Of a DNA stretch of 64,000 nucleotides, positions 1 through 64,000 are shown piece by piece. This stretch comes from an uncultured Candidatus Saccharibacteria bacterium (GTDB lineage Bacteria; Patescibacteriota; Minisyncoccia; Phycocordibacterales; UBA2100). The DNA lies in contig CAYNRJ010000001.1 in the NCBI GenBank assembly GCA_964399865.1, positions 475,984-539,983 of the forward strand. Reading direction: 5' to 3'. The position numbers were made by a program, and so were the translations under genes. The notes under the pieces are model-generated. The model was not told the origin of the DNA and ran no database searches. It was given only the letters and a program-made list of their open reading frames with translations. Every line of letters starts with the position of its first letter. Positions within the stretch are counted from its first letter, which is position 1.

Positions 1-507
1 TCCTACGAGTGCGAGAAGTAACACGAATAACTGCATACGAGACCCTTTCGTAATTCGTGCGCTCTCCTTAAGAGCTTCGATAGGACCAAGGTTCCTATCA
101 ATAATTATGTACTGTCCGAACTGGTAGGTGAGGATAATGATGATACCTGGGACAATGAGAAGGATAAAACCGATGACCGCAGCAACACCTAACACTATTG
201 AGGATACGAGATAGCTGACGAAAGATTGTGGGTGCCACAATAAATTAATCTTTGCGGATTCAATTGAGTCATGCGCCTTAAGAAGAAACGCTGTGGTTCC
301 CATCCCGAGCAAGGTCGAAGCACCGAAGCTAACGAGAAAGCCTAAGAGACCTCCCATTCCTTCTGTGCCAAACAGACCTGCAACATAATTTATAACTGCA
401 CTCACAATGAACGTTACGATAAGTACGCCGATCAAGAACCATGGGCGTTTCTTGAAGGTTTCCCAACCGAAACGAAAGCACTCACCTACAGAGAGTTTGT
501 TTTGCAT
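1..507 (-). CDS. Multi-pass membrane protein, 3'-partial, running off the window start; tandem paralog of the next gene
   Basis: Reverse-strand reading from ATG (complement 505-507) gives MQNKLSVGECFRFGWETFKKRPWFLIGVL..., near-identical at the N-terminus to the 517-1221 product; hydrophobic throughout. Not in the ORF track because it is partial. Confidence 0.6.
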   Translation of the reverse strand, partial: MQNKLSVGECFRFGWETFKKRPWFLIGVLIVTFIVSAVINYVAGLFGTEGMGGLLGFLVSFGASTLLGMGTTAFLLKAHDSIESAKINLLWHPQSFVSYLVSSIVLGVAAVIGFILLIVPGIIIILTYQFGQYIIIDRNLGPIEALKESARITKGSRMQLFVLLLALVG

Positions 508-516
508 ATGCCATTA

Positions 517-1221
517 CTATACTACGACTGCGGGCGATGGAATTGACTCATCCCCACCCCTCCCCTGAAGCGTCTTGTACGCGTGCGCAAGAGCTATCAT
601 GGAAACCGGAGCACTCACGAGGACACCCACAAAGAGACAAAGAACCCCGTGGAAGTTAATAAGTACTACAAGAATAAGTAGTCCGAATAAAGGAAGGCGG
701 TTTCCCTTTGTTAGACCCCAGCTCTCCTTAAGGGCTGCAATCGGGCGCATTCCTTTATCAATAACAAAGAGACATGCAAACATCCACGCAACAGCGAAGA
801 TAAATCCAGGAATAATGAACAATGCTAGTCCCAGGAGGATCCCCAGGCCCGAGAGGAGGGTTACTCCAACGTATTTCCAGAAATGTGTTGGCGCCCACAT
901 GTCGCCAAGCTGGACAGTCGATACATCTGAAGCAGCCTTAAGAGACACGTTTGTCAAACCGATCTGCACAAGGAAACTAATTGCAAAGACGGCTACGAAA
1001 AGTGCTGCAAACGCCACGACCGTAAACAAAGCACCTACAGCGTCTGGCAGCAGGAACATTGTTAAAAAGGTGACAATCAGGATAACGAATTGGAATACCA
1101 ATCCAACTACTTGATTCGCGGCCATTCCGAGAAGCTGAGTCGCGATAAGAAACCAGGGGCGTTTCTTGAAGGTCTCCCACCCAAACCGGACGCACGCGGA
1201 CGCAGAGAGTTTATTTTGCAT
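517..1221 (-). CDS. Multi-pass membrane protein (DUF-like, FKKRPWF motif)
   Basis: ORF 517..1302(-); start trimmed to the internal Met (MQNKLSASACVRFGWETFKKRPWF) that matches the upstream paralog's start; several hydrophobic helices. Confidence 0.6.
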   Translation of the reverse strand: MQNKLSASACVRFGWETFKKRPWFLIATQLLGMAANQVVGLVFQFVILIVTFLTMFLLPDAVGALFTVVAFAALFVAVFAISFLVQIGLTNVSLKAASDVSTVQLGDMWAPTHFWKYVGVTLLSGLGILLGLALFIIPGFIFAVAWMFACLFVIDKGMRPIAALKESWGLTKGNRLPLFGLLILVVLINFHGVLCLFVGVLVSAPVSMIALAHAYKTLQGRGGDESIPSPAVVV

Positions 1222-1243
1222 ATGCCACCACTCTAGCGAGACT

Positions 1244-2926
1244 TCATGAAGACTGCAACACATCGAGGAGTCTAAGTGCCAGCCCTCCGCGGTATGAATC
1301 ACGCTCGAGCGTGCCTAGAATTCGAGCTTCTCCGCCGGAGGCGGGAGTATGCGTAAAAGTTTCGACAGAACGGAAGAAATCAAACGCGCGAATACGGGTG
1401 CGGGAGCTTCGACTTTCGAGCTGTATTTCCACGTGAGCGCTCTCTTTCCCAAATCGTTTTACACCTGAAACTATCGCATCTGATACAAGAAATACTGGCT
1501 TTGGATTCCCTACTCCAAATGGTGCAAGACGCGAGATATCTGCAAACAATGCCTCCGATGCTTCCGGGAGTGCAATAAGAAAATCTGATTCGCGCATAGC
1601 AACCTCGCGCGAATTCCCCTCAAGTTCTTTTGCCGCCGCTGTGAACACTTCCCCAAGATGATGCACCTTCTCGTTTGAGACAGAAAAACCGCCCGAGTGA
1701 GCATGACCACCGAATTCTTCGAGAACGTCTTTTGCTTTCGTAAAGAGTTCAACTATAGAAAGACTACCGTCTGAACGACACGAGCCCTTGAGGCGTCCGT
1801 TCGCATCCCTTCCCCACATACACACGATGCCACCACGATCTCCCATGATCGAATTTGCAGCGAGTCCCATGAGCGCAGGCTTCCATTCTGGATTTCCGAG
1901 GACCACAACCTTTTCGCCGGCCTGATATCTATCTCGTACCGCTTTGCGTGCTTGCTTCACGACTCCAGCTACAACTCCTTTTCTTTGCGCGTTCAACTCT
2001 TCAAGGTGAGCTGCTAATTTTTCTCCCTCATTTGGATCTTTTGTCGTGAGAAGAGAGAGGGCGAGTTGCGGTTCATCCATTCTCGAGGCCGCATTAATTC
2101 GAGGGCCGATCGAAAATCCGATGTCATCTTCAGTGAGCCTTGCGCGTGGAATGCGGAGACGATTGCAGAGCGCCATAATTCCCGGACGGGGGGATTTTCT
2201 TAAGACTCTTAGACCAAAGTGTACGAGCGCGCGATTCTCTCCGACGAGTGGCACCATATCAGCGACCGTCGCGATCGCGACGAGATCAAGTAACCACTTC
2301 TCCCACCCATCTTGGACCGCGGTGAAACCATCTAGCCCCCTCTTCTTCCCTTCTCGAAGAGTTGCTTGTGCGAGCTTGAACGCCATACCCGCACCGCAAA
2401 GATCACGGAACGGATACGCGCCCAGTTTTGGATTAAGTACAGCAACAGCGTCGGGAAGTGCGCCCGTGATCTCATGATGGTCGGTGACAATCACATCAAC
2501 ACCAAGTTTTTTCGCGTATTTTACTGACTCGATCGCCGTCGTTCCCACGTCGACCGTAATAATGAGTGAAACGCCTCGCTCCGAGAGTTGCTTAATTGCT
2601 TCCTGATGGAAGCCGTATCCTTCACGATCCCGGTGTGGGAGATACACTTCAAAATTTTTATATCCAACTTTCGTAAGAAAATCCGAGAGAACTGACGCTC
2701 CCGGGATACCGTCACAATCAAAATCAGCATACACAGCGATGCGCTCGCCTCCGGTAAGAGCGGCAAGGAAGCGTGTAACCGCCCGCTCCATTCCCTCTAT
2801 AAGGAACGGGTCGTGGGTATCGCGCTCGTAGTCAGGTGTTAAAAAACGCTCTACATCCTTATCCTCTGTGATTCCTCTCTTTCCGAGCAGGGTCCGAACT
2901 ACTTCTGAAACACTCATTCTGCCCAT
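1244..2926 (-). CDS. recJ: Single-stranded-DNA-specific exonuclease RecJ (DHH/DHHA1 family)
   Basis: 560 aa; DHH motif 'VDVIVTDHHE', 'IITVDVG', 'GGHAHSGGF' DHHA1-like segment; typical RecJ length. Confidence 0.85.
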   Translation of the reverse strand: MGRMSVSEVVRTLLGKRGITEDKDVERFLTPDYERDTHDPFLIEGMERAVTRFLAALTGGERIAVYADFDCDGIPGASVLSDFLTKVGYKNFEVYLPHRDREGYGFHQEAIKQLSERGVSLIITVDVGTTAIESVKYAKKLGVDVIVTDHHEITGALPDAVAVLNPKLGAYPFRDLCGAGMAFKLAQATLREGKKRGLDGFTAVQDGWEKWLLDLVAIATVADMVPLVGENRALVHFGLRVLRKSPRPGIMALCNRLRIPRARLTEDDIGFSIGPRINAASRMDEPQLALSLLTTKDPNEGEKLAAHLEELNAQRKGVVAGVVKQARKAVRDRYQAGEKVVVLGNPEWKPALMGLAANSIMGDRGGIVCMWGRDANGRLKGSCRSDGSLSIVELFTKAKDVLEEFGGHAHSGGFSVSNEKVHHLGEVFTAAAKELEGNSREVAMRESDFLIALPEASEALFADISRLAPFGVGNPKPVFLVSDAIVSGVKRFGKESAHVEIQLESRSSRTRIRAFDFFRSVETFTHTPASGGEARILGTLERDSYRGGLALRLLDVLQSS

Positions 2927-2974
2927 TGTACCTCAGTGCTTGATACCGAATACTTCATGGGCCATACTGAACCT

Positions 2975-3385
2975 ATGGCTGACTGCATATTTTGCAAGAT
3001 CGTTAAGGGAGAGCTACCGACAAGCAAGGTCTACGAAAACGACAGGGTGTTCGCCTTCTTAGATATCCATCCGGTGAATGCAGGGCACACTCTCGTGATC
3101 CCAAAAAAACATTCAAAGAACGTCTTTGATGTTGCGCCCGAGGATTGGGCTGCGATGACTGAAGCAGTGCGTATGCTTTCAGAGGTTATCGAAAAAGCAG
3201 TTGGCGCAAACGGCATTAATATCGGCATGAACAATCGCGAACACGCAGGGCAAGTCGTGGATCATGCGCACATGCACATCATCCCGCGTTTCAAAGGAGA
3301 TGGTTTTAAATTATTTCCTCAAAGAATGTACGAGGATAAAGAGGCGGAGACAACGCTTCAGAAAATACACGCTGCCCTAAGGTAA
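2975..3385 (+). CDS. HIT-family (histidine triad) nucleotide hydrolase
   Basis: 'CIFCKIV...', 'HTLVIPKKH', histidine triad 'HAHMHIIPR'. An alternative upstream start at 2936 is possible. Confidence 0.8.
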   Translation: MADCIFCKIVKGELPTSKVYENDRVFAFLDIHPVNAGHTLVIPKKHSKNVFDVAPEDWAAMTEAVRMLSEVIEKAVGANGINIGMNNREHAGQVVDHAHMHIIPRFKGDGFKLFPQRMYEDKEAETTLQKIHAALR

Positions 3386-3401
3386 CGGGTGGCTTAAGTG
3401 A

Positions 3402-5117
3402 CTATTGGCACACAAACTGACAATTTGGACCAGTTCTTCCTACCCATGAACCATCCGAGCACTGCATAGCATCAGCAGTACAAGCAACTGACCCTGTGCT
3501 GCACGCACCTTCATACTTGAACACGGCATTCTCTGCATTCATTGCACAGCGATTTGAATATGTTTTTCCGTACTGACATTCTGCGGGATAGCTTCCTGGA
3601 GCGAATTTAGATATGAGGCAGTAATACGGTGTCGCACATACTGGAGAGTACTCCATTGTGCAGGCTGTAACTGCATTTCCTACCTTTACTGTTGTCGTCG
3701 TTTTCGTTTCCGCACCACCTGCGTCACGCACAACGATTGTTACCTTGTATGTACCCGCGATCGAATACGTATGTGAGAAGGTTGTAGTCTGCACGAATGA
3801 TTCCGCGCGCATACCTGCTGACATAGTTGGCACGGCATAGTACTCATCCCCCCAGGTTATCTGATAACTAAGCTGCTGATTCTCTGGGTCGCTCGCGGAT
3901 ATTGTCCATGTGCCTGCCTGATTCACTGAAAGCGTTGTTGGACCAGAGAACGTAGAAACAACTGGTGGTTTATTTGTTGTGACCGTTCGGTCAAAGTAAC
4001 TAGTGCAGTATGCTTTCTGTGCGATATCGCCCGGCGCACATGCTTTGAGCGTGCACATCCCAGGACCTCCCGGTGTGCCACGTGAGCAAGAATTGCAACC
4101 GTCGTACCACGTTTTGCACTGCGGATCAGACGCAGGGTCGGTTGTTATTGTCTTACATTGTCCTTCGTGTACGAACATCGCGCCTGCAGCGAGCATCTCG
4201 CAGCGGTTACCGTACGTCTGCTGCACAGGATTGCATGGCGCTGTGATGCAGTAGACCTGAGTCTGTCCGCAGACTGGCATATATTCTTTCGTGCACGCCA
4301 TCTGATCTCCGACGATGATCTGCACTTTTCCTACAGTTTCCTGTTGAATTGCTGCGCGGCATGCAACTTGCCCGGCACATGGATCAATAGTGTGAGTAAG
4401 CGTTGCGGTATATGTGCCATTTGCCGTATAGGTGTGAGTGTTTACTCCTGGACCGGTGCACGCATCCGCTGGTGCTGGACAATTTGTCGCAGCCTCGCTT
4501 GATCCATCTCCGAAATTAATTGTGTATGTGTGTCCCGGAGCGCGGAAACCACTGAGCCACGTGTTGAACTTCACTGTAAGCGGTGCAGTTCCCCTCTGAG
4601 GATTTGCAGTAAATCGCTGCGCTGAATTACCGCCTCCGCACCAGATCTTAATTCGTTCACGACTTAGTGGACCGAATGTTCCTATACTCTGAACGCCTTG
4701 TGCAGCTTGCCACTTTGCAACAGCCTGCGCAGTGACGGGCCCAAAGTATCCTGTCGCATTCGCTGAAAAATATCCCTCTTGATTCAAAAATTCTTGCAGA
4801 CTCATCACGTCGTCACCCTGCGCACCAACAGAAAGCGAGCGAGTTAACCGCTCACATACGCGATGCTTTTGGGGATTAGCAGATGGGTTATTGAAGGAGT
4901 CCAGAATGATACTGCTACCGGTAACTGTAGCGTTAGAAGATCCCTGGAGGCCATTCAATTGCTTCGTAAGTTCTGCAACTTTGGCGAGAAGCTCCCTTAT
5001 CTGTGACTGGATCTGCTCGACGGAAGTTACTTGAGCCTCTACTGGACTCGCGAGAAAACTCCCCGAGACGATGAGGATACCTGCGATCCCTATACTGGCC
5101 AAAATTCGCTTATGCAT
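3402..5117 (-). CDS. Secreted protein with a peptidoglycan-binding (PG_binding_1-like) domain plus Cys-rich/PKD-like domains
   Basis: Signal peptide 'MHKRILASIGIAGILIVSGSFLASPVEA'; coiled-coil; 'DDVMSLQEFLNQEGYF...GYFGPVTAQAVAKWQAAQGV' PG-binding motif; many paired Cys. Confidence 0.6.
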   Translation of the reverse strand: MHKRILASIGIAGILIVSGSFLASPVEAQVTSVEQIQSQIRELLAKVAELTKQLNGLQGSSNATVTGSSIILDSFNNPSANPQKHRVCERLTRSLSVGAQGDDVMSLQEFLNQEGYFSANATGYFGPVTAQAVAKWQAAQGVQSIGTFGPLSRERIKIWCGGGNSAQRFTANPQRGTAPLTVKFNTWLSGFRAPGHTYTINFGDGSSEAATNCPAPADACTGPGVNTHTYTANGTYTATLTHTIDPCAGQVACRAAIQQETVGKVQIIVGDQMACTKEYMPVCGQTQVYCITAPCNPVQQTYGNRCEMLAAGAMFVHEGQCKTITTDPASDPQCKTWYDGCNSCSRGTPGGPGMCTLKACAPGDIAQKAYCTSYFDRTVTTNKPPVVSTFSGPTTLSVNQAGTWTISASDPENQQLSYQITWGDEYYAVPTMSAGMRAESFVQTTTFSHTYSIAGTYKVTIVVRDAGGAETKTTTTVKVGNAVTACTMEYSPVCATPYYCLISKFAPGSYPAECQYGKTYSNRCAMNAENAVFKYEGACSTGSVACTADAMQCSDGSWVGRTGPNCQFVCQ

Positions 5118-5254
5118 ACGTAGTAAAAAACTTAGTCTTTAAATAATGATTTTAGTGTAGCACTGGATGAGACGTGCGAGCGGCCAACTTCTTTCCGTTG
5201 CATATCTCCGATTTCGTGGTTAAGTATTCGAAGTCAGAACGCCAGGAGGGCACG

Positions 5255-6037
5255 ATGACAGAAACGTTGAGCATTGAGGCTGCCGAGTCAGATCTGAAGC
5301 AGATTTGGGGACGCATCTACGGCCTCTTATATGGACGAATCGGGTCCAGCACGTTCGAGACGTGGTGTAGGTCCCTCGACTTCCACTCGCGCCAGGGTGC
5401 GACGGTATATTTGTCCGTCCCCACGCGATCGCTGCGTCATTGGATTGCCGGGCATTACGTTTCCGACCTCCTCGACTTGTGGAAGGAGTACGGGATCGAG
5501 AAAGTGGAGATAGTGCTGCGGGGCGTTGAACGCGCTCCCCCGGCGCCACAGATCGAAAAGCCGCGCCGAGTTCCGAGACGAGGAGTCATGTCGAGAGTGG
5601 CTCTAGAGGACCCGCCAAGCGAGCGAGAGGACACAGAAGTACGGGCACGGAAGCCCGCCCGGACTATCGCGAATCGGGACCTGCCGAAGCTCCCGCTCCT
5701 GCCGTCACTCGCGGCCGAGGAGATCGCCGGACTGCGGCAGAGGTACCCTGAGCGCTTTACGATCGATAACGTAGCGAACAAGGTGGCGGCCGCGTTCAAA
5801 ACGACGGAACTGGACATGATCCATCGCAACGAGCAGATCATGCTGCTCGCTCTTCGCATCACCATGCTGATCGCAGTCGAGTTACTGGGGATGGATAAGC
5901 GAGATGTTGCGGACGCACTCCGCATCAACTACATGCGCGTGGCATCTGGACTGAGCCACCTCGAGCGACAGATCACGGCGAATCCGCCCCTGCAGGACGT
6001 GATCGACCGACTGAAGGTGTTCATCCTCCGCGGCTAG
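5255..6037 (+). CDS. DnaA-like protein with an N-terminal domain-I-like region and a C-terminal domain-IV (DnaA box-binding HTH) but no AAA+ ATPase domain
   Basis: ORF 5174..6037 trimmed to MTETLS (strong SD 'aggaggg' 8 nt upstream). N-term 'FETWCRSLDF...VYLSVPTRSLRHWIAGHYVSDLLDLW' resembles DnaA_N. C-term 'FTIDNVANKVAAAF...IMLLALRITMLIAVELLGMDKRDVADALRINYMRVASGLSHLERQI' resembles DnaA domain IV. No Walker A/B. Local GC about 57-58 %. Confidence 0.55.
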   Translation: MTETLSIEAAESDLKQIWGRIYGLLYGRIGSSTFETWCRSLDFHSRQGATVYLSVPTRSLRHWIAGHYVSDLLDLWKEYGIEKVEIVLRGVERAPPAPQIEKPRRVPRRGVMSRVALEDPPSEREDTEVRARKPARTIANRDLPKLPLLPSLAAEEIAGLRQRYPERFTIDNVANKVAAAFKTTELDMIHRNEQIMLLALRITMLIAVELLGMDKRDVADALRINYMRVASGLSHLERQITANPPLQDVIDRLKVFILRG

Positions 6038-6055
6038 TGCCGCCGAAGAATGCGA

Positions 6056-6084
6056 GAGGGCGCCCCATGGGTGCCCTCCTTTTT
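6056..6084. terminator. Bidirectional rho-independent terminator between convergent genes
   Basis: GAGGGCGCCCC-atg-GGGTGCCCTC hairpin followed by TTTTT; lies between the DnaA-like (+) stop and the pgk (-) stop. Confidence 0.6.
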
Positions 6085-7219
6085 ACTTGAGCGCTTCCAC
6101 GCCCGGGAGTGTCCCTTTCAATAGATATTCGAGCATTGCGCCTCCTCCTGTAGATAGAAACCCAAGTTTTTCTTGCGGCACTCCTGTTGCTTCGATAGCA
6201 GCGATGGTGTCTCCTCCTCCAATCACTACCTTTGCTCCTCGCGCGTGGGCGTTTGCTATAAGCTCAGCGATTTGATGCGTGTACGTAATATATCCTTTCT
6301 CGTACATACCTGTTGGACCACTCCACAAAATACTTTTTGCTTCCGCGATGAATGGCGCGAGCATCGCCACTGTCTCGGGTCCAATGTCCACTATCTTGTC
6401 ATCCTCTGTCACACCTTCAGGCTTCTTAACTCCCGCATGTCCATCTGATGTCTCCCCTGTCACATCGATAGGTGCAAGGAACTTTGGATTCGAAAGAATA
6501 TCTTCGCCAGGAAGTTCCTTTGATATGAGCGATCGTCCTACTGGAAGCCCGCGCGCTTTGAATACGTCATTTGCGAGCGCGCCTGTGATGAAGAGATGAT
6601 CATACGCACTAAGGAGTGCATTAATGAGAGGTGCTTTCGTTTCGAATTTTGCGCCGCCAAGGATAGCAAACGAGGGTGATTCTGGAGTGCGTGCTTTATT
6701 TAATTGTTCAACTTCTTCTTTCATAAGAAGTCCCGCGTACGACGGCAAGAACTTTGGAATACCAACCATTGATGCACTCTCACGGTGAGCGCTCGGGAAT
6801 GCGTCACTCACATATAGTTCAGCGAGCGATGCGACCTCGCGCGCAAATGATTCATCGCCCGCTACCTCACGAGCGTCCTGCTGTAAATTCTCCAGAAGGA
6901 TGACGTCGCCTTCTCGCATCGCACTAATCGCACTAGTCACCGCCGGTCCCGATAATGCAGGAACATAAAAGACCGGGAGAAATGCTTTCATCGCCTCCGC
7001 AACTGGCTTCGTGGTGTCCTTCACATCGCGACCGATCTTTGCGATGACTATCACGCGTGCGCCATTTTTCGAGAGGAATTCAATTGTTGCGAGAGAACGC
7101 TTGAGTCGGAATATATCCGATACCTGCCCCTTATCATTGAGTGGAAGATCGAGCCCTGCACGAAGAAGTACACGTTTACCTTTAAGATCACCCGCCGGGA
7201 TTTCGTTGATGCATTTCAT
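6083..7219 (-). CDS. pgk: Phosphoglycerate kinase
   Basis: 378 aa; N-term 'KRVLLRAGLDLPL', 'GGGDTIAAI', 'STGGGAMLEYL' conserved PGK motifs. Confidence 0.9.
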   Translation of the reverse strand: MKCINEIPAGDLKGKRVLLRAGLDLPLNDKGQVSDIFRLKRSLATIEFLSKNGARVIVIAKIGRDVKDTTKPVAEAMKAFLPVFYVPALSGPAVTSAISAMREGDVILLENLQQDAREVAGDESFAREVASLAELYVSDAFPSAHRESASMVGIPKFLPSYAGLLMKEEVEQLNKARTPESPSFAILGGAKFETKAPLINALLSAYDHLFITGALANDVFKARGLPVGRSLISKELPGEDILSNPKFLAPIDVTGETSDGHAGVKKPEGVTEDDKIVDIGPETVAMLAPFIAEAKSILWSGPTGMYEKGYITYTHQIAELIANAHARGAKVVIGGGDTIAAIEATGVPQEKLGFLSTGGGAMLEYLLKGTLPGVEALK

Positions 7220-7225
7220 AAGGCG

Positions 7226-7972
7226 TTATTTTAATGCATCGAGGAGCGCACCAAATTCTGATGCGTGGATACTCGCACGACCGACAAGAAAGCCCGACGT
7301 GTCGCCGTGCGCGAGCATCGCAACTGCGTTCGTTGAATCTACTGAACCTCCATATAAAATTTTCATTTTGTGTCCGATCTCACCATGCAATTCAACAACA
7401 GTTTTGCGTATAAAAATTGCCATCTCATGCATGTCCCTTGGAGCCATCGCGGTCGCTCCCCCAATCGCCCAGAGCGGTTCGTACGTGACGATCACGCGAT
7501 TCACTCGAGCAGAAACATCAGTGAGACCGACACGTAATTGTTCACGAACGATCCCAAAATGTTCTGCGCCTTGGGTCCGTACTTTTTCACCGACGCACAG
7601 AATAGGAATTAGTTTCGTAAAAAGTGCGGCCGTTACTTTTCTTCGAGTATCATCATTTGATTCCCCCATCTCCCTCCTTTCCGCATGACCGATTATGACG
7701 TAGGAAGCTCCTGCCTCTTTTGCTTGTTGCATTGAGATCTCCCCTGTATGAGCTCCGCTTGGTTCAAAATGTGCGTTCTGCGCTGCAAATAAGACTTTTC
7801 CTCCGCGAATTTCTTTCGCGAGCTGACGTAGATACAGAGCAGGCGGAGCAACGACAATCGTCGTATGACTAGCCATACTCGCGAGATGCTTCGTCTCTTC
7901 AAGGAGTCGCTTTGCTTCTCGCCACGAGGGAGGGTTCATCTTCCAGTTCGCGACCACAAGCGATTTTGCCAT
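7226..7972 (-). CDS. tpiA: Triosephosphate isomerase
   Basis: ORF 7226..8284 trimmed to 'MAKSLVVANWKMNP'; 'GHAERR', 'YEPLWAIGG' TIM signatures; 249 aa matches TIM length. The upstream 105-codon extension crosses intergenic repeat A and is taken as spurious. Confidence 0.85.
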   Translation of the reverse strand: MAKSLVVANWKMNPPSWREAKRLLEETKHLASMASHTTIVVAPPALYLRQLAKEIRGGKVLFAAQNAHFEPSGAHTGEISMQQAKEAGASYVIIGHAERREMGESNDDTRRKVTAALFTKLIPILCVGEKVRTQGAEHFGIVREQLRVGLTDVSARVNRVIVTYEPLWAIGGATAMAPRDMHEMAIFIRKTVVELHGEIGHKMKILYGGSVDSTNAVAMLAHGDTSGFLVGRASIHASEFGALLDALK

Positions 7973-8024
7973 TGCCGCGATTGTACCATGCTGCTTCTTC
8001 CCTACCTCAAGCGAGGGACGATGC

Positions 8025-8103
8025 CTCTTGAGGGTCTTCGCAGGCGCGGCGGCGCCGAGACCGAGCGCTGCGCCAGCAGGCGCAGATAGCGACCCGAAAG
8101 AGG
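8025..8103. repeat. GC-rich ~80-nt intergenic element, copy A (second copy at 13253-13333)
   Basis: Direct repeat with about 4 mismatches over ~75 nt; 5' CCTCTT pairs with 3' AAGAGG, forming the terminal stem; lies between tpiA and the PilX-like gene. Confidence 0.7.
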
Positions 8104-8117
8104 TATCGTTCCAAGCG

Positions 8118-9563
8118 TTAATTCTCTCTCCAAAGCGCAAACTTATAGTCCGTCGAAATAATTGGCGTAAACGGTGGCGGAGAAAAGGCGAGCAATTGAT
8201 CGTAGTAATCGTATCGTTGCAAATAACCCGATATCGTAACCCCGCCCGAGACCCACGCTGTTCCCGTGCGGCCATTCGAGACAACTGTCCCTACTGTTGT
8301 GAGTTCGCTTTGTGTCACATACGACGCGTACGATGACCCCACCCTTTGGCTGTTATCGTATGAAGAGCTGTTCGTAAAGAAGTCGCGACCATAGTGCCCA
8401 CTTTGTGCGACGAAGACCCCATGTATTTCCATATCGTCAGGAGACACGAGCGGGATAAGAACGTTGCGCTCGGCAATCACCGTGAGGCCATCCGTTCCAT
8501 CATTTGATGCGTATAAAATGTCATCGCGTAGATATGCGTCCGGACTCGTACTGGAATTATCCGGAGTCGCGGCAACAACGGTTACTTTCCCATTTACTGT
8601 ACCTTCTATCCATACGCGGTCCTCGAAGAAAAGGAGACTGCAGTCAGACGGAATTGCGTATGTTCCAAGGAGCGACTGATTACTAATAGTGCTGTACTCT
8701 GTTCCCCACCCGTACTGACTAGAGGAACTTGGGTGCCCGACGGTCGCAGACACTCTATATATAGTCACTGTGCCATTAGAATTGAAGATAAGATGGTACC
8801 CGCGATTATTCACAGTGCCGGAGGCAGCTGCTCGATAAATTCCTCCCTCGTTTTGAGCTTTAGTCCTAAGGTCCGTAAAATTTACTCCGATTGCAGCGAA
8901 ATTCACATTCGGAACCGGATAGGTCCAGAGCGCTGGGTTACTTCCACTTCCAACGACACCCGGCGCATTTGATTGCGTAGGAGAACAATTGTAGTTCGAG
9001 TCACAGCTCCAAGTCGCTACAGCACTCATGACATCGGAGTTGTGTGTTGCATCCATTCGGACTCCACCGTTCGAGTGATACGGTCCTCGAATGTTTCTGT
9101 CCGGACCCGCCCATACGTTGCTATTTAATAGGTATGAATATTCAGCAACCGAGGGCATCATGTACCGTGCTGAAAGCGTGCGCTTAAATCCTACGCCGGC
9201 GTTCGATCTCCCTTCCGACACAAGATCCACCCATTGCACCGCATCGCATTGAAGATTTGCAGTTGCGGTCACCGTGGCATCCCCTATCTCTCCTCCCTCA
9301 GGATCATCCACATCATAGTCGTATGGACTTACGAGCCCAGTACCGTCATCAAGGATCTCAGGATTATGCGCAAGGAACCATCGATAATATTCAAGACCTG
9401 CTTCCGCAACATGGAGTGCCTGCTCTCTCGCATACAGAGCGCGTCCATATTTAGATTGTGTAAGCGCGTAACTCGAGATCGTTCCAAGAATTAGGCCGAA
9501 CACACCGATGAATGCTACGACGAGCATGACAGTGATCCCTGATTCTGATGTTCTTTTTGTCAT
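8118..9563 (-). CDS. Large type IV pilin-like / PilX-like minor pilin protein
   Basis: N-terminal hydrophobic helix 'ITVMLVVAFIGVFGLILG' followed by a PilX_N-like 'ALYAREQALHVAEAGLE'; 481 aa, Ser/Thr/Asn-rich extracellular part. Confidence 0.55.
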   Translation of the reverse strand: MTKRTSESGITVMLVVAFIGVFGLILGTISSYALTQSKYGRALYAREQALHVAEAGLEYYRWFLAHNPEILDDGTGLVSPYDYDVDDPEGGEIGDATVTATANLQCDAVQWVDLVSEGRSNAGVGFKRTLSARYMMPSVAEYSYLLNSNVWAGPDRNIRGPYHSNGGVRMDATHNSDVMSAVATWSCDSNYNCSPTQSNAPGVVGSGSNPALWTYPVPNVNFAAIGVNFTDLRTKAQNEGGIYRAAASGTVNNRGYHLIFNSNGTVTIYRVSATVGHPSSSSQYGWGTEYSTISNQSLLGTYAIPSDCSLLFFEDRVWIEGTVNGKVTVVAATPDNSSTSPDAYLRDDILYASNDGTDGLTVIAERNVLIPLVSPDDMEIHGVFVAQSGHYGRDFFTNSSSYDNSQRVGSSYASYVTQSELTTVGTVVSNGRTGTAWVSGGVTISGYLQRYDYYDQLLAFSPPPFTPIISTDYKFALWREN

Positions 9564-9566
9564 AGA

Positions 9567-10163
9567 TTAATGACCGACGAGATTTCGGATTGCAGCAGAT
9601 GAACTGAGTACGAACTGATTCGGAAGTACTGCGACGTTCACGTTCACCGCGAGACTGACCTTTACGAATCGAACGCTTGTCCAGTTGGCGAAATTCGTTA
9701 TCTCAGAGCCGAGCTCATCATAGTACCTGAACGTGGCGAGTCCTTGTGCGGTGTTGCGAACATATTGTCCAAGAACTGATGCGGATTCAACGCCGGTGTA
9801 ATCAGGTGGATTTCCCGTTGGCTCCAGAACTCCTCGCATGAGGTTTGTTCCTGAGATGTAGTAGTGCACACGTTCAATCGTCGGATCATTGTCTATGTCC
9901 GCGTAAAAAATGAAATCGTTCGCGCCGATCGAATGAATCGGGAATGCGCCCTGACTTGAGTATGCCGCTTCGCGAATTGTTCTCACCGACTGCTCGAGTG
10001 CACGCTGACCTGTTGTGACCGCTTCTGCTTGTTCGATCGTGTATGCATTCGTTCGATAGAAATATAAGAGCGTCGAAACTATCGCGAGCATCACCATTGT
10101 GAATACTGAGATCCATACTAAGACTTCAATGAATGTCATCCCTCGCTCGTGTTCGTATCTCAT
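9567..10163 (-). CDS. Prepilin-type N-terminal cleavage/methylation domain protein (pseudopilin)
   Basis: 'GMTFIEVLVWISVFTMVMLAI' is a class III signal (G-FTLIE-like); 198 aa. Confidence 0.7.
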   Translation of the reverse strand: MRYEHERGMTFIEVLVWISVFTMVMLAIVSTLLYFYRTNAYTIEQAEAVTTGQRALEQSVRTIREAAYSSQGAFPIHSIGANDFIFYADIDNDPTIERVHYYISGTNLMRGVLEPTGNPPDYTGVESASVLGQYVRNTAQGLATFRYYDELGSEITNFANWTSVRFVKVSLAVNVNVAVLPNQFVLSSSAAIRNLVGH

Positions 10164-11923
10164 AGCGAAGGCAACACTACTGATAATTGGGACTCATTAG
10201 ATACAGTGACCGCACTACTCTCGTACGTCTGATAGCCGGCCTTCGAAACGCTGATCGAATAGGTTGCCGTTTCGAGATCATTAAAGAATGTTTGCCCGCA
10301 TGACGAGGTGGTGAGTGTCGTGTCATATCCTGTTTTGTATAGTCGTACAGATGCTCCTTCGAGAAGGCTTCCCGTATTTGAACGTACATCTACTAGTAGA
10401 GTGTTATCCGTGTATGGGAGGAGGTACAGACGCGTGGTCTGAGAGCCTCCTGGCGTCAAAACTTCTGGCTGAGGGTTACACGAGCCCGCGAGATTGAAGC
10501 CTGTTGTTGTCGCAATTCCGAGTTGGTATGTATCCGCTTCGATACCAGAGAGGACAATCGATGCGCCTGCACCACTGTCATGCGTCGTATTGTATTTGTA
10601 CACGGTCGGACTATTCCCGATCGTCTTCGATCCTCGCATAGAGAATGACTGATTTGGAAGAGCCTCTGGCCCTGACCTGTAGGAAACACTCCACGACTCA
10701 AGTGAAGGTGTAACATCTGGATCATCTGTAAGTAACTCTGCACCAAATCGCAGACTCGTATACGTCCCATGTGGGATCGCGGAGATGTCGATCGGCGAAG
10801 TACTGAAGCCCGCACTATTTCCCGACAAGACCGCGTCCGGAATGAGATTGTCGGTGGTATCGTACACGCGGTACAAAATATCTGTCTGTGCGGGAGTTGT
10901 ATCTTCAAATGAAATAGAATCCCAACCTACGAGCAAATTAGGTGTGAGTGTTACCGAACGCACAGAGCCAGGTGAAACGTATGGAGCCCCACCTGCCAAG
11001 ACCACTTCCCCACCTGAAATATCCGCGCTTGTTGTTGCGGAGACCAAACTCGCATCAGCAAATGAATCATCCCAAGTTCGCACAACATATTGCATGTATG
11101 TCTCGATCGTTTTCGTCGCGGTGAGATCAATTGTAAATGTTGCCGATGTTGTTTGATCATTCACGACAGTCACGTGACGCGGAGTTGGATTTGGGTTTGA
11201 AACACTTACTGGATATGTTTGCGCTGTTGAATATCCTGGCTTTGAAACGGTAATCTGATAATTACTTGCCGCGGGGGCCCCGATGAATGAAACAATTCCT
11301 GCGACATTCGTATACGTCCTGATACTTATCGGGGGTACGGTCCCTGTGTTGATGATATCGATCTGCGCACTTGAAACCGGAATCGCTGCTTCATTTACCA
11401 CACTCACCGTAAGGACTCCCCCCGCAACCGCTGTCTCAACGCCAACAGGTGAAACACGTCCCACGAGTTCCAGGCTTCTCTCACCATTCCTAGAGGTCCA
11501 GGAAACATCGACGCGAATCGTCTTGTAGTCAGCAATAATATCGTTCTCATCAAGAGCCCCGAGACCATCGGCAGGGTCGTCTGAATAAATGACAGAGGTG
11601 CGTCTTGTGTAGGGCACTTCGTTCCACGTAACTGTTTCAGTCTGAGGAACTATGCCCGCGGGAATACCTCCAACGACTCCAATCTGAGGATACGAAAGTG
11701 AACGAAGATACTCCATGCGCTCATTTAATAGAGCAATGGCGCCAGCACGCGTTTTGTTATTCGTAACAACCTCAAGAGAATATTGGAATACCGCCGTTAT
11801 GCCCGCAAAGACTACGAGCATGAGAGCGATCGCAACCATCGAGTCGAGGAGCGTTGCACCTTTTTCTCCAGAGTCCGCAGGAATTATTTTGAATTTCTTT
11901 TGCATAGCTAGGAGCGTACGCAC
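10160..11923 (-). CDS. Large pilin-like protein with a prepilin-like N-terminus and beta-rich extracellular domains
   Basis: 'GATLLDSMVAIALMLVVFAGI' pilin-like N-terminal helix; 587 aa, Thr/Ser/Val-rich; 4-nt overlap with the downstream pseudopilin gene (operon coupling). Confidence 0.55.
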   Translation of the reverse strand: MRTLLAMQKKFKIIPADSGEKGATLLDSMVAIALMLVVFAGITAVFQYSLEVVTNNKTRAGAIALLNERMEYLRSLSYPQIGVVGGIPAGIVPQTETVTWNEVPYTRRTSVIYSDDPADGLGALDENDIIADYKTIRVDVSWTSRNGERSLELVGRVSPVGVETAVAGGVLTVSVVNEAAIPVSSAQIDIINTGTVPPISIRTYTNVAGIVSFIGAPAASNYQITVSKPGYSTAQTYPVSVSNPNPTPRHVTVVNDQTTSATFTIDLTATKTIETYMQYVVRTWDDSFADASLVSATTSADISGGEVVLAGGAPYVSPGSVRSVTLTPNLLVGWDSISFEDTTPAQTDILYRVYDTTDNLIPDAVLSGNSAGFSTSPIDISAIPHGTYTSLRFGAELLTDDPDVTPSLESWSVSYRSGPEALPNQSFSMRGSKTIGNSPTVYKYNTTHDSGAGASIVLSGIEADTYQLGIATTTGFNLAGSCNPQPEVLTPGGSQTTRLYLLPYTDNTLLVDVRSNTGSLLEGASVRLYKTGYDTTLTTSSCGQTFFNDLETATYSISVSKAGYQTYESSAVTVSNESQLSVVLPSL

Positions 11924-11930
11924 GTACCAG

Positions 11931-13151
11931 CTATCCGATGTTTTCCGACAAAGAGTAGATAGGCGAAATCATCGATATCGCGAAGAACCCGACAGCGCCT
12001 CCGATGAAAAGCATGAGGAGGGGTTCAACAATTGTTGAGAGATCTTTTGTTTTTCGATCTACCTCATCTTCGTAGAAGCCTGCAAGACGTTTCAACATTT
12101 CAGTTACTTCTCCGGTCTCTTCTCCGACTGCCATCATCTCCCCCACGAACGCAGGGTAGAGATCTTCGCGACGCGTGAATGCAGTAGAGAGCGGCTGACC
12201 TTGCGAGACATTTGTGCGAGCCGTTTTGATAACCTCTCTGAAGTAAGAATTTTGGACAACTTCGCCTGCGATATCAAGGGAGGCTAGAACATCGACTCCA
12301 GATGAGAGCAGGGATGCGAGCGTGCGAGCAGTGCGGGCTGCATTCACTTCGCGCACCATTGGACCTATGAGTGGCATTTTCAAAAAGAAAATATCTTTAA
12401 TCCGCTTCCCGATAACGGTGCGGCCGCCCATATAGAACGCGCCGCAAAAGGTGACGAGACCAAAAAGTGCGAGCACTGTGTATTCAACGAGAATATTACT
12501 GATCGTAATGATGAGTTGAGTCGAGGCTGGCAATTCCGCATTCATTTCTGCAAAAGTCTGCGCAAGCGTTGGCACGACGTTCACCATCATGAACGCGCCG
12601 ATACCAAAAATCGCAACGACAACAACTGCTGGATACATGAGAGCGCTGCGAATTTTTTTCTTTAACTGATACATGCGCTCCATCTGATCGCCGATTGTCG
12701 CAAGCGCGCCCGAGAGGTCTCCGCTCTCTTCCCCTGCTCGCACCATGGCGACGAACAACTTACTGAACACGTGCGGGAATTTACCGAGTGATTGATGGAG
12801 AGTATCTCCTCGCCGCACATTGGCCGCGATCTCGGAGATGACATGCCCGAGTTTCGGATTCTTCATTTGTCGCTCGAGAACGGAAAGCGCACGCGCGAGA
12901 GCAAGTCCGGCAGCGAGCATTGCGCCTAGATTGCGCGCAAATAATATTTTGTCGTACTCCTTAACACTCCCGATCCTCGAACTCCAGTATGCGAGGCTCC
13001 ACATCTTCTGCCCACCTTCTTCGGACATCGCGACGAGTCGTCCACCCTCTTTTCTCAAAACTTCGTACAACTCAAAACGATCACGTGCTTCCGCGACACC
13101 TTTATATACTTCACCGTCCGTCTTTTCGGCGGTATAGACGTACCGAGTCAT
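11931..13151 (-). CDS. pilC: Type IV pilus assembly platform protein PilC / GspF family
   Basis: 406 aa; two GspF repeats and polytopic membrane regions (e.g. 'PLSTAFTRREDLYPAFVGEMMAVGEETG', 'DLSGALATIGDQMER'). Confidence 0.8.
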   Translation of the reverse strand: MTRYVYTAEKTDGEVYKGVAEARDRFELYEVLRKEGGRLVAMSEEGGQKMWSLAYWSSRIGSVKEYDKILFARNLGAMLAAGLALARALSVLERQMKNPKLGHVISEIAANVRRGDTLHQSLGKFPHVFSKLFVAMVRAGEESGDLSGALATIGDQMERMYQLKKKIRSALMYPAVVVVAIFGIGAFMMVNVVPTLAQTFAEMNAELPASTQLIITISNILVEYTVLALFGLVTFCGAFYMGGRTVIGKRIKDIFFLKMPLIGPMVREVNAARTARTLASLLSSGVDVLASLDIAGEVVQNSYFREVIKTARTNVSQGQPLSTAFTRREDLYPAFVGEMMAVGEETGEVTEMLKRLAGFYEDEVDRKTKDLSTIVEPLLMLFIGGAVGFFAISMISPIYSLSENIG

Positions 13152-13252
13152 TCAATTAATTATAGCGCGCAAAATCTCAAAGAAATGTCTGATGCAAAAT
13201 AAATGTGCAAACATTGAAATGCATTTTCAAATTCAAAAGCGAGGGGTACTGC

Positions 13253-13333
13253 TCTCTGAGGGTCTTCGCAGGCGCGACGGCGCCGAGACCGAGCGCTGCA
13301 CCAGCAGGCGCAGATAGCGACCCGAGGAGAGTA
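13253..13333. repeat. GC-rich ~80-nt intergenic element, copy B
   Basis: Near-identical to 8025-8103; terminal stem here is CTCTC/GAGAG, a compensatory change relative to copy A; lies between pilC and pilB. Confidence 0.7.
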
Positions 13334-13350
13334 GTACTCTGAGCGCCCCC

Positions 13351-15120
13351 CTATTCAGAAATAACGCGGAGCACCTCTTCAATCGAAGTAAGGCCTTGTG
13401 CTGCTTTGAAGATTCCGTCTTCTGCCATTGTGAGCATCCCTTCGCTCTTCGCTTGCTTCTCGACTTCCGCCGCAGTTGCACTCTTCATCACGAGCTCTCG
13501 AATGGTTGGAGTGACTGATAGAATTTCGTAAATACCCTTTCGTCCTGCGTATCCTGTTGGACTTTGCGCACTTTCCTTTGGACGATAGAACGGTACGTTT
13601 TTCCATGTCGCATCTTTTGAAACAACTTTTTCTTCCTTGAGCGCACGAAGAACCGCACCTGTATCTATCATCTTTTCTAAATGAGCCTGCTCGTCGCGCG
13701 AGAGTTCGTACTTCTCTTTCTCGGGAGTAAGGACTCGCACAAGACGCTGACCAATTGCGATGCGGAGAGTTGAGACCAAGAGAAATGGCTCGACTCCCAT
13801 ATCTAGTAGACGCGGTATAGCTCCCGCAGCGGAGTTCGTGTGGAGTGTCGAGAGGACGAGGTGACCTGTGAGGGCGGCGTTAATAGCAAGAGAGGCAGTC
13901 TCCTTATCGCGGATTTCTCCCACCATCACGATGTCTGGGTCCTGACGCACGAGAGAGCGGAGACCGTTGGCAAATGTGAATCCGATCTCAGGACGAACTT
14001 GCGTCTGATTTATTCGTTTCATCTGGTATTCGATAGGATCCTCGATCGTTGAGATGTTTACGTTCGGCGTATTTACGATATCGAGGAGCGTGTAGAGCGT
14101 CGTTGATTTACCAGCGCCTGTCGGACCACAGGCGAGCACCATTCCTGTCGTTGCGCGCATCGCTTCGTGCATGCGATCGAGTCCTACCCCATGAATACCT
14201 ATAGATTCCAATGTGAAACCTGAGATCGAGTCCCGCAGGAGTCGCATGACGATTTTCTCTCCGTAATACGTTGGAAGGACAGAAACACGGAACGAAATTT
14301 TCTCGCCAGCGGACTCTGCTCCGAAACGTCCGTCCTGTGGCAGGCGATGCTCGTCGAGACGCATGCTCGCTAACACTTTTATGCGCGCAGTGATCGCGGC
14401 GGCAGCATGCTTCGGCAGCTCCATTGCGTCGTGAAGAATGCCGTCGATGCGGTAGCGTATAAGTAGAGCGGTTTCCATCGGCTCAATATGTATATCTGAT
14501 GCACCTTGGGCATTCGCGTGACGGATAAGAGTATCAACGACACGCACCGCCGACGCACCCTCAGCCATCTGACGGAGGTCTTCTTCTTTTGTCGGCGCTC
14601 CTCCTTTCTCAAGTGCGGCCATTTCGCGCTCGATCACAGAGCCAAGATTATCCTTGAGCCCCTGCTGATACTGCTTCAGCGCGTATTTGATACTCGCATC
14701 ATCCGTAAGACGTGGGAGGATCTTGAGCCGTGTCTTCTTTTTTATGAAATCGATCGCGGCAAGATCATCGGTATCAAGCATCGCAACCTCAAGCTCATCG
14801 CCGCGGTGACTGTACGCGATGATGTTGTTACGTCGTGCGATAGGCTCGGGAACTAAAGAAAGTGTTTCGTATTTGATGTCAGTTCCCGTGAGAGCGACGA
14901 AAGGAATTCCGAGAATGTACGCGTACGTTCGGCGGAGTTCATCCTCCCCTATTACATTGTGCGCCTTTAAAATGTCGCCAACTGGTTTACCAGATTCTTT
15001 TGCCTCTTTTTCTGCGCTATCAAATGCTTTTGCAGAAACTAACCCTGCATCAGAGAGAAATGATTTGAGATGAGTGTCGCTTATATACATAGCGCTGGTT
15101 TCATTAAAAGTATACCTCAT
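13351..15120 (-). CDS. pilB: Type IV pilus assembly ATPase PilB (GspE family) with N-terminal GSPII_E_N domain
   Basis: 589 aa; Walker A 'GPTGAGKSTT', 'DIVMVGEIRD' Walker B/Asp box, His box, C-terminal tetracysteine-like region. Confidence 0.85.
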   Translation of the reverse strand: MRYTFNETSAMYISDTHLKSFLSDAGLVSAKAFDSAEKEAKESGKPVGDILKAHNVIGEDELRRTYAYILGIPFVALTGTDIKYETLSLVPEPIARRNNIIAYSHRGDELEVAMLDTDDLAAIDFIKKKTRLKILPRLTDDASIKYALKQYQQGLKDNLGSVIEREMAALEKGGAPTKEEDLRQMAEGASAVRVVDTLIRHANAQGASDIHIEPMETALLIRYRIDGILHDAMELPKHAAAAITARIKVLASMRLDEHRLPQDGRFGAESAGEKISFRVSVLPTYYGEKIVMRLLRDSISGFTLESIGIHGVGLDRMHEAMRATTGMVLACGPTGAGKSTTLYTLLDIVNTPNVNISTIEDPIEYQMKRINQTQVRPEIGFTFANGLRSLVRQDPDIVMVGEIRDKETASLAINAALTGHLVLSTLHTNSAAGAIPRLLDMGVEPFLLVSTLRIAIGQRLVRVLTPEKEKYELSRDEQAHLEKMIDTGAVLRALKEEKVVSKDATWKNVPFYRPKESAQSPTGYAGRKGIYEILSVTPTIRELVMKSATAAEVEKQAKSEGMLTMAEDGIFKAAQGLTSIEEVLRVISE

Positions 15121-15160
15121 TGAATCTCTCTATCTTTTTCCACATGGCATACTAGTGGGT

Positions 15161-16459
15161 ATGTACGAAGGACCTGAGAAATCTTTTCCAAAGAAGACCG
15201 GGAAAGAGCACTTGCGAGGCCTTCCGAAAGTAGGTGTCCGAGGCATCGTCAGTAAAGTCGCCTCTCCTCTCTTACTTAAAGCGATTAATAAACATCGAGA
15301 AAAGGCTGCAAAAGCCCTCAAGGAGGGCCAGCGTTTCCCGGACCAATCGGAGCGGGCGCTTATTGATGCCGTTAACGAGATGCTTGCAGGAGAATTCGCT
15401 CGCTTAAGGCGCACGTCGGAAGGCATGGGACGTTACGAACCTTTGCAATATGAACAGGTTCACGTCGTGAGTGGAACTGAGGCGCTTGGAGAAGATTTTT
15501 TCTCGAAGACATACGGTCTCCACCACTCACTTACAGATGTCATTACCCTCGCAGAAAAGACAGAGCTAGAAAGTAAACTCCACTTCCTCACGCATGAGGC
15601 GGTGCATTCCTCGGCATTTGTAACTCACGGTGTCACCCCCCCTTGGGGTTCCAAGGAAAGGAAGAAAGCCGATATGAGTTCGCGAAGCGGATACAACATC
15701 GATGACGCTCGGCAGCGCGGCATGCTCTCCGCCTCAGACGGATCATTTTTGAGCTTTAATGAAGCCGTCGTCGAATCTATCACCCAGAGATTGCTCGCGC
15801 AGCATGCGCAAAAGCTTGCGGGCATCATTCCGAGCATCGATCTACAGAAATTACTACAAGCCGGCGAAAATACATATCGAACTGAGCGCAAAATCCTCGA
15901 CGTATTCATTGAAGAGACGGCAAAAAGAACAGGGGAGGACACCTCTCTCATACGCGAGCGAATTGAGCGGGAGCATTTTGGCGGACACATGATGCACATT
16001 CGCACCATCGAACGCGCCTGCGGCGAGAATTCCGTACTATTACTCTCTCTCTTTAACGGGTACTTTTCGAACAAAGAGGAAGCCCCGGAGCAAGTTAGAC
16101 AATTTTTAGCGACTCCAGTCCCTCGAAAGCGCTATCGCCTCGCGCGATCAATACTCCTAATTGATGATTTTGCCGACTATGTCGAACGAGCTGATTGGAG
16201 AAGCATACGTGCATTTTTGCGACGTCCTCTGCCCACTATGAAAGATGGGGGGTTCGAACGGGATTCCCGGGATACCATCGAGCGGATATATGCAAAACTT
16301 CAGGCCGTAGAGGTGCTAATGGATGGGGAAGTAAGAAAATCGGATGAGCTATTCCGAGCTGTTCGCAACGATGAAGCCGAGGTAATGTCTAAAGTCCGAG
16401 CCTACGAAGCCGTCTTTGGACCAATCGAGCTGCCCGAGCGCCCCTTGCTTGACTTTTAA
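15161..16459 (+). CDS. Hypothetical cytoplasmic protein with an HExxH (HEAVH) motif
   Basis: ORF 15074..16459 trimmed to MYEGPEK to avoid overlap with the pilB start; 'LTHEAVHSSAF' could be a zinc-metallopeptidase-like motif; no other recognisable domain. Confidence 0.4.
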   Translation: MYEGPEKSFPKKTGKEHLRGLPKVGVRGIVSKVASPLLLKAINKHREKAAKALKEGQRFPDQSERALIDAVNEMLAGEFARLRRTSEGMGRYEPLQYEQVHVVSGTEALGEDFFSKTYGLHHSLTDVITLAEKTELESKLHFLTHEAVHSSAFVTHGVTPPWGSKERKKADMSSRSGYNIDDARQRGMLSASDGSFLSFNEAVVESITQRLLAQHAQKLAGIIPSIDLQKLLQAGENTYRTERKILDVFIEETAKRTGEDTSLIRERIEREHFGGHMMHIRTIERACGENSVLLLSLFNGYFSNKEEAPEQVRQFLATPVPRKRYRLARSILLIDDFADYVERADWRSIRAFLRRPLPTMKDGGFERDSRDTIERIYAKLQAVEVLMDGEVRKSDELFRAVRNDEAEVMSKVRAYEAVFGPIELPERPLLDF

Positions 16460-16549
16460 AAAACTTTACCTATACTAATCTCATTCGTTCCGGCTCCAGC
16501 CGGAATTTTCATTAGATAGCTAGGTAAATCTGGAAAACAACACAATAAT

Positions 16550-17815
16550 ATGGCACTTTTTGACCTCAAATCATTGAATTCAGCCCTCGACGAGCTCCAG
16601 CAGGAGCGCGGCATCTCGCGCGATAGCGTTGTGGATGCTCTCGCAACTGCACTCGCAGCCGCATACCGCCGTGAGTACGGAAAGCGCGGTCAAATCATTC
16701 GCGCAACCTTTAATCCTCAGACGGGCGACATGGAATTCCGTCAGGCAAAGATCGTCGTCGACAAGACTCTTGTTCGCGGTGAAGACGAGGAAGCAACAGG
16801 CGATGACGATCATCGCTCACGCTTCAATCCAGAACAGCACATCATGATCGAAGACGCTCGCCGCATTAAAAAGGATGCAGAGCTCGACGAAGAGATCTCC
16901 TTCCCACTCGAAACCCAAGAGGATTTCGGCCGTATCGCAGCTCAGGCCGCAAAACAGGTCATCATGCAGAAAGTCCGCGAAGCGGAGCGTGCATCCATCA
17001 TTTCTGAGTACGGTCAGCGCGAAGGCGAGATCGTCACCGGTCACGTGCAGCGCTTTGAACGCGGCAATCTCTATGTAGACCTCGGCCGCGCTACCGCTAT
17101 CCTCCCCTACGACGAACAGATCCCGGGCGAGAGATACCGACAAGGTGAGCGTGTGCGCGCACTCCTTCTCCGTGTTGACGAAGGACTTCGCGGCACATTC
17201 ATCCGCCTCACTCGCTCTCATCCGCGCTTCCTCGTGAAGCTTTTCGAGACTGAAGTTCCAGAAATGGCAAACGGTATCGTTGAAGCAAAGGGCGTCGTAC
17301 GCGAGCCAGGTAGCCGCGCTAAGATCGCGGTGCACTCTAAAGACGAACACGTTGATCCTGTGGGAGCTCTCGTTGGTCAGCGCGGTGTCCGCGTTGCCGT
17401 TGTGACTTCAGAACTTGGCGGAGAGAAGATCGACGTCATTGAATGGTCTGAGAATACTGGCGATTTCGTCAAAGAAGCCTTGAAGCCAGCGCAGGTTCTC
17501 AGCATCGAACTTCACGAAGACGAGAGTCGCGCAGTGGTTACAGTTGCCGAAGACCAGCAGTCTCTTGCGATTGGTCGCGGAGGCCAGAACGTGCGTCTCG
17601 CCGCTCGTCTCACAGGATGGAAGATTGATATCCGTTCAAATGGTGGCGAACAAGTTGCCGCTGCGGAAGCTGCAGGAGACGTAAAAGTCATGGAGAAAAC
17701 TGAAGAAAAGCTTGCGGATATTGCCGAATTAAAAGGTGAGATGGAAGACGAGATGGATGCAGCTGTTCCAACTCCAGCAGAAGAAAAACCTGCAGAAGAG
17801 CCTACAAAAGAATAA
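16550..17815 (+). CDS. nusA: Transcription termination/antitermination factor NusA
   Basis: 421 aa; NusA N-terminal domain, S1 domain ('GEIVTGHVQRFERGNLYVDLG'), two KH domains, acidic C-terminal tail. Confidence 0.9.
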   Translation: MALFDLKSLNSALDELQQERGISRDSVVDALATALAAAYRREYGKRGQIIRATFNPQTGDMEFRQAKIVVDKTLVRGEDEEATGDDDHRSRFNPEQHIMIEDARRIKKDAELDEEISFPLETQEDFGRIAAQAAKQVIMQKVREAERASIISEYGQREGEIVTGHVQRFERGNLYVDLGRATAILPYDEQIPGERYRQGERVRALLLRVDEGLRGTFIRLTRSHPRFLVKLFETEVPEMANGIVEAKGVVREPGSRAKIAVHSKDEHVDPVGALVGQRGVRVAVVTSELGGEKIDVIEWSENTGDFVKEALKPAQVLSIELHEDESRAVVTVAEDQQSLAIGRGGQNVRLAARLTGWKIDIRSNGGEQVAAAEAAGDVKVMEKTEEKLADIAELKGEMEDEMDAAVPTPAEEKPAEEPTKE

Positions 17816-17836
17816 ACGTTTGTATTAAAAGTCTTT

Positions 17837-17874
17837 GCGATGCGCGCGCCTCAGGTGCGCGCATCGCTTTTTTG
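17837..17874 (+). terminator. Rho-independent terminator downstream of nusA
   Basis: GCGATGCGCGCGCC-tcag-GTGCGCGCATCGC stem followed by TTTTTT. Confidence 0.8.
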
Positions 17875-17899
17875 GATCGCCCCTCGGAAGAAATCCACC

Positions 17900-18304
17900 T
17901 CATTCCCTCGCAGCTCGCCTAGCTTTACGCTCCGCTTCCGCTGCTAACTCGAGCTTCCTCTCGTCAGCCATGAGGGACAATTCGCTTGTCGTACTGATTG
18001 CCGCCCCGATCCCATAACCGACGCCGAGCAGCACCACATTCACCACCCCGAGGACAAGAAGAGAAACCTCGACTGGGGGCTCGGCAGCCCAAACACCGAT
18101 CGCAGCCCAAGTAGTGCAGACAGCGTTAGTTACCGCCAAGAGGATGACCGCAGACCACCACTTCAATCGCGATGGCGCGCCCTTCCTCAATTTCTTGGCG
18201 CTCGTACTTTCGCTCGGATCAGCACGCCTTGCATACTGCCTTGCGTACCAGAAGCCGATAGCTAATGCCGCGACGAACATCACTGCATGCGGGAGAAAAT
18301 TCAT
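17900..18304 (-). CDS. Small membrane protein (3 predicted helices, charged C-terminal tail) in a high-GC islet
   Basis: ORF 17900..18355 trimmed to MNFLPHAVMFVAALAIGFWY; local GC about 58 %, well above the flanking genes. Confidence 0.45.
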   Translation of the reverse strand: MNFLPHAVMFVAALAIGFWYARQYARRADPSESTSAKKLRKGAPSRLKWWSAVILLAVTNAVCTTWAAIGVWAAEPPVEVSLLVLGVVNVVLLGVGYGIGAAISTTSELSLMADERKLELAAEAERKARRAARE

Positions 18305-18380
18305 TGGGCGATCCTCCGTGTGCCTACCAACAGCAAACACTCTTCCTCGATTCACGTCAATCTGCTACACTCTCAGGCAT

Positions 18381-18917
18381 ATGAATCTTTGGCACGATAT
18401 ACCACTCGGCGATAACGCTCCGGAAGAATTTAATGCGATCATCGAGATCCCAAAAGGGAGTCCTAATAAGTATGAGGTGGATAAAGAAACAGGTCTCATT
18501 AAGCTCGACCGAGCCAACTATTCCTCTGCTCCATACCCATTCGATTACGGATTTGCTCCACAAACGTACTGGGAAGATAAAGACCCACTCGATGTCATCG
18601 TTCTCACCACGTTCCCTCTCGCACCAGGCATCCTTGTCACAGTCAGACCCGTTGCTGTCATCGACATGGTTGATGATGGTGATTCTGACTACAAGATCAT
18701 CGCGGTTCCTGTAAATGACAGACGCTGGGACGATGTGCGCGAACTCAAAGACCTCAATAAACATGCTCTCAAGGAATATCAGCACTTTTTCGAGACCTAT
18801 AAGCAGCTTAAGGGTAAGCCTGCCCCTGTAGAGATCCGCGGCATACTAGGAAAAGATGAGGCAATCGCAGCGGTAAAGAAATCGGTGAAGCTCTACAAGG
18901 AGAAATTCAACAAATAA
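18381..18917 (+). CDS. ppa: Inorganic pyrophosphatase (family I)
   Basis: ORF 18114..18917 trimmed to MNLWHDIP; 'NAIIEIPKGSPNKYE', 'DPLDVIVL', 'DGDSDYKIIAVPV' PPase signatures; 178 aa. Confidence 0.85.
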   Translation: MNLWHDIPLGDNAPEEFNAIIEIPKGSPNKYEVDKETGLIKLDRANYSSAPYPFDYGFAPQTYWEDKDPLDVIVLTTFPLAPGILVTVRPVAVIDMVDDGDSDYKIIAVPVNDRRWDDVRELKDLNKHALKEYQHFFETYKQLKGKPAPVEIRGILGKDEAIAAVKKSVKLYKEKFNK

Positions 18918-19042
18918 GCCTGTTTTCTGGATGTCCCCAAAGGGTAATAAGGAGCTGAATTGAACGTCATATAGGGTGTAGGATAAACACTGTATTTCAG
19001 GAGTTTCTCCTTATTACCATTAGATATCTCAATTCAATACAT

Positions 19043-19819
19043 ATGCAATTAACACTACAGCGGACGCTTCTTGTTGCCTTAGGTGTATTACTCATTGCCT
19101 TCGGGACCGTAAGCTTCGCCCACGCAGAGGATGATGCAACGGTGCAGGTTTCTGCAGAGACAACCGTACAGGTAGACGTGCGTACTGCGACAGGGACCCC
19201 TCCGAAGTTTCGTCCTGGCGCACCATTCCAAAACAAACAGCTAAAAGAGTTCAAAGAAAACGCAAAAGATGCAATTAAAGATGTCTCGGCAAAAGCACGA
19301 ATCGAGATGAGAGCAGCAAGTTCTTCAGGAGAGAAAAAGAACATCATGGAGAACCTCCGTGAGAAAAAAGAAGACTTAAAGAATGATCGTAAGGAAAAGA
19401 TGCAAAGCTTTAAGGAGCGCATTCAATTATTGGCACGAACGCACATCGGCGCGTCGATAAACCGCTTCACTGCAGCCATCAACCACTTCGAGAATATCGC
19501 GGAACGAATTGAGTCCCGCATCGATAAGCTTAACGATCGCGGCATCAATACCGTTAACGTCGAAGCTTCTCTTAAAACAGCAGTCGATCTCACGGCAACA
19601 GCTAAAGCGGACGTCGCCGCACTCAAGACTCTCCTAAATTCCGTAACTGACACAAGTGATCCTGCTACAGTAAAGGCTCAGATCCGCGCTGCTATCGAGA
19701 AAGCAACGGCAAGCATAAAGGCTGCGCACCAGGCTCTTATGAAAACCGCTCGGGAGCTCTCCGCGCTCGTGCGTGCCTCTGGAGGAATCAACAGTACAAC
19801 TACAGTTGACGTGCAATAA
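19043..19819 (+). CDS. Secreted coiled-coil protein, unknown function
   Basis: Signal peptide 'MQLTLQRTLLVALGVLLIAFGTVSFAHA'; Lys/Glu/Ala-rich helical body. Confidence 0.55.
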   Translation: MQLTLQRTLLVALGVLLIAFGTVSFAHAEDDATVQVSAETTVQVDVRTATGTPPKFRPGAPFQNKQLKEFKENAKDAIKDVSAKARIEMRAASSSGEKKNIMENLREKKEDLKNDRKEKMQSFKERIQLLARTHIGASINRFTAAINHFENIAERIESRIDKLNDRGINTVNVEASLKTAVDLTATAKADVAALKTLLNSVTDTSDPATVKAQIRAAIEKATASIKAAHQALMKTARELSALVRASGGINSTTTVDVQ

Positions 19820-19838
19820 GTAGGGTACAATATCCTTC

Positions 19839-20189
19839 ATGGAGCAGGCACCGTACACCTCGCCAATCGATCCAGTTCCTAACACCGAACCCGTATCGAA
19901 GTCATCTGCCGGGCCCGTGATCGGAGCAGTTATCGTCATCATAATTCTAGCTCTCGGGGGATTGTATTTCTGGGGAGCAGAGTTGAATGAAGGTCCTGCA
20001 GAACAGCTTCCATTCATTCCAGGAGATGACGGAGCCGTAGTGGAGAGCGAGAGTGATGCCGCGTGGCTTCCCCCTTCAAATGATTCTGATGACGCAGCAG
20101 CGATAGAGGCAGAGCTTGAGGCGACCAACATGAGCGCCTTCGAGAACGAAACTAACGCAGACATGAGTGCAGCTGAATCAAGCTTCTAA
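19839..20189 (+). CDS. Small membrane-anchored protein with an acidic C-terminal tail
   Basis: One TM segment 'GPVIGAVIVIIILALGGLYFWG' then a Glu/Asp/Ala-rich tail. Confidence 0.45.
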   Translation: MEQAPYTSPIDPVPNTEPVSKSSAGPVIGAVIVIIILALGGLYFWGAELNEGPAEQLPFIPGDDGAVVESESDAAWLPPSNDSDDAAAIEAELEATNMSAFENETNADMSAAESSF

Positions 20190-20207
20190 CAAACATCGTA
20201 TTTCAAG

Positions 20208-20244
20208 AAACGCCCGAGGCTATTTTGCCTCGGGCGTTTCGTTT
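20208..20244 (+). terminator. Rho-independent terminator
   Basis: AAACGCCCGAGGC-tatttt-GCCTCGGGCGTTT followed by a T-rich tract. Confidence 0.75.
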
Positions 20245-20258
20245 GCTATGCTCTCGCG

Positions 20259-21326
20259 ATGACACATGACATCAAGAACGTAAAAGTCACCAGGGATGAG
20301 AAGAACTGGGAGGCTGAGATCACAGGAGAGATCCCGGCAGAGGTGCTTAGCAACTATCGCACTGAAACCCTAAAAGAGATGCAGAAGACTGCAAAGCTCG
20401 ACGGCTTCAGGCCGGGTATGGCACCACTCGATCGCATTATCGCGATATACGGCGAGGGAGAGATACTTAAACATGCTGCGGAACACGCGATTCAGCATGA
20501 ATTACCAGAACTTCTTGCTACAGAGAAGATCCTCGCGATCGAAGCTCCTCACGTCACGATCGGAGTCCCTGAAGCTGGTAAACCCCTCCCCTTTACCGCT
20601 CGTGCAGCTCTCGCACCAAAAGTAGAACTTCCTGATTTCAAAAAGATTGCAAAGAAATATCCAGCTCCTGAAAAATCCGAAGTCTCAGATGCCGAGCATC
20701 AAGAAGCTCTCACGCATCTTCGCCGCGAGCGCGCACGCATAGAAAGAATGGAAACTGGCGTGGAGCCAGAAAAGGCCGCGGAGGAGTCGAAAAAGATAGA
20801 GGAAAAAGATCTACCAGCTCTTGATGACGCATTTGTGCAATCTCTCGGCTATGAAAACGCTGAAGCGTTCTCAAATGCACTCCGAGAAAACATTCAAAAG
20901 GAGAAAGACACGCAGGCGCGTGACAAGCGTCGCCAAGGAATTCTGGATGAGCTTGTTAAGGAAGCAAAGATCTCCTACCCAACACTTCTTCGTGAATATG
21001 AATTGAATGACATGGAAGCGCGCCTCCGCGAAGATTTGAGCAGAATAAATCACACGCTTGAACAATACCTTGGTGAAATCAAAAAGACTCGTGAGGCCAT
21101 TAGAGAGGAGTGGAAAGATGCGGCAGATAAGCGCACAAAGATTCGATTAGTGCTTACAGAAATTGCCCGAAAAGAAAACATCGATGCGCCTGCTGAGGAA
21201 CTCGCACACCAAATGGATCATGCAAAGAAACGCTTCCCAGAAGCAGAGGAAGATATGCTTCGAGCGAACATCGCTCACGCAATGAGGAATGAGGCGGTTC
21301 TAAATTTCCTAGAGTCGATCAAGTAA
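20259..21326 (+). CDS. tig: Trigger factor, short form (the PPIase domain appears reduced or absent)
   Basis: N-terminal ribosome-binding domain with 'KLDGFRPGMAPLDRI' (the GFRxGxxP signature); 355 aa versus about 430 aa canonical; a clpP gene follows after an inserted islet. Confidence 0.6.
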   Translation: MTHDIKNVKVTRDEKNWEAEITGEIPAEVLSNYRTETLKEMQKTAKLDGFRPGMAPLDRIIAIYGEGEILKHAAEHAIQHELPELLATEKILAIEAPHVTIGVPEAGKPLPFTARAALAPKVELPDFKKIAKKYPAPEKSEVSDAEHQEALTHLRRERARIERMETGVEPEKAAEESKKIEEKDLPALDDAFVQSLGYENAEAFSNALRENIQKEKDTQARDKRRQGILDELVKEAKISYPTLLREYELNDMEARLREDLSRINHTLEQYLGEIKKTREAIREEWKDAADKRTKIRLVLTEIARKENIDAPAEELAHQMDHAKKRFPEAEEDMLRANIAHAMRNEAVLNFLESIK

Positions 21327-21357
21327 AGGAAGCTCCTGATAGCTCTTAGGAGTTTCA

Positions 21358-21756
21358 CTAGATAAGACCGAAGCCGATAGCAGCTAAATACCCTCCCAAA
21401 ACTACGGCCATAAAGCCGCCGGAGATATACCACTGCGATTTGTTAAACATTCGTATGAGGCGACGCATCCCTGCAAATGGGAGCGAGATGTAGATAATGC
21501 TCTCTAAGATCATGAGCCAACCCATGAGTGTAATCAGTCCTCGCCAATCTGGTGTCCAAATCGGGTGTGCTATTGCGATCGCGAGACCACCCATCAATTC
21601 AACAAGAGCAATTATTAAAATAAGTGCTCTGTTATCGATAAATTCATACACAACTGGTATGAGAGATTTCCGGCGATACATGATGATAAGGCCGGCGATC
21701 AAAAAATAGAGTCCGAGTAATTGCGCAAGAAAAATTGAGAGATCATCCATGTGCAC
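21358..21756 (-). CDS. Integral membrane protein (4 predicted helices), unknown function
   Basis: 132 aa, strongly hydrophobic. Confidence 0.5.
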   Translation of the reverse strand: MHMDDLSIFLAQLLGLYFLIAGLIIMYRRKSLIPVVYEFIDNRALILIIALVELMGGLAIAIAHPIWTPDWRGLITLMGWLMILESIIYISLPFAGMRRLIRMFNKSQWYISGGFMAVVLGGYLAAIGFGLI

Positions 21757-21929
21757 TAGTCTATACTCCTTCGTGCAAAAAATAGGTTTTTATTTTATTA
21801 CTTGTGGATAAAAACGTTTCCACAAGCCTTAACTCGTCACCTTCTCCCATACGGAGGGAGATATTTAAAACAAGAAGCCGCCCACACTATAGAAGTGTCG
21901 CACTGAGCGGACTTCCTTGTGGTGAGCGG

Positions 21930-22247
21930 CTAGCGCTTGATGGCTTCGAGTCGATTCCATTCCTCGGTGAGAGCGAGGGCTATTTTGGCCCGGACCTTTG
22001 GCGACTGACCGATTGCCATACTGACCATGAGGCAGTAGTCGGCCTGGTCACTACGCTCCATCTTGAACTCGGCTTCGGGAGCCACCTGAGCAGCGATCAC
22101 CTCCATCTGCGCATAGGTCTGAGGCGCGTTGAGGCGAGCTGTCTTGAGTTCACCTCCTGGGTACGTGTCGGTGAGAAACCAGCGCGACCTCTTCTTGCGA
22201 TCAATTCCCTTCCACCGCCAGTCATAACTAAGCTTCAAATTCCGCAC
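21930..22247 (-). CDS. Hypothetical small protein in a high-GC islet
   Basis: 105 aa; GC about 58 %; no recognisable motif. The overlapping plus-strand ORF 21804..22394 looks like low-complexity noise. Confidence 0.35.
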   Translation of the reverse strand: MRNLKLSYDWRWKGIDRKKRSRWFLTDTYPGGELKTARLNAPQTYAQMEVIAAQVAPEAEFKMERSDQADYCLMVSMAIGQSPKVRAKIALALTEEWNRLEAIKR

Positions 22248-22432
22248 GGCTTACCTCCCGATTTGAGCGGCCAATACAATACATCATCCTTCCCCATTGG
22301 GGAAGGCCGCAAAAGGTACGTCATCCAAGGAGGGAGAATTGGTCGGTTCTTAAAGCCTTTGCGAACAAGAACCCCGCGTCAAACCATTATTTGACCCATC
22401 TTTTATACTGACGTAGATTATCGGCGGCGCAA

Positions 22433-22708
22433 TTGTGCTGCCTGATGGAGGAAGTCGTGACTGAGCGCCTGGATAAGCGGCATAGCAAGATGGTCGATGG
22501 GCTCGTCAAAAGCCTCAAGAAGCGGAGACTCATCAAGAAGATCCTCCACAAGCAAGGACTCACGGTCCCGGAACCGCCCCCAACTATCGTTGGAATGGTT
22601 CAGCAGGACTACGACCTCTTCAAGTTCAAGGAGCTCGTGGAGAATCTGGCAACCCTGACAATCAAGCGACTCCGCGATGCTCTACAGATGGAGCGAGTTC
22701 CTGGTTGA
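22433..22708 (+). CDS. Hypothetical small basic protein in a high-GC islet
   Basis: 91 aa (possibly about 72 aa from MVDGL); Lys/Arg-rich; followed by a terminator-like hairpin. Confidence 0.35.
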   Translation: MCCLMEEVVTERLDKRHSKMVDGLVKSLKKRRLIKKILHKQGLTVPEPPPTIVGMVQQDYDLFKFKELVENLATLTIKRLRDALQMERVPG

Positions 22709-22746
22709 CTGCCCATTCTACTTAACCGTCCGTTCGAGAACGAAAG

Positions 22747-22790
22747 GTCGCCCTTCGCTCCTCGTCGGGCGGCTTTCGTTTTTTGCTCTT
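22747..22790 (+). terminator. Putative rho-independent terminator at the end of the high-GC islet
   Basis: GTCGCCC...GGGCGGC stem (one G:U pair) followed by TTTCGTTTTTT. Confidence 0.4.
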
Positions 22791-22834
22791 CTGCCAATGT
22801 AGACATCATATTTACGTCATCATTTGCGCGAGAA

Positions 22835-23452
22835 ATGAAAATTGATACACTGCGCCCTATGAATACTCCAACTGCTCAGATGCTTGTGCCAATGGTTATA
22901 GAGAAAACCTCTATGGGCGAACGCGCCTATGACATTTACTCGCGTCTTCTTAAGGAACGCATTATTTTCCTTGGAGGACCGATAGACAGCGACGTTGCGA
23001 ACCTCGTCATCGCTCAACTCCTCTTCCTCCAGTCAGAAGATCCGAAAAAAGATATCTCTTTCTACATTAACTCCCCTGGTGGACACGTATCTGCAGGTCT
23101 CGCCATCCTCGACACCATGAATCACATCCAGCCGAACGTATCTACTGTATGTGTCGGTATGGCAGCTTCTATGGCAGCAATTCTTCTTTCCGCGGGAGAG
23201 AAGGGAAAGCGCTTTGCCCTTCCAAACGCTGAAGTGATGATCCACCAGCCATCAGGCGGCGCTGAAGGAATGGCATCAGATATTGAAATAACGGCAAAAC
23301 AGATATTGAAACTCCGCGAACGCCTAAATAAGATACTCGCCAAGAACACTGGCCAGAAAGTTGAGAAAATTGCGGAGGATGTAGACCGTGATTTCTTCAT
23401 GGATGCTGCAGAAGCAGTGAAATACGGCATTGTGGATAAGGTTCTAAGCTAG
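22835..23452 (+). CDS. clpP: ATP-dependent Clp protease proteolytic subunit ClpP
   Basis: '[33 protein letters not shown]', 'INSPGG', catalytic Ser/His/Asp context ('GMAASMAA'); the true start may be an internal Met (22859 or 22880). Confidence 0.9.
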
Positions 23453-23682
23453 GGTTTAAGCCATATTTTCAGGAAAAAGAGCAGTAAATACCGCCCGACT
23501 ACCCCGTCGGTTGGCGGTCGTGTACTTTGGGGGTATACTGCGAATACACCAGATTAGTATTTATGAAATTTACATTTTCCAGCGCGCAAAGTGCTATGAA
23601 CGCGAGTCTCTTTCTTAACAAGAAACTGAATAGGACAGCCGTTTTTTCGCGTACGTAAAGCTTGGCGTGGAAAACCACGCGT

Positions 23683-25212
23683 ATGTCATTACAAACAATT
23701 CTTATCTTACTCGCAGTAGCGGGTGTTTTCGGTGTCGGATTTGGATATTTCCTCCGCTGGATAATCAGCTTAGGAAAACGAGGTTCGATGGAGCTCGAGA
23801 TCCGTCAGATGCAGATGGACGCAGCCGAGAAAGCAAAACGCATCGTCGAGGAGGCAGAACAGAAGGCAAAAGAAAAAGGAGAGAAGGCTGAAAGTGAACA
23901 CAAAGAACTCGAGCGAGAACTTAAAACACGTGAAGAGCGCCTCGTTCGAAAAGAAGAACTTCTCGACAAGAGACAGGTCAATCTAGACTCTGAGCAAGAA
24001 AATCTTTCGAAAAAGCAGGATGAAGTACAGGTGCTGAGACAAAAAGGCGAAGAACTGATCAAAGCGCAGCAGGAAAAGTTGGAGAAGGTCGCAGGACTTT
24101 CTGCTGAAGAAGCAAAAACAGATCTCCTTAAATCAATCGAGAGACAGTATGAGAACGACCTCGAAGGTCGTATGCGTAAATTAGAGATCGGCACAAATGA
24201 ACGTCTCGAAAAGCGCGCACAAGAAATTCTCACGACCGCGGTGCATCGCCTCGGGAACTCTGTCGTTTCCGACGTTCTCGCAACTACAATCTCTCTCCCT
24301 AGCGATGAAATAAAGGGAAAGATAATCGGAAAAGAGGGCCGTAACATTAGAGCTTTTGAACGTGCTACAGGAGTTGATGTCATCGTCGACGACACCCCAG
24401 GTACGATCACTCTCTCCTCATACGACCCAATGCGCCGCCAAATCGCGCGAATCGCTCTCGAGAATTTGATCCTCGATGGTCGCATCCAACCAGCAAAGAT
24501 CGAAGAGGCTGTGCAAAAAGCTGAGGCAGAAATAAATACCATCATTAAAAAGAAAGGTACTGAAGCAGCGTTCGAAGCTCGTGTACCAAACTTGGATCCA
24601 AAACTCTTAATGATCCTTGGACGTCTCTACTTCCGCACAAGCTACGGACAGAACGTTCTCGATCACTCAGTTGAAGTCGCTCACCTCGCAGGAATGCTTG
24701 CAGAAGAATTGGGCGCAGACCCAGCCGTCGCTCGCGCTGGCGCACTCTTCCATGACATTGGTAAAGCAGTTGACCATGAAGTGCCTGGTACTCACGTAGA
24801 GATCGGACGACGTATTCTGCAAAAGTTCGGCGTAGGAGAACCAGTCATAAAAGCGATGCAGGCACATCATGAAGAGTATCCGTACGAAACTCCTGAATCG
24901 ATGATCGTGCAAGTCGCAGACGCGATTTCCGGTGGTCGCCCAGGCGCACGTCGTGATTCCGTTGAGAATTACATCAAACGCCTTGAAGACCTCGAAGCTA
25001 TTGCAAATAGAGAGCCTGGCGTCGAAAAGACGTATGCAATCGCTGCAGGACGTGAAGTTAGGGTTATCGTTAAGCCTGAAGAGATCAGCGATCTTGATGC
25101 GCGTAAGATGGCACGCGATATCGCGGATAAGATAGAGAAAGAGCTCCAGTACCCTGGAGAGATTAAGGTGAGCGTCATACGAGAAACTCGCGTTATCGAG
25201 TACGCGAAATAG
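23683..25212 (+). CDS. rny: Ribonuclease Y
   Basis: N-terminal TM, long coiled-coil, KH domain ('IIGKEGRNIRAFE'), HD domain ('LFHDIGKAVDHE'); ORF 23662..25212 trimmed to MSLQTIL. Confidence 0.85.
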   Translation: MSLQTILILLAVAGVFGVGFGYFLRWIISLGKRGSMELEIRQMQMDAAEKAKRIVEEAEQKAKEKGEKAESEHKELERELKTREERLVRKEELLDKRQVNLDSEQENLSKKQDEVQVLRQKGEELIKAQQEKLEKVAGLSAEEAKTDLLKSIERQYENDLEGRMRKLEIGTNERLEKRAQEILTTAVHRLGNSVVSDVLATTISLPSDEIKGKIIGKEGRNIRAFERATGVDVIVDDTPGTITLSSYDPMRRQIARIALENLILDGRIQPAKIEEAVQKAEAEINTIIKKKGTEAAFEARVPNLDPKLLMILGRLYFRTSYGQNVLDHSVEVAHLAGMLAEELGADPAVARAGALFHDIGKAVDHEVPGTHVEIGRRILQKFGVGEPVIKAMQAHHEEYPYETPESMIVQVADAISGGRPGARRDSVENYIKRLEDLEAIANREPGVEKTYAIAAGREVRVIVKPEEISDLDARKMARDIADKIEKELQYPGEIKVSVIRETRVIEYAK

Positions 25213-25244
25213 GATTCCCCTACCCGCTTAATAAACGGCTCTAT

Positions 25245-25270
25245 AGAGCGCCAGACACCTCTGGCGCTCT
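25245..25270 (+). terminator. Hairpin (putative terminator) after rny
   Basis: AGAGCGCCAGA-cacc-TCTGGCGCTCT, an 11-bp perfect stem; the downstream U-tract is weak. Confidence 0.4.
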
Positions 25271-25419
25271 AGGTGTTTAAATTGTGCAGTATTTAAGCCA
25301 AAATAGGATGAAAAAACGACTTCTGCGCAAGTTGACATCGCTAAAATACGGCTCAAAATGGGCTTGTTAGGTCGAGCGTAGATGTTTACATCAATTACAA
25401 AAACAAAAACAATATCATT

Positions 25420-25695
25420 ATGGCAAACAAGATGGATTTGGTAGAGAAAGTGGCAGCAACTATAAACTGCACAAAGGCGGACGCTGAACGAGCTGTTGAA
25501 TCTGTTATCGCAACAATTACTGCATGCCTCAAGAAAGGAGAAGAGGTATCGATCGCAGGCCTTGGTATCTTTGAGGCAAAGACTCGCGCAGGACGCATGG
25601 GCAGAAACCCACGCACAGGTGCAACTATTGAGATAAAGGCAATGAAAGTACCTAAGTTCCGCGCTTCAAAGACTTTGAAGGACGCAATAAAGTAA
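25420..25695 (+). CDS. hup: DNA-binding protein HU
   Basis: 91 aa; 'GLGIFEAKTRAGRMGRNPRTGATIEI...VPKFRASKTLK' HU/IHF signature. Confidence 0.9.
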   Translation: MANKMDLVEKVAATINCTKADAERAVESVIATITACLKKGEEVSIAGLGIFEAKTRAGRMGRNPRTGATIEIKAMKVPKFRASKTLKDAIK

Positions 25696-25714
25696 TTTCT
25701 TTAAATCCCTTACA

Positions 25715-25741
25715 AAAATCCCGCTCGAAGCGGGATTTTTG
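25715..25741 (+). terminator. Rho-independent terminator after hup
   Basis: AAATCCCGC-tcgaa-GCGGGATTT followed by TTTT. Confidence 0.75.
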
Positions 25742-25752
25742 CATATATACCA

Positions 25753-25771
25753 GTGCGGGATGGGAGAATCG
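25753..25771. repeat. 19-nt exact duplicate of the tRNA-Gly(TCC) 3' end (acceptor/T-arm segment), a pseudo-tRNA fragment
   Basis: gtgcgggatgggagaatcg is identical to 25840-25858 (the tRNA 3' terminus plus one flanking nt), 87 bp away in the same orientation. Confidence 0.6.
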
Positions 25772-25840
25772 CCCTAACCTCTCGCCTTCGCATCAAGACG
25801 CACTCATGCGCACTACTTATCCCCTCTTCGTTACACTCTG

Positions 25841-25911
25841 TGCGGGATGGGAGAATCGAACTCCCGACCTCAGTTTGGAAAACTGACGTTTTACCATTAA
25901 ACTAATCCCGC
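25841..25911 (-). tRNA. tRNA-Gly (anticodon TCC)
   Basis: Manual cloverleaf: acceptor GCGGGAT/ATCCCGC, D-stem GTTT/AAAC, anticodon stem TCAGT/ACTGA with loop TTTCCAA, T-arm GGGAG-TTCGATT-CTCCC; no encoded CCA. Coordinates +/-1. Confidence 0.8.
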
Positions 25912-25961
25912 GCTCAAGAAGGACAGCATACACTGAATTTCTTTGGAGAGAAACTGGAAGA

Positions 25962-27194
25962 GTGTCAGAATACAAAAGACCTTCTTTCATATCCATGTTT
26001 CTATATATTAAATCCTTACTCGCTCATGTAGTCGCCATAGCGGTCATAGGAGGTGCTGTATTCCTCTTTGTTCGTTCGTACGAGGATTTCGCGAGGAGTT
26101 CGACGACAGCCGTAGTGCAAAAAGTAGCTACCACCTCGATCCAAACTGCGACTTCTTCCGTAGCGGTAATAGCCGAGCCACAAGAGGAGGAAGTAGTCCC
26201 CGCACCTAAGGAAATAGCCCCAATTTCGAAAAAACCAGAGCCTTCCATAGCAGTAGAAGAGCAGATCGCCACTCAACCGACCGCTGAAGAGGAAGACGAT
26301 AGCGTCCGGCGAATACAAAACCCCTACCCTACACCCCCTCTCTCGTTTGAGACCGTAAACATAGAGACGCGGGCGGCTCTCGTTAATATTGCGTGCACAA
26401 CAAGCGTGCGCGGAGTTAAGTCCGTAACTGCGAGCGGCATTATCATCGATCCACGCGGCGTTATTCTCACCAACGCGCATGTCGCCCAGTACGTTCTACT
26501 CGCGCAAAGCCCTCAATCTGGCCTTACGTGCACGATTCGCCAAGGCTCACCTGCGAGATCAGTCTGGAGAGCTGAGATCCTCTATTTTCCACCTATTTGG
26601 ATAGAGAAGCATGCAGAGGACATCACGAAGGACCGCTCAACGGGTACAGGAGAACACGACTACGCATTTCTACTCATAACAAAGCGAGTCGACGGCTCCC
26701 CTCTTCCTCCCTCATTCCCTGCGATCACTCCAGATATCCGTGAAGGCATAGGGTTCTTAGATGATTCTGTACTCAGCGCAAGCTACCCTGCGGAATTTAT
26801 CAGTGGTACGGCCGCCCAATTTGATCTGTACCCTCTTTCAACAGTTACAAAAATCCAAGAATTACTCACCTTCTACGTGGGTAACGTTGACCTCATTTCT
26901 CTTGGAGGTACTGCTGGAGCACAGGCAGGCTCTTCTGGAGGAGCCATCGTTAACGCTTGGAATCGCCTAGTGGGCCTTATCACGACCACAAAAGAGGGAG
27001 AAACGACCGCAGACAGAGACCTGCGAGGTATTACTCTCAATTACATCGACAGGGACCTGACAGCACGAAGCGGACAAAGCCTATCCTCCCTACTTAGCGG
27101 TGATCTATCTAAAAAAGCAGCTGATTACAGGACAAATGAAGCGCCTGCGCTTATAGAACTCCTATTGACTGAGATCGCAAATCATACGATCTAA
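25962..27194 (+). CDS. Membrane-anchored trypsin-like (S1 family) serine protease
   Basis: N-terminal TM 'LLAHVVAIAVIGGAVFLFV'; catalytic-triad contexts 'TNAHV' (His), 'DYAFLLI' (Asp), 'GSSGGAI' (Ser). Confidence 0.65.
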   Translation: MSEYKRPSFISMFLYIKSLLAHVVAIAVIGGAVFLFVRSYEDFARSSTTAVVQKVATTSIQTATSSVAVIAEPQEEEVVPAPKEIAPISKKPEPSIAVEEQIATQPTAEEEDDSVRRIQNPYPTPPLSFETVNIETRAALVNIACTTSVRGVKSVTASGIIIDPRGVILTNAHVAQYVLLAQSPQSGLTCTIRQGSPARSVWRAEILYFPPIWIEKHAEDITKDRSTGTGEHDYAFLLITKRVDGSPLPPSFPAITPDIREGIGFLDDSVLSASYPAEFISGTAAQFDLYPLSTVTKIQELLTFYVGNVDLISLGGTAGAQAGSSGGAIVNAWNRLVGLITTTKEGETTADRDLRGITLNYIDRDLTARSGQSLSSLLSGDLSKKAADYRTNEAPALIELLLTEIANHTI

Positions 27195-27445
27195 TAATAA
27201 TTTCGGGGCGCCGAGAATCGAACTTAAGCCTACTTCCCCTTCGGGGCCACGGATGTGCCCCGCACATCCGGTCAGTTTCTTTGTCGGGCTGCTGGGAATT
27301 TCCCTCGACCTAAGGCTCGCCGTCGCTCACCTTAGTCTGGGCACCGCCTCGCGGTTCGTCCTTCTGGCCTCACATCGCTCCGGCGTTCAATTCCAGACGC
27401 AGGCAAAGTGGGTTTGCCTGCTCACCCCTCATTCACTTCGTTCAA
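27195..27445 (-). ncRNA. GC-rich highly structured non-coding region downstream of tRNA-Pro (possible unclassified ncRNA, or the remnant of an integrated element)
   Basis: No ORF; several strong hairpins on the minus strand (GGATGTGCGGGGCACATCC, CCCCGAAGGGG, GCAGGCAAACCCACTTTGCCTGC); contains a 17-nt tRNA-Pro 3'-end duplicate. The scan excluded RNase P RNA and SRP RNA motifs and did not resolve a tmRNA fold. Confidence 0.3.
27282..27298. repeat. 17-nt exact duplicate of the tRNA-Pro 3' end
   Basis: tcgggctgctgggaatt is identical to 27446-27462; on the minus strand the copy folds as a T-arm/acceptor-like minihelix (GTCGAGGGAAATTCCCAGCAGCCCGAC). Confidence 0.6.
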
Positions 27446-27516
27446 TCGGGCTGCTGGGAATTGAACCCAGTCTACTTGCTCCCAAAGCAAGCGTACTACC
27501 GGTATACGACAGCCCG
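27446..27516 (-). tRNA. tRNA-Pro (anticodon TGG)
   Basis: Manual fold: acceptor CGGGCTG/CAGCCCG (C1:G72, typical of bacterial tRNA-Pro), D-stem GTAT/GTAC, anticodon stem CTTGC/GCAAG with loop TTTGGGA, T-arm CTGGG-TTCAATT-CCCAG; no encoded CCA. Confidence 0.8.
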
Positions 27517-27587
27517 TGCGTCGAGTAAGCATACTAGCACACTCTTAAAGGACATTCCTCCCCTCTCCATGTCCTTTATGATGTCCT

Positions 27588-27989
27588 TTAGATCTCCCCA
27601 TCCAATACCTGTTCAAACAGGCGGCAGCGGGCCGTTTTAGTCGATTCAGACAGTATTACTCCGACCACATCGATTTGGTATTCTCGATCATCACCTGAAG
27701 CCTCCATATATAGGGTCGCCGTTCTGGCAACCTTCCTTAACTTTGACGCATGGACCAATTCCTCAGGCCTGTAGTCCATTTCACGTGAAATGTCGGGCAG
27801 AATTTCACGTGAAATAGCCTTTACCTCTATAAAACGCACCTGGTTATGTATCTCGGCTATTATATCAATCTCTCCCCAGGGCTTTCGGTAGTTCCTCTCA
27901 ATGATCTTGTATCCCTTACCCTCAAGGAACTGACAGGCAATGCTTTCACCTAAGTTGCCGACTTGCCTTCTGTCAGTCCCAACCTTCAT
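27588..27989 (-). CDS. YraN/UPF0102-family putative endonuclease
   Basis: 133 aa; 'GNLGESIACQFLEGKGYKIIERNYR...GEIDIIA...VRFIEVKA' matches the UPF0102 pattern; the CDS itself contains two copies of a 14-bp palindrome. Confidence 0.65.
   Translation of the reverse strand: MKVGTDRRQVGNLGESIACQFLEGKGYKIIERNYRKPWGEIDIIAEIHNQVRFIEVKAISREILPDISREMDYRPEELVHASKLRKVARTATLYMEASGDDREYQIDVVGVILSESTKTARCRLFEQVLDGEI
27778..27815. promoter_or_regulatory. Two copies of the perfect palindrome ATTTCACGTGAAAT (27778-27791 and 27802-27815) inside the yraN-like CDS
   Basis: Each encodes the ISRE(I/M) peptide in-frame; a third copy lies at 28049-28062 in the upstream intergenic region. Confidence 0.5.
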
Positions 27990-28048
27990 ACGTGCATTAT
28001 ATATGCGAAATATGCGGGTTAGCCGCAGATATGGGTACTATTGTGGCT

Positions 28049-28062
28049 ATTTCACGTGAAAT
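28049..28062. promoter_or_regulatory. Third copy of the ATTTCACGTGAAAT palindrome, about 60 bp upstream of the yraN-like start; candidate operator
   Basis: Exact 14-bp palindrome with a CACGTG core, in a 420-bp AT-rich ORF-free region. Confidence 0.45.
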
Positions 28063-28410
28063 GTAGCAAATATCGTAACTACGTAACATAAAATATTCAT
28101 GGACAAGGTAACGCCGCTCTGTGGGCATTATCTCTATATTTCAAGCCATTTTTCTAGGAATATACTCAAATCCCTATAGGATAAAGACACCTAAGGTACG
28201 TATTTTCATGTCCTTTATCCCCATATCCACAGACTTTTCCACAGTTTCTAAGGCTTTTTCATGGTTATTAGTTCCAAAGAGTCTGTTAGATCGGTAGTTC
28301 TCGAGACAATTCGTCCTTGATGTCCTTTAGAAAACAACTCCGGTGATTTGTCAATACTGGAACACAATTTATCCTTGACCGAAAGACTCGTGATGTACTA
28401 GGTTTGCATC

Positions 28411-29448
28411 ATGATCCAAAAAGCAGCGAGACGATCACGATTCGGAGCTGTAACTCTCATTTCAGCGATCTTTTGCGTGGGACTCGCAATGTTTCCAACT
28501 AGCATTTCCGCGGATATTGTTTCCGTACAAACAAGTCAGCTTGGACAGGCGGGAAGTGGCTCTTGTGTTCCGCTCTCAGCCTATGGATTCACACCATATA
28601 TCTACGAAGGATCCCTCCATTCATTCGAATTTACGCTGCCTGACAGCTCGTACGTAGCTATTAGCGGCACGGTAGGGGACTCGTCCATCCCATTCCAACA
28701 AATGACCCGTGGAGGGACTCCTGACGCCCTTCGTATACATGTTGATATAGACAGTACGAGAGTATCAGCATCACTCCCTATCTCTGTCACTTTGCTTTCT
28801 GCTAAGGGAGGCCCTGTATGTATGTCCGTTATACTCATGACCGTCGCGGGCACGGGAAGCGAGCTGCCGCCAGTTATCCCACAGCAGCCAGAACCAGAAA
28901 CCGTACCGCCTGTGGTCACAGTTCCTCCCGTTGTAGTAGAGGAGCCAGAAGAAGTTGAAGGGGAAATCGGTACGGGTACATCTACTCCAGAAATCACCGA
29001 GGAAGAAGGGGGCACGGTGCCGTTCACGATAGCTGGCCTACAGAACAAGATTGTGGATATGTGCCTCGCCGGGAACGCTCCTCGTCTCTGGATCCTCCTC
29101 GTTGCTGTCTATGCCGTCATCGTAATAGTCGCCGTATTTGCTCGACTACCAGCTCCGCAAACGTATTCACTCGGTCAGCGTGCAGCTACCGTATTAGTGC
29201 CATTTGCGCTACTCGCAGCATTCTGGTTCTTTAGCGAAGCTTGCAGAACTGGTATTTGGGCACCGATAGTATCGATCTTGATCGCAATCGCAGGCCTCAT
29301 CGGAATATACTGGAATGATCCTCGCTTCACTGTGTACACGACATGGATCAAAAGCCGTGTCATGAAAACAGAAACACAGAAGCGACTTCCTATCCCAAGC
29401 AGCAAAGCTATCGTCACGCCACCACCGACGAAGAAACCGGGCGCGTGA
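28411..29448 (+). CDS. Secreted/membrane protein with signal peptide, Pro/Val/Glu-rich linker and C-terminal TM helices
   Basis: 'MIQKAARRSRFGAVTLISAIFCVGLAMFPTSISA' signal peptide; 'PPVIPQQPEPETVPPVVTVPPVVVEEPEE'; three C-terminal hydrophobic helices. Confidence 0.55.
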   Translation: MIQKAARRSRFGAVTLISAIFCVGLAMFPTSISADIVSVQTSQLGQAGSGSCVPLSAYGFTPYIYEGSLHSFEFTLPDSSYVAISGTVGDSSIPFQQMTRGGTPDALRIHVDIDSTRVSASLPISVTLLSAKGGPVCMSVILMTVAGTGSELPPVIPQQPEPETVPPVVTVPPVVVEEPEEVEGEIGTGTSTPEITEEEGGTVPFTIAGLQNKIVDMCLAGNAPRLWILLVAVYAVIVIVAVFARLPAPQTYSLGQRAATVLVPFALLAAFWFFSEACRTGIWAPIVSILIAIAGLIGIYWNDPRFTVYTTWIKSRVMKTETQKRLPIPSSKAIVTPPPTKKPGA

Positions 29449-29453
29449 TAGGT

Positions 29454-29480
29454 TTGCCGCAATCAAGAGCTACTGTATAA
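29454..29480 (+). promoter_or_regulatory. Putative sigma70-type promoter for the tRNA-Gly/tRNA-Arg (and cca) transcription unit
   Basis: TTGCCG-16 nt-TATAAT located about 18 nt upstream of the tRNA-Gly 5' end. Confidence 0.45.
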
Positions 29481-29497
29481 TCCCACGCTAGATATAA

Positions 29498-29568
29498 GCG
29501 GGTATGGTTTAGTGGTAGAACGCGTCCTTGCCAAGGACGAGAGCGGAGTTCGATTCTCCGTACCCGCA
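29498..29568 (+). tRNA. tRNA-Gly (anticodon GCC)
   Basis: Manual fold: acceptor GCGGGTA/TACCCGC, anticodon stem CGTCC/GGACG with loop TTGCCAA, T-arm CGGAG-TTCGATT-CTCCG. Confidence 0.85.
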
Positions 29569-29624
29569 CAAAGGAGGAGGAAAAGTAGTAGGAGAAAGGA
29601 GGAATGTTATTTATTATAGGCGGA

Positions 29625-29696
29625 CGCTCCCGTGGTGAAACGGATATCACAGCAGTCTTCGGAACTGCTATTCCAGGTTCGAATCCTGGCGGGAGC
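29625..29696 (+). tRNA. tRNA-Arg (anticodon TCG)
   Basis: Acceptor GCTCCCG/CGGGAGC, D-stem GTGA/TCAC, anticodon stem GCAGT/ACTGC with loop CTTCGGA, T-arm CCAGG-TTCGAAT-CCTGG. Confidence 0.85.
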
Positions 29697-29717
29697 ACAC
29701 GATGCTAAAATGCCGTC

Positions 29718-31184
29718 ATGACTGAGAAGCTCTCGACTCCAAAAGAAATTCTCGAAATCCACACTGCACTTCTTACTGCAGGTTTTGAGTCATACCTTGT
29801 CGGAGGATGTGTGCGTGATCTCATTATTGGACGAGAGCCAAAAGATTGGGACCTAACGACCAATGCAAAGCCCGAAGAAATCCAGGCATTATTTGAAGAG
29901 ACTTTCTATGAAAACGATTACGGCACTGTCGGAGTCGTAACGAAAGCCACCGACCCAAGAATGAAAGTGGTGGAGATAACGCCGTACCGCATAGAAGGGA
30001 AGTACTCGAACGCGAGACATCCGGATGAAGTGCGTTTTAGCGATAATATCCGAGATGATCTGAAGCGACGTGATTTCACAATCAACGCGCTCGCGTATGC
30101 GCCAGACACGAATACTTTAGTAGACGAACATGGTGGTAAGGAAGATATCGCGAGAAAACTTGTAACTACTGTAGGGGAGGCGAGTGAGCGATTCAAAGAG
30201 GACGCACTTCGAATGTTACGTGCCGTGCGGCTTTCTGCGGAATTGGATTTTGCTATCGAAACAAAAACAGCAGCCGCGATCCATGAGTCGGCGTCTCTCC
30301 TCGAAAAAATATCTCGCGAACGAGTGCGCGATGAGTTTATCCGTATAATAGAAAGCCCGCGCCCAATGCAGGCGCTCTACATTTCGCAAAAGCTCGGCAT
30401 CTTAAAATTCATTATTCCTGAACTCGAAGAGGGAATTGGTTGTGCGCAAAACCAAGCGCATGCGTACGACGTGTTCGAACACCTGCTCCGCGCACTTCAA
30501 GGCGCTGCAGATAAAGAATGGTCACTAGAGGTGCGTATCGCAGCACTCCTCCACGATGTAGGAAAGCCAGCTACGAGACGGTGGTCTGACGAAAAGAAAG
30601 ATTGGACGTTCCACGGGCACGAAGTAGTGAGTGCACGCATGGCAAAAAAAATACTCACTGATCTAAGGATGCCGAAAGAAATGATAGAAAAAATTGAAGC
30701 ACTCATTCGGACACATATGTTCTTCTCTGATCCAGATACTGTGACCCTCTCTGCTGTCAGACGCACGATCCGAAACGTCAGTCCTGCAAACATAAAAGAT
30801 CTATTGAATTTGCGTATATGCGATCGCATAGGAACGGGACGACCCAAAGAACAACCATTTCGTCTCCGCAAATATATGTCCATGGTAGACGAGGCACTGC
30901 GCGATCCCGTTTCAGTTTCTATGCTCAAGATCGATGGAACTAGGCTTATGGAGTTGGGGGAGAAAGCGGGACCTCGTATCGGATGGATACTGCACGCTCT
31001 TCTTGAGGAAGTGCTGGATGACCCAAAAAAGAACACGGAAGACTATTTGGAGAAGATGGTTGGGGAATATTCAAAGCTCTCAGACCCCGAATTAAAGAAA
31101 CTTGGTGAGGCAGGGAAAGACCGCCGTACTGAAGAGGAAGAAGCTGCAGTCCGACTGCTTAGAGAAAAACACCACGTCTCCTAA
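29718..31184 (+). CDS. cca: CCA-adding tRNA nucleotidyltransferase (polymerase-beta head) with a C-terminal HD domain
   Basis: 'GGCVRDLIIGREPKDWDLTT', 'RRDFTINALA' nucleotidyltransferase motifs; HD motif 'LLHDVGKP'; immediately downstream of two CCA-less tRNA genes. Confidence 0.85.
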   Translation: MTEKLSTPKEILEIHTALLTAGFESYLVGGCVRDLIIGREPKDWDLTTNAKPEEIQALFEETFYENDYGTVGVVTKATDPRMKVVEITPYRIEGKYSNARHPDEVRFSDNIRDDLKRRDFTINALAYAPDTNTLVDEHGGKEDIARKLVTTVGEASERFKEDALRMLRAVRLSAELDFAIETKTAAAIHESASLLEKISRERVRDEFIRIIESPRPMQALYISQKLGILKFIIPELEEGIGCAQNQAHAYDVFEHLLRALQGAADKEWSLEVRIAALLHDVGKPATRRWSDEKKDWTFHGHEVVSARMAKKILTDLRMPKEMIEKIEALIRTHMFFSDPDTVTLSAVRRTIRNVSPANIKDLLNLRICDRIGTGRPKEQPFRLRKYMSMVDEALRDPVSVSMLKIDGTRLMELGEKAGPRIGWILHALLEEVLDDPKKNTEDYLEKMVGEYSKLSDPELKKLGEAGKDRRTEEEEAAVRLLREKHHVS

Positions 31185-31704
31185 CCAATGCAATAAAACA
31201 CCTAGGAGGCTCGCTTGGGCATGTGTTCAACGGGGCCTAGCGAGCACGGCGGTGCGAGCTCGAGGAAATTTTCAGCAGAAAATTATCCGTGCCCTGGGGA
31301 ATACATGCCCAAAAAGAGCCGAACTACAGCGACAAAAGAAAAAGGCCGTTCCCACGGATAGACACGGATTCAATGATAATCTGTGCCCGTCCGTAAGAAC
31401 GGCCTCTACTTAACGTTCGGTTTAGGATCTAACGTAGGCACTAAACTAAATTTTTGGGATGCTTTGCAATCCCTTGATTACGTAGTGTGCCTGTCGGATT
31501 CCCTGAGTCTTGCGACTCATCTTGCTCTTTTTTCTCTTTTGGCAAGAACGTAGTCCCTGCTTGATGAGTAAGAGGAAGAATTAAAGATCTAGAACGTGTA
31601 AGTTAGGGTCCAAAGCTGTGCTCTGAACTCCCTGTCCTATAGGATAGTTTACTAATGGACAATGTAAAGGACAGGGTGTGGATATCTTTCCCCTTACGTG
31701 TCCT

Positions 31705-32499
31705 TTATACCTCAAGGGATATAGGGCAGTGATCAGAGCCCATCATCTCGGGGTGGATAGCTGCAGCTTTAATACGCTTGGAAAGTGCTTTGGACACAAA
31801 AAAGTAGTCTATCCGCCATCCTATGTTTCTAGCCCTAGAGTTTGCAAAGTTAGTCCACCACGTGTAATACCCCTTTCCCTTAGTAAATAGACGGAAAGTG
31901 TCTATATAACCCTCACTTAGGATCTTATCGACCCCCTCACGCTCTTCCTTGGTAAACCCATGTTCACCCTCGTTCTGTTTCGGGTTTGCGAGATCGTCTT
32001 CTGTATGTGCAACGTTCAAATCTCCGCAGAAAATAACGGGTTTTTGGGCCTCCAAGCGTTTGCAGAACTCCAAAAACGCTGGGTCCCACTGCATATGCCT
32101 TAAAGAAAGGCGACTTAAGTCAGGTTTTGAGTTTGGAGTATAGGCGGTAACGACGAAAAAGTCCTTAAATTCAGCCGTTATTACTCTCCCTTCAATATTT
32201 GGGTTTCCATACTCATCACGCACGAGGTCATATTTCTCCACTATATCTTCTGGAATATCAAAAATGACACTCAGGGGTTTAATTTTTGTGAAAATAGCAG
32301 TACCACTGTATCCCTTACGCCCTTTTGAGGAATTCCAGAACTCCTCGTACTCCGGAAGGTCGATCTCTGCTTGACCTCTCTCCGCTTTCGTCTCTTGCAG
32401 GCAGATAACATCTGGTTTCAGGGTTTCAATCACGGGAAGAAATGCACCTTTCTTATGTACGCTTCGAATACCGTTCACATTCCATGAAACGAGTTTCAT
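31705..32499 (-). CDS. xth: Exodeoxyribonuclease III (AP endonuclease, Xth family)
   Basis: ORF 31705..32532 trimmed to 'MKLVSWNVNGIRS'; 'CLQETK', 'GDLNVAH', 'RIDYFFVS', 'SDHCPI' EEP-family signatures. Confidence 0.85.
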   Translation of the reverse strand: MKLVSWNVNGIRSVHKKGAFLPVIETLKPDVICLQETKAERGQAEIDLPEYEEFWNSSKGRKGYSGTAIFTKIKPLSVIFDIPEDIVEKYDLVRDEYGNPNIEGRVITAEFKDFFVVTAYTPNSKPDLSRLSLRHMQWDPAFLEFCKRLEAQKPVIFCGDLNVAHTEDDLANPKQNEGEHGFTKEEREGVDKILSEGYIDTFRLFTKGKGYYTWWTNFANSRARNIGWRIDYFFVSKALSKRIKAAAIHPEMMGSDHCPISLEV

Positions 32500-32827
32500 C
32501 TGCACACGATACCATTTGATCTCTTCACACAAAAACCAGCCTTAGAAGCATATTCTGTAACGAGCAGACGAGCAGCTTCGTCTTAGCTCTGTACACGAGC
32601 GGTCGTTTACGAGTCTAATTTCTAAAATCACGTATGAAAATTCCAACAAACGTTTTTGGAGAACCGCAAGAAAAGGGCGCGGGGGAGTGGAGTGCGTTCG
32701 ATGTAGTACGTGACGACACTGTGAGCCTATTCCGCGTAAAACTTCCTGATCATCCGCTTGTCCTGAGAGAAAGCGGACACATTCTTCGTATCGTCTATCC
32801 GTTCAATCGAACTCTAAGCGCGGCAAA

Positions 32828-33742
32828 CTAAGAGCGACGTCTTTTGCCGTGAAATGCTTTGTGCACTTCGCGAAGATGTTTGTCTGTGACGTGCGTATAA
32901 ATTTGTGTTGTCGCGATATTCGCGTGTCCTAAAAGTGCTTGGACTGAACGCAGGTCAGCACCTCCTTCGAGTAGATCAGTCGCAAATTGGTGGCGAATAA
33001 TGTGGGGGCTCACTTTTCGCGTGATGCCGGCTTTCACTGCATATCTTTTTACGATCCTTTGCACTGTTCGGACACTCAGGCGTGGAGCATCTTTATCATT
33101 TTTTCCAGGTGCTCCGCTCCCCACGAATAACGCTTCGCCCATATCGCTTCGCTTCTTTAGATATTCAGCGACTGCTTTCTTTGCTGAGGGAGAAAGAAAC
33201 ACTACACGAACTTTCTCACCCTTGCCTCGGACAGAAAATTCATCTCGCGTAAGATCAATGTCTGCATTCAGGGAACATAGTTCCGAGACGCGGAGCCCGG
33301 TCGAGAATAAAAGCTCGAGTATCGCACGGTCCCTAAGCGCAGAGTCGGATTCTCCAACGGGCGCTTTCATCAGACGCTCAAGCTCGTCGGAGGTAATAAG
33401 ATCCAAGTCTCTCGAACCTACTTTCGCGAGCTCGATCTTTTCTGGTTGAAGAGAAACGACATCGATCTTGCGTAAATATTTTAAGAACGCACGAATAGCG
33501 ATCATGTAGTAATTCTGCGTTTTCTTTTTCATTCCTCCTCCTACGCCCGCTTGTCGATTAAGCCACATGCGAAATTCGCGCACAGCAGATTCTGTTACCT
33601 TCGCTGGAGAGGTTATCTTTGTCTGTGCAAGAAAACGGGTGATGTAATGATCATAATTCTCAACAGTCTTTATACTCCTACCTTTTTCTATCTCGAGATA
33701 TTCGAGGAATTGAGTTTTGAGCGCCTTAAGATCCGTTGCCAT
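32828..33742 (-). CDS. Tyrosine site-specific recombinase (XerC/XerD-like)
   Basis: ORF 32828..33835 trimmed to MATDLKALK; catalytic region 'HIIRHQFATDLLEGGADLRSVQALLGHANIATTQIYTHV' (R...H-x-x-R...Y). Confidence 0.8.
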   Translation of the reverse strand: MATDLKALKTQFLEYLEIEKGRSIKTVENYDHYITRFLAQTKITSPAKVTESAVREFRMWLNRQAGVGGGMKKKTQNYYMIAIRAFLKYLRKIDVVSLQPEKIELAKVGSRDLDLITSDELERLMKAPVGESDSALRDRAILELLFSTGLRVSELCSLNADIDLTRDEFSVRGKGEKVRVVFLSPSAKKAVAEYLKKRSDMGEALFVGSGAPGKNDKDAPRLSVRTVQRIVKRYAVKAGITRKVSPHIIRHQFATDLLEGGADLRSVQALLGHANIATTQIYTHVTDKHLREVHKAFHGKRRRS

Positions 33743-33847
33743 TCCTCTAAGTATGCCATGTCGCACAACATAGATTGTCCCGACACATGTCTGTGTCGGA
33801 AAATCTGACGATATTGTGCAACATATACGTCGCACAATATCGACTCC

Positions 33848-34993
33848 TTATTTTAAATATTTTTTCTTTTTAATCTTATCGGGCAGATACGATTCTTTGT
33901 CATAGAGTTTGTACCCCTTGTGATATCCGAGCTCTTTCATTAATTTTGTTGGCGCATTTCGAACTTTCATTGGGATGGGGAGATTGCCGTGCTCTTTTAC
34001 ATCCTCGACTGCTTCAAAATACGCATCGTATGAGGCGCGGCTTTTCTCTGCTTTCGCTAAGTAAGCAACTCCGTGCGCGAGATTAATCGCACACTCTGGA
34101 TATCCGATCGTCTCGCACGCGCGAAAAACTGCGTTCGCAACAACAAGCGCTGTGGGTTGTGCGAGCCCGATATCCTCGCTCGCAAACACAACCATGCGAC
34201 GAGCGATAAATAGCGGATCTTCTCCTGAGTCCACCATACGAGCGAGATAGTAAAGTGCCGCGTCCGGCTGTGACGCGCGCATCGACTTAATAAACGCAGA
34301 GATGGTGTTGTAATGCTCCTCTCCTTTTTTATCGTAGCGTAAATGTTTCGATTGAATTGCTTCTTTAAGAGTCTCGATATTTATTTTTCCGTACAATTTC
34401 TGAGTAGTCTCAAGTGTCGTAATCGCTTGCCGCGCGTCGCCATCTGCCATCCTGATAAGCCAGTCTCTCGCATCTTTTGGTATTTTAAGATTCGTGCGTT
34501 TCAGAATCTTTTCCATCTCAGTTTCCGAATGCATATTCAAAACAAACACACGACAACGTGACAGAAGGGGAGCAATGATCTCAAACGAAGGATTTTCGGT
34601 TGTCGCTCCGACCAGAGTTACGTCTCCTCGCTCCACGAAGGGGAGGAGGAAATCTTGCTGCGCTTTATTGAAACGATGAATTTCATCAATGAAAAGTACT
34701 TTTGGCTTCTCGAACCCAAGAGTTTTTTCGCCACGCCTGTCACCGAGCACCTTTTTTATGTCATCCTTCCCCGAATCAACCGCTGAAAGTTCATGAAATT
34801 CCGCGCCTACGGCACTCGCATATATACGAGCAAGCGTAGTCTTCCCTGAGCCTGGAGGACCCCACAAAATGAACGAAAAAAGCTCTTTTTTATCAATCGC
34901 AACCCGAAGAGGCTTATTTTTAGCGGTCAAATGCTCTTGTCCAACGAATTCATCGATAGTTTTCGGCCTTATTTGTGACGCGAGTGGCTCCAT
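33848..34993 (-). CDS. rarA: Replication-associated recombination protein A (RarA/MgsA AAA+ ATPase)
   Basis: '[14 protein letters not shown]' Walker A, '[16 protein letters not shown]' Walker B/sensor, MgsA C-terminal domain. Confidence 0.85.
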
Positions 34994-35063
34994 GCAGTGC
35001 AGTATACTCCTTAGCCCTTTCTAAAAAGTTGCGCATTCTTTCATATGCGTTATCCTTTCTCTT

Positions 35064-35549
35064 ATGACTAAAATTATTTTGGGTATCATCGTTCTCATCG
35101 CACTCGGTGCGGGAGGATATTACATTTACAAAAATTACTCGCCAGCAGCGCCAGTCGAAGAGACTGCACAGCAAGATACTGTTCAGATCCAAGAAGTTAC
35201 TGCAGGAACAGGAGCAGAGGCAACACCTGGCTCTATTGTTTCCGTGCTGTACATAGGACGTCTTGAGGACGGCACAGTTTTCGACAGCTCAGAAGCATAT
35301 GGTAATGAACCATTAACATTCGTTCTTGGGGCTCCGGGACTTATCCCTGGCTTCCAAATCGGTATAAATGGTATGAAGGTAGGCGGTGAACGAGCAATCG
35401 CAGTCCCAGCATCGCTTGCATATGGAGCAGAGGAAGTGAAGGACGCTACAGGAAAGGTGGTTGTACCTGCAAATTCCAACCTAATCTTCAATATAGGGCT
35501 CGTAAACGTGCAGGCTTCGACTTCGACAGCTACAAGTACGGCGCAGTAA
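35064..35549 (+). CDS. Membrane-anchored FKBP-type peptidyl-prolyl cis-trans isomerase
   Basis: N-terminal TM 'IILGIIVLIALGAGGYYIY'; FKBP core 'VLYIGRLEDGTVFDSS', 'LIPGFQIGINGMKVGGERAIAVPASLAYG'. Confidence 0.8.
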   Translation: MTKIILGIIVLIALGAGGYYIYKNYSPAAPVEETAQQDTVQIQEVTAGTGAEATPGSIVSVLYIGRLEDGTVFDSSEAYGNEPLTFVLGAPGLIPGFQIGINGMKVGGERAIAVPASLAYGAEEVKDATGKVVVPANSNLIFNIGLVNVQASTSTATSTAQ

Positions 35550-35612
35550 TTAACGCCAAATAAGGGCTAAAAAGCTCTTGCGTAAGAGAGGATATTATGC
35601 TATTCTTCTCAA

Positions 35613-35879
35613 ATGCTGACCAAACGCAAGAAACAGCTTGCAATATCAAAGGCAAAGCGCCACGACACTGACACAGGGTCACCTGAAGTGCAGGTTGCGG
35701 TCCTCACTCGCCGCATTGAGGAGCTTTCCGCTCATTTGGATAAAAATCGCAAGGACAAGCACTCACGTCGAGGCCTCCTCGGACTTGTAGCAGATCGCCG
35801 CAAACACCTTAAGTACCTCGAGGGTACGAACAAGCGCGCGTACGGAAGCATCGTAAAGAAGCTCGGGCTTAAGAAATAG
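35613..35879 (+). CDS. rpsO: 30S ribosomal protein S15
   Basis: 88 aa; 'TGSPEVQVAVLTRRIEELSAHL...HSRRGLLGLVADRRKHLKYL' S15 signature; followed by pnp as in many bacteria. Confidence 0.9.
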   Translation: MLTKRKKQLAISKAKRHDTDTGSPEVQVAVLTRRIEELSAHLDKNRKDKHSRRGLLGLVADRRKHLKYLEGTNKRAYGSIVKKLGLKK

Positions 35880-36005
35880 GCCTTCCTCTTTTCGGCAACA
35901 TTTTACGAGAACTCCTTTAAGGAGTACACTCCAGCAAGTTGCATTATAAATTTTAATACGTTTTTGTTTCAATTTTATAGCTCTACAGCTATGAAATGAC
36001 CTTTT

Positions 36006-36602
36006 ATGGCTATCATTAAGCATCCAGAACAACGTGTCGGTGTATTCATCGACACACAGAACCTCTATCACAGTGCGAAAAACATCTATCATTCTCGCGT
36101 GAACTTCGGCAACGTGCTGAAAGATTCAGTTGCCGGACGTCGACTTATTCGAGCTCGCGCGTACGCAGTAACCACAGAAAGTGGCGAGGAAAAAGGATTT
36201 TTTGACGCTCTCGCTAAGATCGGAGTCGAAATGCGAACGAAAGACCTTCAGATATTTGCTGGGGGCGCCAAGAAAGCAGACTGGGACGTGGGTCTCGCTG
36301 TGGATGCAATTACTGCATCTCCCAAACTCGACACTGTTATCCTCGCGACCGGGGATGGCGATTTCGTTCCTCTCGTGCAATACCTTCAAACTCACGGCGG
36401 ATGCCAAGTGGAGGTTGTTTCCTTTGGGCGTTCGAGTTCTGCAAAACTTAAAGAGGCTGCAGACGACTTCCTAGATCTAGACCTAGACCCTCGTCGCTAT
36501 CTCATTAACTACAAAGCTGCGGGAAGCCGCAGAATGCCTTCTAATTCACGCTCGGAGGAAGGGGACGCTCCTGACGTCGGCAAGATAACGGGAGTCGAGT
36601 AG
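36006..36602 (+). CDS. NYN-domain (LabA/DUF88-like) putative ribonuclease
   Basis: 'VGVFIDTQNLY', 'VILATGDGDFVPLV' NYN/LabA motifs; inserted between rpsO and pnp. Confidence 0.7.
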   Translation: MAIIKHPEQRVGVFIDTQNLYHSAKNIYHSRVNFGNVLKDSVAGRRLIRARAYAVTTESGEEKGFFDALAKIGVEMRTKDLQIFAGGAKKADWDVGLAVDAITASPKLDTVILATGDGDFVPLVQYLQTHGGCQVEVVSFGRSSSAKLKEAADDFLDLDLDPRRYLINYKAAGSRRMPSNSRSEEGDAPDVGKITGVE

Positions 36603-36740
36603 GAAATACGTATTTCTTTCCAAGACTTCGTGGTGTGCTATAGTGCCCGCATTAGTCATAACTAGTGGCGGGCGGATAGACAGTTTTGGACCTAGTAGTT
36701 TGTAAGGCCCAATGCTGAAATCCGAACGTCACTCAAAAAA

Positions 36741-38945
36741 GTGATGAAGAAAAAAGAATATTCCGTCGAAATAGGCGGGAAAACGATGACCGCCGAGTTC
36801 AACGACTGGGCGGATCAGGCAAGTGGATCCGTTCTGCTTCGCTACGGAAACAGCGCGGTGTTCGCGACAGTTGTGATGGGGAGCAAGGAGTCAGCTCTCG
36901 ATTATTTCCCACTCTCCGTTGAATACGAAGAGAAGTTCTACGCAGCAGGAGCTATTCTTGGTTCTCGCTTTATGCGTCGCGAAGGACGTCCATCTGACGA
37001 AGCGGTGCTTTCAGGCCGCATTGTAGACCGCACGATTCGTCCGCTTTTCCCGAAAGGACTGAAGCGCGATGTGCAGGTCATTATTTCCGTTCTCGCTATT
37101 GATGATTACGATACAGACATCCTTGCGGTGAATGCAGCATCTCTTGCAATCGCAACCTCAAACATTCCGTGGAATGGACCGGTATCCGCTGTGCGCATTG
37201 GAACAGAAGAGGGAAATGACTCCCTCATCGTCAATCCTACCTACGGACAAAGAAGCGAGGAGTTGCCTCCGAAAGCAAACTTGGATCTTACGGTTTCTGG
37301 AAAAGATGGCCTCGTAAACATGATCGAAGTAAACGCGCGCGAGGTTACGGAATCTGTTCTCGAAACAGCACTCAAGCGTGCGAGCGAAGAGATCGAAAAG
37401 ATCCAGGAGTGGCAGAAAATGATAATTAAGGAAGAGGGTGTTCCTAAGGCAGAATTCAAAAGAGCAGATGATCATCCAGAAATCCCACCAGTATTCGAGG
37501 AATTGGTCACACCAAAACTGAAAGCAACAGGAGGCCTGCTTGATAAGGCAATCCTCGGCGAACTGAAATCAACATGGATGAAAGAGGCCGCACTGAAACT
37601 CCCGGAAACTCTTCCAGGTAAACTCGATCAATACTTTGAGATACGTCTCGACGAGTACGTGCATGAACTTGCAATCAAAGAAGGCAAGCGTGTTGACGGT
37701 CGTGCGCTCGATCAGATCCGCCCACTCTTTGCGCAAGCAGGAGGAATTTCTCCAATGATCCATGGCACCGGACTCTTCTATCGCGGACAGACACACGTCC
37801 TAGCGGCGCTTACACTCGGTGGCCCAGGCGACGCACAGCTGATCGACACGATTGAGTTCCAGGAGAAAAAGAAGACCTTCATGCTCCACTACAACTTCCC
37901 ACCATTCTCCGTCGGAGAAACAGGACGTGTTGGAAGTGCGAACCGTCGCATGATCGGACACGGTGCACTCGCAGAGAAATCTTTGCGCGCAGTGCTTCCT
38001 CCTAAAGAAGTATTTCCGTATACGATCCGTATCGTTGCGGACTGTCTCGCTTCAAACGGTTCGACCTCTATGGCCTCAGTATGTGCGGGGACACTCGCCA
38101 TGATGGATGCCGGAGTTCCAATTTCGAAACCTGTCGCAGGTATCGCAATGGGAATGATGTCCGACTCTTCAAAAAACATTTACAAAGTACTTACCGACAT
38201 CCAGGGTCCAGAAGATCATCACGGGGACATGGACTTCAAAGTTGCGGGCACCGCAGATGGTGTGACCGGAGTACAGATGGACGTGAAAGTAGATGGTATA
38301 CCGATACCAGTTCTCGTACAGGCATTCGCACAAGCGAAAAAGGCACGTCTTGAGATCCTCGAGGTCATCAAGGGAGCAATCGCCGCACCACGTACGGACA
38401 TCTCACCACGCGCTCCAAAGATCCTCTCCACGAAAGTGAAAGTAGATCAGATCGGTCTCGTTATCGGTCCTGGAGGCAAGATGATCAACGGCATCAAGGA
38501 GCGATCAAAGTGTGATGATATTACGATCGAAGATGATGGTTCTGTATTCGTCACCGGTAAAAACGGTGCGGCAGAAGCAGCAATGAAAGAGATCATGGAC
38601 CTCACCCGTGAGTACATGCCGGGCGAGAAGTTCGAAGGCACAGTTACTCGTATGATGGACTTCGGAGCATTCGTAAAAATAGGTGCGAACACAGAAGGCT
38701 TGGTGCACGTTTCAGAAGTCGCACCGTTTAGAATCGAGAACATCGCAGATGCTGTTGCCCTAGGAGATGTTGTACCTGTGTTACTCAAAGAAATAGATGA
38801 GAAAGGACGGTATAATCTTTCTATCAAAGCTGCCGATCCGGAGTGGGCAACCCGAAAAGGTCTCACACCGTCGACTGGTGGTGGAGGAAACAATCATGCC
38901 GGACGATCGAACAGAGGGGACAGGGGTGAACACCGCCGCTTCTAA
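36741..38945 (+). CDS. pnp: Polyribonucleotide nucleotidyltransferase (PNPase)
   Basis: 734 aa; two RNase PH domains, KH ('IGLVIGPGGKMINGI') and S1 ('GEKFEGTVTRMMDFGAFVKI') domains; Gly/Arg-rich C-terminal tail. Confidence 0.9.
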   Translation: MMKKKEYSVEIGGKTMTAEFNDWADQASGSVLLRYGNSAVFATVVMGSKESALDYFPLSVEYEEKFYAAGAILGSRFMRREGRPSDEAVLSGRIVDRTIRPLFPKGLKRDVQVIISVLAIDDYDTDILAVNAASLAIATSNIPWNGPVSAVRIGTEEGNDSLIVNPTYGQRSEELPPKANLDLTVSGKDGLVNMIEVNAREVTESVLETALKRASEEIEKIQEWQKMIIKEEGVPKAEFKRADDHPEIPPVFEELVTPKLKATGGLLDKAILGELKSTWMKEAALKLPETLPGKLDQYFEIRLDEYVHELAIKEGKRVDGRALDQIRPLFAQAGGISPMIHGTGLFYRGQTHVLAALTLGGPGDAQLIDTIEFQEKKKTFMLHYNFPPFSVGETGRVGSANRRMIGHGALAEKSLRAVLPPKEVFPYTIRIVADCLASNGSTSMASVCAGTLAMMDAGVPISKPVAGIAMGMMSDSSKNIYKVLTDIQGPEDHHGDMDFKVAGTADGVTGVQMDVKVDGIPIPVLVQAFAQAKKARLEILEVIKGAIAAPRTDISPRAPKILSTKVKVDQIGLVIGPGGKMINGIKERSKCDDITIEDDGSVFVTGKNGAAEAAMKEIMDLTREYMPGEKFEGTVTRMMDFGAFVKIGANTEGLVHVSEVAPFRIENIADAVALGDVVPVLLKEIDEKGRYNLSIKAADPEWATRKGLTPSTGGGGNNHAGRSNRGDRGEHRRF

Positions 38946-40521
38946 CGGAGCTAACAACAATACTCCTCCAAAACAGAGTGCAAACTTAAGTGATAGCGTT
39001 GAAGAAGCGCGCATTATTGAGGAAACGGTAACACCGGCAAGTAAGCCGGTGCCGCCCTCTATTACTCCGCCACCTGTGGTGCCGCCGCGGCCACTACCTC
39101 CAGTTACAAAGATCGTCCCTCCAGCACCGTCCGTGCCTCCATTAGCTACACCCCAAACCACTGCTCCAAGAGATCAGGTCGTTGCGCCTGAATTAAGAGT
39201 ACCGCAGACTCCGCCAGCAGTACCCCCTATTACTCCTAAAGAAGAGCTCGGTAAACGGGGGATGATTGTGCCCCCTGCATCTTTCGGCTCTTTCGTTCCT
39301 AAACCTGCGGAAGCAATTGGAGAAAAGAAGGTCGTTGCGCCTTCACCTATCGCGGAAACGCGTGTTACCCCGCCACCTTTCACGACTCCTCCCCTCACAC
39401 CTCAACCAGAAAAAGTAACGCCTGCACCCCTAAATGCGCTGACGCCTTCTGAGCCAATCCCAGACGTAGGATTAATGCTGAAAAGTATAAAGCTTCCGGA
39501 AAGACGCGAGGTGCCAGGTAAAGAGGCGCCTGAAATAAAACCAAAAGCGTATGACACTTCGCTTGCCGCAGCAGTATCCGATACTGCAAAAAAAATAGAG
39601 GAAGCTCCAGCAGCAGCCGCCCCAATCCCGAAATCGAGTGTCATGCCACTCCGAACCCTCAAGAATGACTTCCAAGATATCGTGCGAGACCAGAAGATAT
39701 CGCTCGTGCGGGCAGCCTCGATGGAACAAGACAAACAACGAAATGCTAGCCGCCTTACGGGAGAAATTGAACAGAAAGTCGTAAAAAGTCACAGAACATT
39801 TAAAATTGTTGCCGCGACCGTTCTCTTTGTGATTCTCGGTATCGCGGTTTTCGTTGGTGTTCTACTCATTCAGGCTGAGAGAAGCGCTACAACGAACGCA
39901 CCTTCCAACAGCTCAATTCTATTTGCTGAGTCAACCACTCCACTACCGCTCTCAAACCGCTCTTCATTCGACATCAAGAGCGCACTCTCTCAAATGCGTC
40001 GTGGTGAAAGTGCTCTCGGGTCCATTACACGAGTCGTTCCGGTCATAGCAACTGCCCCAGCGGAAGGAAGTACTGCTCCGGGAGCGAGAGAAGCGACGCT
40101 CGAAGAATTCCTTTCTTCTTTGGGGACTTCCGCTTCATCAAATCTCGTTCGCGCACTTGGAGGTCAATTCTTCTTCGGCATTCATACCGTCGACGAAAAT
40201 GCGCCTGTATTCGTGATCCCTGTCACTTCATACGAGCGCGCATTCGCCGGAATGCTTGAGTGGGAGGGCTCGATGAACGCCGACCTATCTCCCGTATTCA
40301 CCTCAGTTCCAAATACGATTGTAGGGGAGGACGGACTTCTTCAAAGGCGTGCATTCGAGGATCTCATTATGCGAAACTATGATACTCGGGCTCTTAAAGA
40401 TAACGCCGGCGTTATCCAGCTTTTCTACGCGTTCCCAACAAGGAACATCCTCATTATCGCTGAAAGTCCCTATTCCTTCGTAGAAGTGCTCGCACGCCTC
40501 AGGGCCGAGAGGAGGATATAG
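38896..40521 (+). CDS. Proline-rich membrane protein, unknown function
   Basis: ORF 38797..40521 trimmed to MPDDRTEG (SD 'ggagg' upstream); long (V/T)PPxxP tracts; one TM 'FKIVAATVLFVILGIAVFVGVLLI'; globular C-terminal domain. Overlaps the pnp 3' end by 50 nt. Confidence 0.5.
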   Translation: MPDDRTEGTGVNTAASNGANNNTPPKQSANLSDSVEEARIIEETVTPASKPVPPSITPPPVVPPRPLPPVTKIVPPAPSVPPLATPQTTAPRDQVVAPELRVPQTPPAVPPITPKEELGKRGMIVPPASFGSFVPKPAEAIGEKKVVAPSPIAETRVTPPPFTTPPLTPQPEKVTPAPLNALTPSEPIPDVGLMLKSIKLPERREVPGKEAPEIKPKAYDTSLAAAVSDTAKKIEEAPAAAAPIPKSSVMPLRTLKNDFQDIVRDQKISLVRAASMEQDKQRNASRLTGEIEQKVVKSHRTFKIVAATVLFVILGIAVFVGVLLIQAERSATTNAPSNSSILFAESTTPLPLSNRSSFDIKSALSQMRRGESALGSITRVVPVIATAPAEGSTAPGAREATLEEFLSSLGTSASSNLVRALGGQFFFGIHTVDENAPVFVIPVTSYERAFAGMLEWEGSMNADLSPVFTSVPNTIVGEDGLLQRRAFEDLIMRNYDTRALKDNAGVIQLFYAFPTRNILIIAESPYSFVEVLARLRAERRI

Positions 40522-40563
40522 GGAAACTTGTCGTCTGTACTCTATCGCTGATAGAATACTCCT

Positions 40564-40923
40564 ATGAAACATTTATCTGAAGAACAGCTAGAAGAACTAC
40601 GGGCAGCGCTCGATGGTGAACAAATAGATATCGAGGAGCAGCTTGCTGAGCATGGCAAGAAAGTAGGCGGTGATTGGCAGGGAACTCCAAAAGGTTTTGC
40701 TCCGGGTGAAGCGGATGAAAGCGAGACAGCTGACCGCATGGAAGAACTCACGATCAATGTGCCCCTAGTTGAAGAATTGGAGCGCCGTCTCAAGGATGTT
40801 AAGGACGCAATCACAAAGTTAGACGAGGGAACATACGGCATATGTGAGAAAAGCGGTGAAGAGATACCGTTTGATCGACTTGAAGCTGACCCAGCCGCAC
40901 GTACGTGCATAAAACACGCGTAG
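40564..40923 (+). CDS. DksA/TraR-family C4 zinc-finger protein
   Basis: 119 aa; acidic coiled-coil N-terminus and C-terminal 'CEKSGEEIPFDRLEADPAARTC' zinc-finger. Confidence 0.6.
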   Translation: MKHLSEEQLEELRAALDGEQIDIEEQLAEHGKKVGGDWQGTPKGFAPGEADESETADRMEELTINVPLVEELERRLKDVKDAITKLDEGTYGICEKSGEEIPFDRLEADPAARTCIKHA

Positions 40924-40942
40924 GCTAGGGTACAATCGTGGT

Positions 40943-42505
40943 GTGTCGAAAGAGCAAAAGATAAAATCAGGATTTGCTCGAGTCTTCGGAGCCCAACCAT
41001 CCTTACCAAAAGGGGTAGTCGTCACTGTTGAATGTGACATCGCAAAGGGTCTCCACGCTTTTACTATCGTTGGACTTCCAGATAAATCAGTGGAGGAGGC
41101 GAAAGATCGTATTTCATCTGCAATAAAAAATACTGAGAAACTTGATTCTCCGAAGAAAAGTAATAAGAAAATTGTCCTATCGCTCGCCCCGGCTGGACTC
41201 AAGAAAGAGGGCGCAGTTTTTGATCTACCGCTCGCGCTATCTTTCCTCCTCGCATCGGAACAAGTGAAATTTAACCCTGAGAAGAAGATGTTCGCAGGAG
41301 AACTTGGTCTAAATGGGGATGTGCGAGGCATTTTGGGAGTACTTTCTATAGCGGTCGCCGCGCGTGACCGCGGATTCACGGATATCTACGTGCCCGAGGA
41401 GAATGTTGAGGAGGCACTCCTTGTGAGCGAGCTGCGTGTGCACGCAGTCTCCTCGCTCGAGCATCTGATATCGGTCCTTAGTAAACCAGAGAAGGATACT
41501 TCTGCCCTAAAGATACTAAAAAGTAATCCGAGCTCTTCTAAAAATGAACAGCAAGATGATTTCGTCCTCGACGAGATCCGCGGACAGGAGTCTGCTAAGC
41601 GCGGCCTCATCATTGCTGCAGCAGGCGCTCACAATATTGCGCTTTACGGACCACCGGGAACGGGAAAGACATTGCTCGCTCGCGCGACTCGTTCAATTCT
41701 CCCCGATCTTTCCGAGGAAGACATGCTTGAAGTGACAAGTATTCATTCTCTCGCAGGAATTTTACAAGGCGGTCCCGTGTTCCGACCTCCATTCCGATCT
41801 CCACACCACACGTCCTCGTACGCATCACTTATCGGAGGCGGGTCGGCATCGCCACGTCCGGGGGAAGCGACTCTCGCACATCGAGGAGTTCTCTTTGCTG
41901 ACGAATTCCCGGAATTTCATAGAGATGTTATCAACGCCCTTCGGGAGCCACTCGAAGACCGTGTCGTTTCAATTTCCAGATCAAAAGGTTCTGCAGTGTT
42001 TCCCGCAAATTTTATGCTAATTGCCGCACTTAATCCGTGCCCGTGCGGATTTTGGGGTACCCCAAGATGCGAATGCATGCCACATCTTGTAGAAAAATAT
42101 CGACGCAAGATCTCGGGACCAGTCGCAGATCGAATTGATATGTGGGTTTCAGTTGGGGAGATGCCTCCCGAAGCACTTCGAGGCATAAAGAGAACAACGA
42201 ACGAGACCGCACTCGCTCGTCGGGCTATTCGCTCTGCGCGTGATTTGCAGCGCAAGCGATACGCAGGGGTATCCGGGGTATCGACGAACGCAGATATGCG
42301 CCCAAAGCACATTGAGCTATTCGCAAATCTATCAGCAAAAGCAGAAGATGCACTTGTTGGGGCTGCAAAGGCAATGAAACTATCGGCTCGCGGCTATCAC
42401 CGCACCATTAAACTGGCGCGAACAATCGCGGACCTCTCGGAGAGCGTAAAAATTGAGCCTTCGCACATGCTCGAAGCACTCCAGTATCGCGCACGTGAGC
42501 TATAA
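40943..42505 (+). CDS. Mg-chelatase-like AAA+ ATPase (YifB/ComM family)
   Basis: 520 aa; Lon-like N-terminal domain, 'LYGPPGTGKTLLA' Walker A, 'VLFADEFPEF' Walker B, C-terminal ChlI domain. Confidence 0.8.
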   Translation: MSKEQKIKSGFARVFGAQPSLPKGVVVTVECDIAKGLHAFTIVGLPDKSVEEAKDRISSAIKNTEKLDSPKKSNKKIVLSLAPAGLKKEGAVFDLPLALSFLLASEQVKFNPEKKMFAGELGLNGDVRGILGVLSIAVAARDRGFTDIYVPEENVEEALLVSELRVHAVSSLEHLISVLSKPEKDTSALKILKSNPSSSKNEQQDDFVLDEIRGQESAKRGLIIAAAGAHNIALYGPPGTGKTLLARATRSILPDLSEEDMLEVTSIHSLAGILQGGPVFRPPFRSPHHTSSYASLIGGGSASPRPGEATLAHRGVLFADEFPEFHRDVINALREPLEDRVVSISRSKGSAVFPANFMLIAALNPCPCGFWGTPRCECMPHLVEKYRRKISGPVADRIDMWVSVGEMPPEALRGIKRTTNETALARRAIRSARDLQRKRYAGVSGVSTNADMRPKHIELFANLSAKAEDALVGAAKAMKLSARGYHRTIKLARTIADLSESVKIEPSHMLEALQYRAREL

Positions 42506-42522
42506 ATACTTGTTCAGGAGAT

Positions 42523-43527
42523 CTAGATTCGATCTTTGTGTTCGGAGAAAAATACCCTGGTCTTTGGAATGCCGAAGGATTTTAAACGTTTCAGTACAAA
42601 ATCGGTCAAAGCTTTTTCATTTTTAAATGGGACAACTTCTCCTTCATCTATAACCGCCCATTGTCCTACTGTCCGAAGCACATCAACTTTATTAAAAACG
42701 ATATGCGTTACACCATTTAAACGCACTGCACGCTCGAGTGTTTGCATGTTCATCCAGTTTGTCTGGCGGCGGCGCCCTGTTGTTGAGCCAAACTCTTCAC
42801 CAACATCCCCAATCTTATCGAACACCTCACCCTCTGGCTGGAATTTCTTGCTCCCAACGTACGTTTCGTAGATCTTTGCAACACCCCACACATCCTCTAC
42901 GGCTTGCGCAGGAAGTCCATTGAGGAGCGCTCCTGCGGTAGTGCAGTGAGACGAAGTGACGAATGGATAATCGCCCCAATCAATATCGAGTCCGAATCCC
43001 TGAGCACCCTCTCCGAGGATATGTATGTTCTTCCCGCTGTACCATTCCTCGTAAAGATCAATGAGGTAGGGCTTCAGTTCAGGAATAGTTTCTGCGCGAA
43101 CTCCGGTACGCCCATACTTATCACGATACGCCGGACCGTTTCCTCGACCTGTTGTACCTACTTTCTTTTCATTATGATCCTCAGCTTTGTGGGCCTCTGT
43201 AATAACGTGTGCATTTTTCGCAATAAAAATCTTTCCAGTAGTTGAAACGCCACCTTCCTCCAACATTTTAATCTCGCGGAAGAATTGCTCGGGGTCTACG
43301 ACACATCCTGACCCGATAATACTTTTTACCCCGAAGAAAACCCCGGCAGGGATATGGTGGGTGACGAATTTCTTTCCCTTGTGGAATATCGTATGCCCTG
43401 CATTGCACCCTCCGTTATAACGGAGGACGTGAGTGTATTTCTTGGTGTTCGACAAATAGTGAGCAACTTTGCCCTTACCGCAATCTCCGTACTGGAGATC
43501 AACGATGACGTCCGTAGTTACAGACAT
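42523..43527 (-). CDS. Adenylosuccinate synthetase-like protein (short, 334 aa)
   Basis: 'GDCGKGKV' (GDEGKGK-like P-loop), 'GGCNAGHTI', 'TTGRGNGPAY' PurA signatures; about 90 aa shorter than canonical PurA. Confidence 0.6.
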   Translation of the reverse strand: MSVTTDVIVDLQYGDCGKGKVAHYLSNTKKYTHVLRYNGGCNAGHTIFHKGKKFVTHHIPAGVFFGVKSIIGSGCVVDPEQFFREIKMLEEGGVSTTGKIFIAKNAHVITEAHKAEDHNEKKVGTTGRGNGPAYRDKYGRTGVRAETIPELKPYLIDLYEEWYSGKNIHILGEGAQGFGLDIDWGDYPFVTSSHCTTAGALLNGLPAQAVEDVWGVAKIYETYVGSKKFQPEGEVFDKIGDVGEEFGSTTGRRRQTNWMNMQTLERAVRLNGVTHIVFNKVDVLRTVGQWAVIDEGEVVPFKNEKALTDFVLKRLKSFGIPKTRVFFSEHKDRI

Positions 43528-43629
43528 GACTGGCCTATGATACCCGCGAACACGAATGAATGCAACGCACCACTAGATGAAAATGCGGACCAAGTTTATG
43601 AAAGCTCGTACGAGATGAATATCCATACC

Positions 43630-44772
43630 TTAGAATGGGTTTCGAGGACCGTTACGTATTTCGAAGTGGACGTGGGGACCCGTGGTCTTTCCGGTAAGAC
43701 CTACGTAGGCGATCACCTCGCCTTTAGCAACAGATTGTCCTACTGACACGACTACACTTGAAGCGTGTGCATAGAGGGTCTGGCTACCGTTGCTGTGACG
43801 AATTACAACATATGCACCATAACCACCGTTCCAACCTGAGTTACGAGCTACGATGACATCGCCATCGGCGGAAGCGAGAATTGGCGTACCGATAGGAGCA
43901 GCGAGGTCAACACCGTTGTATCCATGGATACCCTGAGTGCGGACACCACCGGAGAGAGGGCGCATGTAATAGCCGGCAGATATTGAACTGTTTACGCTTC
44001 CTCCTCCAGAGACTGAGGTTGAGCGTGGAGCAACGGCAACCTTTACTTCGCCGTCCGGAATGATTATTTGAAGCCCCACAGCGAGAGCTGATTCATCAGA
44101 AAGACCGTTGAAACTCGCGATTTCCTGAGCATCACCGCTAAAGTTCTTCGCAATTGATGCAAGAGTATCGTTCTTCTTAACGATGTATTTAACCCCTGTT
44201 ACAGGGAGAATTGTTAGGGTTTGACCAACGCGGATAGTGTCTCGAACTGGGATGTCGTTCGCCCAACGGATGGTGTTTGCGGATACTCCAAACATCTGGG
44301 CAATACCGGAAATCGTGTCTCCCTCTCGTACCACATAGATACTGATAGTGGAGTTTTTAGCTTTCTCGATGTCGGCCATGGTGCCTGATGGGCCTTCTTC
44401 GGGTACAAGAGCTGAATTGTCTACGATTGTGATCTCTCCACCACCTCGAGCTGGAGTTGGGGATATGTTCATCGCGGGTCGCAGAAGCGCCATCGTTTGC
44501 ACGTTGCCGGAGGCCGCCGAATGAAGCTCGCCGCCCTTATTACCCTTGATTGTAGCCACAATACCGCCAAAAAGACTGGCCCGCGTGGTCGCGGGCATAA
44601 AGGTTCCAGCTATAAGAATGAGGGAAACGAGCACTACGAAATAGGTACGCAAGTTTCCCGCAATTGCGGAATTTCGGGGTTTCTTTGTCGTTCTATAGGA
44701 GCTTGCCGGGCTCGGATAGAAGTCTTGTGGGATGTTTTCGATAAGCCATTTAGGCCTTCCTCCATAGCTCAC
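43630..44772 (-). CDS. LysM-domain M23-family peptidase (cell-wall hydrolase/activator)
   Basis: N-terminal TM; two LysM repeats ('YVVREGDTISGIAQMFGVSANTIRWAND', 'YIVKKNDTLASIAKNF'); C-terminal M23 domain with 'HVHFEIR'. Confidence 0.8.
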   Translation of the reverse strand: MSYGGRPKWLIENIPQDFYPSPASSYRTTKKPRNSAIAGNLRTYFVVLVSLILIAGTFMPATTRASLFGGIVATIKGNKGGELHSAASGNVQTMALLRPAMNISPTPARGGGEITIVDNSALVPEEGPSGTMADIEKAKNSTISIYVVREGDTISGIAQMFGVSANTIRWANDIPVRDTIRVGQTLTILPVTGVKYIVKKNDTLASIAKNFSGDAQEIASFNGLSDESALAVGLQIIIPDGEVKVAVAPRSTSVSGGGSVNSSISAGYYMRPLSGGVRTQGIHGYNGVDLAAPIGTPILASADGDVIVARNSGWNGGYGAYVVIRHSNGSQTLYAHASSVVVSVGQSVAKGEVIAYVGLTGKTTGPHVHFEIRNGPRNPF

Positions 44773-44940
44773 CCCAGCCCTGTCGGACTGACGATTATAG
44801 CTATATTGTAAGCCAATATATAACAGTGGCAGAGAGAACAGTAACTATCCAGGAAGGGCTGTGCGTCCACCGTCCCATTCACACTACCTTCAGGAATGAG
44901 TAGCGTCAATCGACCAGAAATGGCGACAGGGGATAACGTT

Positions 44941-44972
44941 TTTGTCAATTTTTCAGTTGTCGCATGCTATAG
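44941..44972 (+). promoter_or_regulatory. Putative sigma70 promoter for uvrD/pcrA
   Basis: TTGTCA-17 nt-TGcTATAGT (extended -10), about 10 nt upstream of the proposed start; coordinates +/-1. Confidence 0.4.
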
Positions 44973-44979
44973 TTCGCTG

Positions 44980-46875
44980 ATGAATCCTCCAGGACAGCAA
45001 AATGGCTTAAATACTGCACAAAATGAGGCGGTTTTACATACAGATGGACCCCTTCTTATCATCGCCGGGGCGGGAGCAGGCAAAACGAGGACTATAGCGC
45101 ATCGGATTGCACATCTAATAGAGAAAGGTGTCCACCCCTCTCGGATACTTGCGGTAACTTTCACCAATAAAGCCGCCCATGAGATGCGAGACAGGGTCAA
45201 TCTTCTAGTTCCAAAAACAGGAGAAATGCCAATGGTAACCACCTTCCACGCCCTTGGTGTACGCATTTTGAGAGAGTTTCATGCCGAAGCCGGAATCCCA
45301 AAAGGTTTCACTATCTGGGATCGTGATGACAGCGTGAAAGCGGTAAAGCGTGCTCTTGAGGCACTTGATATGGGGGATGTGACCCCAAGACAGGTGCTTT
45401 CAGCGATCTCAAGTGCAAAAAGTGATTGCATTTCCGGTAGCGAGTATGCAGCGGATGCAAAGGACTTCCGCGCGCAACGAATTGCACGAGTGTGGGATCT
45501 GTATGAGAAAGCCCTCAGGGAAGAGAGCGCTCTCGATTTCGATGACCTTATCGATCGAACGCTCAGATTATTCGAGACCTCCCCAGAAACTCTTTCGAAA
45601 CTACAAGCCAGGTGGAGCCATGTCCATATTGACGAGTATCAGGACACGAACAAGGTGCAGTACGAGATCGCGCGACTCCTTGCAGGGGAGAGAATGAATC
45701 TGTGCGTCGTTGGAGACCTCGATCAGGCAATCTATACGTGGAGGAATGCTCGACTAGAGAACCTGCTCGAATTTGAGCATGCATTTCCGAACACAAAGAT
45801 CGTTACATTGGAGCAGAACTACCGCTCGACGCGAACAATACTCACAGCAGCAAATGGTGTTATAGAAAAGAACTTGAGACGAAAGCCAAAAAGACTCTTC
45901 ACGGAAAAGGGTATCGGTGAAGCAATAGTCGTCTACGGCGCACAAAACGAAGCAGACGAAGCGTGGTTCATTGCACAAAATGTTCAAAAACTTCTCGAGC
46001 AGGGTACGAAGGCGAGTGAAATTGCAATTCTTTATCGAGAGAATTTCCAATCCCGCGCAATTGAAGAGGCTTTTCTCCACCTCGCACTTCCATACCGCGT
46101 CCTCGGTACACGGTTCTTCGAACGTAAGGAGGTGAAAGACACGCTTAGTTATCTCCGCGCGGGAAGAAATGAGTCTGCGCGCGGAGATTTGGTACGTATT
46201 GCTGCTGTTCCCCCTCGCGGCATAGGTAAAGTGACTCTTGAAAAAATGCTAAAGGGGGAGACGGTAACGGGAGCTTCGGCACTCAAGATCAATACGTTCC
46301 GGCAAACACTCGCAGAAATTAAACACGCGCTCGAAGTACTGCCAGCGTCCGAAGCGATACGATTTACACTGGAGCGCAGCGGAATGGAGACGTTCCTCAA
46401 GAAAGATCTCGAGGAAGGTCCCGAGCGACTCGAGAACGTGCGCGAGCTTGTGAACCTTGCAACAAGGTACGACGACATGATGCCTCCTGAGGGAATAGAT
46501 AAAATCCTAGAGGAAGCCGCTCTTCAGAGCGATCAAGATGAACTGCAGAAACCAATGGACGCAGTGTCACTCATGACAATCCACGCTGCGAAAGGACTCG
46601 AGTTCGACATAGTTTTCATAACAGGACTTGAGCAGGGACTTTTCCCATCAATTCGCGCCGATGATTCCACCCGCGACCCAGAAGAAGAGCGCCGTCTTTT
46701 CTATGTAGCTCTCACGCGCGCACGAGAGAGACTCTTTCTTTCATACGCCAGAGACCGAATGCGATACGGAGAACGAAACCAGACGATGCCTTCAGAATTT
46801 TTCGACGATATTGATGCAAGACTCATGATAGCTCCGAGGAAAGAAGCTCCCGAGAGTGAGGGCATAATCTATTAA
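44980..46875 (+). CDS. uvrD: ATP-dependent DNA helicase UvrD/PcrA (SF1)
   Basis: ORF 44896..46875 trimmed to MNPPGQQNGLNTAQNEAV; 'LIIAGAGAGKTRTIAHRIAHLI' motif I, 'DEYQDTN' motif II, and other SF1 motifs. Confidence 0.85.
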   Translation: MNPPGQQNGLNTAQNEAVLHTDGPLLIIAGAGAGKTRTIAHRIAHLIEKGVHPSRILAVTFTNKAAHEMRDRVNLLVPKTGEMPMVTTFHALGVRILREFHAEAGIPKGFTIWDRDDSVKAVKRALEALDMGDVTPRQVLSAISSAKSDCISGSEYAADAKDFRAQRIARVWDLYEKALREESALDFDDLIDRTLRLFETSPETLSKLQARWSHVHIDEYQDTNKVQYEIARLLAGERMNLCVVGDLDQAIYTWRNARLENLLEFEHAFPNTKIVTLEQNYRSTRTILTAANGVIEKNLRRKPKRLFTEKGIGEAIVVYGAQNEADEAWFIAQNVQKLLEQGTKASEIAILYRENFQSRAIEEAFLHLALPYRVLGTRFFERKEVKDTLSYLRAGRNESARGDLVRIAAVPPRGIGKVTLEKMLKGETVTGASALKINTFRQTLAEIKHALEVLPASEAIRFTLERSGMETFLKKDLEEGPERLENVRELVNLATRYDDMMPPEGIDKILEEAALQSDQDELQKPMDAVSLMTIHAAKGLEFDIVFITGLEQGLFPSIRADDSTRDPEEERRLFYVALTRARERLFLSYARDRMRYGERNQTMPSEFFDDIDARLMIAPRKEAPESEGIIY

Positions 46876-46878
46876 GAT

Positions 46879-47655
46879 ATGGGAAGAAAACTCGGCCAGC
46901 ATTTCTTGAAGGGCACATGGGCAGCTCGCGCTCTCGTCAACGCGGCTAAGATAACCCCGGACGATGTCGTTCTTGAAATCGGACCTGGAAAAGGCGCGCT
47001 CACAAAGGAACTTTTGCAGACCGGTGCAAAGGTAGTCGCGGTAGAGAAAGATGGATCTCTCGTAGAAATTCTTTCTAACACATTTCCATCAGAGATCTCC
47101 TCGGGCGCGCTTTCAATCATCTCTGGAGATATTCGCGACTTCGATCCGACGGCGCATGGACTTCAAAGCGGAAAGTATGTTCTCGCCGCAAACATTCCTT
47201 ACTACATAACAGGGGAGATACTCCGAGCATTTCTTTCTACCGACTCCCAGCCCCGCACCATAGCGCTTCTAATTCAGAAGGAAGTTGCACAAAGAATTAT
47301 TTCTAAACAGGAGTCGATTCTTTCTTTGTCCGTCAAAGCATATGGGAACCCAAAGATCGCGGTCAAAGTTCCGCGTGGAAATTTCTCTCCACCTCCTGCA
47401 GTAGATTCGGCGATACTTGTAGTCGAAAACATCTCAAAATCTTTCTTCTCCGATATACAAGAAGGGGACTTCTTCAAGATCGTACGACTGGGATTCTCTT
47501 CAAAGAGAAAACTGCTCAGTGGAAACCTCGCGCACGGTGGCTACGAAAAATCTGCAATCGCTGATGCATTCACGAGCTGCGAGATCCCAGAGAAAGCGCG
47601 CGCAGAAACTGTTCCGCTCGCTAAATGGAAGTTGCTGGTGCAGAGATTGCGCTAA
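46879..47655 (+). CDS. rsmA: 16S rRNA (adenine1518/1519-N6)-dimethyltransferase RsmA/KsgA
   Basis: 'LGQHFL', 'VLEIGPGKGALT' SAM-binding motif, 'ANIPYYIT' KsgA signature. Confidence 0.85.
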   Translation: MGRKLGQHFLKGTWAARALVNAAKITPDDVVLEIGPGKGALTKELLQTGAKVVAVEKDGSLVEILSNTFPSEISSGALSIISGDIRDFDPTAHGLQSGKYVLAANIPYYITGEILRAFLSTDSQPRTIALLIQKEVAQRIISKQESILSLSVKAYGNPKIAVKVPRGNFSPPPAVDSAILVVENISKSFFSDIQEGDFFKIVRLGFSSKRKLLSGNLAHGGYEKSAIADAFTSCEIPEKARAETVPLAKWKLLVQRLR

Positions 47656-47845
47656 ATGTTGCTTTCTACGTCACAAATAATTTCTATTTGTTACTTCGAA
47701 GCCACCGTCACTAAGCATTTTGTTCGCGCTACACGCTCCAAAATACTAAGTGCGCCGGCCCGACCTCAGGATTTTGCTCATCTAATGAGCAAAATATCCT
47801 TCCGGTTCAGTAGCGCATATCGCAGAGTACGCAGGTACTCTGCGA

Positions 47846-48184
47846 TTATTTACTACTGCCCATCATTGTAATGATCGTGCCCGAGTACGTGATGATAGGA
47901 CGAACACTAAAGAAGCAGTAATACGGAGCGCCCGATAGGCCGAGCACCCACTGCCCAGCGTGACGCGGCGGACCGTACTCATATGTTTTTGTTCTCACGG
48001 TCCACACATACGCGCCGCCCCGTGGCGGTCCCAAGCGAGCGTAAATGGTTGAGTTATGAATACAGGGAAGTACAATCCTTGCCTGGCCCCCGACGGGAAA
48101 CGCGTGAGTAATATAGGGGATTGCAGAAAAAATAATGGTGAATGCGACGATACATGTCCGCAAGCGGAGTGACATATTGCGCAT
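47846..48184 (-). CDS. Doubtful small ORF (possible small secreted protein) in a 580-bp region with raised GC and palindromes
   Basis: 112 aa with an N-terminal hydrophobic stretch; overlapped by other small ORFs on both strands; no motif. May be non-coding. Confidence 0.2.
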   Translation of the reverse strand: MRNMSLRLRTCIVAFTIIFSAIPYITHAFPVGGQARIVLPCIHNSTIYARLGPPRGGAYVWTVRTKTYEYGPPRHAGQWVLGLSGAPYYCFFSVRPIITYSGTIITMMGSSK

Positions 48185-48234
48185 TGTACCACCGCACTAC
48201 TGTTCATTGACGAGGGTTCCTGTAAACTTTCTTT

Positions 48235-49125
48235 ATGAAATTACTTCGTGCTCATTTCATTCTTTTTCTCATTGGAGTTACCGCACTACTCCTTGTGATC
48301 GGTGCGTTCGCACTAAAAGAATATTCGCCAGCTCAAAATACACCTAGGACAATCGCATGGGGAGGCCTTGGAGGCACCCCGTATTATCCACTTTCGGGCG
48401 AAAGAGCGATCGAAAGTAATCCTGCAGAGGAGAATATCTACAGCTCAATTCAAAGCGGGCCGCCGTTCTATTATTCAACGACTAACTCGGAAGCGGCGGA
48501 TGAGGAAGATGACACGTTCGACGTCGACGCGTTTCTTGCATATCTCAAGGGAGAAACGAGGACATCAGAAACTGCGGTCGAGGAGGAAAAACCGCTTTCG
48601 TTTCTTGAGAATCCATACTCATTTATCACAAATGGGGTCTCCTTCCCGAGTAGCTCCCTTACGAAAGAACGCACACCAATACAGCAGGCTTTATATGAGT
48701 ACGGAAATAAGGCTGGAAAGATCATTCAGACATTTGAAGACTCGAATCAAAACATGGCTGATGTAGTGCAGGCACAATCTGAAGATCCGGAAGACCCTCT
48801 TAAGGTCGCTGCCCTTATAAAACTAGCGGACTCTCTAGCAGATGTAGGGGTTTCACTAGAAGAACTCTCCTCTGTTCCAGCAGAAGCGGCCAATCAGAAC
48901 GCCAAACTTGCGACAAGCTATAAAGATATGGGTGCAAAACTTGCGCTCGTGCCTAACGCCATGACCGAAGACAGTAGGGTAGAGACAATGCTTACCTATA
49001 ATGCTGCCGCCGAATCGTTCGTCACAAATTACGTGGCTATCGTCACTCTTTTCTCGATCATGGAGGTCACATTTTCTCCTGATGAGCCGGGTAGTGTGTT
49101 CACTTTCACGATGACAGGGTTTTAA
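48235..49125 (+). CDS. Bitopic membrane protein (N-terminal TM plus ~260-aa extracytoplasmic domain); first gene of the T4SS-like operon, possibly VirB8-like
   Basis: 'MKLLRAHFILFLIGVTALLLVIGAFALK' TM anchor; the architecture (short N-terminus, 1 TM, ~230-260 aa domain) matches VirB8-type proteins, but no sequence signature was recognised. Confidence 0.5.
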   Translation: MKLLRAHFILFLIGVTALLLVIGAFALKEYSPAQNTPRTIAWGGLGGTPYYPLSGERAIESNPAEENIYSSIQSGPPFYYSTTNSEAADEEDDTFDVDAFLAYLKGETRTSETAVEEEKPLSFLENPYSFITNGVSFPSSSLTKERTPIQQALYEYGNKAGKIIQTFEDSNQNMADVVQAQSEDPEDPLKVAALIKLADSLADVGVSLEELSSVPAEAANQNAKLATSYKDMGAKLALVPNAMTEDSRVETMLTYNAAAESFVTNYVAIVTLFSIMEVTFSPDEPGSVFTFTMTGF

Positions 49126-49185
49126 GCCTCGACTGTCCACTCATTGTCCCCACGAAATCCCCAGGAAGCGGTTATACTTTATGCA

Positions 49186-50001
49186 ATGAAAGTAAGCGCG
49201 TTGAAGGGCGTGAGTTTTTCGCGTATGGCGATAACTGCAACACTGTCGATCGCAGCTGTTATTGGAGTTTCTGCGTGGCAACTAACAGCCCCTCTCCGGA
49301 GCGGGGGTGAAGAACTCGCTACCGGGAGTAACGATTCCACTATCACGATGGGTCGGACTGGAGATCCGGATCGTCAGTTTGATTGGCAGAAAAGTCTTGA
49401 GGGAATCTCGTCCGACGATCCAGATGGACTTTCAAATATCGGTGAAAATGTTGTTGAAACTTTGGTTGGTTCATACGTCGCGCTAAAAGACGCGGGAGTG
49501 TATACGCCAGAACAAGGGGCACAAATAGCTGGTGTAATTGCAACAGATCTCAAGGCCGATATTTCATTCCGTCTCTATGACACTGACGACATTAAGACCG
49601 ACACAAGCACTTCTTTCACTCGTTCGCTCGCATATCGAAGCGATATGCGCATCGCCCTCGAGCCTCTTTTGGAAAATCCTACGTATGAACTCGAGATACT
49701 CGGAGGATATATGGAGACTAAGGACCCAAAGTATCTCGCTGAACTGGAGAACATGGTCCGAAATTACAATGTTGCTATCGAGAATGCCGCACAAGTAGTC
49801 GTTCCGAAAGACGCGATCACATACCATATCAGTGTTCTGAACGCACTCTCTGAATTCGGCGCGACACTCGCACAAATGGTTAAGCACATTGACGATCCCT
49901 TCGCTTCTGCGGCGCTCCTTCGGACATTCAATGGCGCAGAGGCAAAAATGTTTACTTCGTTTGATGAGCTCGCAGACTATTTCCGTAAATCTACCTCATG
50001 A
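49186..50001 (+). CDS. Bitopic membrane protein, distant paralog-like of the upstream gene
   Basis: ORF 49144..50001 trimmed to MKVSALKG; TM 'MAITATLSIAAVIGVSAW'; same architecture as the 48235 gene. Confidence 0.5.
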   Translation: MKVSALKGVSFSRMAITATLSIAAVIGVSAWQLTAPLRSGGEELATGSNDSTITMGRTGDPDRQFDWQKSLEGISSDDPDGLSNIGENVVETLVGSYVALKDAGVYTPEQGAQIAGVIATDLKADISFRLYDTDDIKTDTSTSFTRSLAYRSDMRIALEPLLENPTYELEILGGYMETKDPKYLAELENMVRNYNVAIENAAQVVVPKDAITYHISVLNALSEFGATLAQMVKHIDDPFASAALLRTFNGAEAKMFTSFDELADYFRKSTS

Positions 50002-51593
50002 AAACAAGCTCCCTCATTTTCATACCGTTTAAGTTTGCTATCGCAACAATTACTCTGTTTCTCTTACTGACCTCTTTCGCTCAAGCTCAAACAGATACCT
50101 CAACCACCACTGCAGGATTATCGAGCTCAGGTATATTCGACTGCAACAGTAAAGCCGGAGCTGAGGCGATGAGCAGTGTCGGAACAAAAAGCACGATTCA
50201 AAGCTTATATGTCCCAGTTTCTGACGCAGGAGTAACCTTAAACACCGGATCTTTGGTCTACAAGGAATGTGTTCTCGACCCTATAAACACGCGCATGCGA
50301 GAGAACGCTGCTTTCTCGCACGTTCAACTCGGCATAAAGGCGTTTAACAAGGGGGCTGATGGTGAACCAATGTTTATAAAAGATTACATCGCGAAAGTTT
50401 CGGAGCGCAGCGACAAAACATTCCTACGTACATTTGAAGAAGGGGAGCTTGATACACTCAATCCAGCCTTTAAGGATGAAGTTAAGCGCGCGATCGCTGA
50501 AGATTATAAAACTCAGACCCGTGAGCCGAACAAGGTACTAGAATGTTCGTACAAAGGCGATCTCGCAAAAGTATACGCAGGACAACCGGAAGATATTTGG
50601 GGAGCTATCATGGCCATTGCAGAGCCAGCATGTAATCCGGTTGGAGCTTACAATCTCGCGCAAGAATATATTATAGACAATATCGCATCAGATAAGGAAG
50701 AGATGCTCTTCCGCCTTAATAACAGCAACGCCATCAAAGATGTCCAAACATACAACGAGGAGACCGGGCGATACGAGACCCTCACTCCAGGTATCATCGT
50801 TGCTGAAAATGTTCAGCAACTTATAACATCCGGCTTCCGGCAACTTGAGAACGCCGACGAGATAGGTCAAATGGTTGATGCGCTATATTCTGGCCTCTCC
50901 ACACAAGTAGTTTCCGATACTCGAGGACTCGCGGGAGTAACCGAAGGATTCGCTGGCCAGCCTTCTTATCTCGACCAAATTGGTGACACGCTCCGCAAAA
51001 ACCTTCGCGATGCAGCGGTTAATATAGCTTTGGGAATTCTAAAAGGCGCGAAGCAAACCGAGATTACCTATTTCAATGCATTGAATTCGATTGCACTTAC
51101 CCTAACGGCAACGATAGGGGATCTTCGCCAGGCAGAAGCACTATGTTGGGCAGAAGTAGTACCAAAAGCTCAAGTCTATGCAAGTGCAAATAATATTCAA
51201 ATAACCGTTGCTACTTCAACCCAATTTTCACAAGCGGTTATCAATGCACAGATAACATCTCTCGCTTCAACAACGATAACGGATATACGAAAGAGTGAGA
51301 CCGCTCTCTCCCTCATAGATCATTTAATAGAGGGCATTACGAACACGACTTCTCCGGATGCCCAGCGTGTAGCTCTTCAACAGTTAGATTCTCTCGTGGC
51401 ACAAGGAGCCCTACACGGAGAATACGATGCCCAGCAGGCAGTGAAGCGAAGAGATGAGATAAAGCCGGCAATGGAAAATCTCGTGGAAGATACGGTTGTA
51501 GCATGGGCTGATTCTGCTGACGTAAATGTCGGCTGGTGTAACGTCAATAATCCTGCGGTCGCCCAAAAATGGGTCGAGGAGTGGAGAAACTGA
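49998..51593 (+). CDS. Secreted protein (signal peptide), unknown function, T4SS-like operon
   Basis: 'MKTSSLIFIPFKFAIATITLFLLLTSFAQA' signal peptide; 531 aa; 4-nt overlap with the upstream gene. Confidence 0.55.
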   Translation: MKTSSLIFIPFKFAIATITLFLLLTSFAQAQTDTSTTTAGLSSSGIFDCNSKAGAEAMSSVGTKSTIQSLYVPVSDAGVTLNTGSLVYKECVLDPINTRMRENAAFSHVQLGIKAFNKGADGEPMFIKDYIAKVSERSDKTFLRTFEEGELDTLNPAFKDEVKRAIAEDYKTQTREPNKVLECSYKGDLAKVYAGQPEDIWGAIMAIAEPACNPVGAYNLAQEYIIDNIASDKEEMLFRLNNSNAIKDVQTYNEETGRYETLTPGIIVAENVQQLITSGFRQLENADEIGQMVDALYSGLSTQVVSDTRGLAGVTEGFAGQPSYLDQIGDTLRKNLRDAAVNIALGILKGAKQTEITYFNALNSIALTLTATIGDLRQAEALCWAEVVPKAQVYASANNIQITVATSTQFSQAVINAQITSLASTTITDIRKSETALSLIDHLIEGITNTTSPDAQRVALQQLDSLVAQGALHGEYDAQQAVKRRDEIKPAMENLVEDTVVAWADSADVNVGWCNVNNPAVAQKWVEEWRN

Positions 51594-51601
51594 TCTTGCA
51601 T

Positions 51602-54142
51602 ATGGAATACCTAAAACGAATGCTAGGACATCATAAAATAGGAATACTTGCGTCACTCTTCATCGCAATCGTGTTCTCCCCCTTTGTATTCAGTAATAAC
51701 AGCTTCGAGGTAAGCAGCGCGCTGGCAGCAACTCCTGAGGAAATCGCCGCAAGCGAAGGATTTCAAGCAATAATGGCAAACGTTCCGGCAGAAAATCTTG
51801 CCGCCTTCAACGGGTGCTTACAAAACCCTCCAAGTGGTCCATCGATCAATGAAAAACCTAAAGAGGGGCTCGCACTTTTTGCGAGCTATTGTTATGACCT
51901 CACTGTGGGCGAGCTACCTGACGAGTTAGTGCCGGGTTTTAAGCCACCCGAAGGCTATGTGGGCGGATGTGGCCTCAACTTTGGTTGTTATTGGAAAAAA
52001 CTCGTTGCAACCATTGCTTGGATACCGTCTGGACCAAGCGCATGGCTCCTTACTACTGTAGGGCAGTTCTTCAATTACCTCGTCGATCATACTATTATTG
52101 ACTTCAAGGGGACCTTAGAACAAATGGGGGAGAGTATTGATAATGCATGGACTGCATTCCGAGATATTGCGAACATTGTCATCATCGGAATGTTTGTATT
52201 CATTGCTCTCTCTCTAATCCTCGGGCTCAAGGAATACGGCGAGCGGAAAATGATAGCGCGCGTACTCATTGTTGCGGTGTTAATCAACTTCAGCTTACTT
52301 TTCACAAAGTTAATTATCGACGCTTCACACTTTACTGCGTATCAGTTCTACAATGCAGCTGGGAATATTGGTGGCCCCGTTGCCGACGAGGCCAGAGCTG
52401 CGGTTGACATTGAAGACGAAACAATTCCTGCGGCGGAGCCAGGTATCGCAGGTCAATTCTTAGCTGCTATGAGTATTACCCGGGTTGGGGAGATACATAA
52501 CATACTTTTTCAGATGCAGCAGAATGGTAATGGGATGTGGAACACAATACTCTTTGGCTTTTTTATGGGCGTTATGTTTCTCCTTGCTGCACTTGTGCTC
52601 TTATACGGCTGTTTCTTACTGATTGCACGGGGGCTACTCTTAGTATTTCTGATGATGACGGCACCTCTTGCTTTCGCGAGTTGGCTCATCCCCAAATTCG
52701 CAGGAGATGGTTGGAGCAAATGGTGGGATTCACTCTTACGCACTGCGATATTTGCACCTCTTCTGATGATTTTCTTGTGGGCTTCTCTCACTATAGCGAC
52801 TCAAATCAACGAGGCAGGCGAGGGACTGGGAGCGCTGATCGATCATCCTGAAAACGGCATCGGTATCGGGGCTCTTTTCAACTATGTCTTCGTGCTTGGG
52901 TTGCTTTTCATGTCCATAAAACTTGCAAGCAAATTCTCCGGCACAATTGCAGGATTCAGCGTCGCTGCAATGGCTACTGCCGCACCAATCACTCTCGGAT
53001 CGCGAGCGCTCGCAGCTCCACTCCGCGGTATCGGAGGTAAATATGCAACCAAATATCAAGAAAGTCGTATGGATCAAGCAAAGGCCGCTAGAAGGAACGT
53101 CGGGGTCGCTACTGGACTTAGAACGAACGCGTTGAAAGCTGCGCACGATTTCCGAGAAGCTGGTCTGCATGGCTTTGCAGATAGGGAACAGGCGGAGGCT
53201 AAGAAACAACAAAAGATTGCGGAGGAACAGAAGAAAATTGCGGCAATCAAAACAAAACGCGCGATGCGAGGTGCGACAGTTGCCGGGAACAAGATGAATC
53301 TTATGAATACTGAGACCGCTAAGAAGGTGCTCGGGGCAGTGGGGGTTACAGGGTTCATGGCTGGAGCGACGCCAAAGGAAGTACAGAGTTATCACGGAAA
53401 AATTGAAGAGAGAGCCAAGGCGGCGGAGAAAATTGCATCAAAACTTGCTCCAAAGCAAGAAGAAATCGATAAAGCGCGGGATCTTGCGGGAGACAGAATG
53501 AAAGAACAGCGCAAAATTGAAGAGGCACAACTGGAGGCAACAAGAAGGGTGGCTGAGGAGGAGGCCAATAACACAAAGGCTCTTGAGTATTTGCCTGAGC
53601 AATTGGAAACTGCCATTCGAGAATCTACACGAGTTAAGGCAGACGCTGCACGAAATAAGACTGCGATCGATGCCAGTAGGAGGGCAGGCACTATAAGCGC
53701 AGATGAACATCAACGACAATTAAGGATCGAGAATGATCGTGTTAAAGCCGCAGACGCCGCCGTAAAAACTGTTAAAGATCGCATTGACGTTATCGATCAG
53801 CCCGTGAAAGATATTGCAAAAAATATCGAAAAGTTCCGTGGAGAAACAAAAGGTGCAATCGAGAAAGCCAAACATGAAGGGGGTCAGGCTGTTGTAGAGA
53901 GCGGAGCCGGGGTAGCCGAAGTAATCGGTCGACGGTACGGAGGTACTCTGACTCGTATAGCTGGAGCCCTTACTGGAGCCAATGCTCACGTCGCTCACGA
54001 AACGAGAGAAATGTACCTTAAGAATCGCGGTGCGATGAATAAATTAAAGGATATTCTTAAGGGTGCAGGTGTTACGGAGGGAGAAGCTGCGCATGGAGGG
54101 GGCTCAGCACCTGCAGGGGGCGGGGGAGGCGATCATCACTAA
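51602..54142 (+). CDS. Polytopic membrane protein, VirB6/TrbL-like, with a long Lys/Ala/Glu-rich coiled-coil C-terminal tail
   Basis: ORF 51569..54142 (start 51569 or 51602); at least 8 hydrophobic helices in residues ~200-480; an extracytoplasmic Cys-containing loop (GGCGLNFGCYWKK); C-terminal ~350 aa of KAA/EEQ coiled-coil ending GGGSAPAGGGGGDHH. Sits two genes upstream of the VirB3-like + VirB4 pair, as in Gram-positive T4SS. Confidence 0.55.
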   Translation: MEYLKRMLGHHKIGILASLFIAIVFSPFVFSNNSFEVSSALAATPEEIAASEGFQAIMANVPAENLAAFNGCLQNPPSGPSINEKPKEGLALFASYCYDLTVGELPDELVPGFKPPEGYVGGCGLNFGCYWKKLVATIAWIPSGPSAWLLTTVGQFFNYLVDHTIIDFKGTLEQMGESIDNAWTAFRDIANIVIIGMFVFIALSLILGLKEYGERKMIARVLIVAVLINFSLLFTKLIIDASHFTAYQFYNAAGNIGGPVADEARAAVDIEDETIPAAEPGIAGQFLAAMSITRVGEIHNILFQMQQNGNGMWNTILFGFFMGVMFLLAALVLLYGCFLLIARGLLLVFLMMTAPLAFASWLIPKFAGDGWSKWWDSLLRTAIFAPLLMIFLWASLTIATQINEAGEGLGALIDHPENGIGIGALFNYVFVLGLLFMSIKLASKFSGTIAGFSVAAMATAAPITLGSRALAAPLRGIGGKYATKYQESRMDQAKAARRNVGVATGLRTNALKAAHDFREAGLHGFADREQAEAKKQQKIAEEQKKIAAIKTKRAMRGATVAGNKMNLMNTETAKKVLGAVGVTGFMAGATPKEVQSYHGKIEERAKAAEKIASKLAPKQEEIDKARDLAGDRMKEQRKIEEAQLEATRRVAEEEANNTKALEYLPEQLETAIRESTRVKADAARNKTAIDASRRAGTISADEHQRQLRIENDRVKAADAAVKTVKDRIDVIDQPVKDIAKNIEKFRGETKGAIEKAKHEGGQAVVESGAGVAEVIGRRYGGTLTRIAGALTGANAHVAHETREMYLKNRGAMNKLKDILKGAGVTEGEAAHGGGSAPAGGGGGDHH

Positions 54143-54147
54143 TAGGT

Positions 54148-54723
54148 ATGGATACAAAAATGACTCAAGAAGAATTAAATCAGAAATTGCGCGAGCGATT
54201 TCAAGAGATTCCTAAAGTACTCCAAGAGGCTATTACCTCTGCAAACGTAGAGAAACAGTTACGAGAACTCGCCACAAAACATAAGTTGCATGTGGACATG
54301 TGGCAATTACTCGAGAATGAGGTCATCGTTACACTCCTCGGTCTTCAGCCAGCAGATGACCTCGCCGCCAACCTCCAAAACGACCTCGGCCTACCCAAAG
54401 AAGCATCGATTGCGCTCGCAAGAGATGTATCTACGATAGTTTTCGCGCCAGTAAGACAAGAGCTCGAGCGGACACTGGAACATCCTGAGGCAAAGTCCGA
54501 AGAGGAGAGTGACGTTGATACCGTAAGGACACAAATACTTGAGCAAAAGCCTACACCAACTAGTACTTCACTGCCTCCGTTGGTAAAACCAGCGACCCCA
54601 CCCCCACAACCACCCACTCAAAAGATTGAAAGAGGTCCTGCGTCGGGCGCATATGTGCCCGGAGAAGTATCGAGCGCGCGAAAATCGATCGTGGATGATC
54701 CGTACAGAGAAGCGCCGCAATGA
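54148..54723 (+). CDS. Hypothetical protein with a Pro-rich C-terminal region, T4SS-like operon
   Basis: 191 aa; no TM; 'PPLVKPATPPPQPPTQ'. Confidence 0.45.
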   Translation: MDTKMTQEELNQKLRERFQEIPKVLQEAITSANVEKQLRELATKHKLHVDMWQLLENEVIVTLLGLQPADDLAANLQNDLGLPKEASIALARDVSTIVFAPVRQELERTLEHPEAKSEEESDVDTVRTQILEQKPTPTSTSLPPLVKPATPPPQPPTQKIERGPASGAYVPGEVSSARKSIVDDPYREAPQ

Positions 54724-54852
54724 AAAACTAATTTAATTCACTCTGGCGTCAATACGCTAAGAGCTTGCGTGTTATAATTCTGCCACGGGAGACTGGAAAC
54801 TAGCGCTCGTTTTCTCCTCGAAGCTAGCTGCTAGTCCCTGGCAGCTATTTAT

Positions 54853-55353
54853 ATGCAATTTCAGGTACCACAATTCATCGAGGTGGAGGATAAAATCTTC
54901 GGTCCTCTCACATTCAAGCAATTTGTGTATGTCGCAGGAGGAGCCGGGGCAGCCTATCTTTTTTGGCGAACCCTCCCATTCTTTTTTTCCGTCCCCCTCA
55001 TCATGGGGATTGGAGCCCTTGCCGCAAGCTTAGCCTTCTTTAAATACAACGGGCGCCCTTTTATTCTCGCGATGGAGCATGGCTTCTACTATCTTGTACG
55101 AACAAAACTATATTTGTGGAACAACGCGGCAAAAACTGCAAAACCTAGGAAATTAGCGACGAAAGCGACACTACCTACTAGTCAGGTATATGTGCCTACA
55201 CTTTCACAAAGCAAATTACACGAACTGGCATGGAGTTTGGACATTAAAGAACGTATTGCAGGAGGCACCGTTTCAAGCGAAGAGCGAGAAGCGGCCGCCC
55301 CGACAGATAGCATCGTCGCTCCAATACGCACCGCCCGCGATGCGAGAGTATAA
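54853..55353 (+). CDS. Small two-TM protein, VirB3/PrgI-like (directly precedes the VirB4 homolog)
   Basis: 166 aa; 'FKQFVYVAGGAGAAYLFWRTLPFFFSVPLIMGIGALAASLAFF' hairpin of two helices; position and topology as for VirB3-family proteins. Confidence 0.5.
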   Translation: MQFQVPQFIEVEDKIFGPLTFKQFVYVAGGAGAAYLFWRTLPFFFSVPLIMGIGALAASLAFFKYNGRPFILAMEHGFYYLVRTKLYLWNNAAKTAKPRKLATKATLPTSQVYVPTLSQSKLHELAWSLDIKERIAGGTVSSEEREAAAPTDSIVAPIRTARDARV

Positions 55354-55358
55354 AATCT

Positions 55359-56045
55359 ATGCCACCAGGACTTGAAAACTTACGCGACAGAAAGAAATCC
55401 ACTCAAGATTTCGTGCCCGTGCGTGAAGTGCGGGATGGAGTCGTCGTACTTAAGGATGGAGGATTACGCGCAATTCTTCTCGCATCTTCTCTTAACTTCG
55501 CACTGAAATCAGAAGACGAACAGACTGCGTTCATCACGCAATTCCAAAGCCTTCTAAACTCACTGGATTTTTCTGTGCAGATTTTCATAGAGTCTCGCAT
55601 GCTCGATATAAGACCTTACATTGCAACTCTCGAGGAAGCATATAAAAAGCAGCTCGACGATCTGATGCGAATCCAGATCCGTGAATATATAGAATTCATC
55701 AAGAGCTTTACTGAAGCTGCAAATGTCATGACAAAGAACTTCTTCGTCGTCGTGCCGTATTCCGGCGGTCCACAGATCGGCAAGAGTGGGGGAGGGCCCT
55801 CACTCCCATGGAGCAAAAAAAAGAACAGCACTGAGGAGGCGAACAAGAGCTTCGAAGAGCAGGTGACTCAGCTCGAACAAAGAGTATCTGTCGTGCAGCA
55901 AGGTCTGATCCGCACAGGTGTCCGCACTGTTCAGTTAGGAACCGAGGAGGCAATCGAGCTTCTCTACAAAATGTTCAACCCTGGCGAAGAAGGGAAACCG
56001 ATGTCACTTAACAATACCGAAGAGGCGCCCGCGACCAGCCAATAA
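55359..56045 (+). CDS. VirB4/TraC/TrsE-family protein, N-terminal portion (ends at an in-frame TAA)
   Basis: 'QDFVPVREVRDGVVVLKDGGLRAILLASSLNFALKSEDEQ' matches the conserved N-terminal region of VirB4/TrsE-type ATPases; the ORF stops at TAA 56043-56045 and the next ORF starts 3 nt later in the same frame. Confidence 0.65.
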   Translation: MPPGLENLRDRKKSTQDFVPVREVRDGVVVLKDGGLRAILLASSLNFALKSEDEQTAFITQFQSLLNSLDFSVQIFIESRMLDIRPYIATLEEAYKKQLDDLMRIQIREYIEFIKSFTEAANVMTKNFFVVVPYSGGPQIGKSGGGPSLPWSKKKNSTEEANKSFEEQVTQLEQRVSVVQQGLIRTGVRTVQLGTEEAIELLYKMFNPGEEGKPMSLNNTEEAPATSQ

Positions 56046-56048
56046 TGT

Positions 56049-57998
56049 ATGGGATTTAAAGACTTACTGCCATTTGGAAAGAAACCAACGCCGCCCGAGG
56101 CGCGAGTTCTTCCTGTGTTACCTGAGGAAATATACGAAACGGGAGTTCTTGACCTCCAGGATGTCATCGCACCGCACGCACTCCGTGTTAATTCACGTGA
56201 GCTCGACCTCGGCGAGAAGATCGCGCGAACTTTTTTCGTGATCTCTTACCCCCGCTTCCTCACGACAGGATGGTTCGCCCCGATCATCAACATGGACAAG
56301 GTCTTGGATATTGCCATCTACGTCCACCCGATGGACACAAATGAGATGCTTCGAAAGTTCCAGAAAAAAGTGGCTGAGGTGCAGAGTCAGATATCGACAC
56401 GTGAAGAGAAGGGGATGGTGCGAGACCCTATGCTCGATACTGCATACAGCGACTTGGAAACTTTGCGTGACTCTCTGCAGCAGGCACAGGAGCGTATTTT
56501 CGAAGTGGGATTGTACTTAACAATTTACGGTAATACCCGCGAGGAAATCGATAAGGTGGAATCTGAGGTGCGTTCAATTCTCGAATCGCGTCTCGTATAC
56601 ATTCGTCCTGCACTATTCCAACAGGAGAGTGGGTTCAGAAGTGTCTTGCCGCTCGCTACCGATGAGCTTGATGTCCATACAAAACTCAACTCCGCTCCTC
56701 TCTCTTCGATCTTTCCATTCATATCATTCGACCTTACGAGCGATCGCGGCATCCTCTATGGCGTCAACCGCCACAATTCTTCTCTCATTCTCTTCGATCG
56801 TTTCTCGATGGAAAACTACAACTCGGTCACCTTCGCAAAATCCGGTGCCGGCAAGTCGTACATGACCAAGCTCGAGATATTGCGATCTCTCATGTTCGAA
56901 ACCGAGGTTATCGTAATCGACCCAGAACGCGAGTACGAATATCTCGCAGAAACAGTGGGCGGGCGATACTTCAACATCTCACTCTCCTCTGAGCACCACA
57001 TAAATCCATTCGATCTTCCTGTCCCTCGCGAGGATGAAAACCCATCAGATATTTTGCGCAGTAACATCATTACTCTCGTAGGACTTTTCCGCATTATGCT
57101 CGGGGGCCTTACGCCTGAAGAAGATGCGATCATTGATAAAGCCATAACCGAAACCTACGCATTGAAAGACATCACACCGGACGCGAACTTTGCCGCAATA
57201 GAGCCACCGCTTCTCTCTGACTTTGAACTGGTACTTTCCGGACTAGAAGGATCGGAGTCGCTCGTCGCTCGTCTTTCTAAATATACGAAAGGAACTTGGT
57301 CGGGATTCATGAATAGACCAACGAACGTCGACATGAATAAGAGATTGATTGTTTTCTCGGTCCGCGACATGGAGGATGACTTGAAACCAATTGCGATGTA
57401 CATCATCACACATCACATTTGGAATGCGGTTAGGAAAGAATTGCGTAAACGTCTTCTCGTCATCGATGAGGCGTGGTGGATGATGCGTTCAGAAGATACC
57501 GCATCATTTCTCTATTCCGTTGCTAAACGAGGACGTAAATACTATCTCGGAATTTCAACCATTACCCAAGACGTATCCGACTTCCTCAATTCGCCGTATG
57601 GAGTTCCGATGATAACTAACTCTTCTATCCAAATACTTCTACGCCAATCTCCGACATCCGTTGACCTCGTGCAATCAACATTTAAATTATCCGATGAGGA
57701 AAAATACCTCCTGCTTGAATCCGATGTGGGGGAGGGAATATTCTTTGCGGGCCTTAAACACGTAGCGGTAAAAGTTATCGCATCATACACAGAAGATCAA
57801 ATCATCACGTCCGATCCATCTCAGGTTCTCGCGATCAGGAAAGCTAAGAGGGATCTTGAAGATGCAAATTCAGGTGAAGCACCCCCGCTTCCAGAGGTCA
57901 AAAAAATCCCTGAAATGCCGGATCGCCCAGTTGCGCCCCAAACCCCAGCCGTTCCACCCGCACCAAACATCGCGCCACCCAAAGACATGGCAATATGA
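56049..57998 (+). CDS. VirB4/TraC/TrsE-family T4SS ATPase, central and ATPase portion
   Basis: 649 aa; Walker A 'TFAKSGAGKSYMTKLEI', Walker B 'RLLVIDEAWWMM', 'GISTITQDVSDF' helicase-like motif; in frame with and contiguous to the 55359 ORF, the two together being about 877 aa (typical VirB4 length). Confidence 0.75.
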   Translation: MGFKDLLPFGKKPTPPEARVLPVLPEEIYETGVLDLQDVIAPHALRVNSRELDLGEKIARTFFVISYPRFLTTGWFAPIINMDKVLDIAIYVHPMDTNEMLRKFQKKVAEVQSQISTREEKGMVRDPMLDTAYSDLETLRDSLQQAQERIFEVGLYLTIYGNTREEIDKVESEVRSILESRLVYIRPALFQQESGFRSVLPLATDELDVHTKLNSAPLSSIFPFISFDLTSDRGILYGVNRHNSSLILFDRFSMENYNSVTFAKSGAGKSYMTKLEILRSLMFETEVIVIDPEREYEYLAETVGGRYFNISLSSEHHINPFDLPVPREDENPSDILRSNIITLVGLFRIMLGGLTPEEDAIIDKAITETYALKDITPDANFAAIEPPLLSDFELVLSGLEGSESLVARLSKYTKGTWSGFMNRPTNVDMNKRLIVFSVRDMEDDLKPIAMYIITHHIWNAVRKELRKRLLVIDEAWWMMRSEDTASFLYSVAKRGRKYYLGISTITQDVSDFLNSPYGVPMITNSSIQILLRQSPTSVDLVQSTFKLSDEEKYLLLESDVGEGIFFAGLKHVAVKVIASYTEDQIITSDPSQVLAIRKAKRDLEDANSGEAPPLPEVKKIPEMPDRPVAPQTPAVPPAPNIAPPKDMAI

Positions 57999-59059
57999 AA
58001 AAGGCAGCAGCGCCATTCCTATTTCTTGCGCTTATTTTTTTCTCACTGCTAGTGCCCAGCACTCCTGCCCACGCTCAATTAGTGTTCCCCGGGACAACAC
58101 CAGATCTCGCTCTTGAAGCAGTGCCCGAAAACCCTCGACCGAATTCAAACATTACTCTTCGGATAAGAAGTGTGCTGCTCGACCTCACCCAAAGCGAGAT
58201 CACGTGGTACGTGAATGGCACTGTTACAAGTACTGGTATTGGGATTACTGAAACTAGCGTAGCAACGGGAGCGCTGGGAACAGAGACCCGGGTGCGTGTT
58301 GAAGCAATTGGAGAAGCAGGGAGCGCTTTTGCCGTTGGGGTATTTCGTCCTACTGACATAGATCTTCTGTGGGAGGCTGATTCGTATGTGCCCCCATTTT
58401 ATCGAGGTCGCGCGCTTCCATCTGCGGGAAGTACCGTTCGCTTATTTGCGGTACCTCGATTTACGAGAGTCGGATCTACTTCCTTTTTACCATCGAGTGA
58501 ACTCATGTATACCTGGAAAAGGAACGATCAAACTATTCCAAAGGCATCTGGCTTCGGAAAAGACACGGTCCAAATTGAAACGTCCATTATATCGAGCGGC
58601 GACGTTATATCCGTAGAAATAGCAACCGCAGACGGGATACTGGAAGGATCTGCTTCGGTACGGTTACCTTCGGTAGAACCTTCTCTCGTGTTATACGAAA
58701 ATCATCCAGTCTTCGGGGTTCTGTATCACCGTGGATTGCAGAGCCCTGCCTCAGTCACTGAGTCCGAAACAACATTTATAGCTGTTCCGTATTTCGCGCC
58801 TACTCGAAATCCTGATAACGGGTCACTCATTTATAAATGGCGGGTTGGTAACTCATCTATACCAAGCAGTTTTACGAAACCTAGCGCAATCACAATCAAC
58901 GCAGAGGGAACAAATGGTGTAGCTCTCATACAGCTCGCCGTTACACACGCGTCGAATTTCTTACTGAACATACAGAACGCATGGGCCGTGACTCTCGCTG
59001 GAACAGACACATCAACCACTGTGAGTCCTTTCACGGACCCTTTCACAAGTGGTGAATAA
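57995..59059 (+). CDS. Secreted beta-rich protein (signal peptide, Ig-like repeats), T4SS-like operon
   Basis: 'MKKAAAPFLFLALIFFSLLVPSTPAHA' signal peptide; 4-nt overlap with the VirB4 stop. Confidence 0.55.
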   Translation: MKKAAAPFLFLALIFFSLLVPSTPAHAQLVFPGTTPDLALEAVPENPRPNSNITLRIRSVLLDLTQSEITWYVNGTVTSTGIGITETSVATGALGTETRVRVEAIGEAGSAFAVGVFRPTDIDLLWEADSYVPPFYRGRALPSAGSTVRLFAVPRFTRVGSTSFLPSSELMYTWKRNDQTIPKASGFGKDTVQIETSIISSGDVISVEIATADGILEGSASVRLPSVEPSLVLYENHPVFGVLYHRGLQSPASVTESETTFIAVPYFAPTRNPDNGSLIYKWRVGNSSIPSSFTKPSAITINAEGTNGVALIQLAVTHASNFLLNIQNAWAVTLAGTDTSTTVSPFTDPFTSGE

Positions 59060-60317
59060 TACTATGCGTATACGTATACCGACATCACTCCTCCGTTACA
59101 CTCTGATACTTCTTGTTGTTTTACTATTTGGCATCCTCTTGTGGTGGTATTTCTTCCTCGGAGCCAAACAGGATTCACTGGAAGCGACTGATGACGGAAG
59201 GGGAGCAGGAGTAGAGGCGCCTTCTTTCGGAAATGCGATCGGGAGCACGTACGGCAATATTGTTTCAAGCATAGGAGCGGCCATATCAAACACGAGCGAG
59301 GAAGAGCCTGCCGCTCCACAAACAACCCCGCCTTTATGGCATGCGGCGAAAAGCCCTGTGGCAGGCGCAAGCTTTATTTTAAATGGAACTACGACCGCAA
59401 TCCGCTTCGTAGAACGAGGTACGGGATACGTTCTGGAGGCAAATCCTGAAACAGGGGAGCTTACTCGCATCACGAACACCCTCATACCACGCGTATACGA
59501 AGCTTACGTAGGAGCTAATGGAAGTCTTATTTTGCGAAGCCTGGATGAGGCTGACAATATCGTAACGAGTGCCGGACAAATAGTTGCAACAACTTCTGAA
59601 GATGTCGCACCAAAGCCCCTAGCTTTGCGTCAATTACCCTTAAACATTCGTACGATCGCTCTGCACCCCGAAGGAGAAGAGGTTTTTTATATTGAACCCG
59701 GATACTCTGTGGAAGACGAGTATTCCATTGTTCGGGCCGCATGGAACGGCACCGCGGTTAAACGTATCGGTACGGTGGGTATTTCGGGTTGGCAAGCAAA
59801 GTGGCTCTCCGACGATCGAATAATATTGACACAGAATGCAGGCGGCACATCGAATTATGCATATGAATTAGCGGCAAACGGATCACTCGTGCGCCTCGCA
59901 AATCCCGCAGGCGGACTAGTAGTACTACCTCGTCCAAACTCTAAAGCGTTACTCTATGGCAGTGCCTCGAACGGCTTCCTCCTTTCAGTTCTCACAGATG
60001 CAAACGCGGATCCCAAGACACTTTCTATCCGCACCACCGCTGATAAGTGCGTATGGTCGCCTAGCGCTGTTCTAATTGTGTACTGCGCAGTCCCACAAAC
60101 TCTACCAGGAGCAGATTTCCTAACCGCTAGAGCGCAGGGGACAGAACATACTGCCGACACCTGGTGGAAAATCGATATACGAACAGGTAGAGCAGAAATT
60201 TTACCCGTCGAAACTATGCCTCAAGTGGATGTCGAGAATCCTATAATGGATCCGTCTGGGAAATACCTACTATTTACGAACAGTCGCGATAAATCGCTTT
60301 GGTTGGTACGTATCTAA
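59049..60317 (+). CDS. Membrane-anchored protein with a beta-propeller-like (TolB-like) extracytoplasmic domain
   Basis: TM 'LLRYTLILLVVLLFGILLWWYFF'; repeated beta-strand blades ('GTGYVLEANPETGELTRITN', 'GKYLLFTNSRDKSLWLVRI'); the start may be at 59064. Confidence 0.5.
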   Translation: MVNNTMRIRIPTSLLRYTLILLVVLLFGILLWWYFFLGAKQDSLEATDDGRGAGVEAPSFGNAIGSTYGNIVSSIGAAISNTSEEEPAAPQTTPPLWHAAKSPVAGASFILNGTTTAIRFVERGTGYVLEANPETGELTRITNTLIPRVYEAYVGANGSLILRSLDEADNIVTSAGQIVATTSEDVAPKPLALRQLPLNIRTIALHPEGEEVFYIEPGYSVEDEYSIVRAAWNGTAVKRIGTVGISGWQAKWLSDDRIILTQNAGGTSNYAYELAANGSLVRLANPAGGLVVLPRPNSKALLYGSASNGFLLSVLTDANADPKTLSIRTTADKCVWSPSAVLIVYCAVPQTLPGADFLTARAQGTEHTADTWWKIDIRTGRAEILPVETMPQVDVENPIMDPSGKYLLFTNSRDKSLWLVRI

Positions 60318-63300
60318 AGTATATGAGCACGACACTTACTCTGAAGAAAATATTGGTCGGCGGCGCTCTTGTACTACCGTGTCTCATTAGCACGTTCACC
60401 CTCTCCCTTCCTTCTGTCGAGGCAGCGGACATATCTCCTTCGTGTGCTGATCGAGCAGACGGATTCATCCCGCTTGCGTGTGTCGATAATACTGTACTTG
60501 GAGATTTATACGCCACGGGTGATGTTGCGCCCGATGCGGAATTTAGTGGAAATCTTACCGACTACGTTGGAAGAATATTCTTCTTCGCTATCACAATCGG
60601 GGGAGTGCTTGCAGTCCTTCGTGTTGCCTGGGCTGGGTTCTTATACATAACAAGTGATCTGTGGCACACAAAGGAACGCGCGAAAGAGATGCTACGGGAA
60701 ACCGTACTCGGACTCTGTCTTTTGCTTTCAGTCTGGCTTATCTTGAACCAGATCAACCCGCGGATTCTAAGTCTCGACTTTAATTTCACACCGCCTGCGG
60801 AAGATGTCGGGGCAGATGATCCTGATTCACCTGGACCTGCCACTCCACAGCCAACCCAGGCACAGATGCGAGTGATGCAGACCTTGGGGACCTACCGATC
60901 TTCGTGGAACCTCTCACCACTACCAGCTCAGAGTTGCGCCTCTCCAACTTCACTATCGATGGGTAATTACCTTTGTTTCGAAAGCTGGCATCACTGCGAA
61001 GCGGTTGCTGAGGTAGAAGGCGCTAGCTGCACATTTACGCCGACCGCCGAGATCCCAAGCCCATTTTTTGATCCTACCCTCGGACCGAACGGGGGATACT
61101 GGCGCCCAACTATAGTCATTTGGAACGGTGACAGATACCATTCTGAAGAGGATTGTCTTGCGGCTAGACCCCAATACAACGAATGCGAATCTGTCGCATA
61201 TGATGCTCCCATAGGCACATACTACCCGAACGCCGAAACCCCACCTGGCTGGTGTTATTTAGATACATGGTTACCAGATGGCAAATATTGTGACCCTTCG
61301 TGGACTGAAGATGCGTGCCGCGCAGCAGGGAATGCTTACGGCTCAAACATCGGAAGCCGGTGCGATGAGTCTGGCACCGAAAATTCTTATGTTAGTACAT
61401 ACACCGAGATACAAAATGATTCACTAACTTCGGGCGCGCCGCGATATTGCATTCTAGAGTCCGGTGCATACCGCTGCTTCCTTTCCTCAGAGAGCTGTAA
61501 CGAGGCAGGCGATGACTGCTATAGAATCGGGAATTGGGAAGTGAAGCTTAATGGAGTTACGGCCATTCTCGATACGAGAGGTACTGTGAACCGATTTCAG
61601 ACCGCAGCGCTTAGTTGGGAGCCGTCCGTTGGGGCGGATCCGTCTGTAATTGAAGACGCTCGTGAATCTTTTAGAAATTACTGCGAGACTAGGGCAAGCG
61701 CTACGTACGTTGCGGCTGAGGGAAATGAAACCCGTGACTTCTGCCCAGTCTCCATTCCTGGTCCGAATACCGAAAATTTCTACACCTCATGGAATGCGGT
61801 TCCCGAAAACAAGTGGTGCTACAACCCTGTCGGCACTGAATTTTATTGCCCCGGTAACGAAAATGCGTGTATAGCTGCGGTCGCAGAAATTGGATATACA
61901 GACGTTTCCTGTGAATACAAACCTGCGAGATCAACAATAACTCAACCTGGCTTTGTATGCGGACAAGGCGGGCCAAACCAATTCTATTGCGGATTTAAAA
62001 ACGTCGCAGCATGCGCCGCATACGACACTCCACCTCTTTCTAATTGCGCACTAATACCAGAAATTCCTGACCCTACCTACACATACGCGCCGGCAAATCC
62101 AAATCAAACTGATCCGCCACAGACAAATACCCCAGAAGAAGTGGGGGCCGACCCAGCAGTCACCTATGACAGTAACGTTATACATGACACCCCGATTCTC
62201 GGATACACATGCTACCTACTATCAACCTCAAGATACCAATGTTATCGAGGAGGACCGATTGCTAACCCACCACCGCACTCACAGGCATTCAGTCCGGGAC
62301 CGCTGACTGGGTATTACTGCTTCTCGATGAACAACACATCGTCTCCGTATTACAGTTGTTACACGGGAGCGATAACGTGCGCTCAAGCTGCACAAGCAGT
62401 TGGTAAAACATGCGCCCTCGCATCTCTCCTGCGAGAACCAGGTCCGACTTTACAATGGAGTCAATCGCCGCGCTTAGAACAATATTGTTTCGCAGCAAAT
62501 GAGGGCGGATATGGATGTGTCGCAAATGAAGCGGCATGTAACACTTTCGCTGTCAGGGAAGGGAAAACCTGTACCCTTGCGACATTAAGAAATCAAAATG
62601 GTAGTACGGTGAGCACGCCCGCATCACAACCCGGAGTAGGATTACCTCCTCCAACGAGAACGGGGGCTACGTCCGTAATTCCATCGGCGGAAACGCCAAC
62701 CGAAACACTTGATGAATTACCTCCAAAAGACAACGTGTCGTTGTGGGGTCGCGCAATACAACGTCTTTTTGAGCTATGGGAATTACTACGACATCCTTCC
62801 GAATGGACGGCTGAATTCCGACAAATGGTGGAAGGTTTCCTAGGTCGGGAAGAGGAAACAACTATTGAAGCTGAGGTTGTAAATCCTCCAGCGGAGCAAC
62901 CTGTTGCTCAAATATCCACGCCGCCTAACACTCCTGTTGCTCAAACATATCCCTATTTCCAGCTCCCGGCAGGACAGTGGTGTCATAGGGTAGAGGGAAG
63001 TAATCCTCGCGCATATCAATGTTCCGGGGTGCGCGCCGCCTGTGAGGAAGGCGGCCAAACCTGTTTCCGAGCGGATGCGGCATCAACAATCCGTTCCGCA
63101 TCAGGAGGATCCGTGAGCTCTGCGATTGCGGCGGGCGGAGGGTATTGCACCGTACTTACTAGAGGAGTAAGCAACGCGATGTACTGTGGTTTCGCATCTG
63201 CCGAATCCTGTACTGAGTTTGTTCTAAATTCGAGCAGCCAAACTCAGACGACGACATCTTGTGACACTTATTGTCCAGCAGAGCTTCAAGCAGGGGCCGC

Positions 63301-63514
63301 ATCTCAAGGGGCAACGTATCAATGCAATATTACAGTCGGATCCTGGTGTTATGAAATATCGAAACCGACAAGCGCAACAACATTTGGCAGACGATATCAT
63401 TGCGCCGTAAATGAAAATATCTGTAACACTGCTCGCTCAGCGAACAATCCCGCGCCGATCAATAACAGCACCTGTCTTCAGTTTGGACCTTACGGACCTA
63501 CCCTTACGTCTTGA
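60299..63514 (+). CDS. Giant cell-surface protein: N-terminal VirB2/TrbC-like pilin module (signal peptide plus 2 TM helices) fused to a ~900-aa ectodomain made of about 10 cysteine-rich repeat modules
   Basis: Signal peptide '...LPCLISTFTLSLPSVEA'; 'YVGRIFFFAITIGGVLAVLRVAWAGFLYITS...RAKEMLRETVLGLCLLLSVWLILNQI' matches TrbC/VirB2 hairpin topology; repeats of the form [YWF]-x-C-x(7-11)-C-x(4-6)-C-x(7-14)-C (e.g. YLCFESWHHCEAVAEVEGASC, QYCFAANEGGYGCVANEAACNTFAVREGKTC). An alternative start lies at 60323. Confidence 0.6.
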   Translation: MVGTYLKYMSTTLTLKKILVGGALVLPCLISTFTLSLPSVEAADISPSCADRADGFIPLACVDNTVLGDLYATGDVAPDAEFSGNLTDYVGRIFFFAITIGGVLAVLRVAWAGFLYITSDLWHTKERAKEMLRETVLGLCLLLSVWLILNQINPRILSLDFNFTPPAEDVGADDPDSPGPATPQPTQAQMRVMQTLGTYRSSWNLSPLPAQSCASPTSLSMGNYLCFESWHHCEAVAEVEGASCTFTPTAEIPSPFFDPTLGPNGGYWRPTIVIWNGDRYHSEEDCLAARPQYNECESVAYDAPIGTYYPNAETPPGWCYLDTWLPDGKYCDPSWTEDACRAAGNAYGSNIGSRCDESGTENSYVSTYTEIQNDSLTSGAPRYCILESGAYRCFLSSESCNEAGDDCYRIGNWEVKLNGVTAILDTRGTVNRFQTAALSWEPSVGADPSVIEDARESFRNYCETRASATYVAAEGNETRDFCPVSIPGPNTENFYTSWNAVPENKWCYNPVGTEFYCPGNENACIAAVAEIGYTDVSCEYKPARSTITQPGFVCGQGGPNQFYCGFKNVAACAAYDTPPLSNCALIPEIPDPTYTYAPANPNQTDPPQTNTPEEVGADPAVTYDSNVIHDTPILGYTCYLLSTSRYQCYRGGPIANPPPHSQAFSPGPLTGYYCFSMNNTSSPYYSCYTGAITCAQAAQAVGKTCALASLLREPGPTLQWSQSPRLEQYCFAANEGGYGCVANEAACNTFAVREGKTCTLATLRNQNGSTVSTPASQPGVGLPPPTRTGATSVIPSAETPTETLDELPPKDNVSLWGRAIQRLFELWELLRHPSEWTAEFRQMVEGFLGREEETTIEAEVVNPPAEQPVAQISTPPNTPVAQTYPYFQLPAGQWCHRVEGSNPRAYQCSGVRAACEEGGQTCFRADAASTIRSASGGSVSSAIAAGGGYCTVLTRGVSNAMYCGFASAESCTEFVLNSSSQTQTTTSCDTYCPAELQAGAASQGATYQCNITVGSWCYEISKPTSATTFGRRYHCAVNENICNTARSANNPAPINNSTCLQFGPYGPTLTS

Positions 63515-63523
63515 GGTTTGCCT

Positions 63524-64000
63524 TTATTCAGCAGCGTACTTGATAACGACGCGGCGATTTCGTCCCTCACCTTGAGATTCCGTTTTGATATTTGGTGCGC
63601 CAGAGAGAGTTGAGTGGATGATGAGACGTTCGTATGAACTCATCGGTGTAAGCTCCACATCGTATTGAAATGACCGCGCTCTTTCTGCCATCATCAGCGC
63701 TTTTGTCTGGAGATCCTTTATCTGTTTCGTCTTATACTCATTAACATCAACGAGGAAGTGGAGAGGTCCGCCCCCGTGTGAATCTGCCCCTTCGGAAGGA
63801 GCCGGGGCTGCAGCCTCTTTATTCTTAGGGAATAGCTGTTTCTCTGCGATCTTTTTAACTAGCATATCGAGCGCCTGCAACGTGTCTCCACGCATACCGA
63901 TAAGCGCACGGCCGTCTCCCGCCTCTATGGAAAAGATAACCTGACCTGCTATTTCACTCTTTGTAATACCAGAGAAGGGGACACCGAGCGCAGTGAGAAG
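63524..64000 (-). CDS. khpB: KhpB/Jag (EloR) RNA-binding protein, KH plus R3H domains; 5'-partial (N-terminus beyond the window end)
   Basis: C-terminal R3H 'LTPMSSYERLIIHSTLSG...IKTESQGEGRNRRVVIK'; reading the frame upstream of the listed Met gives a KH-like 'ALIGMRGDTLQALDMLV' with no stop up to the window edge. Confidence 0.65.
   Translation of the reverse strand, partial: LLTALGVPFSGITKSEIAGQVIFSIEAGDGRALIGMRGDTLQALDMLVKKIAEKQLFPKNKEAAAPAPSEGADSHGGGPLHFLVDVNEYKTKQIKDLQTKALMMAERARSFQYDVELTPMSSYERLIIHSTLSGAPNIKTESQGEGRNRRVVIKYAAE

Follow-up and report, generated by a model that had tools for sequence, protein, structure and literature searches.

A single-gene insert lies between pgk, which is convergent with it, and a divergent PG_binding/PKD gene in a window of 64 kb, i.e., the whole stretch of DNA that was analysed. 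The insert encodes a DnaA-derived protein consisting of domain I, a linker and domain IV, without the AAA+ ATPase domain III (Table 1). This architecture had been proposed in an earlier note on this DNA and is borne out by Pfam DnaA_N, a DnaA HMM, hhalign and the lack of a Walker A motif.

Table 1. Coordinates of the DnaA-like gene, its parts and its flanking elements in the window
Feature	Position	Strand	Description
Longest ORF, AAA+-less DnaA-derived protein	5174..6037	+	GTG start, 287 aa plus stop; intact
Likeliest CDS	5255..6037	+	ATG start, 260 aa plus stop; translation equals database protein P0001
Shine-Dalgarno-like AGGAGG	5244..5249	+	direct sequence reading; 5 nt upstream of ATG 5255
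5' flank in common with the syntenic homologue in L006	5158..5240	+	alignment, ~72-75 % identical
DnaA domain I	5270..5524	+	residues 6-90 (260-aa form); fold alpha-alpha-beta-beta-alpha-alpha-beta
Disordered basic Arg/Pro-rich linker	5525..5704	+	residues 91-150; pLDDT below 50, composition, pairwise alignment
Divergent DnaA domain IV	5705..6034	+	residues 151-260; seven helices including HTH; DnaA signature residues replaced
Intrinsic terminator between the convergent DnaA-like gene and pgk	6056..6088	+	10-bp stem, 8 G-C pairs, then T-run; conserved in L006

The longest ORF was found intact, as the earlier note had described it. Gene callers picked the ATG at 5255 on five contigs, and one copy (P0151) was called at 287 aa. 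Coding-like GC periodicity (0.52/0.37/0.70) begins already at 5174, and the GC content of positions 5118-5173 is 30 %. The locus is 100 % identical across four independent assemblies, and misassembly, which had been named as an alternative, is therefore rejected. The antisense ORFs within the gene, at 5455-5928 and 5220-5549 on the minus strand, were regarded as a side effect of the high GC3.

The conserved 5' flank may serve as a promoter or a 5' UTR, and it may belong either to the DnaA-like gene or to the PG_binding/PKD gene that diverges from it. A scan for sigma-70 promoters returned no consensus match, Rfam gave zero matches in the region, and no counterpart of the element was detected in the more distant relatives L007-L010. 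The terminator lies inside the blastn alignment between the target locus and L006 that extends from the pgk region. Clusters of T4SS-like and type IV pilus genes are located in the same window.

The composition of the gene is foreign to its surroundings. Its GC content is 59-60 %, compared with 49.3 % for the window, and its GC3 is 0.74, compared with a mean of 0.478 (sd 0.041, maximum 0.60) in 50 other ORFs (z = 6.3). As for DnaA boxes, a perfect one is found at 21803-21811 and ATATCCACA occurs at 28223 and 31677, where the earlier note had placed them. Their frequency is at chance level, however: the window has 16 DnaA-box-like 9-mers with at most one mismatch, not significantly more than the expected 10.7±3.5.

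Domain I, linker and domain IV

Domain I is readily recognized. Pfam DnaA_N (PF11638) matches residues 43-105 of the 287-aa form with 44.7 bits (cut-off 24.6, E 1.1e-11), which corresponds to residues 16-78 of the 260-aa form and fits the location proposed earlier (~15-85) in that numbering. In the PDB, phmmer retrieved domain I of B. subtilis DnaA (4tps) at E 1.5e-6, which is also a structural match. The DnaA equivalog TIGR00362 scored 38.2 bits against a curated cut-off of 343.9, and only its profile positions 1-74 of 437 were covered. The equivalents of E. coli Trp6, Glu21, Trp25 and Trp50 are retained, the first of them as W18. The equivalent of Phe46, a residue binding DnaB and DiaA in E. 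coli (PMC5448010), is Ser in the target but Phe in its relative P0002. The best named full-length matches of the domain are the DnaAs of Roseibium, Ancylobacter and an 'Alphaproteobacteria bacterium'. A family of domain-I-only proteins was considered and rejected, as the short DnaA_N matches scanned in the large search were mostly truncated true DnaAs on short contigs. The helicase operator DciA (DUF721) differs as well: the sequence family of the target is clearly DnaA_N and not DUF721, and DciA has no domain IV.

Of the 60 linker residues, 11 are Arg and 11 are Pro; the linker is predicted to be disordered and has a pI of 11.1. In the pairwise alignment, short islands (P..GV..RV, RA+KP.RT and LPK) are common to the target and P0002. 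The coding sequence of 783 bp is too small for an AAA+ module. A Walker A motif (G..G.GK[ST]) is absent from the target protein, Bac_DnaA (PF00308) gave no match in the Pfam search, and a full-length DnaA HMM aligned to the target in two collinear pieces covering only profile positions 10-132 and 352-427.

Domain IV is far more divergent. The Pfam check suggested in the earlier note succeeded for DnaA_N, but Bac_DnaA_C (PF08299, gathering threshold 31.5 bits) did not match the target at E ≤ 10; P0002 reached 16.4 bits (E 0.009, profile positions 3-69 of 69). Support for the domain comes instead from HMM and profile-profile comparisons. An alignment by hhalign with 12 DnaA domain IVs had a probability of 97.7 % (E 1.9e-12, 95 columns), and an HMM of alphaproteobacterial-type domain IVs matched P0002 with an E-value of 1.6e-10 and the target with one of 8e-4. 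A profile search of PDB sequences gave DnaA domain IV chains at E 0.06-0.2 only, so the homology rests on the profile-profile and fold evidence; concatenated-RecA matches in that search were discarded as artefacts of repeats. Both target domains are predicted confidently, even with a two-sequence alignment as input. The predicted C-domain holds the complete domain IV fold, beyond the HTH alone, and the proposed superposition on DnaA domain IV yielded 1.2-1.3 Å. A generic HTH of the sigma-70 region 4, LuxR/FixJ or DeoR type, which would have argued against a DnaA origin, is ruled out by the profile-profile and fold comparisons.

The fold is kept, and the residues that define its function in DnaA are not. 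E. coli R399, P423, D433, H434, T435 and H439, the DnaA-box-reading positions (numbering of 1j1v), align with N192, R216, N225, Y226, M227 and S231 of the target, with a one-residue gap beside N192. The net charge of the domain is +1, whereas the domain IVs of the DnaAs set beside it carry +7 to +11. With these positions all substituted and so low a charge, the earlier suggestion that the protein could occupy DnaA boxes is unlikely. In P0002, domain IV is basic (+5, pI 9.8) and has sub-threshold matches to sigma-70 region 4 and other HTH families. The recognition helix is wholly different between the two proteins.

Relatives, divergence and comparison with known systems

P0002 is the sole relative found among ~15 billion proteins, searched as 1.84 billion cluster representatives, and the family thus has two members. 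A word-indexed whole-protein search retrieved only the target itself. No relative emerged when contigs from genomes, viruses and JGI metagenomes were scanned with back-translated patterns; one match in Burkholderiaceae, the only one, covered 19 residues of domain I. With tblastn, the plasmid and phage collections yielded nothing beyond weak matches to domain I, in alphaproteobacterial dnaA and in two phage contigs that carry no annotation. The target had no match in PHROGs or PADLOC, and no viral contig carried a relative.

This relative is encoded at a related locus (L006) in the same convergent arrangement, with a PGK 89 % identical and a similar 5' flank and terminator. The two DnaA-like proteins are ~30 % identical. 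Given this positional counterpart, the locus can no longer be regarded as the 'islet' described previously, a word that suggests a recent isolated insertion. Six related loci lack the gene. Their PGK is 71-75 % identical, and the slot holds an unrelated 195-aa ORF or an S49 peptidase, or is empty. The foreign origin proposed for the gene is supported by a GC3 far above that of the window, by its absence from these six loci and by the alphaproteobacterial best matches of domain I. The insert has no noteworthy direct or inverted repeats on its flanks, no tRNA next to it and no iteron-like repeats around it (positions 4900-6300), and no integrase, partition, capsid or relaxase gene lies beside it.

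The divergence between the target locus and L006 is large. For pgk, pS was 0.79 and dN 0.07, whereas the target gene had a dN of 0.84, ~12 times that of pgk, with pN 0.50 and pS 0.74; synonymous sites are saturated. Despite this saturation, the ORF is intact in both lineages (260 and 309 aa). The residues common to the target and P0002 are mostly hydrophobic, which is consistent with core positions.

DnaA derivatives that have shed domains are known regulators of initiation; Hda, for instance, consists of the AAA+ module only. Compared with DnaA itself (TIGR00362, domains I-IV), the target has a homologous and superposable domain I, a domain IV homologous over its whole length, and the same order of domains, in which domain I is followed by a flexible linker. 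It differs in lacking domain III, in the replacement of the RDHTTV signature and the basic-loop residues, in length (260 aa compared with ~450-490) and in evolving ~12 times faster than the neighbouring housekeeping gene.

HdaB of Alphaproteobacteria is a DnaA-derived regulator with no ATPase and with a domain-IV-like fold in which Arg399 is missing and the Leu422 equivalent is kept (Frandi and Collier, PMC7049699). Its activities are HdaA binding and the inhibition of RIDA. The target is likewise derived from DnaA without the ATPase, has lost the Arg399 equivalent (N192), and its closest DnaAs are also alphaproteobacterial. In contrast to HdaB, which is domain IV only, it adds domain I and the 60-residue linker, has Lys215 in place of the Leu422 equivalent, and resides in a Parcubacteria-type genome. 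Stand-alone DnaA C-terminal domain proteins of phages (BFVD, 'Chromosomal replication initiator, DnaA C-terminal') resemble the C-domain fold (TM, scaled to target length, of up to 0.8) and have no ATPase. They differ in lacking domain I, Foldseek gave E-values no better than 1e-3 to 1e-2, and no sequence relatives of the target were found in phage or viral collections.

The same architecture, at a similar length, occurs in 'mini-DnaA' proteins of 215-325 aa (P0033, P0049, P0143, P0008 and the P0119 cluster of 70 sequences), which combine DnaA_N, a linker and Bac_DnaA_C without AAA+. Unlike the target, most pass Pfam Bac_DnaA_C comfortably and keep RDHTTV, and these therefore probably still read DnaA boxes, as far as the signature tells; in P0049 it is partly degenerate (RNHATV). 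In the search ranking, mini-DnaAs were no nearer to the target than full-length DnaAs, which suggests that the ATPase module was lost independently in several lineages.

Possible role and alternative explanations

The gene is considered real and maintained in view of the four identical assemblies, its own Shine-Dalgarno sequence and terminator, an ORF intact in two lineages, and two confidently predicted domains. On balance, we lean towards a horizontally acquired, lineage-specific and rapidly diverging AAA+-less DnaA derivative that acts as an adaptor or regulator and not as an initiator. To judge from the domain content, a protein without domain III would not bind ATP, form a DnaA filament or melt an origin, and would thus be no initiator; adaptor or regulator would be its likeliest mode of action. 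Domain I would provide a protein-protein interface for self-association or for contact with DnaA- or helicase-type partners. The domain IV fold would offer an HTH surface with the box-reading residues replaced. If DNA binding is kept, the site would be one other than TTATCCACA.

As for its history, the gene would have been acquired by a Kaiserbacteria-like lineage, probably from the Pseudomonadota/alphaproteobacterial-type DnaA pool; for the alphaproteobacterial-type donor, a probable one, the evidence is the ranking of matches. After entry into the variable slot downstream of pgk, it would have diverged ~12 times as much as pgk at non-synonymous sites, with both folds kept. Since the synonymous sites of pgk are saturated, a GC3 of 0.74 is hard to reconcile with a long history of vertical descent in a host of GC3 0.45-0.48. 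The gene may have been replaced recurrently, or GC3 may be under some selection.

The near-total loss of DNA-contact residues and the low charge could mean that the C-domain has ceased to bind DNA altogether. A pure protein decoy, HdaB-like in its logic, is worth weighing, even if doubtful. With DNA binding by domain IV lost, the protein would titrate a DnaA partner, either of domain I (e.g., the helicase or its loader) or of domain IV, and so raise or lower the initiation frequency. The substituted DNA-reading positions and the net charge of +1 are in line with this, and HdaB, which works via HdaA binding with domain IV only and without Arg399 (PMC7049699), sets the precedent. The conserved islands of the linker could moreover be partner-binding motifs. 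Nevertheless, Leu422, which HdaB keeps for the Hda contact, is replaced by Lys in the target and by Gln in P0002, and the HTH geometry is fully retained in the target. The basic domain IV of P0002, with its sub-threshold HTH-family matches, favours DNA binding in the family.

That the gene is a decaying remnant, i.e., an acquired dnaA fragment or deletion derivative drifting without function, seems improbable. The high dN, the two-member family, the lost signature residues and the variable slot would all be expected of such a remnant. The ORF has nevertheless stayed intact in both lineages in spite of saturation at synonymous sites, and it has kept its Shine-Dalgarno sequence and terminator. 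Furthermore, pN is well under pS, both domains fold confidently, and the residues common with P0002 are mostly hydrophobic and core-like.

It appears very unlikely that the protein serves a plasmid or phage, integrated or degraded, as its replication initiator or origin binder, with domain I recruiting the host helicase to the element's own iteron-like sites. The absence of mobile-element genes beside this single-gene insert, and of direct repeats, an adjacent tRNA or iteron-like repeats around it, speaks against such an element, foreign as the composition is and variable as the slot is. Phages often encode the DnaA C-terminal domain as a stand-alone protein, but no PHROG, PADLOC, plasmid or phage relative of the target was found beyond domain I and no viral contig with one. 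For the same reason, the weak tblastn matches and the empty PHROGs and PADLOC searches, the idea of a defence gene was down-weighted.

On an extremely unlikely reading, the protein imitates the DnaA of a different bacterium, which would be the host or prey of this putatively epibiotic Parcubacteria cell. An alphaproteobacterial-type dnaA would have been captured and stripped of its ATPase, and its product would disturb either the initiation of replication or DnaA-dependent regulation, be it in the partner cell or in a mobile element that brings its own DnaA-type functions. If foreign genes were sampled repeatedly in the course of an arms race, the fast divergence that spares the folds, the unrelaxed GC3 and the differing recognition helix would follow; the secretion-like and pilus clusters are circumstantial in this respect. 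Finally, it is hardly conceivable that the gene is the organism's true DnaA, degenerate or misassembled: the DnaA HMM found no other DnaA-like ORF within the 64-kb window, but the window spans just a tenth or so of the 613-kb contig, the four independent assemblies agree, TIGR00362 remains at 38 bits against 344, the composition is foreign, and related genomes lack the gene at the locus.

Returning to the favoured reading of an AAA+-less adaptor or regulator, each gene retained in a ~0.6-Mb Parcubacteria-type genome is likely to be important. If the protein binds DNA with a new specificity, it would exemplify the re-targeting of the DnaA DNA-binding domain; should its ligands instead be DnaA or helicase partners, it would represent a novel type of initiation modulator for the host lineage. 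As far as the searched literature shows, no natural protein of domain I plus domain IV has been characterised, and no characterisation of mini-DnaAs was found in it. The architecture amounts to a simple subtraction from a well-known protein, in a family of two members. Several apparently independent mini-DnaA lineages are also indicated, and where the source names these proteins, they are labelled 'chromosomal replication initiation ATPase DnaA'.

Architecture and integrity of the DnaA-like gene

The DnaA-like protein (P0001 in the databases) was proposed in the earlier note to be a DnaA paralog with domains I and IV joined by a linker and no AAA+ domain. This architecture was confirmed by Pfam DnaA_N, profile-profile comparison and AlphaFold2. 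DnaA_N scored 44.7 bits against a threshold of 24.6 (E 1.1e-11), and phmmer against PDB sequences matched domain I of B. subtilis DnaA (4tps, E 1.5e-6). A full-length DnaA HMM aligned in two collinear pieces, one covering domain I and the other the transition to domain IV. A motif check found no Walker A motif.

Although Pfam Bac_DnaA_C was undetected in the protein, domain IV homology and fold are established for its C-terminus. A C-terminal profile built from the protein and P0002, its one full-length homologue, matched 12 DnaA domain IVs over 95 columns (hhalign, 97.7 % probability, E 1.9e-12), and the region is not a generic helix-turn-helix. P0002 can be considered the stepping stone between this C-terminus and domain IV. 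Its own C-terminus matched a domain IV HMM (E 1.6e-10) and, below threshold, the full Bac_DnaA_C profile (16.4 bits). AlphaFold2 gave two confident domains (residues 11-90 and 160-260, pLDDT about 90; numbering of the 260-aa form) separated by a disordered stretch (92-149). With an alignment of the protein and P0002 alone, the secondary structure was unchanged and the C-domain pLDDT was 82-94. Since the fold is reproduced without other DnaA sequences, it is not imposed by canonical DnaAs. For this protein, domain I of DnaA and the complete fold of domain IV are shown, and the ATPase module is absent.

Two start codons come into question. In-frame GC periodicity (0.52/0.37/0.70) reaches upstream of ATG 5255 to GTG 5174, just before which GC falls abruptly to 30 % (5118-5173). 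Therefore, either GTG 5174 or ATG 5255 may be the true start. The 287-aa call is present on one contig, and part of 5174-5254 matches the P0002 gene, over its 5' flank and initial codons, at ~75 % identity. Four assemblies, derived from four sequencing runs, agree at 100 % identity over the surrounding 1.4 kb, which rules out an assembly chimera. The longest contig carrying it measures 613 kb. Two long antisense ORFs inside the gene (see table) are explained most simply by its high GC3.

Residues kept and lost, and possible role

The base-reading positions of E. coli domain IV are taken here to be those of the 1j1v complex. In the hhalign register, all of them are substituted, namely R399 (N192, with a one-residue gap adjacent), P423 (R216), D433 (N225), H434 (Y226), T435 (M227) and H439 (S231). 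R405 and R407 of the basic-loop region are both Leu, and R442 and K443 at the end of the recognition helix are Ser and His. The net charge of the C-domain is +1, against +5 in P0002 and +7 to +11 in the DnaA domain IVs compared. Because of these substitutions and the low charge, canonical DnaA-box reading is very unlikely, and the suggestion that the protein could occupy DnaA boxes was not borne out. Possibly, the C-domain binds another DNA sequence, or no DNA.

Domain I keeps the equivalents of E. coli Trp6 (W18), Glu21 (E35), Trp25 (W37) and Trp50 (W63), numbered as in E. coli domain I (PMC5448010). Phe46 is replaced by Ser59 and is Phe in P0002. The linker, with a pI of 11.1, is basic; its 60 residues include 11 Arg and 11 Pro, and the short islands P..GV..RV, RA+KP.RT and LPK recur in P0002.

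Without AAA+ contacts, the protein would neither oligomerise through AAA+ nor melt DNA, and would not act as an initiator. Two modules would remain: a helix-turn-helix surface of altered or lost specificity, and a protein-interaction domain I. In DnaA, domain I mediates self-association and contacts with the helicase and regulators (PMC5448010). As these modules are the remaining activities, a role as adaptor or regulator is favoured, with somewhat better than even chances.

A non-DNA-binding decoy resembling HdaB, the regulatory alphaproteobacterial DnaA relative consisting of domain IV only (PMC7049699), is unlikely, yet the strongest of the alternatives. Both proteins are ATPase-less DnaA derivatives of alphaproteobacterial type that have lost Arg399. 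Nevertheless, the protein studied here is not HdaB, since it has a domain I and carries K215 in place of Leu422, the Hda contact (PMC7049699).

Homologues, divergence and genomic slot

HMMER, run exhaustively against 1.84 billion representatives, gave 679 matches, nearly all to domain I only. Homology over the whole length was limited to P0002 (309 aa, E 2e-20, 29-31 % identity). Among the top matches, every full-length DnaA with a named source came from Alphaproteobacteria or Pseudomonadota. Other natural proteins (P0119, P0033, P0049, P0143, P0008) pair DnaA_N with a bona fide Bac_DnaA_C and likewise lack AAA+; sources that name them use the label "chromosomal replication initiation ATPase DnaA". 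By search ranking, they are no closer than full-length DnaAs. The P0119 cluster (90 % identity) comprises 70 members, located on contigs with AmoC and IS. P0049 adjoins ddl and uvrCAB in a compact context of 46 % GC, and its signature (RNHATV) is partly degenerate. Stand-alone domain IV proteins are numerous in phages. No characterised natural protein with domains I and IV was found in the literature searched. The protein and P0002 form a two-member family among the truncated DnaA relatives.

P0002 is encoded on a 1.8-kb contig (L006), where a convergent pgk follows. The two PGKs are 89.3 % identical in protein and 75.6 % in DNA. The terminator between the two genes can be aligned, as can some 80 nt 5' of the DnaA-like gene (about 72-75 %). 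The DnaA-like coding sequences gave no DNA-level alignment. Nei-Gojobori dN was 0.84 for the DnaA-like gene versus 0.07 for pgk. Saturation of synonymous sites in both genes precludes a test for positive selection.

A functionless remnant is improbable, rapid as this divergence is. Its pN (0.50) lies below pS (0.74), the pattern expected where some constraint persists. The gene is intact and stands out by its composition and evolutionary rate in a minimal genome.

The foreign origin suggested from local GC holds. GC3 is 0.74, compared with 0.478±0.041 (maximum 0.60) in 50 other ORFs (z = 6.3), uniformly over both domains and the linker, and the gene is absent from six related loci. P0002 has a GC3 of 0.57 versus 0.42 for its pgk. 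If resident since the two genomes split, the gene would be expected to relax toward 0.45, yet it stays at 0.74. Recombination within the conserved flanks, replacing the gene, could explain this, and so could selection on GC3.

Around the gene lie recJ, a HIT gene, the gene of a PG_binding/PKD protein, pgk, tpi and a type IV pilus cluster. The best named relatives of the window's PGK belong to Candidatus Kaiserbacteria and Parcubacteria. The slot downstream of pgk is variable in Kaiserbacteria-like genomes, as judged from six loci whose PGK is 71-75 % identical to that of the window. The DnaA-like gene is best described as a lineage-specific occupant of this slot, present in two genomes that are fairly close and evolving apart very fast. 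In L009, a toxin-antitoxin pair has been inserted between HIT and recJ, which again points to accessory genes accumulating in this conserved neighbourhood.

A mobile-element initiator is very improbable despite the foreign composition. The gene has neither an integrase nor a tRNA beside it and no meaningful repeats at its flanks, PHROGs and PADLOC gave no match, and plasmids, phages and viral contigs held no relative beyond weak domain I similarity. Rfam had nothing at the locus. A six-frame translation of the window gave no other DnaA-like ORF. Even so, a degenerate true DnaA is hardly credible. The protein fails as DnaA proper by its missing AAA+ domain, its lost signature residues and an NCBIfam equivalog score of 38 bits (cut-off 344; first 74 profile positions only).

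Features of the window and of the loci compared
Feature	Locus	Position	Strand	Remarks
DnaA-like ORF, longest form	window	5174-6037	+	GTG start, 287 codons
DnaA-like ORF, P0001	window	from 5255	+	ATG start, 260 aa; perfect AGGAGG ends 5 nt upstream
Antisense ORF	window	5455-5928	-	157 aa
Antisense ORF	window	5220-5549	-	109 aa
Terminator	window	6056-6088		strong hairpin and T-run, 3' of gene
Slot	window	5118-6082		DnaA-like gene
Slot	L006			same gene
Slot	L007	7129-8046		unrelated 195-aa ORF
Slot	L008	7129-8127		S49 peptidase gene
Slot	L009	7129-7255		empty
Slot	L019			empty
Slot	L018, L020			empty; PG_binding gene also absent
Toxin-antitoxin pair	L009	11696-12253		ParE/YafQ type
P0160/P0119	L011	8001-8681		DnaA_N + Bac_DnaA_C, no AAA+
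P0033	L014	758-1564		DnaA_N + Bac_DnaA_C, no AAA+
P0049	L016	606-1277		DnaA_N + Bac_DnaA_C, no AAA+
Pilus cluster	window	8118-15120	-	type IV pilus/T2SS-like; includes CarboxypepD_reg-domain protein and pseudopilin-like ORFs
T2SSF	window	11931-13151	-	pilus cluster
T2SSE ATPase	window	13351-15120	-	pilus cluster
151-aa ORF	window	17900-18355	-	GC 0.57, GC3 0.60
Three-box cluster	window	28215-28243	+	in intergenic region 27990-28410
T4SS-like cluster	window	48235-63514	+	monoderm type
PrgI family protein	window	54853-55353	+	T4SS-like cluster
TraG/VirB4-like P-loop ATPase	window	56049-57998	+	T4SS-like cluster
T4SS pilin domain	window	60299-63514	+	1071-aa protein with this domain (coordinates of the protein); T4SS-like cluster

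DnaA boxes and other features of the window

DnaA-box-like 9-mers, cited earlier in support of box binding, are not enriched in the window (16 with at most one mismatch, against 10.7±3.5 expected). Three of them, TTATCCCCA, ATATCCACA and TTTTCCACA, share one orientation and fall within a stretch of 29 bp. The intergenic region around them, 420 bp long, separates a UPF0102/NERD-like gene from an unannotated 345-aa ORF. This cluster could be a DnaA-regulated promoter or titration site.

The 151-aa ORF ranks second in the window by GC and has no Pfam match; it may likewise be foreign, or may not be a gene. Several large ORFs of the T4SS-like cluster also lack a Pfam match. The pilus cluster is syntenic in all relatives examined.

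Follow-up and report, generated by a model that had tools for sequence, protein, structure and literature searches.

The 64-kb window (the whole stretch of DNA that was analysed) carries two copies of a non-coding hairpin element within a string of minus-strand genes, copy B between pilB and pilC and copy A between the gene for a 481-residue protein and tpiA (Table 1). The right end of copy A (..CCAAGCG) touches the TAA stop codon of the 481-aa ORF (8118-8120, minus strand), and that of copy B (..GAGCGCCCCCC) lies directly against the TAG stop codon of pilB (cta, 13351-13353). The 5′ end of copy A is AAGCGAGG; the flanks of the copies in the window are CCAAGCG/CCCTCGCTT. The original prediction had placed the copies correctly among these genes, while its labels ‘PilX-like’ and ‘minor pilin’ had to be dropped, as a Pfam search with the 198-aa and 481-aa proteins matched no family. 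The genes called around A and B include no recombinase or integrase. Gene callers wrongly lengthen tpiA to 304 aa, through copy A. Two −10-like boxes, upstream of pilC and of tpiA, may act as promoters as judged from sequence comparison; the promoter scan reported neither of them.

Table 1. Features of the window that relate to the hairpin element.
Feature	Position	Strand	Basis and remarks
tpiA	7226..7975	-	true start reads MAKSLVVANWKMN
TGGTACAAT, extended −10-like box, putative promoter, upstream of tpiA	7980..7988	-	kept in element-free L126
Copy A, whole hairpin element	8009..8117	+	repeat comparison, fold, covariance model (100.1 bits)
Copy A, outer stem P1, 5′ arm (GGGACGATGCCTCTT)	8015..8029	+	fold prediction; pairs with 8097-8111
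Copy A, three-way-junction core	8032..8095	+	fold, covariation
Copy A, outer stem P1, 3′ arm (AAGAGGTATCGTTCC)	8097..8111	+	fold prediction
481-aa ORF	8118..9563	-	no Pfam match; stop codon touches copy A
pilC (T2SSF platform protein)	11931..13151	-	gene call, Pfam
TATAAT, −10-like box, putative promoter, upstream of pilC	13159..13164	-	sequence comparison; kept in element-free relatives
Copy B, whole hairpin element	13237..13350	+	repeat comparison, fold, covariance model (94.1 bits)
Copy B, outer stem P1, 5′ arm (GGGGTACTGCTCTCT)	13243..13257	+	fold prediction; pairs with 13326-13340
Copy B, conserved core	13260..13323	+	fold, covariance model
Copy B, outer stem P1, 3′ arm (GGAGAGTAGTACTCT)	13326..13340	+	fold prediction
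pilB (T2SSE ATPase)	13351..15120	-	stop codon touches copy B
Copy C, diverged member of the same architecture	31208..31321	+	covariance model (33.1 bits, E 7.6e-6)

A repeat search of the window aligned copy A (8009-8097) with copy B (13237-13325) at 89% identity over 89 nt. A 68-nt core (8030-8097 in A, 13258-13325 in B) differs at two positions only (G/A at 8047 and G/A at 8072). The GC fraction of the copies is 0.69, that of the DNA nearby about 0.5. A covariance model built from relatives detected A and B with 100 and 94 bits, respectively, and also matched copy C, which brings the number of family copies in the 64-kb window to three. The match to copy C spans 31222-31305, with the loops GGCG in hairpin 1 and AGCA in hairpin 2; this copy lies in sense orientation just 3′ of the gene for the CCA-adding enzyme (29718-31184, plus strand). 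The original prediction of two near-identical copies of about 80 nt, richer in GC than their surroundings and too similar for chance, is confirmed by these data. Because the core of the window recurs unchanged in a copy from Saccharibacteria (L008), the core identity of A and B is read as a family-wide constraint and not as a recent duplication. Both differences between A and B would change an amino acid in the open frame, and the covariation of the hairpins takes no account of codons; a protein-coding role of the core was rejected, as the compensatory changes keep no reading frame.

On the plus strand, the outer stems (P1) of A and B are predicted to comprise 15 bp each, are unlike in sequence and include several G.U pairs. 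Within the core of copy A, P2 (GGGTC/GACCC) is accompanied by hairpin 1 (8043-8056, loop GGCG) and hairpin 2 (8068-8085, loop AGCA), the junction between the hairpins being GAGACCGAGCG. The corresponding hairpins of copy B are located at 13271-13284 (loop GACG) and 13296-13313 (loop AGCA, one A.C mismatch). The plus strand of copy A folds with −65.9 kcal/mol (z −6.8).

Pattern scans of metagenomes yielded 111 stretches with 91 distinct cores, and the core pattern is present in six CPR MAGs (Saccharibacteria, Paceibacterota, Kaiserbacteria and one unplaced Patescibacteria MAG). The two scans cross-validate: with the ends fixed in the first, the middle proved conserved, and with the middle fixed in the second, the ends did. 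There are several copies per genome (at least eight on one 588-kb contig), at unrelated intergenic sites and mostly at the 3′ ends of genes. More than 100 unrelated contexts were seen, for example the rpsP operon, ABC transporters and efflux genes. Viral contigs scanned with three patterns gave no match and hence no sign of phage carriage. A hit of the first gapped pattern in a Pseudobdellovibrionaceae MAG (L006) was discarded as a chance match (about 0.4 expected), having neither inner hairpins nor outer stem.

The family has a long stem, variable in sequence yet paired, with a conserved AGCGAG/GAGCG internal loop along its course and a three-way junction of about 60 nt as its cap. This cap is composed of P2, hairpin 1 (GNCG loop), GAGACYGAGCG, hairpin 2 (AGCA loop) and AUAGC, with sequences of junction and loops that are conserved from one CPR class to another. 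In the covariation set of more than 70 distinct relatives, which are close kin (effective number 1.29) and in whose alignment many ‘invariant’ columns are fixed by the search patterns, paired cells amount to 95.7% as compared with 73.5% in shuffles and 35-49% in slid controls, and 18 of the 27 base pairs of the family fold show double changes. Separate RNAalifold runs agree; for the full 152-nt element they showed double changes in 23 of 54 pairs. The fold is thus kept by compensatory change, at a level beyond the controls, as is typical of conserved structured RNAs in general. A compensatory terminal helix and a conserved secondary structure had been claimed from A and B, with RNAalifold proposed as a check; both are borne out, the helix being longer than described. 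It had also been held that scattered copies without covariation would speak against the claim: the copies are indeed many and scattered, but covariation is clear.

The element is also conserved in place. At the rpsP-KH-trmD locus of five species, the core is 92-98% identical compared with 37-61% for the third codon positions of trmD, and the P1 arms are only 40-60% identical yet still paired. The core is near-constant at this locus while neutral sites are near saturation. This strong conservation in place suggests a function at the level of host or RNA which a purely selfish MITE would not need.

With a length of 110-155 nt and no ORF, the elements have the format of a MITE. The members of one subfamily are 152-nt hairpins that end in terminal inverted repeats (TIRs) of about 20 bp (GAGCATGTTTGAAA...TTTCAAACATGCTC) and have TA at both flanks. 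These elements are often located exactly between the TAG stop codons of convergent genes. Among 33 of them, 25 have TA at the left flank, 26 at the right flank and 19 at both; this subfamily offers no clean pair of filled and empty sites, and the flanking TA could belong to the element instead of being a duplication. The inverted repeats covary, which is unusual for transposase-binding ends. A deletion derivative consists of TIRs only (L102), and L013 and L043 have that TIR shell around a variant core; solo TIR-like matches otherwise are chance matches inside coding sequence. Copies A, B and C and other ‘shell-less’ members have no terminal inverted repeats. The TA flanks in the window are partial: on the right, B is followed directly by TA and A by TTA, with one T in between, whereas the left end has no TA in either copy. 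Inspection by eye of the upstream flanks of shell-less members revealed no consistent −10/−35. The roughly 0.85 Mb inspected around copies revealed neither an autonomous element nor a transposase with matching ends. The syntenic relatives L126-L129 have no element at sites A and B; such presence or absence at orthologous sites, together with multiple dispersed copies, is a further MITE trait.

Only one of the two strands, the plus strand of the window, preserves the fold. This strand is recognized because G.U pairs are asymmetric: across the family there are 120 G.T versus 14 A.C. In 75 of 81 elements the plus strand has the better fold, with a mean advantage of 8.1 kcal/mol, and the same is true of A and B. 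A mutational, transcription-linked origin of the G.T excess was rejected, the bias being equal in all four gene-orientation classes, and so was a tie to replication direction, since two elements only 5 kb or less apart on one contig (L015, L016) have opposite orientations. In the window, the maintained strand is antisense to the pil genes, and about one-third of the family copies are antisense within strings of same-direction genes. A sigma-70 promoter scan around A and B gave no promoter-like site in either region and a terminator scan no terminator-like site at either copy; an intrinsic terminator (GC-rich stem followed by a U-run) was rejected on the latter result.

In our favoured reading, A, B and C probably belong to a dispersed family of non-coding hairpin repeats of Patescibacteria (CPR) which acts like a miniature non-autonomous mobile element with a conserved structured module. 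Such elements would spread by TA-targeting cut- or copy-and-paste of the IS630/Tc1-mariner kind, supplied in trans, in a manner resembling RUP, Correia or ERIC elements. The conserved module would work as single-stranded plus-strand RNA, possibly a protein-binding or catalytic fold, and would not act as double-stranded DNA. A and B would be independent insertions, each immediately after a stop codon and before the −10 box of the gene that follows, and might serve at most as transcript-end hairpins or insulators, not as pilus regulators. Against the mobile-element reading, there is no visible plus-strand promoter and a third of the copies are antisense in gene strings, so that transcription of the folded strand is unexplained; moreover, the window copies lack inverted-repeat ends and have partial TA flanks.

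The conservation of the core at the rpsP-KH-trmD locus, with stems that change compensatorily, could also be explained by genuine small-RNA genes (trans-acting, protein-sequestering or catalytic), the three-way junction being the product kept by the host and the MITE-like shell a vehicle for some copies. This account, which we hold possible but clearly less probable, fits the conservation of junction and loop sequences across CPR classes and the strand-specific selection on the fold, independent of neighbouring genes. However, the scans found no promoter or terminator with the element and it has no known defined ends, copy number and positions differ between related genomes, and gene conversion among copies could hold the cores alike without benefit for the host. 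Strand specificity that tolerates G.T pairs and needs no transcription would equally suit a single-stranded-DNA element whose hairpin is recognized by an HUH/Y1 transposase (REPIN/RAYT, IS200/IS605 PATEs) or, like a folded attC site, by a tyrosine recombinase; the location right after stop codons is also reminiscent of attC. We regard this as unlikely, because inverted-repeat ends flanked by TA on either side speak for a double-strand DDE-type mechanism, the GTAG motif of REPs and the R′′/R′ consensus of attC are absent, the orientation flips mentioned above break any link to replication direction, and no RAYT, TnpA or IntI gene was seen near copies.

The two remaining explanations concern the pilus locus itself, and the element is neither a pilin cassette boundary nor a pilus-specific regulator. 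A cis-acting RNA of the pilus transcript (processing site, attenuator or 3′ stabilizer) setting the relative expression of pilB, the block from pilC to the 481-aa ORF, and tpiA would agree with the location of both copies just after stop codons in a same-direction gene string, and the mRNA-sense strands of A and B still fold with −54 and −51 kcal/mol. It is nevertheless quite improbable, as the fold is kept on the opposite strand, the mRNA-sense fold of copy B is no better than that of shuffles (z −1.1), the terminator scan is blank at A and B, relatives have the same operon without elements and the family occurs in unrelated contexts. Still harder to credit are recombination sites on either side of a 5.2-kb pilin cassette that could be exchanged, inverted or excised. 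Homologous deletion could occur between two direct copies that share a near-identical 68-nt core, but the gene order pilB-pilC-~590aa-~195aa-~481aa-tpiA-pgk is kept in L126-L129, where both sites are empty, and the other contigs with this pilC, which come from four sequencing runs, show no different arrangement. In addition, core identity reflects the family constraint seen with L008, and there is no recombinase gene nearby. The original prediction had offered three options and a comparison of related strains: the exchangeable cassette fails on that comparison and on the more than 100 unrelated contexts, the processing or attenuation structure on the antisense fold and the absence of promoter or terminator sites in the scans, and the REP/MITE-like repeat comes closest, as MITE-like and dispersed but not as REP.

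For the pilus locus the result is therefore negative, with no indication of pilin cassette switching. The element is of wider interest, as a multi-copy element of 110-155 nt, conserved between classes and constant at orthologous sites, is unexpected baggage in tiny streamlined CPR genomes. It represents active mobile DNA in a lineage usually thought poor in it, or an undescribed functional RNA, or both. A strand-specific fold antisense to operons raises the question of what transcribes it and what binds it. One speculative and less probable reading is that the three-way junction of about 60 nt constitutes a new CPR/Patescibacteria-specific class of functional RNA (a ribozyme or a high-affinity ligand of a conserved protein), spread by a MITE-like shell as a ‘mobile RNA gene’ and under selection even where antisense in ribosomal-protein and pilus operons. 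Our covariance model could seed a new RNA family, and the element may be a marker for strain-level insertion polymorphism.

A search of the whole window against Rfam 15 at the gathering threshold returned four tRNAs only; at E<=10, Rfam gave only chance-level matches (Scr6106, 18.5 bits; Atu_C9, 7.5 bits). Literature searches by keyword and sequence string found no description of the element; the TIGR-Tas arrays of one paper that surfaced are tandem and unrelated. Compared by eye, the cores of hammerhead, twister and HDV-like ribozymes, K-turn/box C/D and tRNA-like T-loop motifs, and SRP, 5S and the L11-binding rRNA domain did not fit, and none had an Rfam match.

Several known systems share traits with the CPR element. 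Orphan RNA motifs that comparative genomics has brought to light (for example HEARO, the IS605-orfB motifs and RAGATH in Rfam) likewise combine a covarying fold with association to mobile DNA, but the CPR element matches no Rfam 15 model even at E<=10 and no associated protein gene was found. REP/BIME and REPIN are also dispersed intergenic palindromic hairpins, often between convergent genes. However, REPs are 20-40 nt long with a 5′ GTAG and REPINs are inverted REP pairs; the CPR element is neither a GTAG-headed palindrome nor an inverted doublet, its inner hairpins being mutually unrelated and covarying independently. The TA flanks and inverted-repeat ends of its 152-nt subfamily are foreign to REPs, and no RAYT gene was seen near copies. 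Like attC, it is a strand-specific hairpin directly after a stop codon, with structure kept and stem sequence variable. attC conserves the outer R′′/R′ boxes and varies the centre, whereas the CPR element conserves the centre and varies the stems; it has no RYYYAAC/GTTRRRY boxes at its ends, occurs in mixed orientation without intI or cassette array, and no integrase is among the genes around A and B.

RUP of pneumococcus, Correia/CREE of Neisseria and ERIC/IRU of enterobacteria are TA-targeting, MITE-like intergenic repeats which form long RNA hairpins, and orientation-dependent RNA effects have been reported for ERIC and Correia. Like these, the CPR family is non-coding, 100-200 nt long and present in several to many copies, and inverted-repeat ends with TA flanks occur in its 152-nt subfamily; it is intergenic or 3′ of genes in either orientation, with long hairpins predicted upon transcription. 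It differs in that many members, the window copies included, are without the inverted-repeat shell, no cognate IS is known and there is no sequence similarity. In contrast to RUP, Correia and ERIC, the tip of the CPR element is a three-way junction conserved in sequence across CPR classes, the fold is kept compensatorily on a single strand, and orthologous loci show conservation of copies in place.

A repeat search of the window recovered copies A and B as a single direct repeat of 89 nt with 89% identity (8009–8097 versus 13237–13325). Within it, a stretch of 68 nt (8030–8097 versus 13258–13325) has mismatches at two positions only. GC content of the repeated segment is 0.69, the background being about 0.5, which confirms the original observation of two near-identical GC-rich copies. 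Folding revealed a 15 bp outer stem in each copy (8015–8029 with 8097–8111, and 13243–13257 with 13326–13340). The two stems are unlike in sequence while pairing is kept in both; the compensatory terminal helix first noticed is a portion of this longer stem. That the cores are nearly identical is no sign of recent copying, since the core of a Saccharibacteria copy (L008) is the same. Another direct repeat of the window (93 nt, 78% identical, 714 nt spacing) looks like the 5' ends (promoter and N-terminus) of two tandem paralogous minus-strand genes.

Features of the window discussed in the text (R1, covariance model built from relatives)
Feature	Position	Strand	Remarks
Copy A	8009–8117	+	R1 score 100 bits; right end adjoins TAA stop of 481-aa ORF
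Copy B	13237–13350	+	R1 score 94 bits; right end adjoins TAG stop of pilB
Copy C	31208–31321	+	R1 match at 31222–31305, 33 bits, E 7.6e-6
pilB	13351–15120	-	Gene neighbour
pilC	11931–13151	-	Gene neighbour
587-aa protein		-	CarboxypepD_reg domain; gene neighbour
198-aa ORF		-	No Pfam match
481-aa ORF		-	No Pfam match
tpiA	7226–7975	-	Gene neighbour
pgk		-	Gene neighbour
-10-like box before pilC, GCGCTATAAT/GCGCTATACT	13159–13164	-	Kept across relatives
-10-like box before tpiA, TGGTACAAT	7980–7988	-	Kept across relatives
Second direct repeat	429–521, 1143–1235
Short perfect palindromes	17836–17868, 20207–20240, 25711–25743, 27776–27817, 33809–33842		R1 outer stem only, 10–15 bits, both strands

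Rather than a local pair, copies A and B are members of a widespread family. A gapped pattern from both core ends, searched in one genome per species, matched six Patescibacteria MAGs, with two Saccharibacteria (three loci), one Paceibacterota, one Kaiserbacteria and one unplaced Patescibacteria among the matches. Their middle part, left free by the pattern, is conserved, and both inner hairpins show perfect compensatory changes. The sole match outside CPR bacteria, in a Pseudobdellovibrionaceae MAG (L006, 640–698), was rejected, as neither its interior nor its flanks agree with the family; about 0.4 chance matches are expected, and it is most likely one. A second pattern, taken from the core middle only, found 122 instances on 111 metagenome stretches (91 distinct cores), again with conservation of the part left free, here the core ends. 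At least eight copies lie on one 588-kb contig and three on a 265-kb contig. None of three patterns had a match in viral contigs, Rfam 15 contains no family that fits the element, and literature searches by keyword and by sequence did not find the family described.

The named three-helix structure was tested on 74 aligned distinct 84-nt cores (A2). Standard pairs fill 95.7% of cells, compared with 73.5% in column shuffles and 35–49% with slid partners, and 18 of the 27 pairs changed on both sides, in an alignment of close relatives with an effective number of 1.29. Several 'invariant' columns are set by the search patterns, the two scans cross-checking one another. RNAalifold, run blind, recovered this outer stem together with both hairpins, so that the proposed conservation of secondary structure holds. 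The consensus reads P1 (variable), P2, CUUCGCAG, hairpin 1 (5 bp, loop GNCG), GAGACYGAGCG, hairpin 2 (7 bp, loop AGCA), AUAGC, P2' and P1', with a conserved internal loop, AGCGAG facing GAGCG, beyond P1. In some copies (L040 22–152, L049 5298–5428, L056 2810–2940, L080 8164–8294) a 47-nt insertion replaces or extends hairpin 1; this arm therefore tolerates variable length. Model R1 also revealed the third, diverged copy C, a full hairpin with a long outer stem and GGCG and AGCA loops, lying in sense behind the CCA-adding enzyme gene, with a convergent gene following it. The five palindromes are probably ordinary terminator-like hairpins, not family members.

The fold belongs to one strand only. 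An A·C pair on one strand is a G·U pair on the opposite strand, and outer stems contain 120 G·T but 14 A·C pairs on the pattern strand. In 75 of 81 elements this strand gives the more stable fold (mean difference 8.1 kcal/mol), as it does in copy A (-65.9 versus -54.1 kcal/mol) and copy B (-61.6 versus -51.0 kcal/mol). In the window it is the plus strand, antisense to pilB, pilC and tpiA. The bias is alike in the four flanking-gene orientation classes (33:5, 31:8, 21:5, 10:2) and thus does not follow host transcription, which rejects transcription-linked mutation as its source. On one contig, copies within 5 kb of each other point in opposite directions, which makes a dependence on replication direction unlikely.

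In five species the element lies antisense in the rpsP operon, with a KhpA-type KH-domain gene on one side and trmD on the other. The cores are 92–98% identical, whereas trmD third codon positions are 37–61% identical; P1 arms are 40–60% identical with complete pairing, and all non-Watson–Crick stem pairs are G·U on the element's strand. The series is the hallmark of a single-stranded fold that evolves in place under constraint. A constant core could result from gene conversion by sister copies, but the copy-specific stems could not.

About half of the members form a 152-nt subfamily with inverted ends of about 20 bp (GAGCATGTTTGAAA...TTTCAAACATGCTC). TA flanks it on the left in 25 of 33 cases, on the right in 26 and on both sides in 19, typically as (C/T)TA|...|TA(G/A). 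The whole unit is one hairpin of 54 pairs (-88.7 kcal/mol) with double changes in 23, partly within the inverted ends. Crude ORF calls place 23 copies in antisense-tandem, 19 in convergent, 13 in sense-tandem and seven in divergent context; 55 of 62 touch at least one gene 3' end. Many 152-nt elements lie exactly between TAG stop codons of convergent genes, where insertion into a common CTAG would regenerate both stops. Two loci (L013 8735–8885, L043 around 7159) have the same shell around a strongly diverged core (GGAACCUCCCGCAGCCGAUGAGGCGAGGAUUAAGG...AGCA...), and a single shell-only derivative (L102 around 8096) has inverted ends about a short loop. The window copies belong to a 'shell-less' group, keeping AGCGAG...GAGCG without inverted ends.

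PilC homologs put the host among Parcubacteria/Kaiserbacteria-like CPR. The order pilB, pilC, ~590 aa, ~195 aa, ~481 aa, tpiA, pgk is kept in two syntenic relatives (L126/L127, PilC 75% identical; L128/L129, 72%), whose intergenic regions measure only 68 nt and 45 nt at site B and 41 nt and 77 nt at site A, so that both sites are empty. This disfavours the proposed recombination sites bracketing a pilin cassette, and also intra-operon processing or a pilus-specific regulator; the 'minor pilin/PilX-like' label is unverified, as neither the 198-aa nor the 481-aa ORF has a Pfam match. In a closer relative (L123, PilC 83%), site A holds a diverged orthologous copy, and site B is occupied instead (6135–6618) by a gene for a 131-aa 23S_rRNA_IVP/bAvd-like protein of four-helix-bundle type, flanked by AT-rich inverted repeats of about 27 nt, so the pilB–pilC spacer looks like an insertion hot spot. 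Conserved -10-like boxes lie downstream of each element (relatives compared include L126, L128 and L124); the insertions thus fall behind a stop codon and ahead of the following promoter-like box, and the motifs suggest that pilC and tpiA may each have a separate promoter within the gene string. In the promoter and terminator scans, neither region gave a promoter-like site and neither copy a terminator-like one. tpiA is called too long in the window's own sequence (L001 15012–15926, 304 aa) and in L129 (6526–7362, 278 aa), compared with about 250 aa. The former is overextended (window 7976–8140, minus strand) since copy A, read as its reverse complement, has no stop codon in the frame of tpiA; as the conserved start MAKSLVVANWKMN and the -10 box show, the extension is an annotation artefact.

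The reading with the best support is that CPR bacteria carry a family of structured, MITE-like elements in intergenic positions. Of the REP/MITE-like repeat first considered, the dispersed MITE-like hairpin stands; a single-stranded DNA hairpin mechanism (REPIN/RAYT, IS200/IS605 or attC-like) would also use a folded strand but is less likely, as the inverted ends flanked by TA speak against it. The main rival, in which the junction is a genuine functional RNA and the shell a mere vehicle, is compatible with a MITE-like family, and there is an appreciable, if minority, chance that the core represents a novel class of functional RNA in CPR bacteria. We rate the element as a variant of the familiar intergenic mobile repeats that form hairpins. 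Its likeness to the RUP, Correia and ERIC elements extends to size, hairpin form, inverted ends and TA flanks. In contrast to these, its tip is a three-way junction of conserved sequence, only one strand maintains the fold, and orthologous loci show conserved copies.

Follow-up and report, generated by a model that had tools for sequence, protein, structure and literature searches.

Horizontally transferred genes cluster in hotspots between core genes, many of which carry no recognisable mobile element (Oliveira, Touchon, Cury & Rocha 2017, PMC5635113). Two islets of DNA within the window analysed here (the whole stretch of 64,000 nucleotides) resemble such hotspots in that variable accessory genes lie between core genes, the cargo is atypical in composition and neither integrase nor transposase accompanies it. 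There are differences too: what is compared here is not strains of a single species but different species and genera within an uncultured CPR lineage, the cargo is tiny (0.5-1 kb), the core genes on either side show no recombination tract, and the cargo departs from its host in the mode of translation initiation as well as in composition. A likeness also exists to the lineage-specific orphans of CPR/Patescibacteria, whose genomes are rich in hypothetical proteins: the islet genes encode short proteins with neither homologue nor domain in a small streamlined genome. Unlike these orphans, however, the three islet genes differ from their own genome in third-codon-position GC (GC3) and by a Shine-Dalgarno site, a contrast that points to import rather than local origin. 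The islets are probably small cassettes, each self-contained, of foreign DNA acquired in the recent past.

The earlier note had described both islets as having a GC of ~58%. The window, which derives from a Candidatus Kaiserbacteria-like (CPR/Parcubacteria) genome, has a GC of 49.3%, and its 300-nt windows have an SD of 3.5% with the 95th and 99th percentiles at 55.3% and 58.7%. Islet 1, at 17835-18355, does show 57.6% with a 300-nt peak of 59.7%, while islet 2, delimited in that note as 21760-22800, reaches only 52.3% overall and 58.7% only in its left half (21821-22340). Raw GC does not set islet 1 apart from the adjoining nusA either, because nusA (54.5%) has a local peak of likewise 59.7% (16791-17450). 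The true compositional anomaly is clearly the GC3 of the three ORFs, with values of 0.627 for mem134, 0.686 for orf105 and 0.701 for orf87 versus 0.472 +/- 0.037 (maximum 0.596) for 48 backbone genes. When windows of matching length were taken from backbone genes, at most 0.1% attained the GC3 of the islet ORFs. High GC is not a uniform property of small or membrane genes, as GC3 is ordinary in mem130 (0.48), orf116 (0.51) and HU (0.44). At the flanks GC3 falls sharply and is normal already in the 50 codons of nusA, ppa, mem130 and clpP that face the islets; the last 75 codons of nusA have a GC3 of 0.36-0.42, normal for the host genome. Kaiserbacteria relatives with a GC of 52-58% have a backbone GC3 of 0.61-0.75, and the 0.63-0.70 of the islet genes fits such higher-GC genomes.

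Translation signals separate the same three genes from their host. A GGAGG Shine-Dalgarno motif precedes all three islet ORFs versus 2 of the 48 backbone genes (Fisher p = 5e-4). Among the backbone genes of relatives, a single start out of 82 has an SD-like site, and most starts of tig and orf116 have a -10 box 6-9 nt upstream. Host backbone genes appear to use leaderless mRNAs; the predicted start signals show the islet genes, unlike the host backbone, to use Shine-Dalgarno initiation. At least six cargo ORFs of the relatives are also SD-led.

The region was compared with 60 related Kaiserbacteria loci; tig-clpP spacing was counted in 44 loci. Homologues of the three islet ORFs are absent from all 60, even at E <= 10. 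The closest relative, L007, has a nusA-ppa gap of 52 bp and a mem130-clpP gap of ~110 bp, and is short of ~0.5 kb at the islet 1 site and ~1.0 kb at the islet 2 site. Uninterrupted tig-clpP, which the earlier note had proposed looking for in related genomes, occurs in 13 of 44 loci (40-144 bp); the spacer can be as short as 40 or as long as 5449 bp, and that between nusA and ppa measures 52 to 1369 bp. Cargo in these slots varies from one relative to the next. Besides several orphans, it includes RsmE, NUDIX, a GNAT protein, a homoserine-dehydrogenase-like protein, a DUF5667 protein together with an ECF-type sigma factor, and a FIST protein with putative sensor-kinase and receiver ORFs next to it (these two ORFs read by eye). 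Around these slots, the host gene row reads pilB / nusA, ppa, orf258, orf116, tig, (mem130), clpP, rny, hup. An assembly artefact is ruled out by identical independent assemblies across the junctions: those of islet 2 match at 100% in contigs that were assembled independently from five sequencing runs or more, and the order nusA, mem151, ppa is common to contigs from four runs.

Islet 1 would span ~17816-18323 and comprise one membrane-protein gene and a terminator. Its left flank is the backbone gene nusA (16550..17815, + strand; Pfam NusA_N, S1, KH), which shares 81-90% identity with most close relatives. Inside the islet, a strong intrinsic terminator follows nusA at 17837..17873 (+), where a 14-bp G+C-rich hairpin (-30.1 kcal/mol, z = -4.3) precedes T6; it has no counterpart in L007, in which ppa begins about 44-52 nt past nusA. 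As first described, a 134-aa membrane protein is encoded on the opposite strand between nusA and ppa. This orphan, mem134 (17900..18304, -; pI 9.7), has three hydrophobic segments (residues 3-21, 51-72 and 74-105), a charged C-terminal tail and a protein-like amino-acid composition (+0.139 bits/aa), and its GGAGG lies at 18313..18317 (-), 8 nt upstream of the ATG. It may be an accessory inner-membrane protein. The right edge of the islet is the ppa upstream region (18324..18380, +), conserved in relatives over 43-47 nt at 79-84% identity (L052, L060, L037, L038, L040). Its -10-like TACACT at 18366-18371 ends 9 nt ahead of the ATG at 18381, and TACACT-N7-9-ATG is found again upstream of ppa in relatives.

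Islet 2 would extend over ~21812/21829-22828 and hold a divergent gene pair; both genes encode small basic proteins, and both have a terminator of their own. It does lie between tig and clpP, but not immediately: mem130 (21358..21750, -), a conserved 4-TM membrane gene outside the insertion, stands between tig and the islet and is backbone in a subset of relatives (70-75% identity in L007, L009, L018, L024 and others). At the left junction, inspection bears out a perfect 8-bp inverted repeat, CTTGTGGA-N10-TCCACAAG (21801..21826; arms 21801-21808 and 21819-21826, 10-nt loop, -10.9 kcal/mol), holding one perfect DnaA box at 21803-21811. The repeat was rejected as an insertion scar, the left arm, with its DnaA-box-like TGTGGA, being matched at the equivalent place in islet-free L007 and L024 by CCTGTGGAAAG, and as a terminator, there being no T run after it on either strand.

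The leftward gene of islet 2, orf105 (21930..22247, -), encodes an orphan protein of 105 aa, soluble and basic (pI 9.7), and starts with GTG preceded by GGGAGGT. Directly past its stop codon stands an intrinsic terminator (21867..21930, -), a hairpin followed by CUUCUUGUUUU, of -27.7 kcal/mol (z = -4.5), a stability that none of 200 shuffles matched; its orientation suits only the minus strand. The composition of orf105 is protein-like (+0.118 bits/aa), and that of an overlapping 196-aa plus-strand ORF (21804-22394) is antisense-shadow-like at -0.068 bits/aa. Between the divergent genes, a control region (22248..22456) contains a sigma-70-like TTGACC-17-TAGATT at 22391-22419 (+) and two hairpins (22288-22306, 22345-22373), with no Rfam match even at E <= 1. 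The second gene encodes an orphan basic protein (pI 10.1; +0.149 bits/aa, protein-like). The 91-aa ORF of the earlier note is present as the longest frame (22433-22708, +), but a start further in is more likely, either GTG 22457 with GGAGGA ahead (83 aa, 22457..22708, the likeliest) or ATG 22445 (87 aa). The protein is predicted to form two long helices with a PEPPP linker between them. The terminator bounding this side was confirmed at 22736..22790 (+), near the right end of the islet, as a hairpin (22736-22783, -25.4 kcal/mol) and T run. Beyond it, the clpP core promoter (22831..22858, +; TTTGCG-N16-TACACT-N8) is intact directly ahead of ATG 22859, and TTTGCR-N~17-TACACT-N7-8-ATG precedes clpP in most of 24 relatives listed. 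Homologues begin MNTP..., which places the true start of clpP at 22859 instead of 22835.

Searches with the three small proteins, as the earlier note had suggested, returned nothing but self-matches. Each of mem134, orf105 and orf87 matched only itself among 5.8 billion clusters, as did orf105, the only query, in an exhaustive phmmer search of 1.84 billion representatives. None of the three has a match in Pfam, NCBIfam, PADLOC or PHROGs, nor in IMG/VR, phage records or plasmid records, and PDB and fold searches gave no informative match; phage collections and PDB held none for orf87. AF2 models are of low confidence (pLDDT 59 for orf105, 64 for orf87), and fold searches with orf105 were uninformative. 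These results show the three genes to be lineage-specific orphans. As a tentative suggestion, orf105 and orf83 could be a pair of small nucleic-acid-binding regulators sharing the ~200-bp divergent control region.

That layout also recalls the divergent repressor pairs of temperate phages (cI/cro), where two small divergent genes share a control region of ~200 bp, and islet 2 might then be a prophage or plasmid control-region remnant with intergenic operators, the rest having been lost. Consistent with this are the sigma-70-like promoter and hairpins, the small basic proteins, the foreign-looking composition and SD usage, and a further high-GC3 islet at 5174-6037 that encodes a DnaA_N-domain protein, of a type known from mobile replicons. 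However, neither an HTH nor any other repressor domain was found in the islet proteins, searches of PHROGs, IMG/VR and phage records came back empty, and no integrase, att-like repeat or other phage gene lies nearby. Any operators would be putative. Short repeated motifs in the islet (CTTGTGG x4, TACGTCATC x2) are within chance for a 1.2-kb region. Such a remnant is an unlikely source of islet 2.

It is less probable still that the islets are compositional noise or non-functional DNA, that is, chance frames in G+C-rich spacers or decaying pseudogenes with no insertion at all. Islet 1 does not exceed the local peaks of nusA in raw GC, islet 2 as delimited has 52.3%, billions of proteins include no homologue, and gene callers split on the strand at 21804-22394. 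Against this stand a GC3 periodicity that ranks in the top 0.1% among backbone windows, a correctly spaced GGAGG before each ORF, terminator orientations that agree with the ORFs, amino-acid compositions in the real-gene range (>95th percentile of shadow frames), and L007, which simply lacks the ~0.5 kb and ~1.0 kb at the islet positions.

Resemblance to toxin-antitoxin or phage-regulatory cassettes, raised in the earlier note, fares poorly given divergent genes with their own terminators, no family, phage or plasmid match and no integrase. As an addiction or defence module, one islet 2 protein would poison the cell or abort infection and the other neutralise it. The genes are indeed two, small and adjacent within an acquired islet, both proteins are basic (pI 9.7 and 10.1), and such modules do land in this slot, as the tig-clpP spacer of L015 holds a genuine MazE/AbrB-Doc pair, whose genes are co-directional and 7 nt apart. 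Type II toxin-antitoxin pairs form operons of co-directional, co-transcribed genes, whereas the islet 2 genes diverge from starts ~200 bp apart and each runs outward into a terminator of its own. Neither protein matched anything in Pfam, NCBIfam or PADLOC, no antitoxin DNA-binding domain (HTH, RHH, AbrB) was recognised and fold searches were uninformative, which makes a module of this kind very improbable; a toxin-antitoxin function for orf105 and orf83 has at best a slim chance. Scarcely credible is a replication origin or DnaA-controlled promoter at the inverted repeat with the islet linked to it: the window has two perfect DnaA boxes versus 0.28 expected (1 of 100 shuffles gets two), both near clpP, and an A+T-rich stretch at 21770-21800, but the repeat holds a single box with no cluster, which is no origin evidence, the box is not kept in L007 and L024 (TGTGGAAAG, two mismatches), cumulative GC skew has no turning point there and no dnaA or dnaN gene is nearby.

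Acquisition of both cassettes thus remains the favoured reading, and the proposed recent horizontal insertion is supported by GC3, Shine-Dalgarno use, absence from 60 loci and the short gaps of L007. The cassettes are called foreign because of composition, translation signal and absence from relatives, the three proteins having no detectable relative or donor; "recent" carries no date, the nearest relatives available having 66-69% Tig identity. Gain here and repeated loss elsewhere would both fit the absence from relatives. The islets showed neither an integrase nor terminal repeats nor a target duplication, and the flanking genes no imported high-GC3 recombination tract; our best guess for integration would be illegitimate or micro-homology recombination of taken-up DNA. 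The cassettes would fill two slots that vary within a housekeeping gene row otherwise conserved in Kaiserbacteria. Each lies immediately before the promoter, still intact, of the backbone gene that follows (ppa or clpP), and terminators and intact promoters together would leave the neighbouring genes undisturbed. We infer that these slots are core-gene-flanked transfer hotspots with fast cargo turnover. That is to say, rather than a recognisable toxin-antitoxin or phage module, the islets are ordinary genome plasticity.

Using the trigger factor of the window as a query, we retrieved 60 related loci from GTDB genomes and JGI metagenomes; the nearer of these carry the labels Candidatus Kaiserbacteria, Paceibacterota or Parcubacteria (top Tig identity 66-69%). 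Comparison by tblastn with the window proteins reveals a gene row kept among relatives that runs pilB (-), nusA, ppa, orf258, orf116, tig, (mem130 (-), a conserved membrane gene), clpP, rny, hup and orf410. Islet 1 (~17835-18355) lies between nusA and ppa and holds mem134 (134 aa, minus strand), while islet 2 (~21760-22800) lies between tig and clpP, to the right of mem130, and holds orf105 (-) and orf87/83 (+; 91, 87 or 83 aa by start choice). These three small ORFs are present as described in the earlier note, which suggested that both islets are recent horizontal insertions. Homologues of mem134, orf105 and orf87/83 were not detected in any of the 60 related loci, even at E <= 10. In the closest relative (L007), the nusA-ppa spacer measures 52 bp and the mem130-clpP spacer ~110 bp. 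Absence in relatives, the variability of the two slots and a foreign third-codon-position GC (GC3) and Shine-Dalgarno (SD) usage together support recent horizontal insertion.

Overall GC of the window is 49.3%, and both islets had been placed at ~58% GC. This figure holds for islet 1 (57.6%) but not for islet 2, which comes to 52.3% as delimited and where only 21821-22340 attains 58.7%, the 99th percentile of 300-nt windows. Next to islet 1, nusA has a GC of 54.5% and, in 300-nt windows, peaks at the same value as the islet (59.7%). GC3 is a strong compositional signal for the islet ORFs, with values of 0.627 for mem134, 0.686 for orf105 and 0.701 for orf87 against 0.472 +/- 0.037 (maximum 0.596) for the 48 backbone genes; the islet values are attained by at most 0.1% of backbone windows of equal length. 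High GC is not a general property of small or membrane genes here, as GC3 is 0.48 in mem130, 0.51 in orf116 and 0.44 in HU. Adjoining 50-codon windows are likewise host-like (nusA 0.36-0.42, ppa 0.46, mem130 0.36, clpP 0.50). In Kaiserbacteria of 52-58% GC, the backbone genes have a GC3 of 0.61-0.75, and the islet composition therefore fits such a donor; a donor sequence was found in none of the databases searched. Elsewhere in the window, the strongest compositional outlier is 5174-6037 (+; 59% GC, GC3 0.73, 300-nt peak 64.7%), encoding a 287-aa product in which nothing but a DnaA N-terminal domain is recognisable (PF11638, E = 1e-11, residues 43-105). This is probably the islet that opens the series to which the earlier note assigned these two. 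An apparent gap at 7220-8117 proved to be tpiA.

Several features indicate that the islet ORFs are genes. A GGAGG lies 4-8 nt upstream of the start in each, and by amino-acid composition they score +0.12 to +0.15 bits/aa, compared with a real-gene mean of 0.15 and a shadow-frame 95th percentile of 0.019. Both orf105 and orf87/83 run into a strong hairpin with a T run behind it, oriented as the gene is, and the terminator previously proposed after orf87 is confirmed. Between the end of mem134 and the nusA hairpin (17837-17867) are 33 nt; that hairpin has a T run on the plus strand alone. The mem134 product combines three hydrophobic segments with a charged tail, and the orf105 and orf83 products are basic and soluble. 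Some public contigs carry a 196-aa plus-strand ORF (21804-22394) called instead of orf105, and NCBI-derived records contain mem151 and the 87-aa protein without orf105. We regard the 196-aa ORF as an antisense shadow, given its score of -0.07 and the minus-strand terminator through which it would read.

The way translation starts also marks the islets as foreign. All three islet ORFs are preceded by an SD site, a feature shared by 2 of 48 backbone genes (Fisher p = 5e-4). Such a site is almost always missing from the backbone of the window, where many genes instead show a -10-like hexamer (TATAAT, TACAAT, TACACT and similar) whose end falls 6-9 nt short of the start codon, as at 13152-13170 (-), 19820-19838, 29700-29717, 40545-40563 and 40925-40942, and upstream of ppa (18366-18380), tig (20243-20258) and clpP (22845-22858). 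The same pattern extends to relatives, where an SD-like site occurs at 1 of 82 backbone starts and a -10 box at 17 of 18 tig starts and 7 of 8 orf116 starts. Judged from sequence, a -10 box this close to the start codon without an SD site points to mainly leaderless mRNAs in this Kaiserbacteria lineage; in the literature library searched, no paper joins 'leaderless' with 'Parcubacteria'. At least six cargo ORFs of relatives are also SD-led.

The promoters of the downstream genes lie outside the islets. Inspection of the clpP upstream regions of 24 relatives (within L007-L063) shows that the core promoter TTTGCR-N~17-TACACT-N7-8-ATG is kept in most of those listed, and the copy in the window (22831-22858) is intact just right of islet 2. 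The alignment thus places the whole promoter right of the islet and removes the idea that the insertion split the clpP -35 from its -10. Because this promoter is conserved upstream of 22859, the true clpP start is ATG 22859 (MNTPTAQ...) and not the ATG 22835 of the gene callers. The ppa upstream region is similarly kept, right of islet 1. The preceding tig gene (20259-21326, +) encodes a trigger factor of just 355 aa, with Trigger_N at residues 8-153, Trigger_C at 202-331 and nothing in between that matches a PPIase (FKBP) domain; its length is the same in relatives.

Both slots hold different cargo from one relative to the next. The tig-clpP spacer ranges from 40 to 5449 bp, with the two genes adjacent in 13 of 44 loci, and the nusA-ppa spacer ranges from 52 to 1369 bp across the 23 loci with both genes. 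At least ten kinds of cargo occupy the former in relatives. Domain scanning identified an ECF-type sigma factor with a DUF5667 protein, and a FIST protein next to what appear by eye to be putative sensor kinase and receiver ORFs (sigma/DUF5667 or FIST type at L012 9043-10796, L016 9113-10890 and L036 7318-12403). Other cargo includes a GNAT protein, RsmE, several orphans and, at L015 9150-9789 (+), a 79-aa MazE/AbrB-type antitoxin and a 130-aa Fic/Doc toxin, co-directional and 7 nt apart. The nusA-ppa slot has at least four kinds, among them a NUDIX protein, a homoserine-dehydrogenase-like protein and small orphans. Transfer hotspots lie between core genes and many are without mobile elements (PMC5635113), and the islet slots, with different cargo per relative, behave like such core-gene-flanked hotspots. 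The islets share with hotspot cargo their absence from the orthologous position, differing content between core genes and atypical composition; neither a donor nor recombination tracts in the core genes on either side could be identified. A third variable slot lies between pilB and nusA, which are 130 bp apart in L007; in the window it holds a 432-461-aa ORF at 15074-16459 (+) with a host-like GC3 of 0.50, no Pfam match and no tblastn match in L007-L023.

Integrase genes, terminal repeats and target duplications were not found at the islets, no transposase domain was detected with Pfam, and the islets do not conform to an insertion sequence, MITE or transposon. Repeats at the islets are 9 nt long and do not exceed chance level (for islet 1, the expectation is ~0.8). 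One of them, the perfect inverted repeat GGATCGCCC / GGGCGATCC of 9 nt, almost exactly brackets mem134 at 17874-17882 and 18306-18314; chance alone would give ~0.8 such pairs in a stretch of that size. Recombination via the conserved flanks is unsupported, since these lack a high-GC3 tract. At islet 2, the reported inverted repeat with a perfect DnaA box was confirmed at 21801-21826 (arms 21801-21808 and 21819-21826, containing one box). It is not an insertion scar, as the left arm has a counterpart in the islet-less L007 and L024, nor an origin, given a single box at the site, no skew switch and no conservation in L007 or L024. The 64-kb window contains two perfect DnaA boxes versus 0.28 expected, the second being TTATCCACA at 23431-23439 (-), within the clpP 3' end.

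The most ambitious alternative treats orf105 and orf83 as a new self-contained two-gene system (for example, a regulatory switch or a defence/addiction module), mobile among Kaiserbacteria (CPR) genomes, that would bring SD-dependent expression into a leaderless host and fall outside described families. We consider this a long shot. Apart from the queries themselves, mem134, orf105 and orf87/83 have no match in 5.8 billion protein clusters, and an exhaustive phmmer search of 1.84 billion representatives, made for orf105 only, was equally empty. Pfam, PHROGs, NCBIfam, PADLOC, IMG/VR, and phage and plasmid records returned nothing for the islet proteins, PDB sequence searches gave E > 0.6 and fold matches of the low-confidence AF2 models were uninformative. 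Of a phage-type divergent switch, the region between the two islet-2 genes shows the divergent arrangement and a single promoter-like site, with repeated motifs not above chance. CTTGTGG (four in 750 nt) and TACGTCATC (two) were rejected as operators because a 1.2-kb region yields ~2.7 nine-mer repeats by chance.

Likeness to a phage-regulatory cassette, suggested in the earlier note, is matched by the divergent layout alone. Phage homology was not detected in PHROGs (E >= 0.2), IMG/VR, phage records or a BFVD fold search (E >= 0.14). The neighbours of islet 2 are tig, mem130 and clpP, with no integrase, no att-type repeats and no significant direct or terminal repeats bracketing it. The orf105 N-terminus, which we had taken to resemble the arm-type DNA-binding domain of tyrosine integrases, was dropped as such a domain without Pfam support. 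The companion suggestion of a toxin-antitoxin cassette fails architecturally because the genes are divergent (orf105 minus, orf87/83 plus, starts 197-209 nt apart) with separate terminators, and it also fails every family test. No known toxin or antitoxin family matched in Pfam, NCBIfam or PADLOC at E <= 0.1-1. The AF2 models of the islet-2 proteins show no RHH, HTH or AbrB fold, at low confidence (pLDDT 59 and 64). A non-coding RNA in the G+C-rich stretches was rejected on Rfam scans, which returned nothing in 21700-22900 at E <= 1 and four tRNAs only across the whole window at gathering score. An assembly artefact is excluded because independent assemblies agree, with a 100% match across the islet-2 junctions in separately assembled contigs from at least five sequencing runs and the order nusA, mem151, ppa on contigs of four runs. 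Population variation, sought to gauge selection, was absent, as all ten contigs of other runs are 100% identical.

The islets amount to small, insulated cassettes that carry imported orphan genes and occupy two hotspots in a conserved CPR gene row; their kind is ordinary, and they are new as members only. They reveal no new mechanism, and their practical value lies in annotation and in studies of CPR gene flow. GC3 together with SD presence in an apparently leaderless genome provides a simple marker pair for recent imports. CPR bacteria have tiny genomes that are regarded as streamlined, and the locus shows that even the most conserved CPR housekeeping row has defined slots with foreign-gene turnover.
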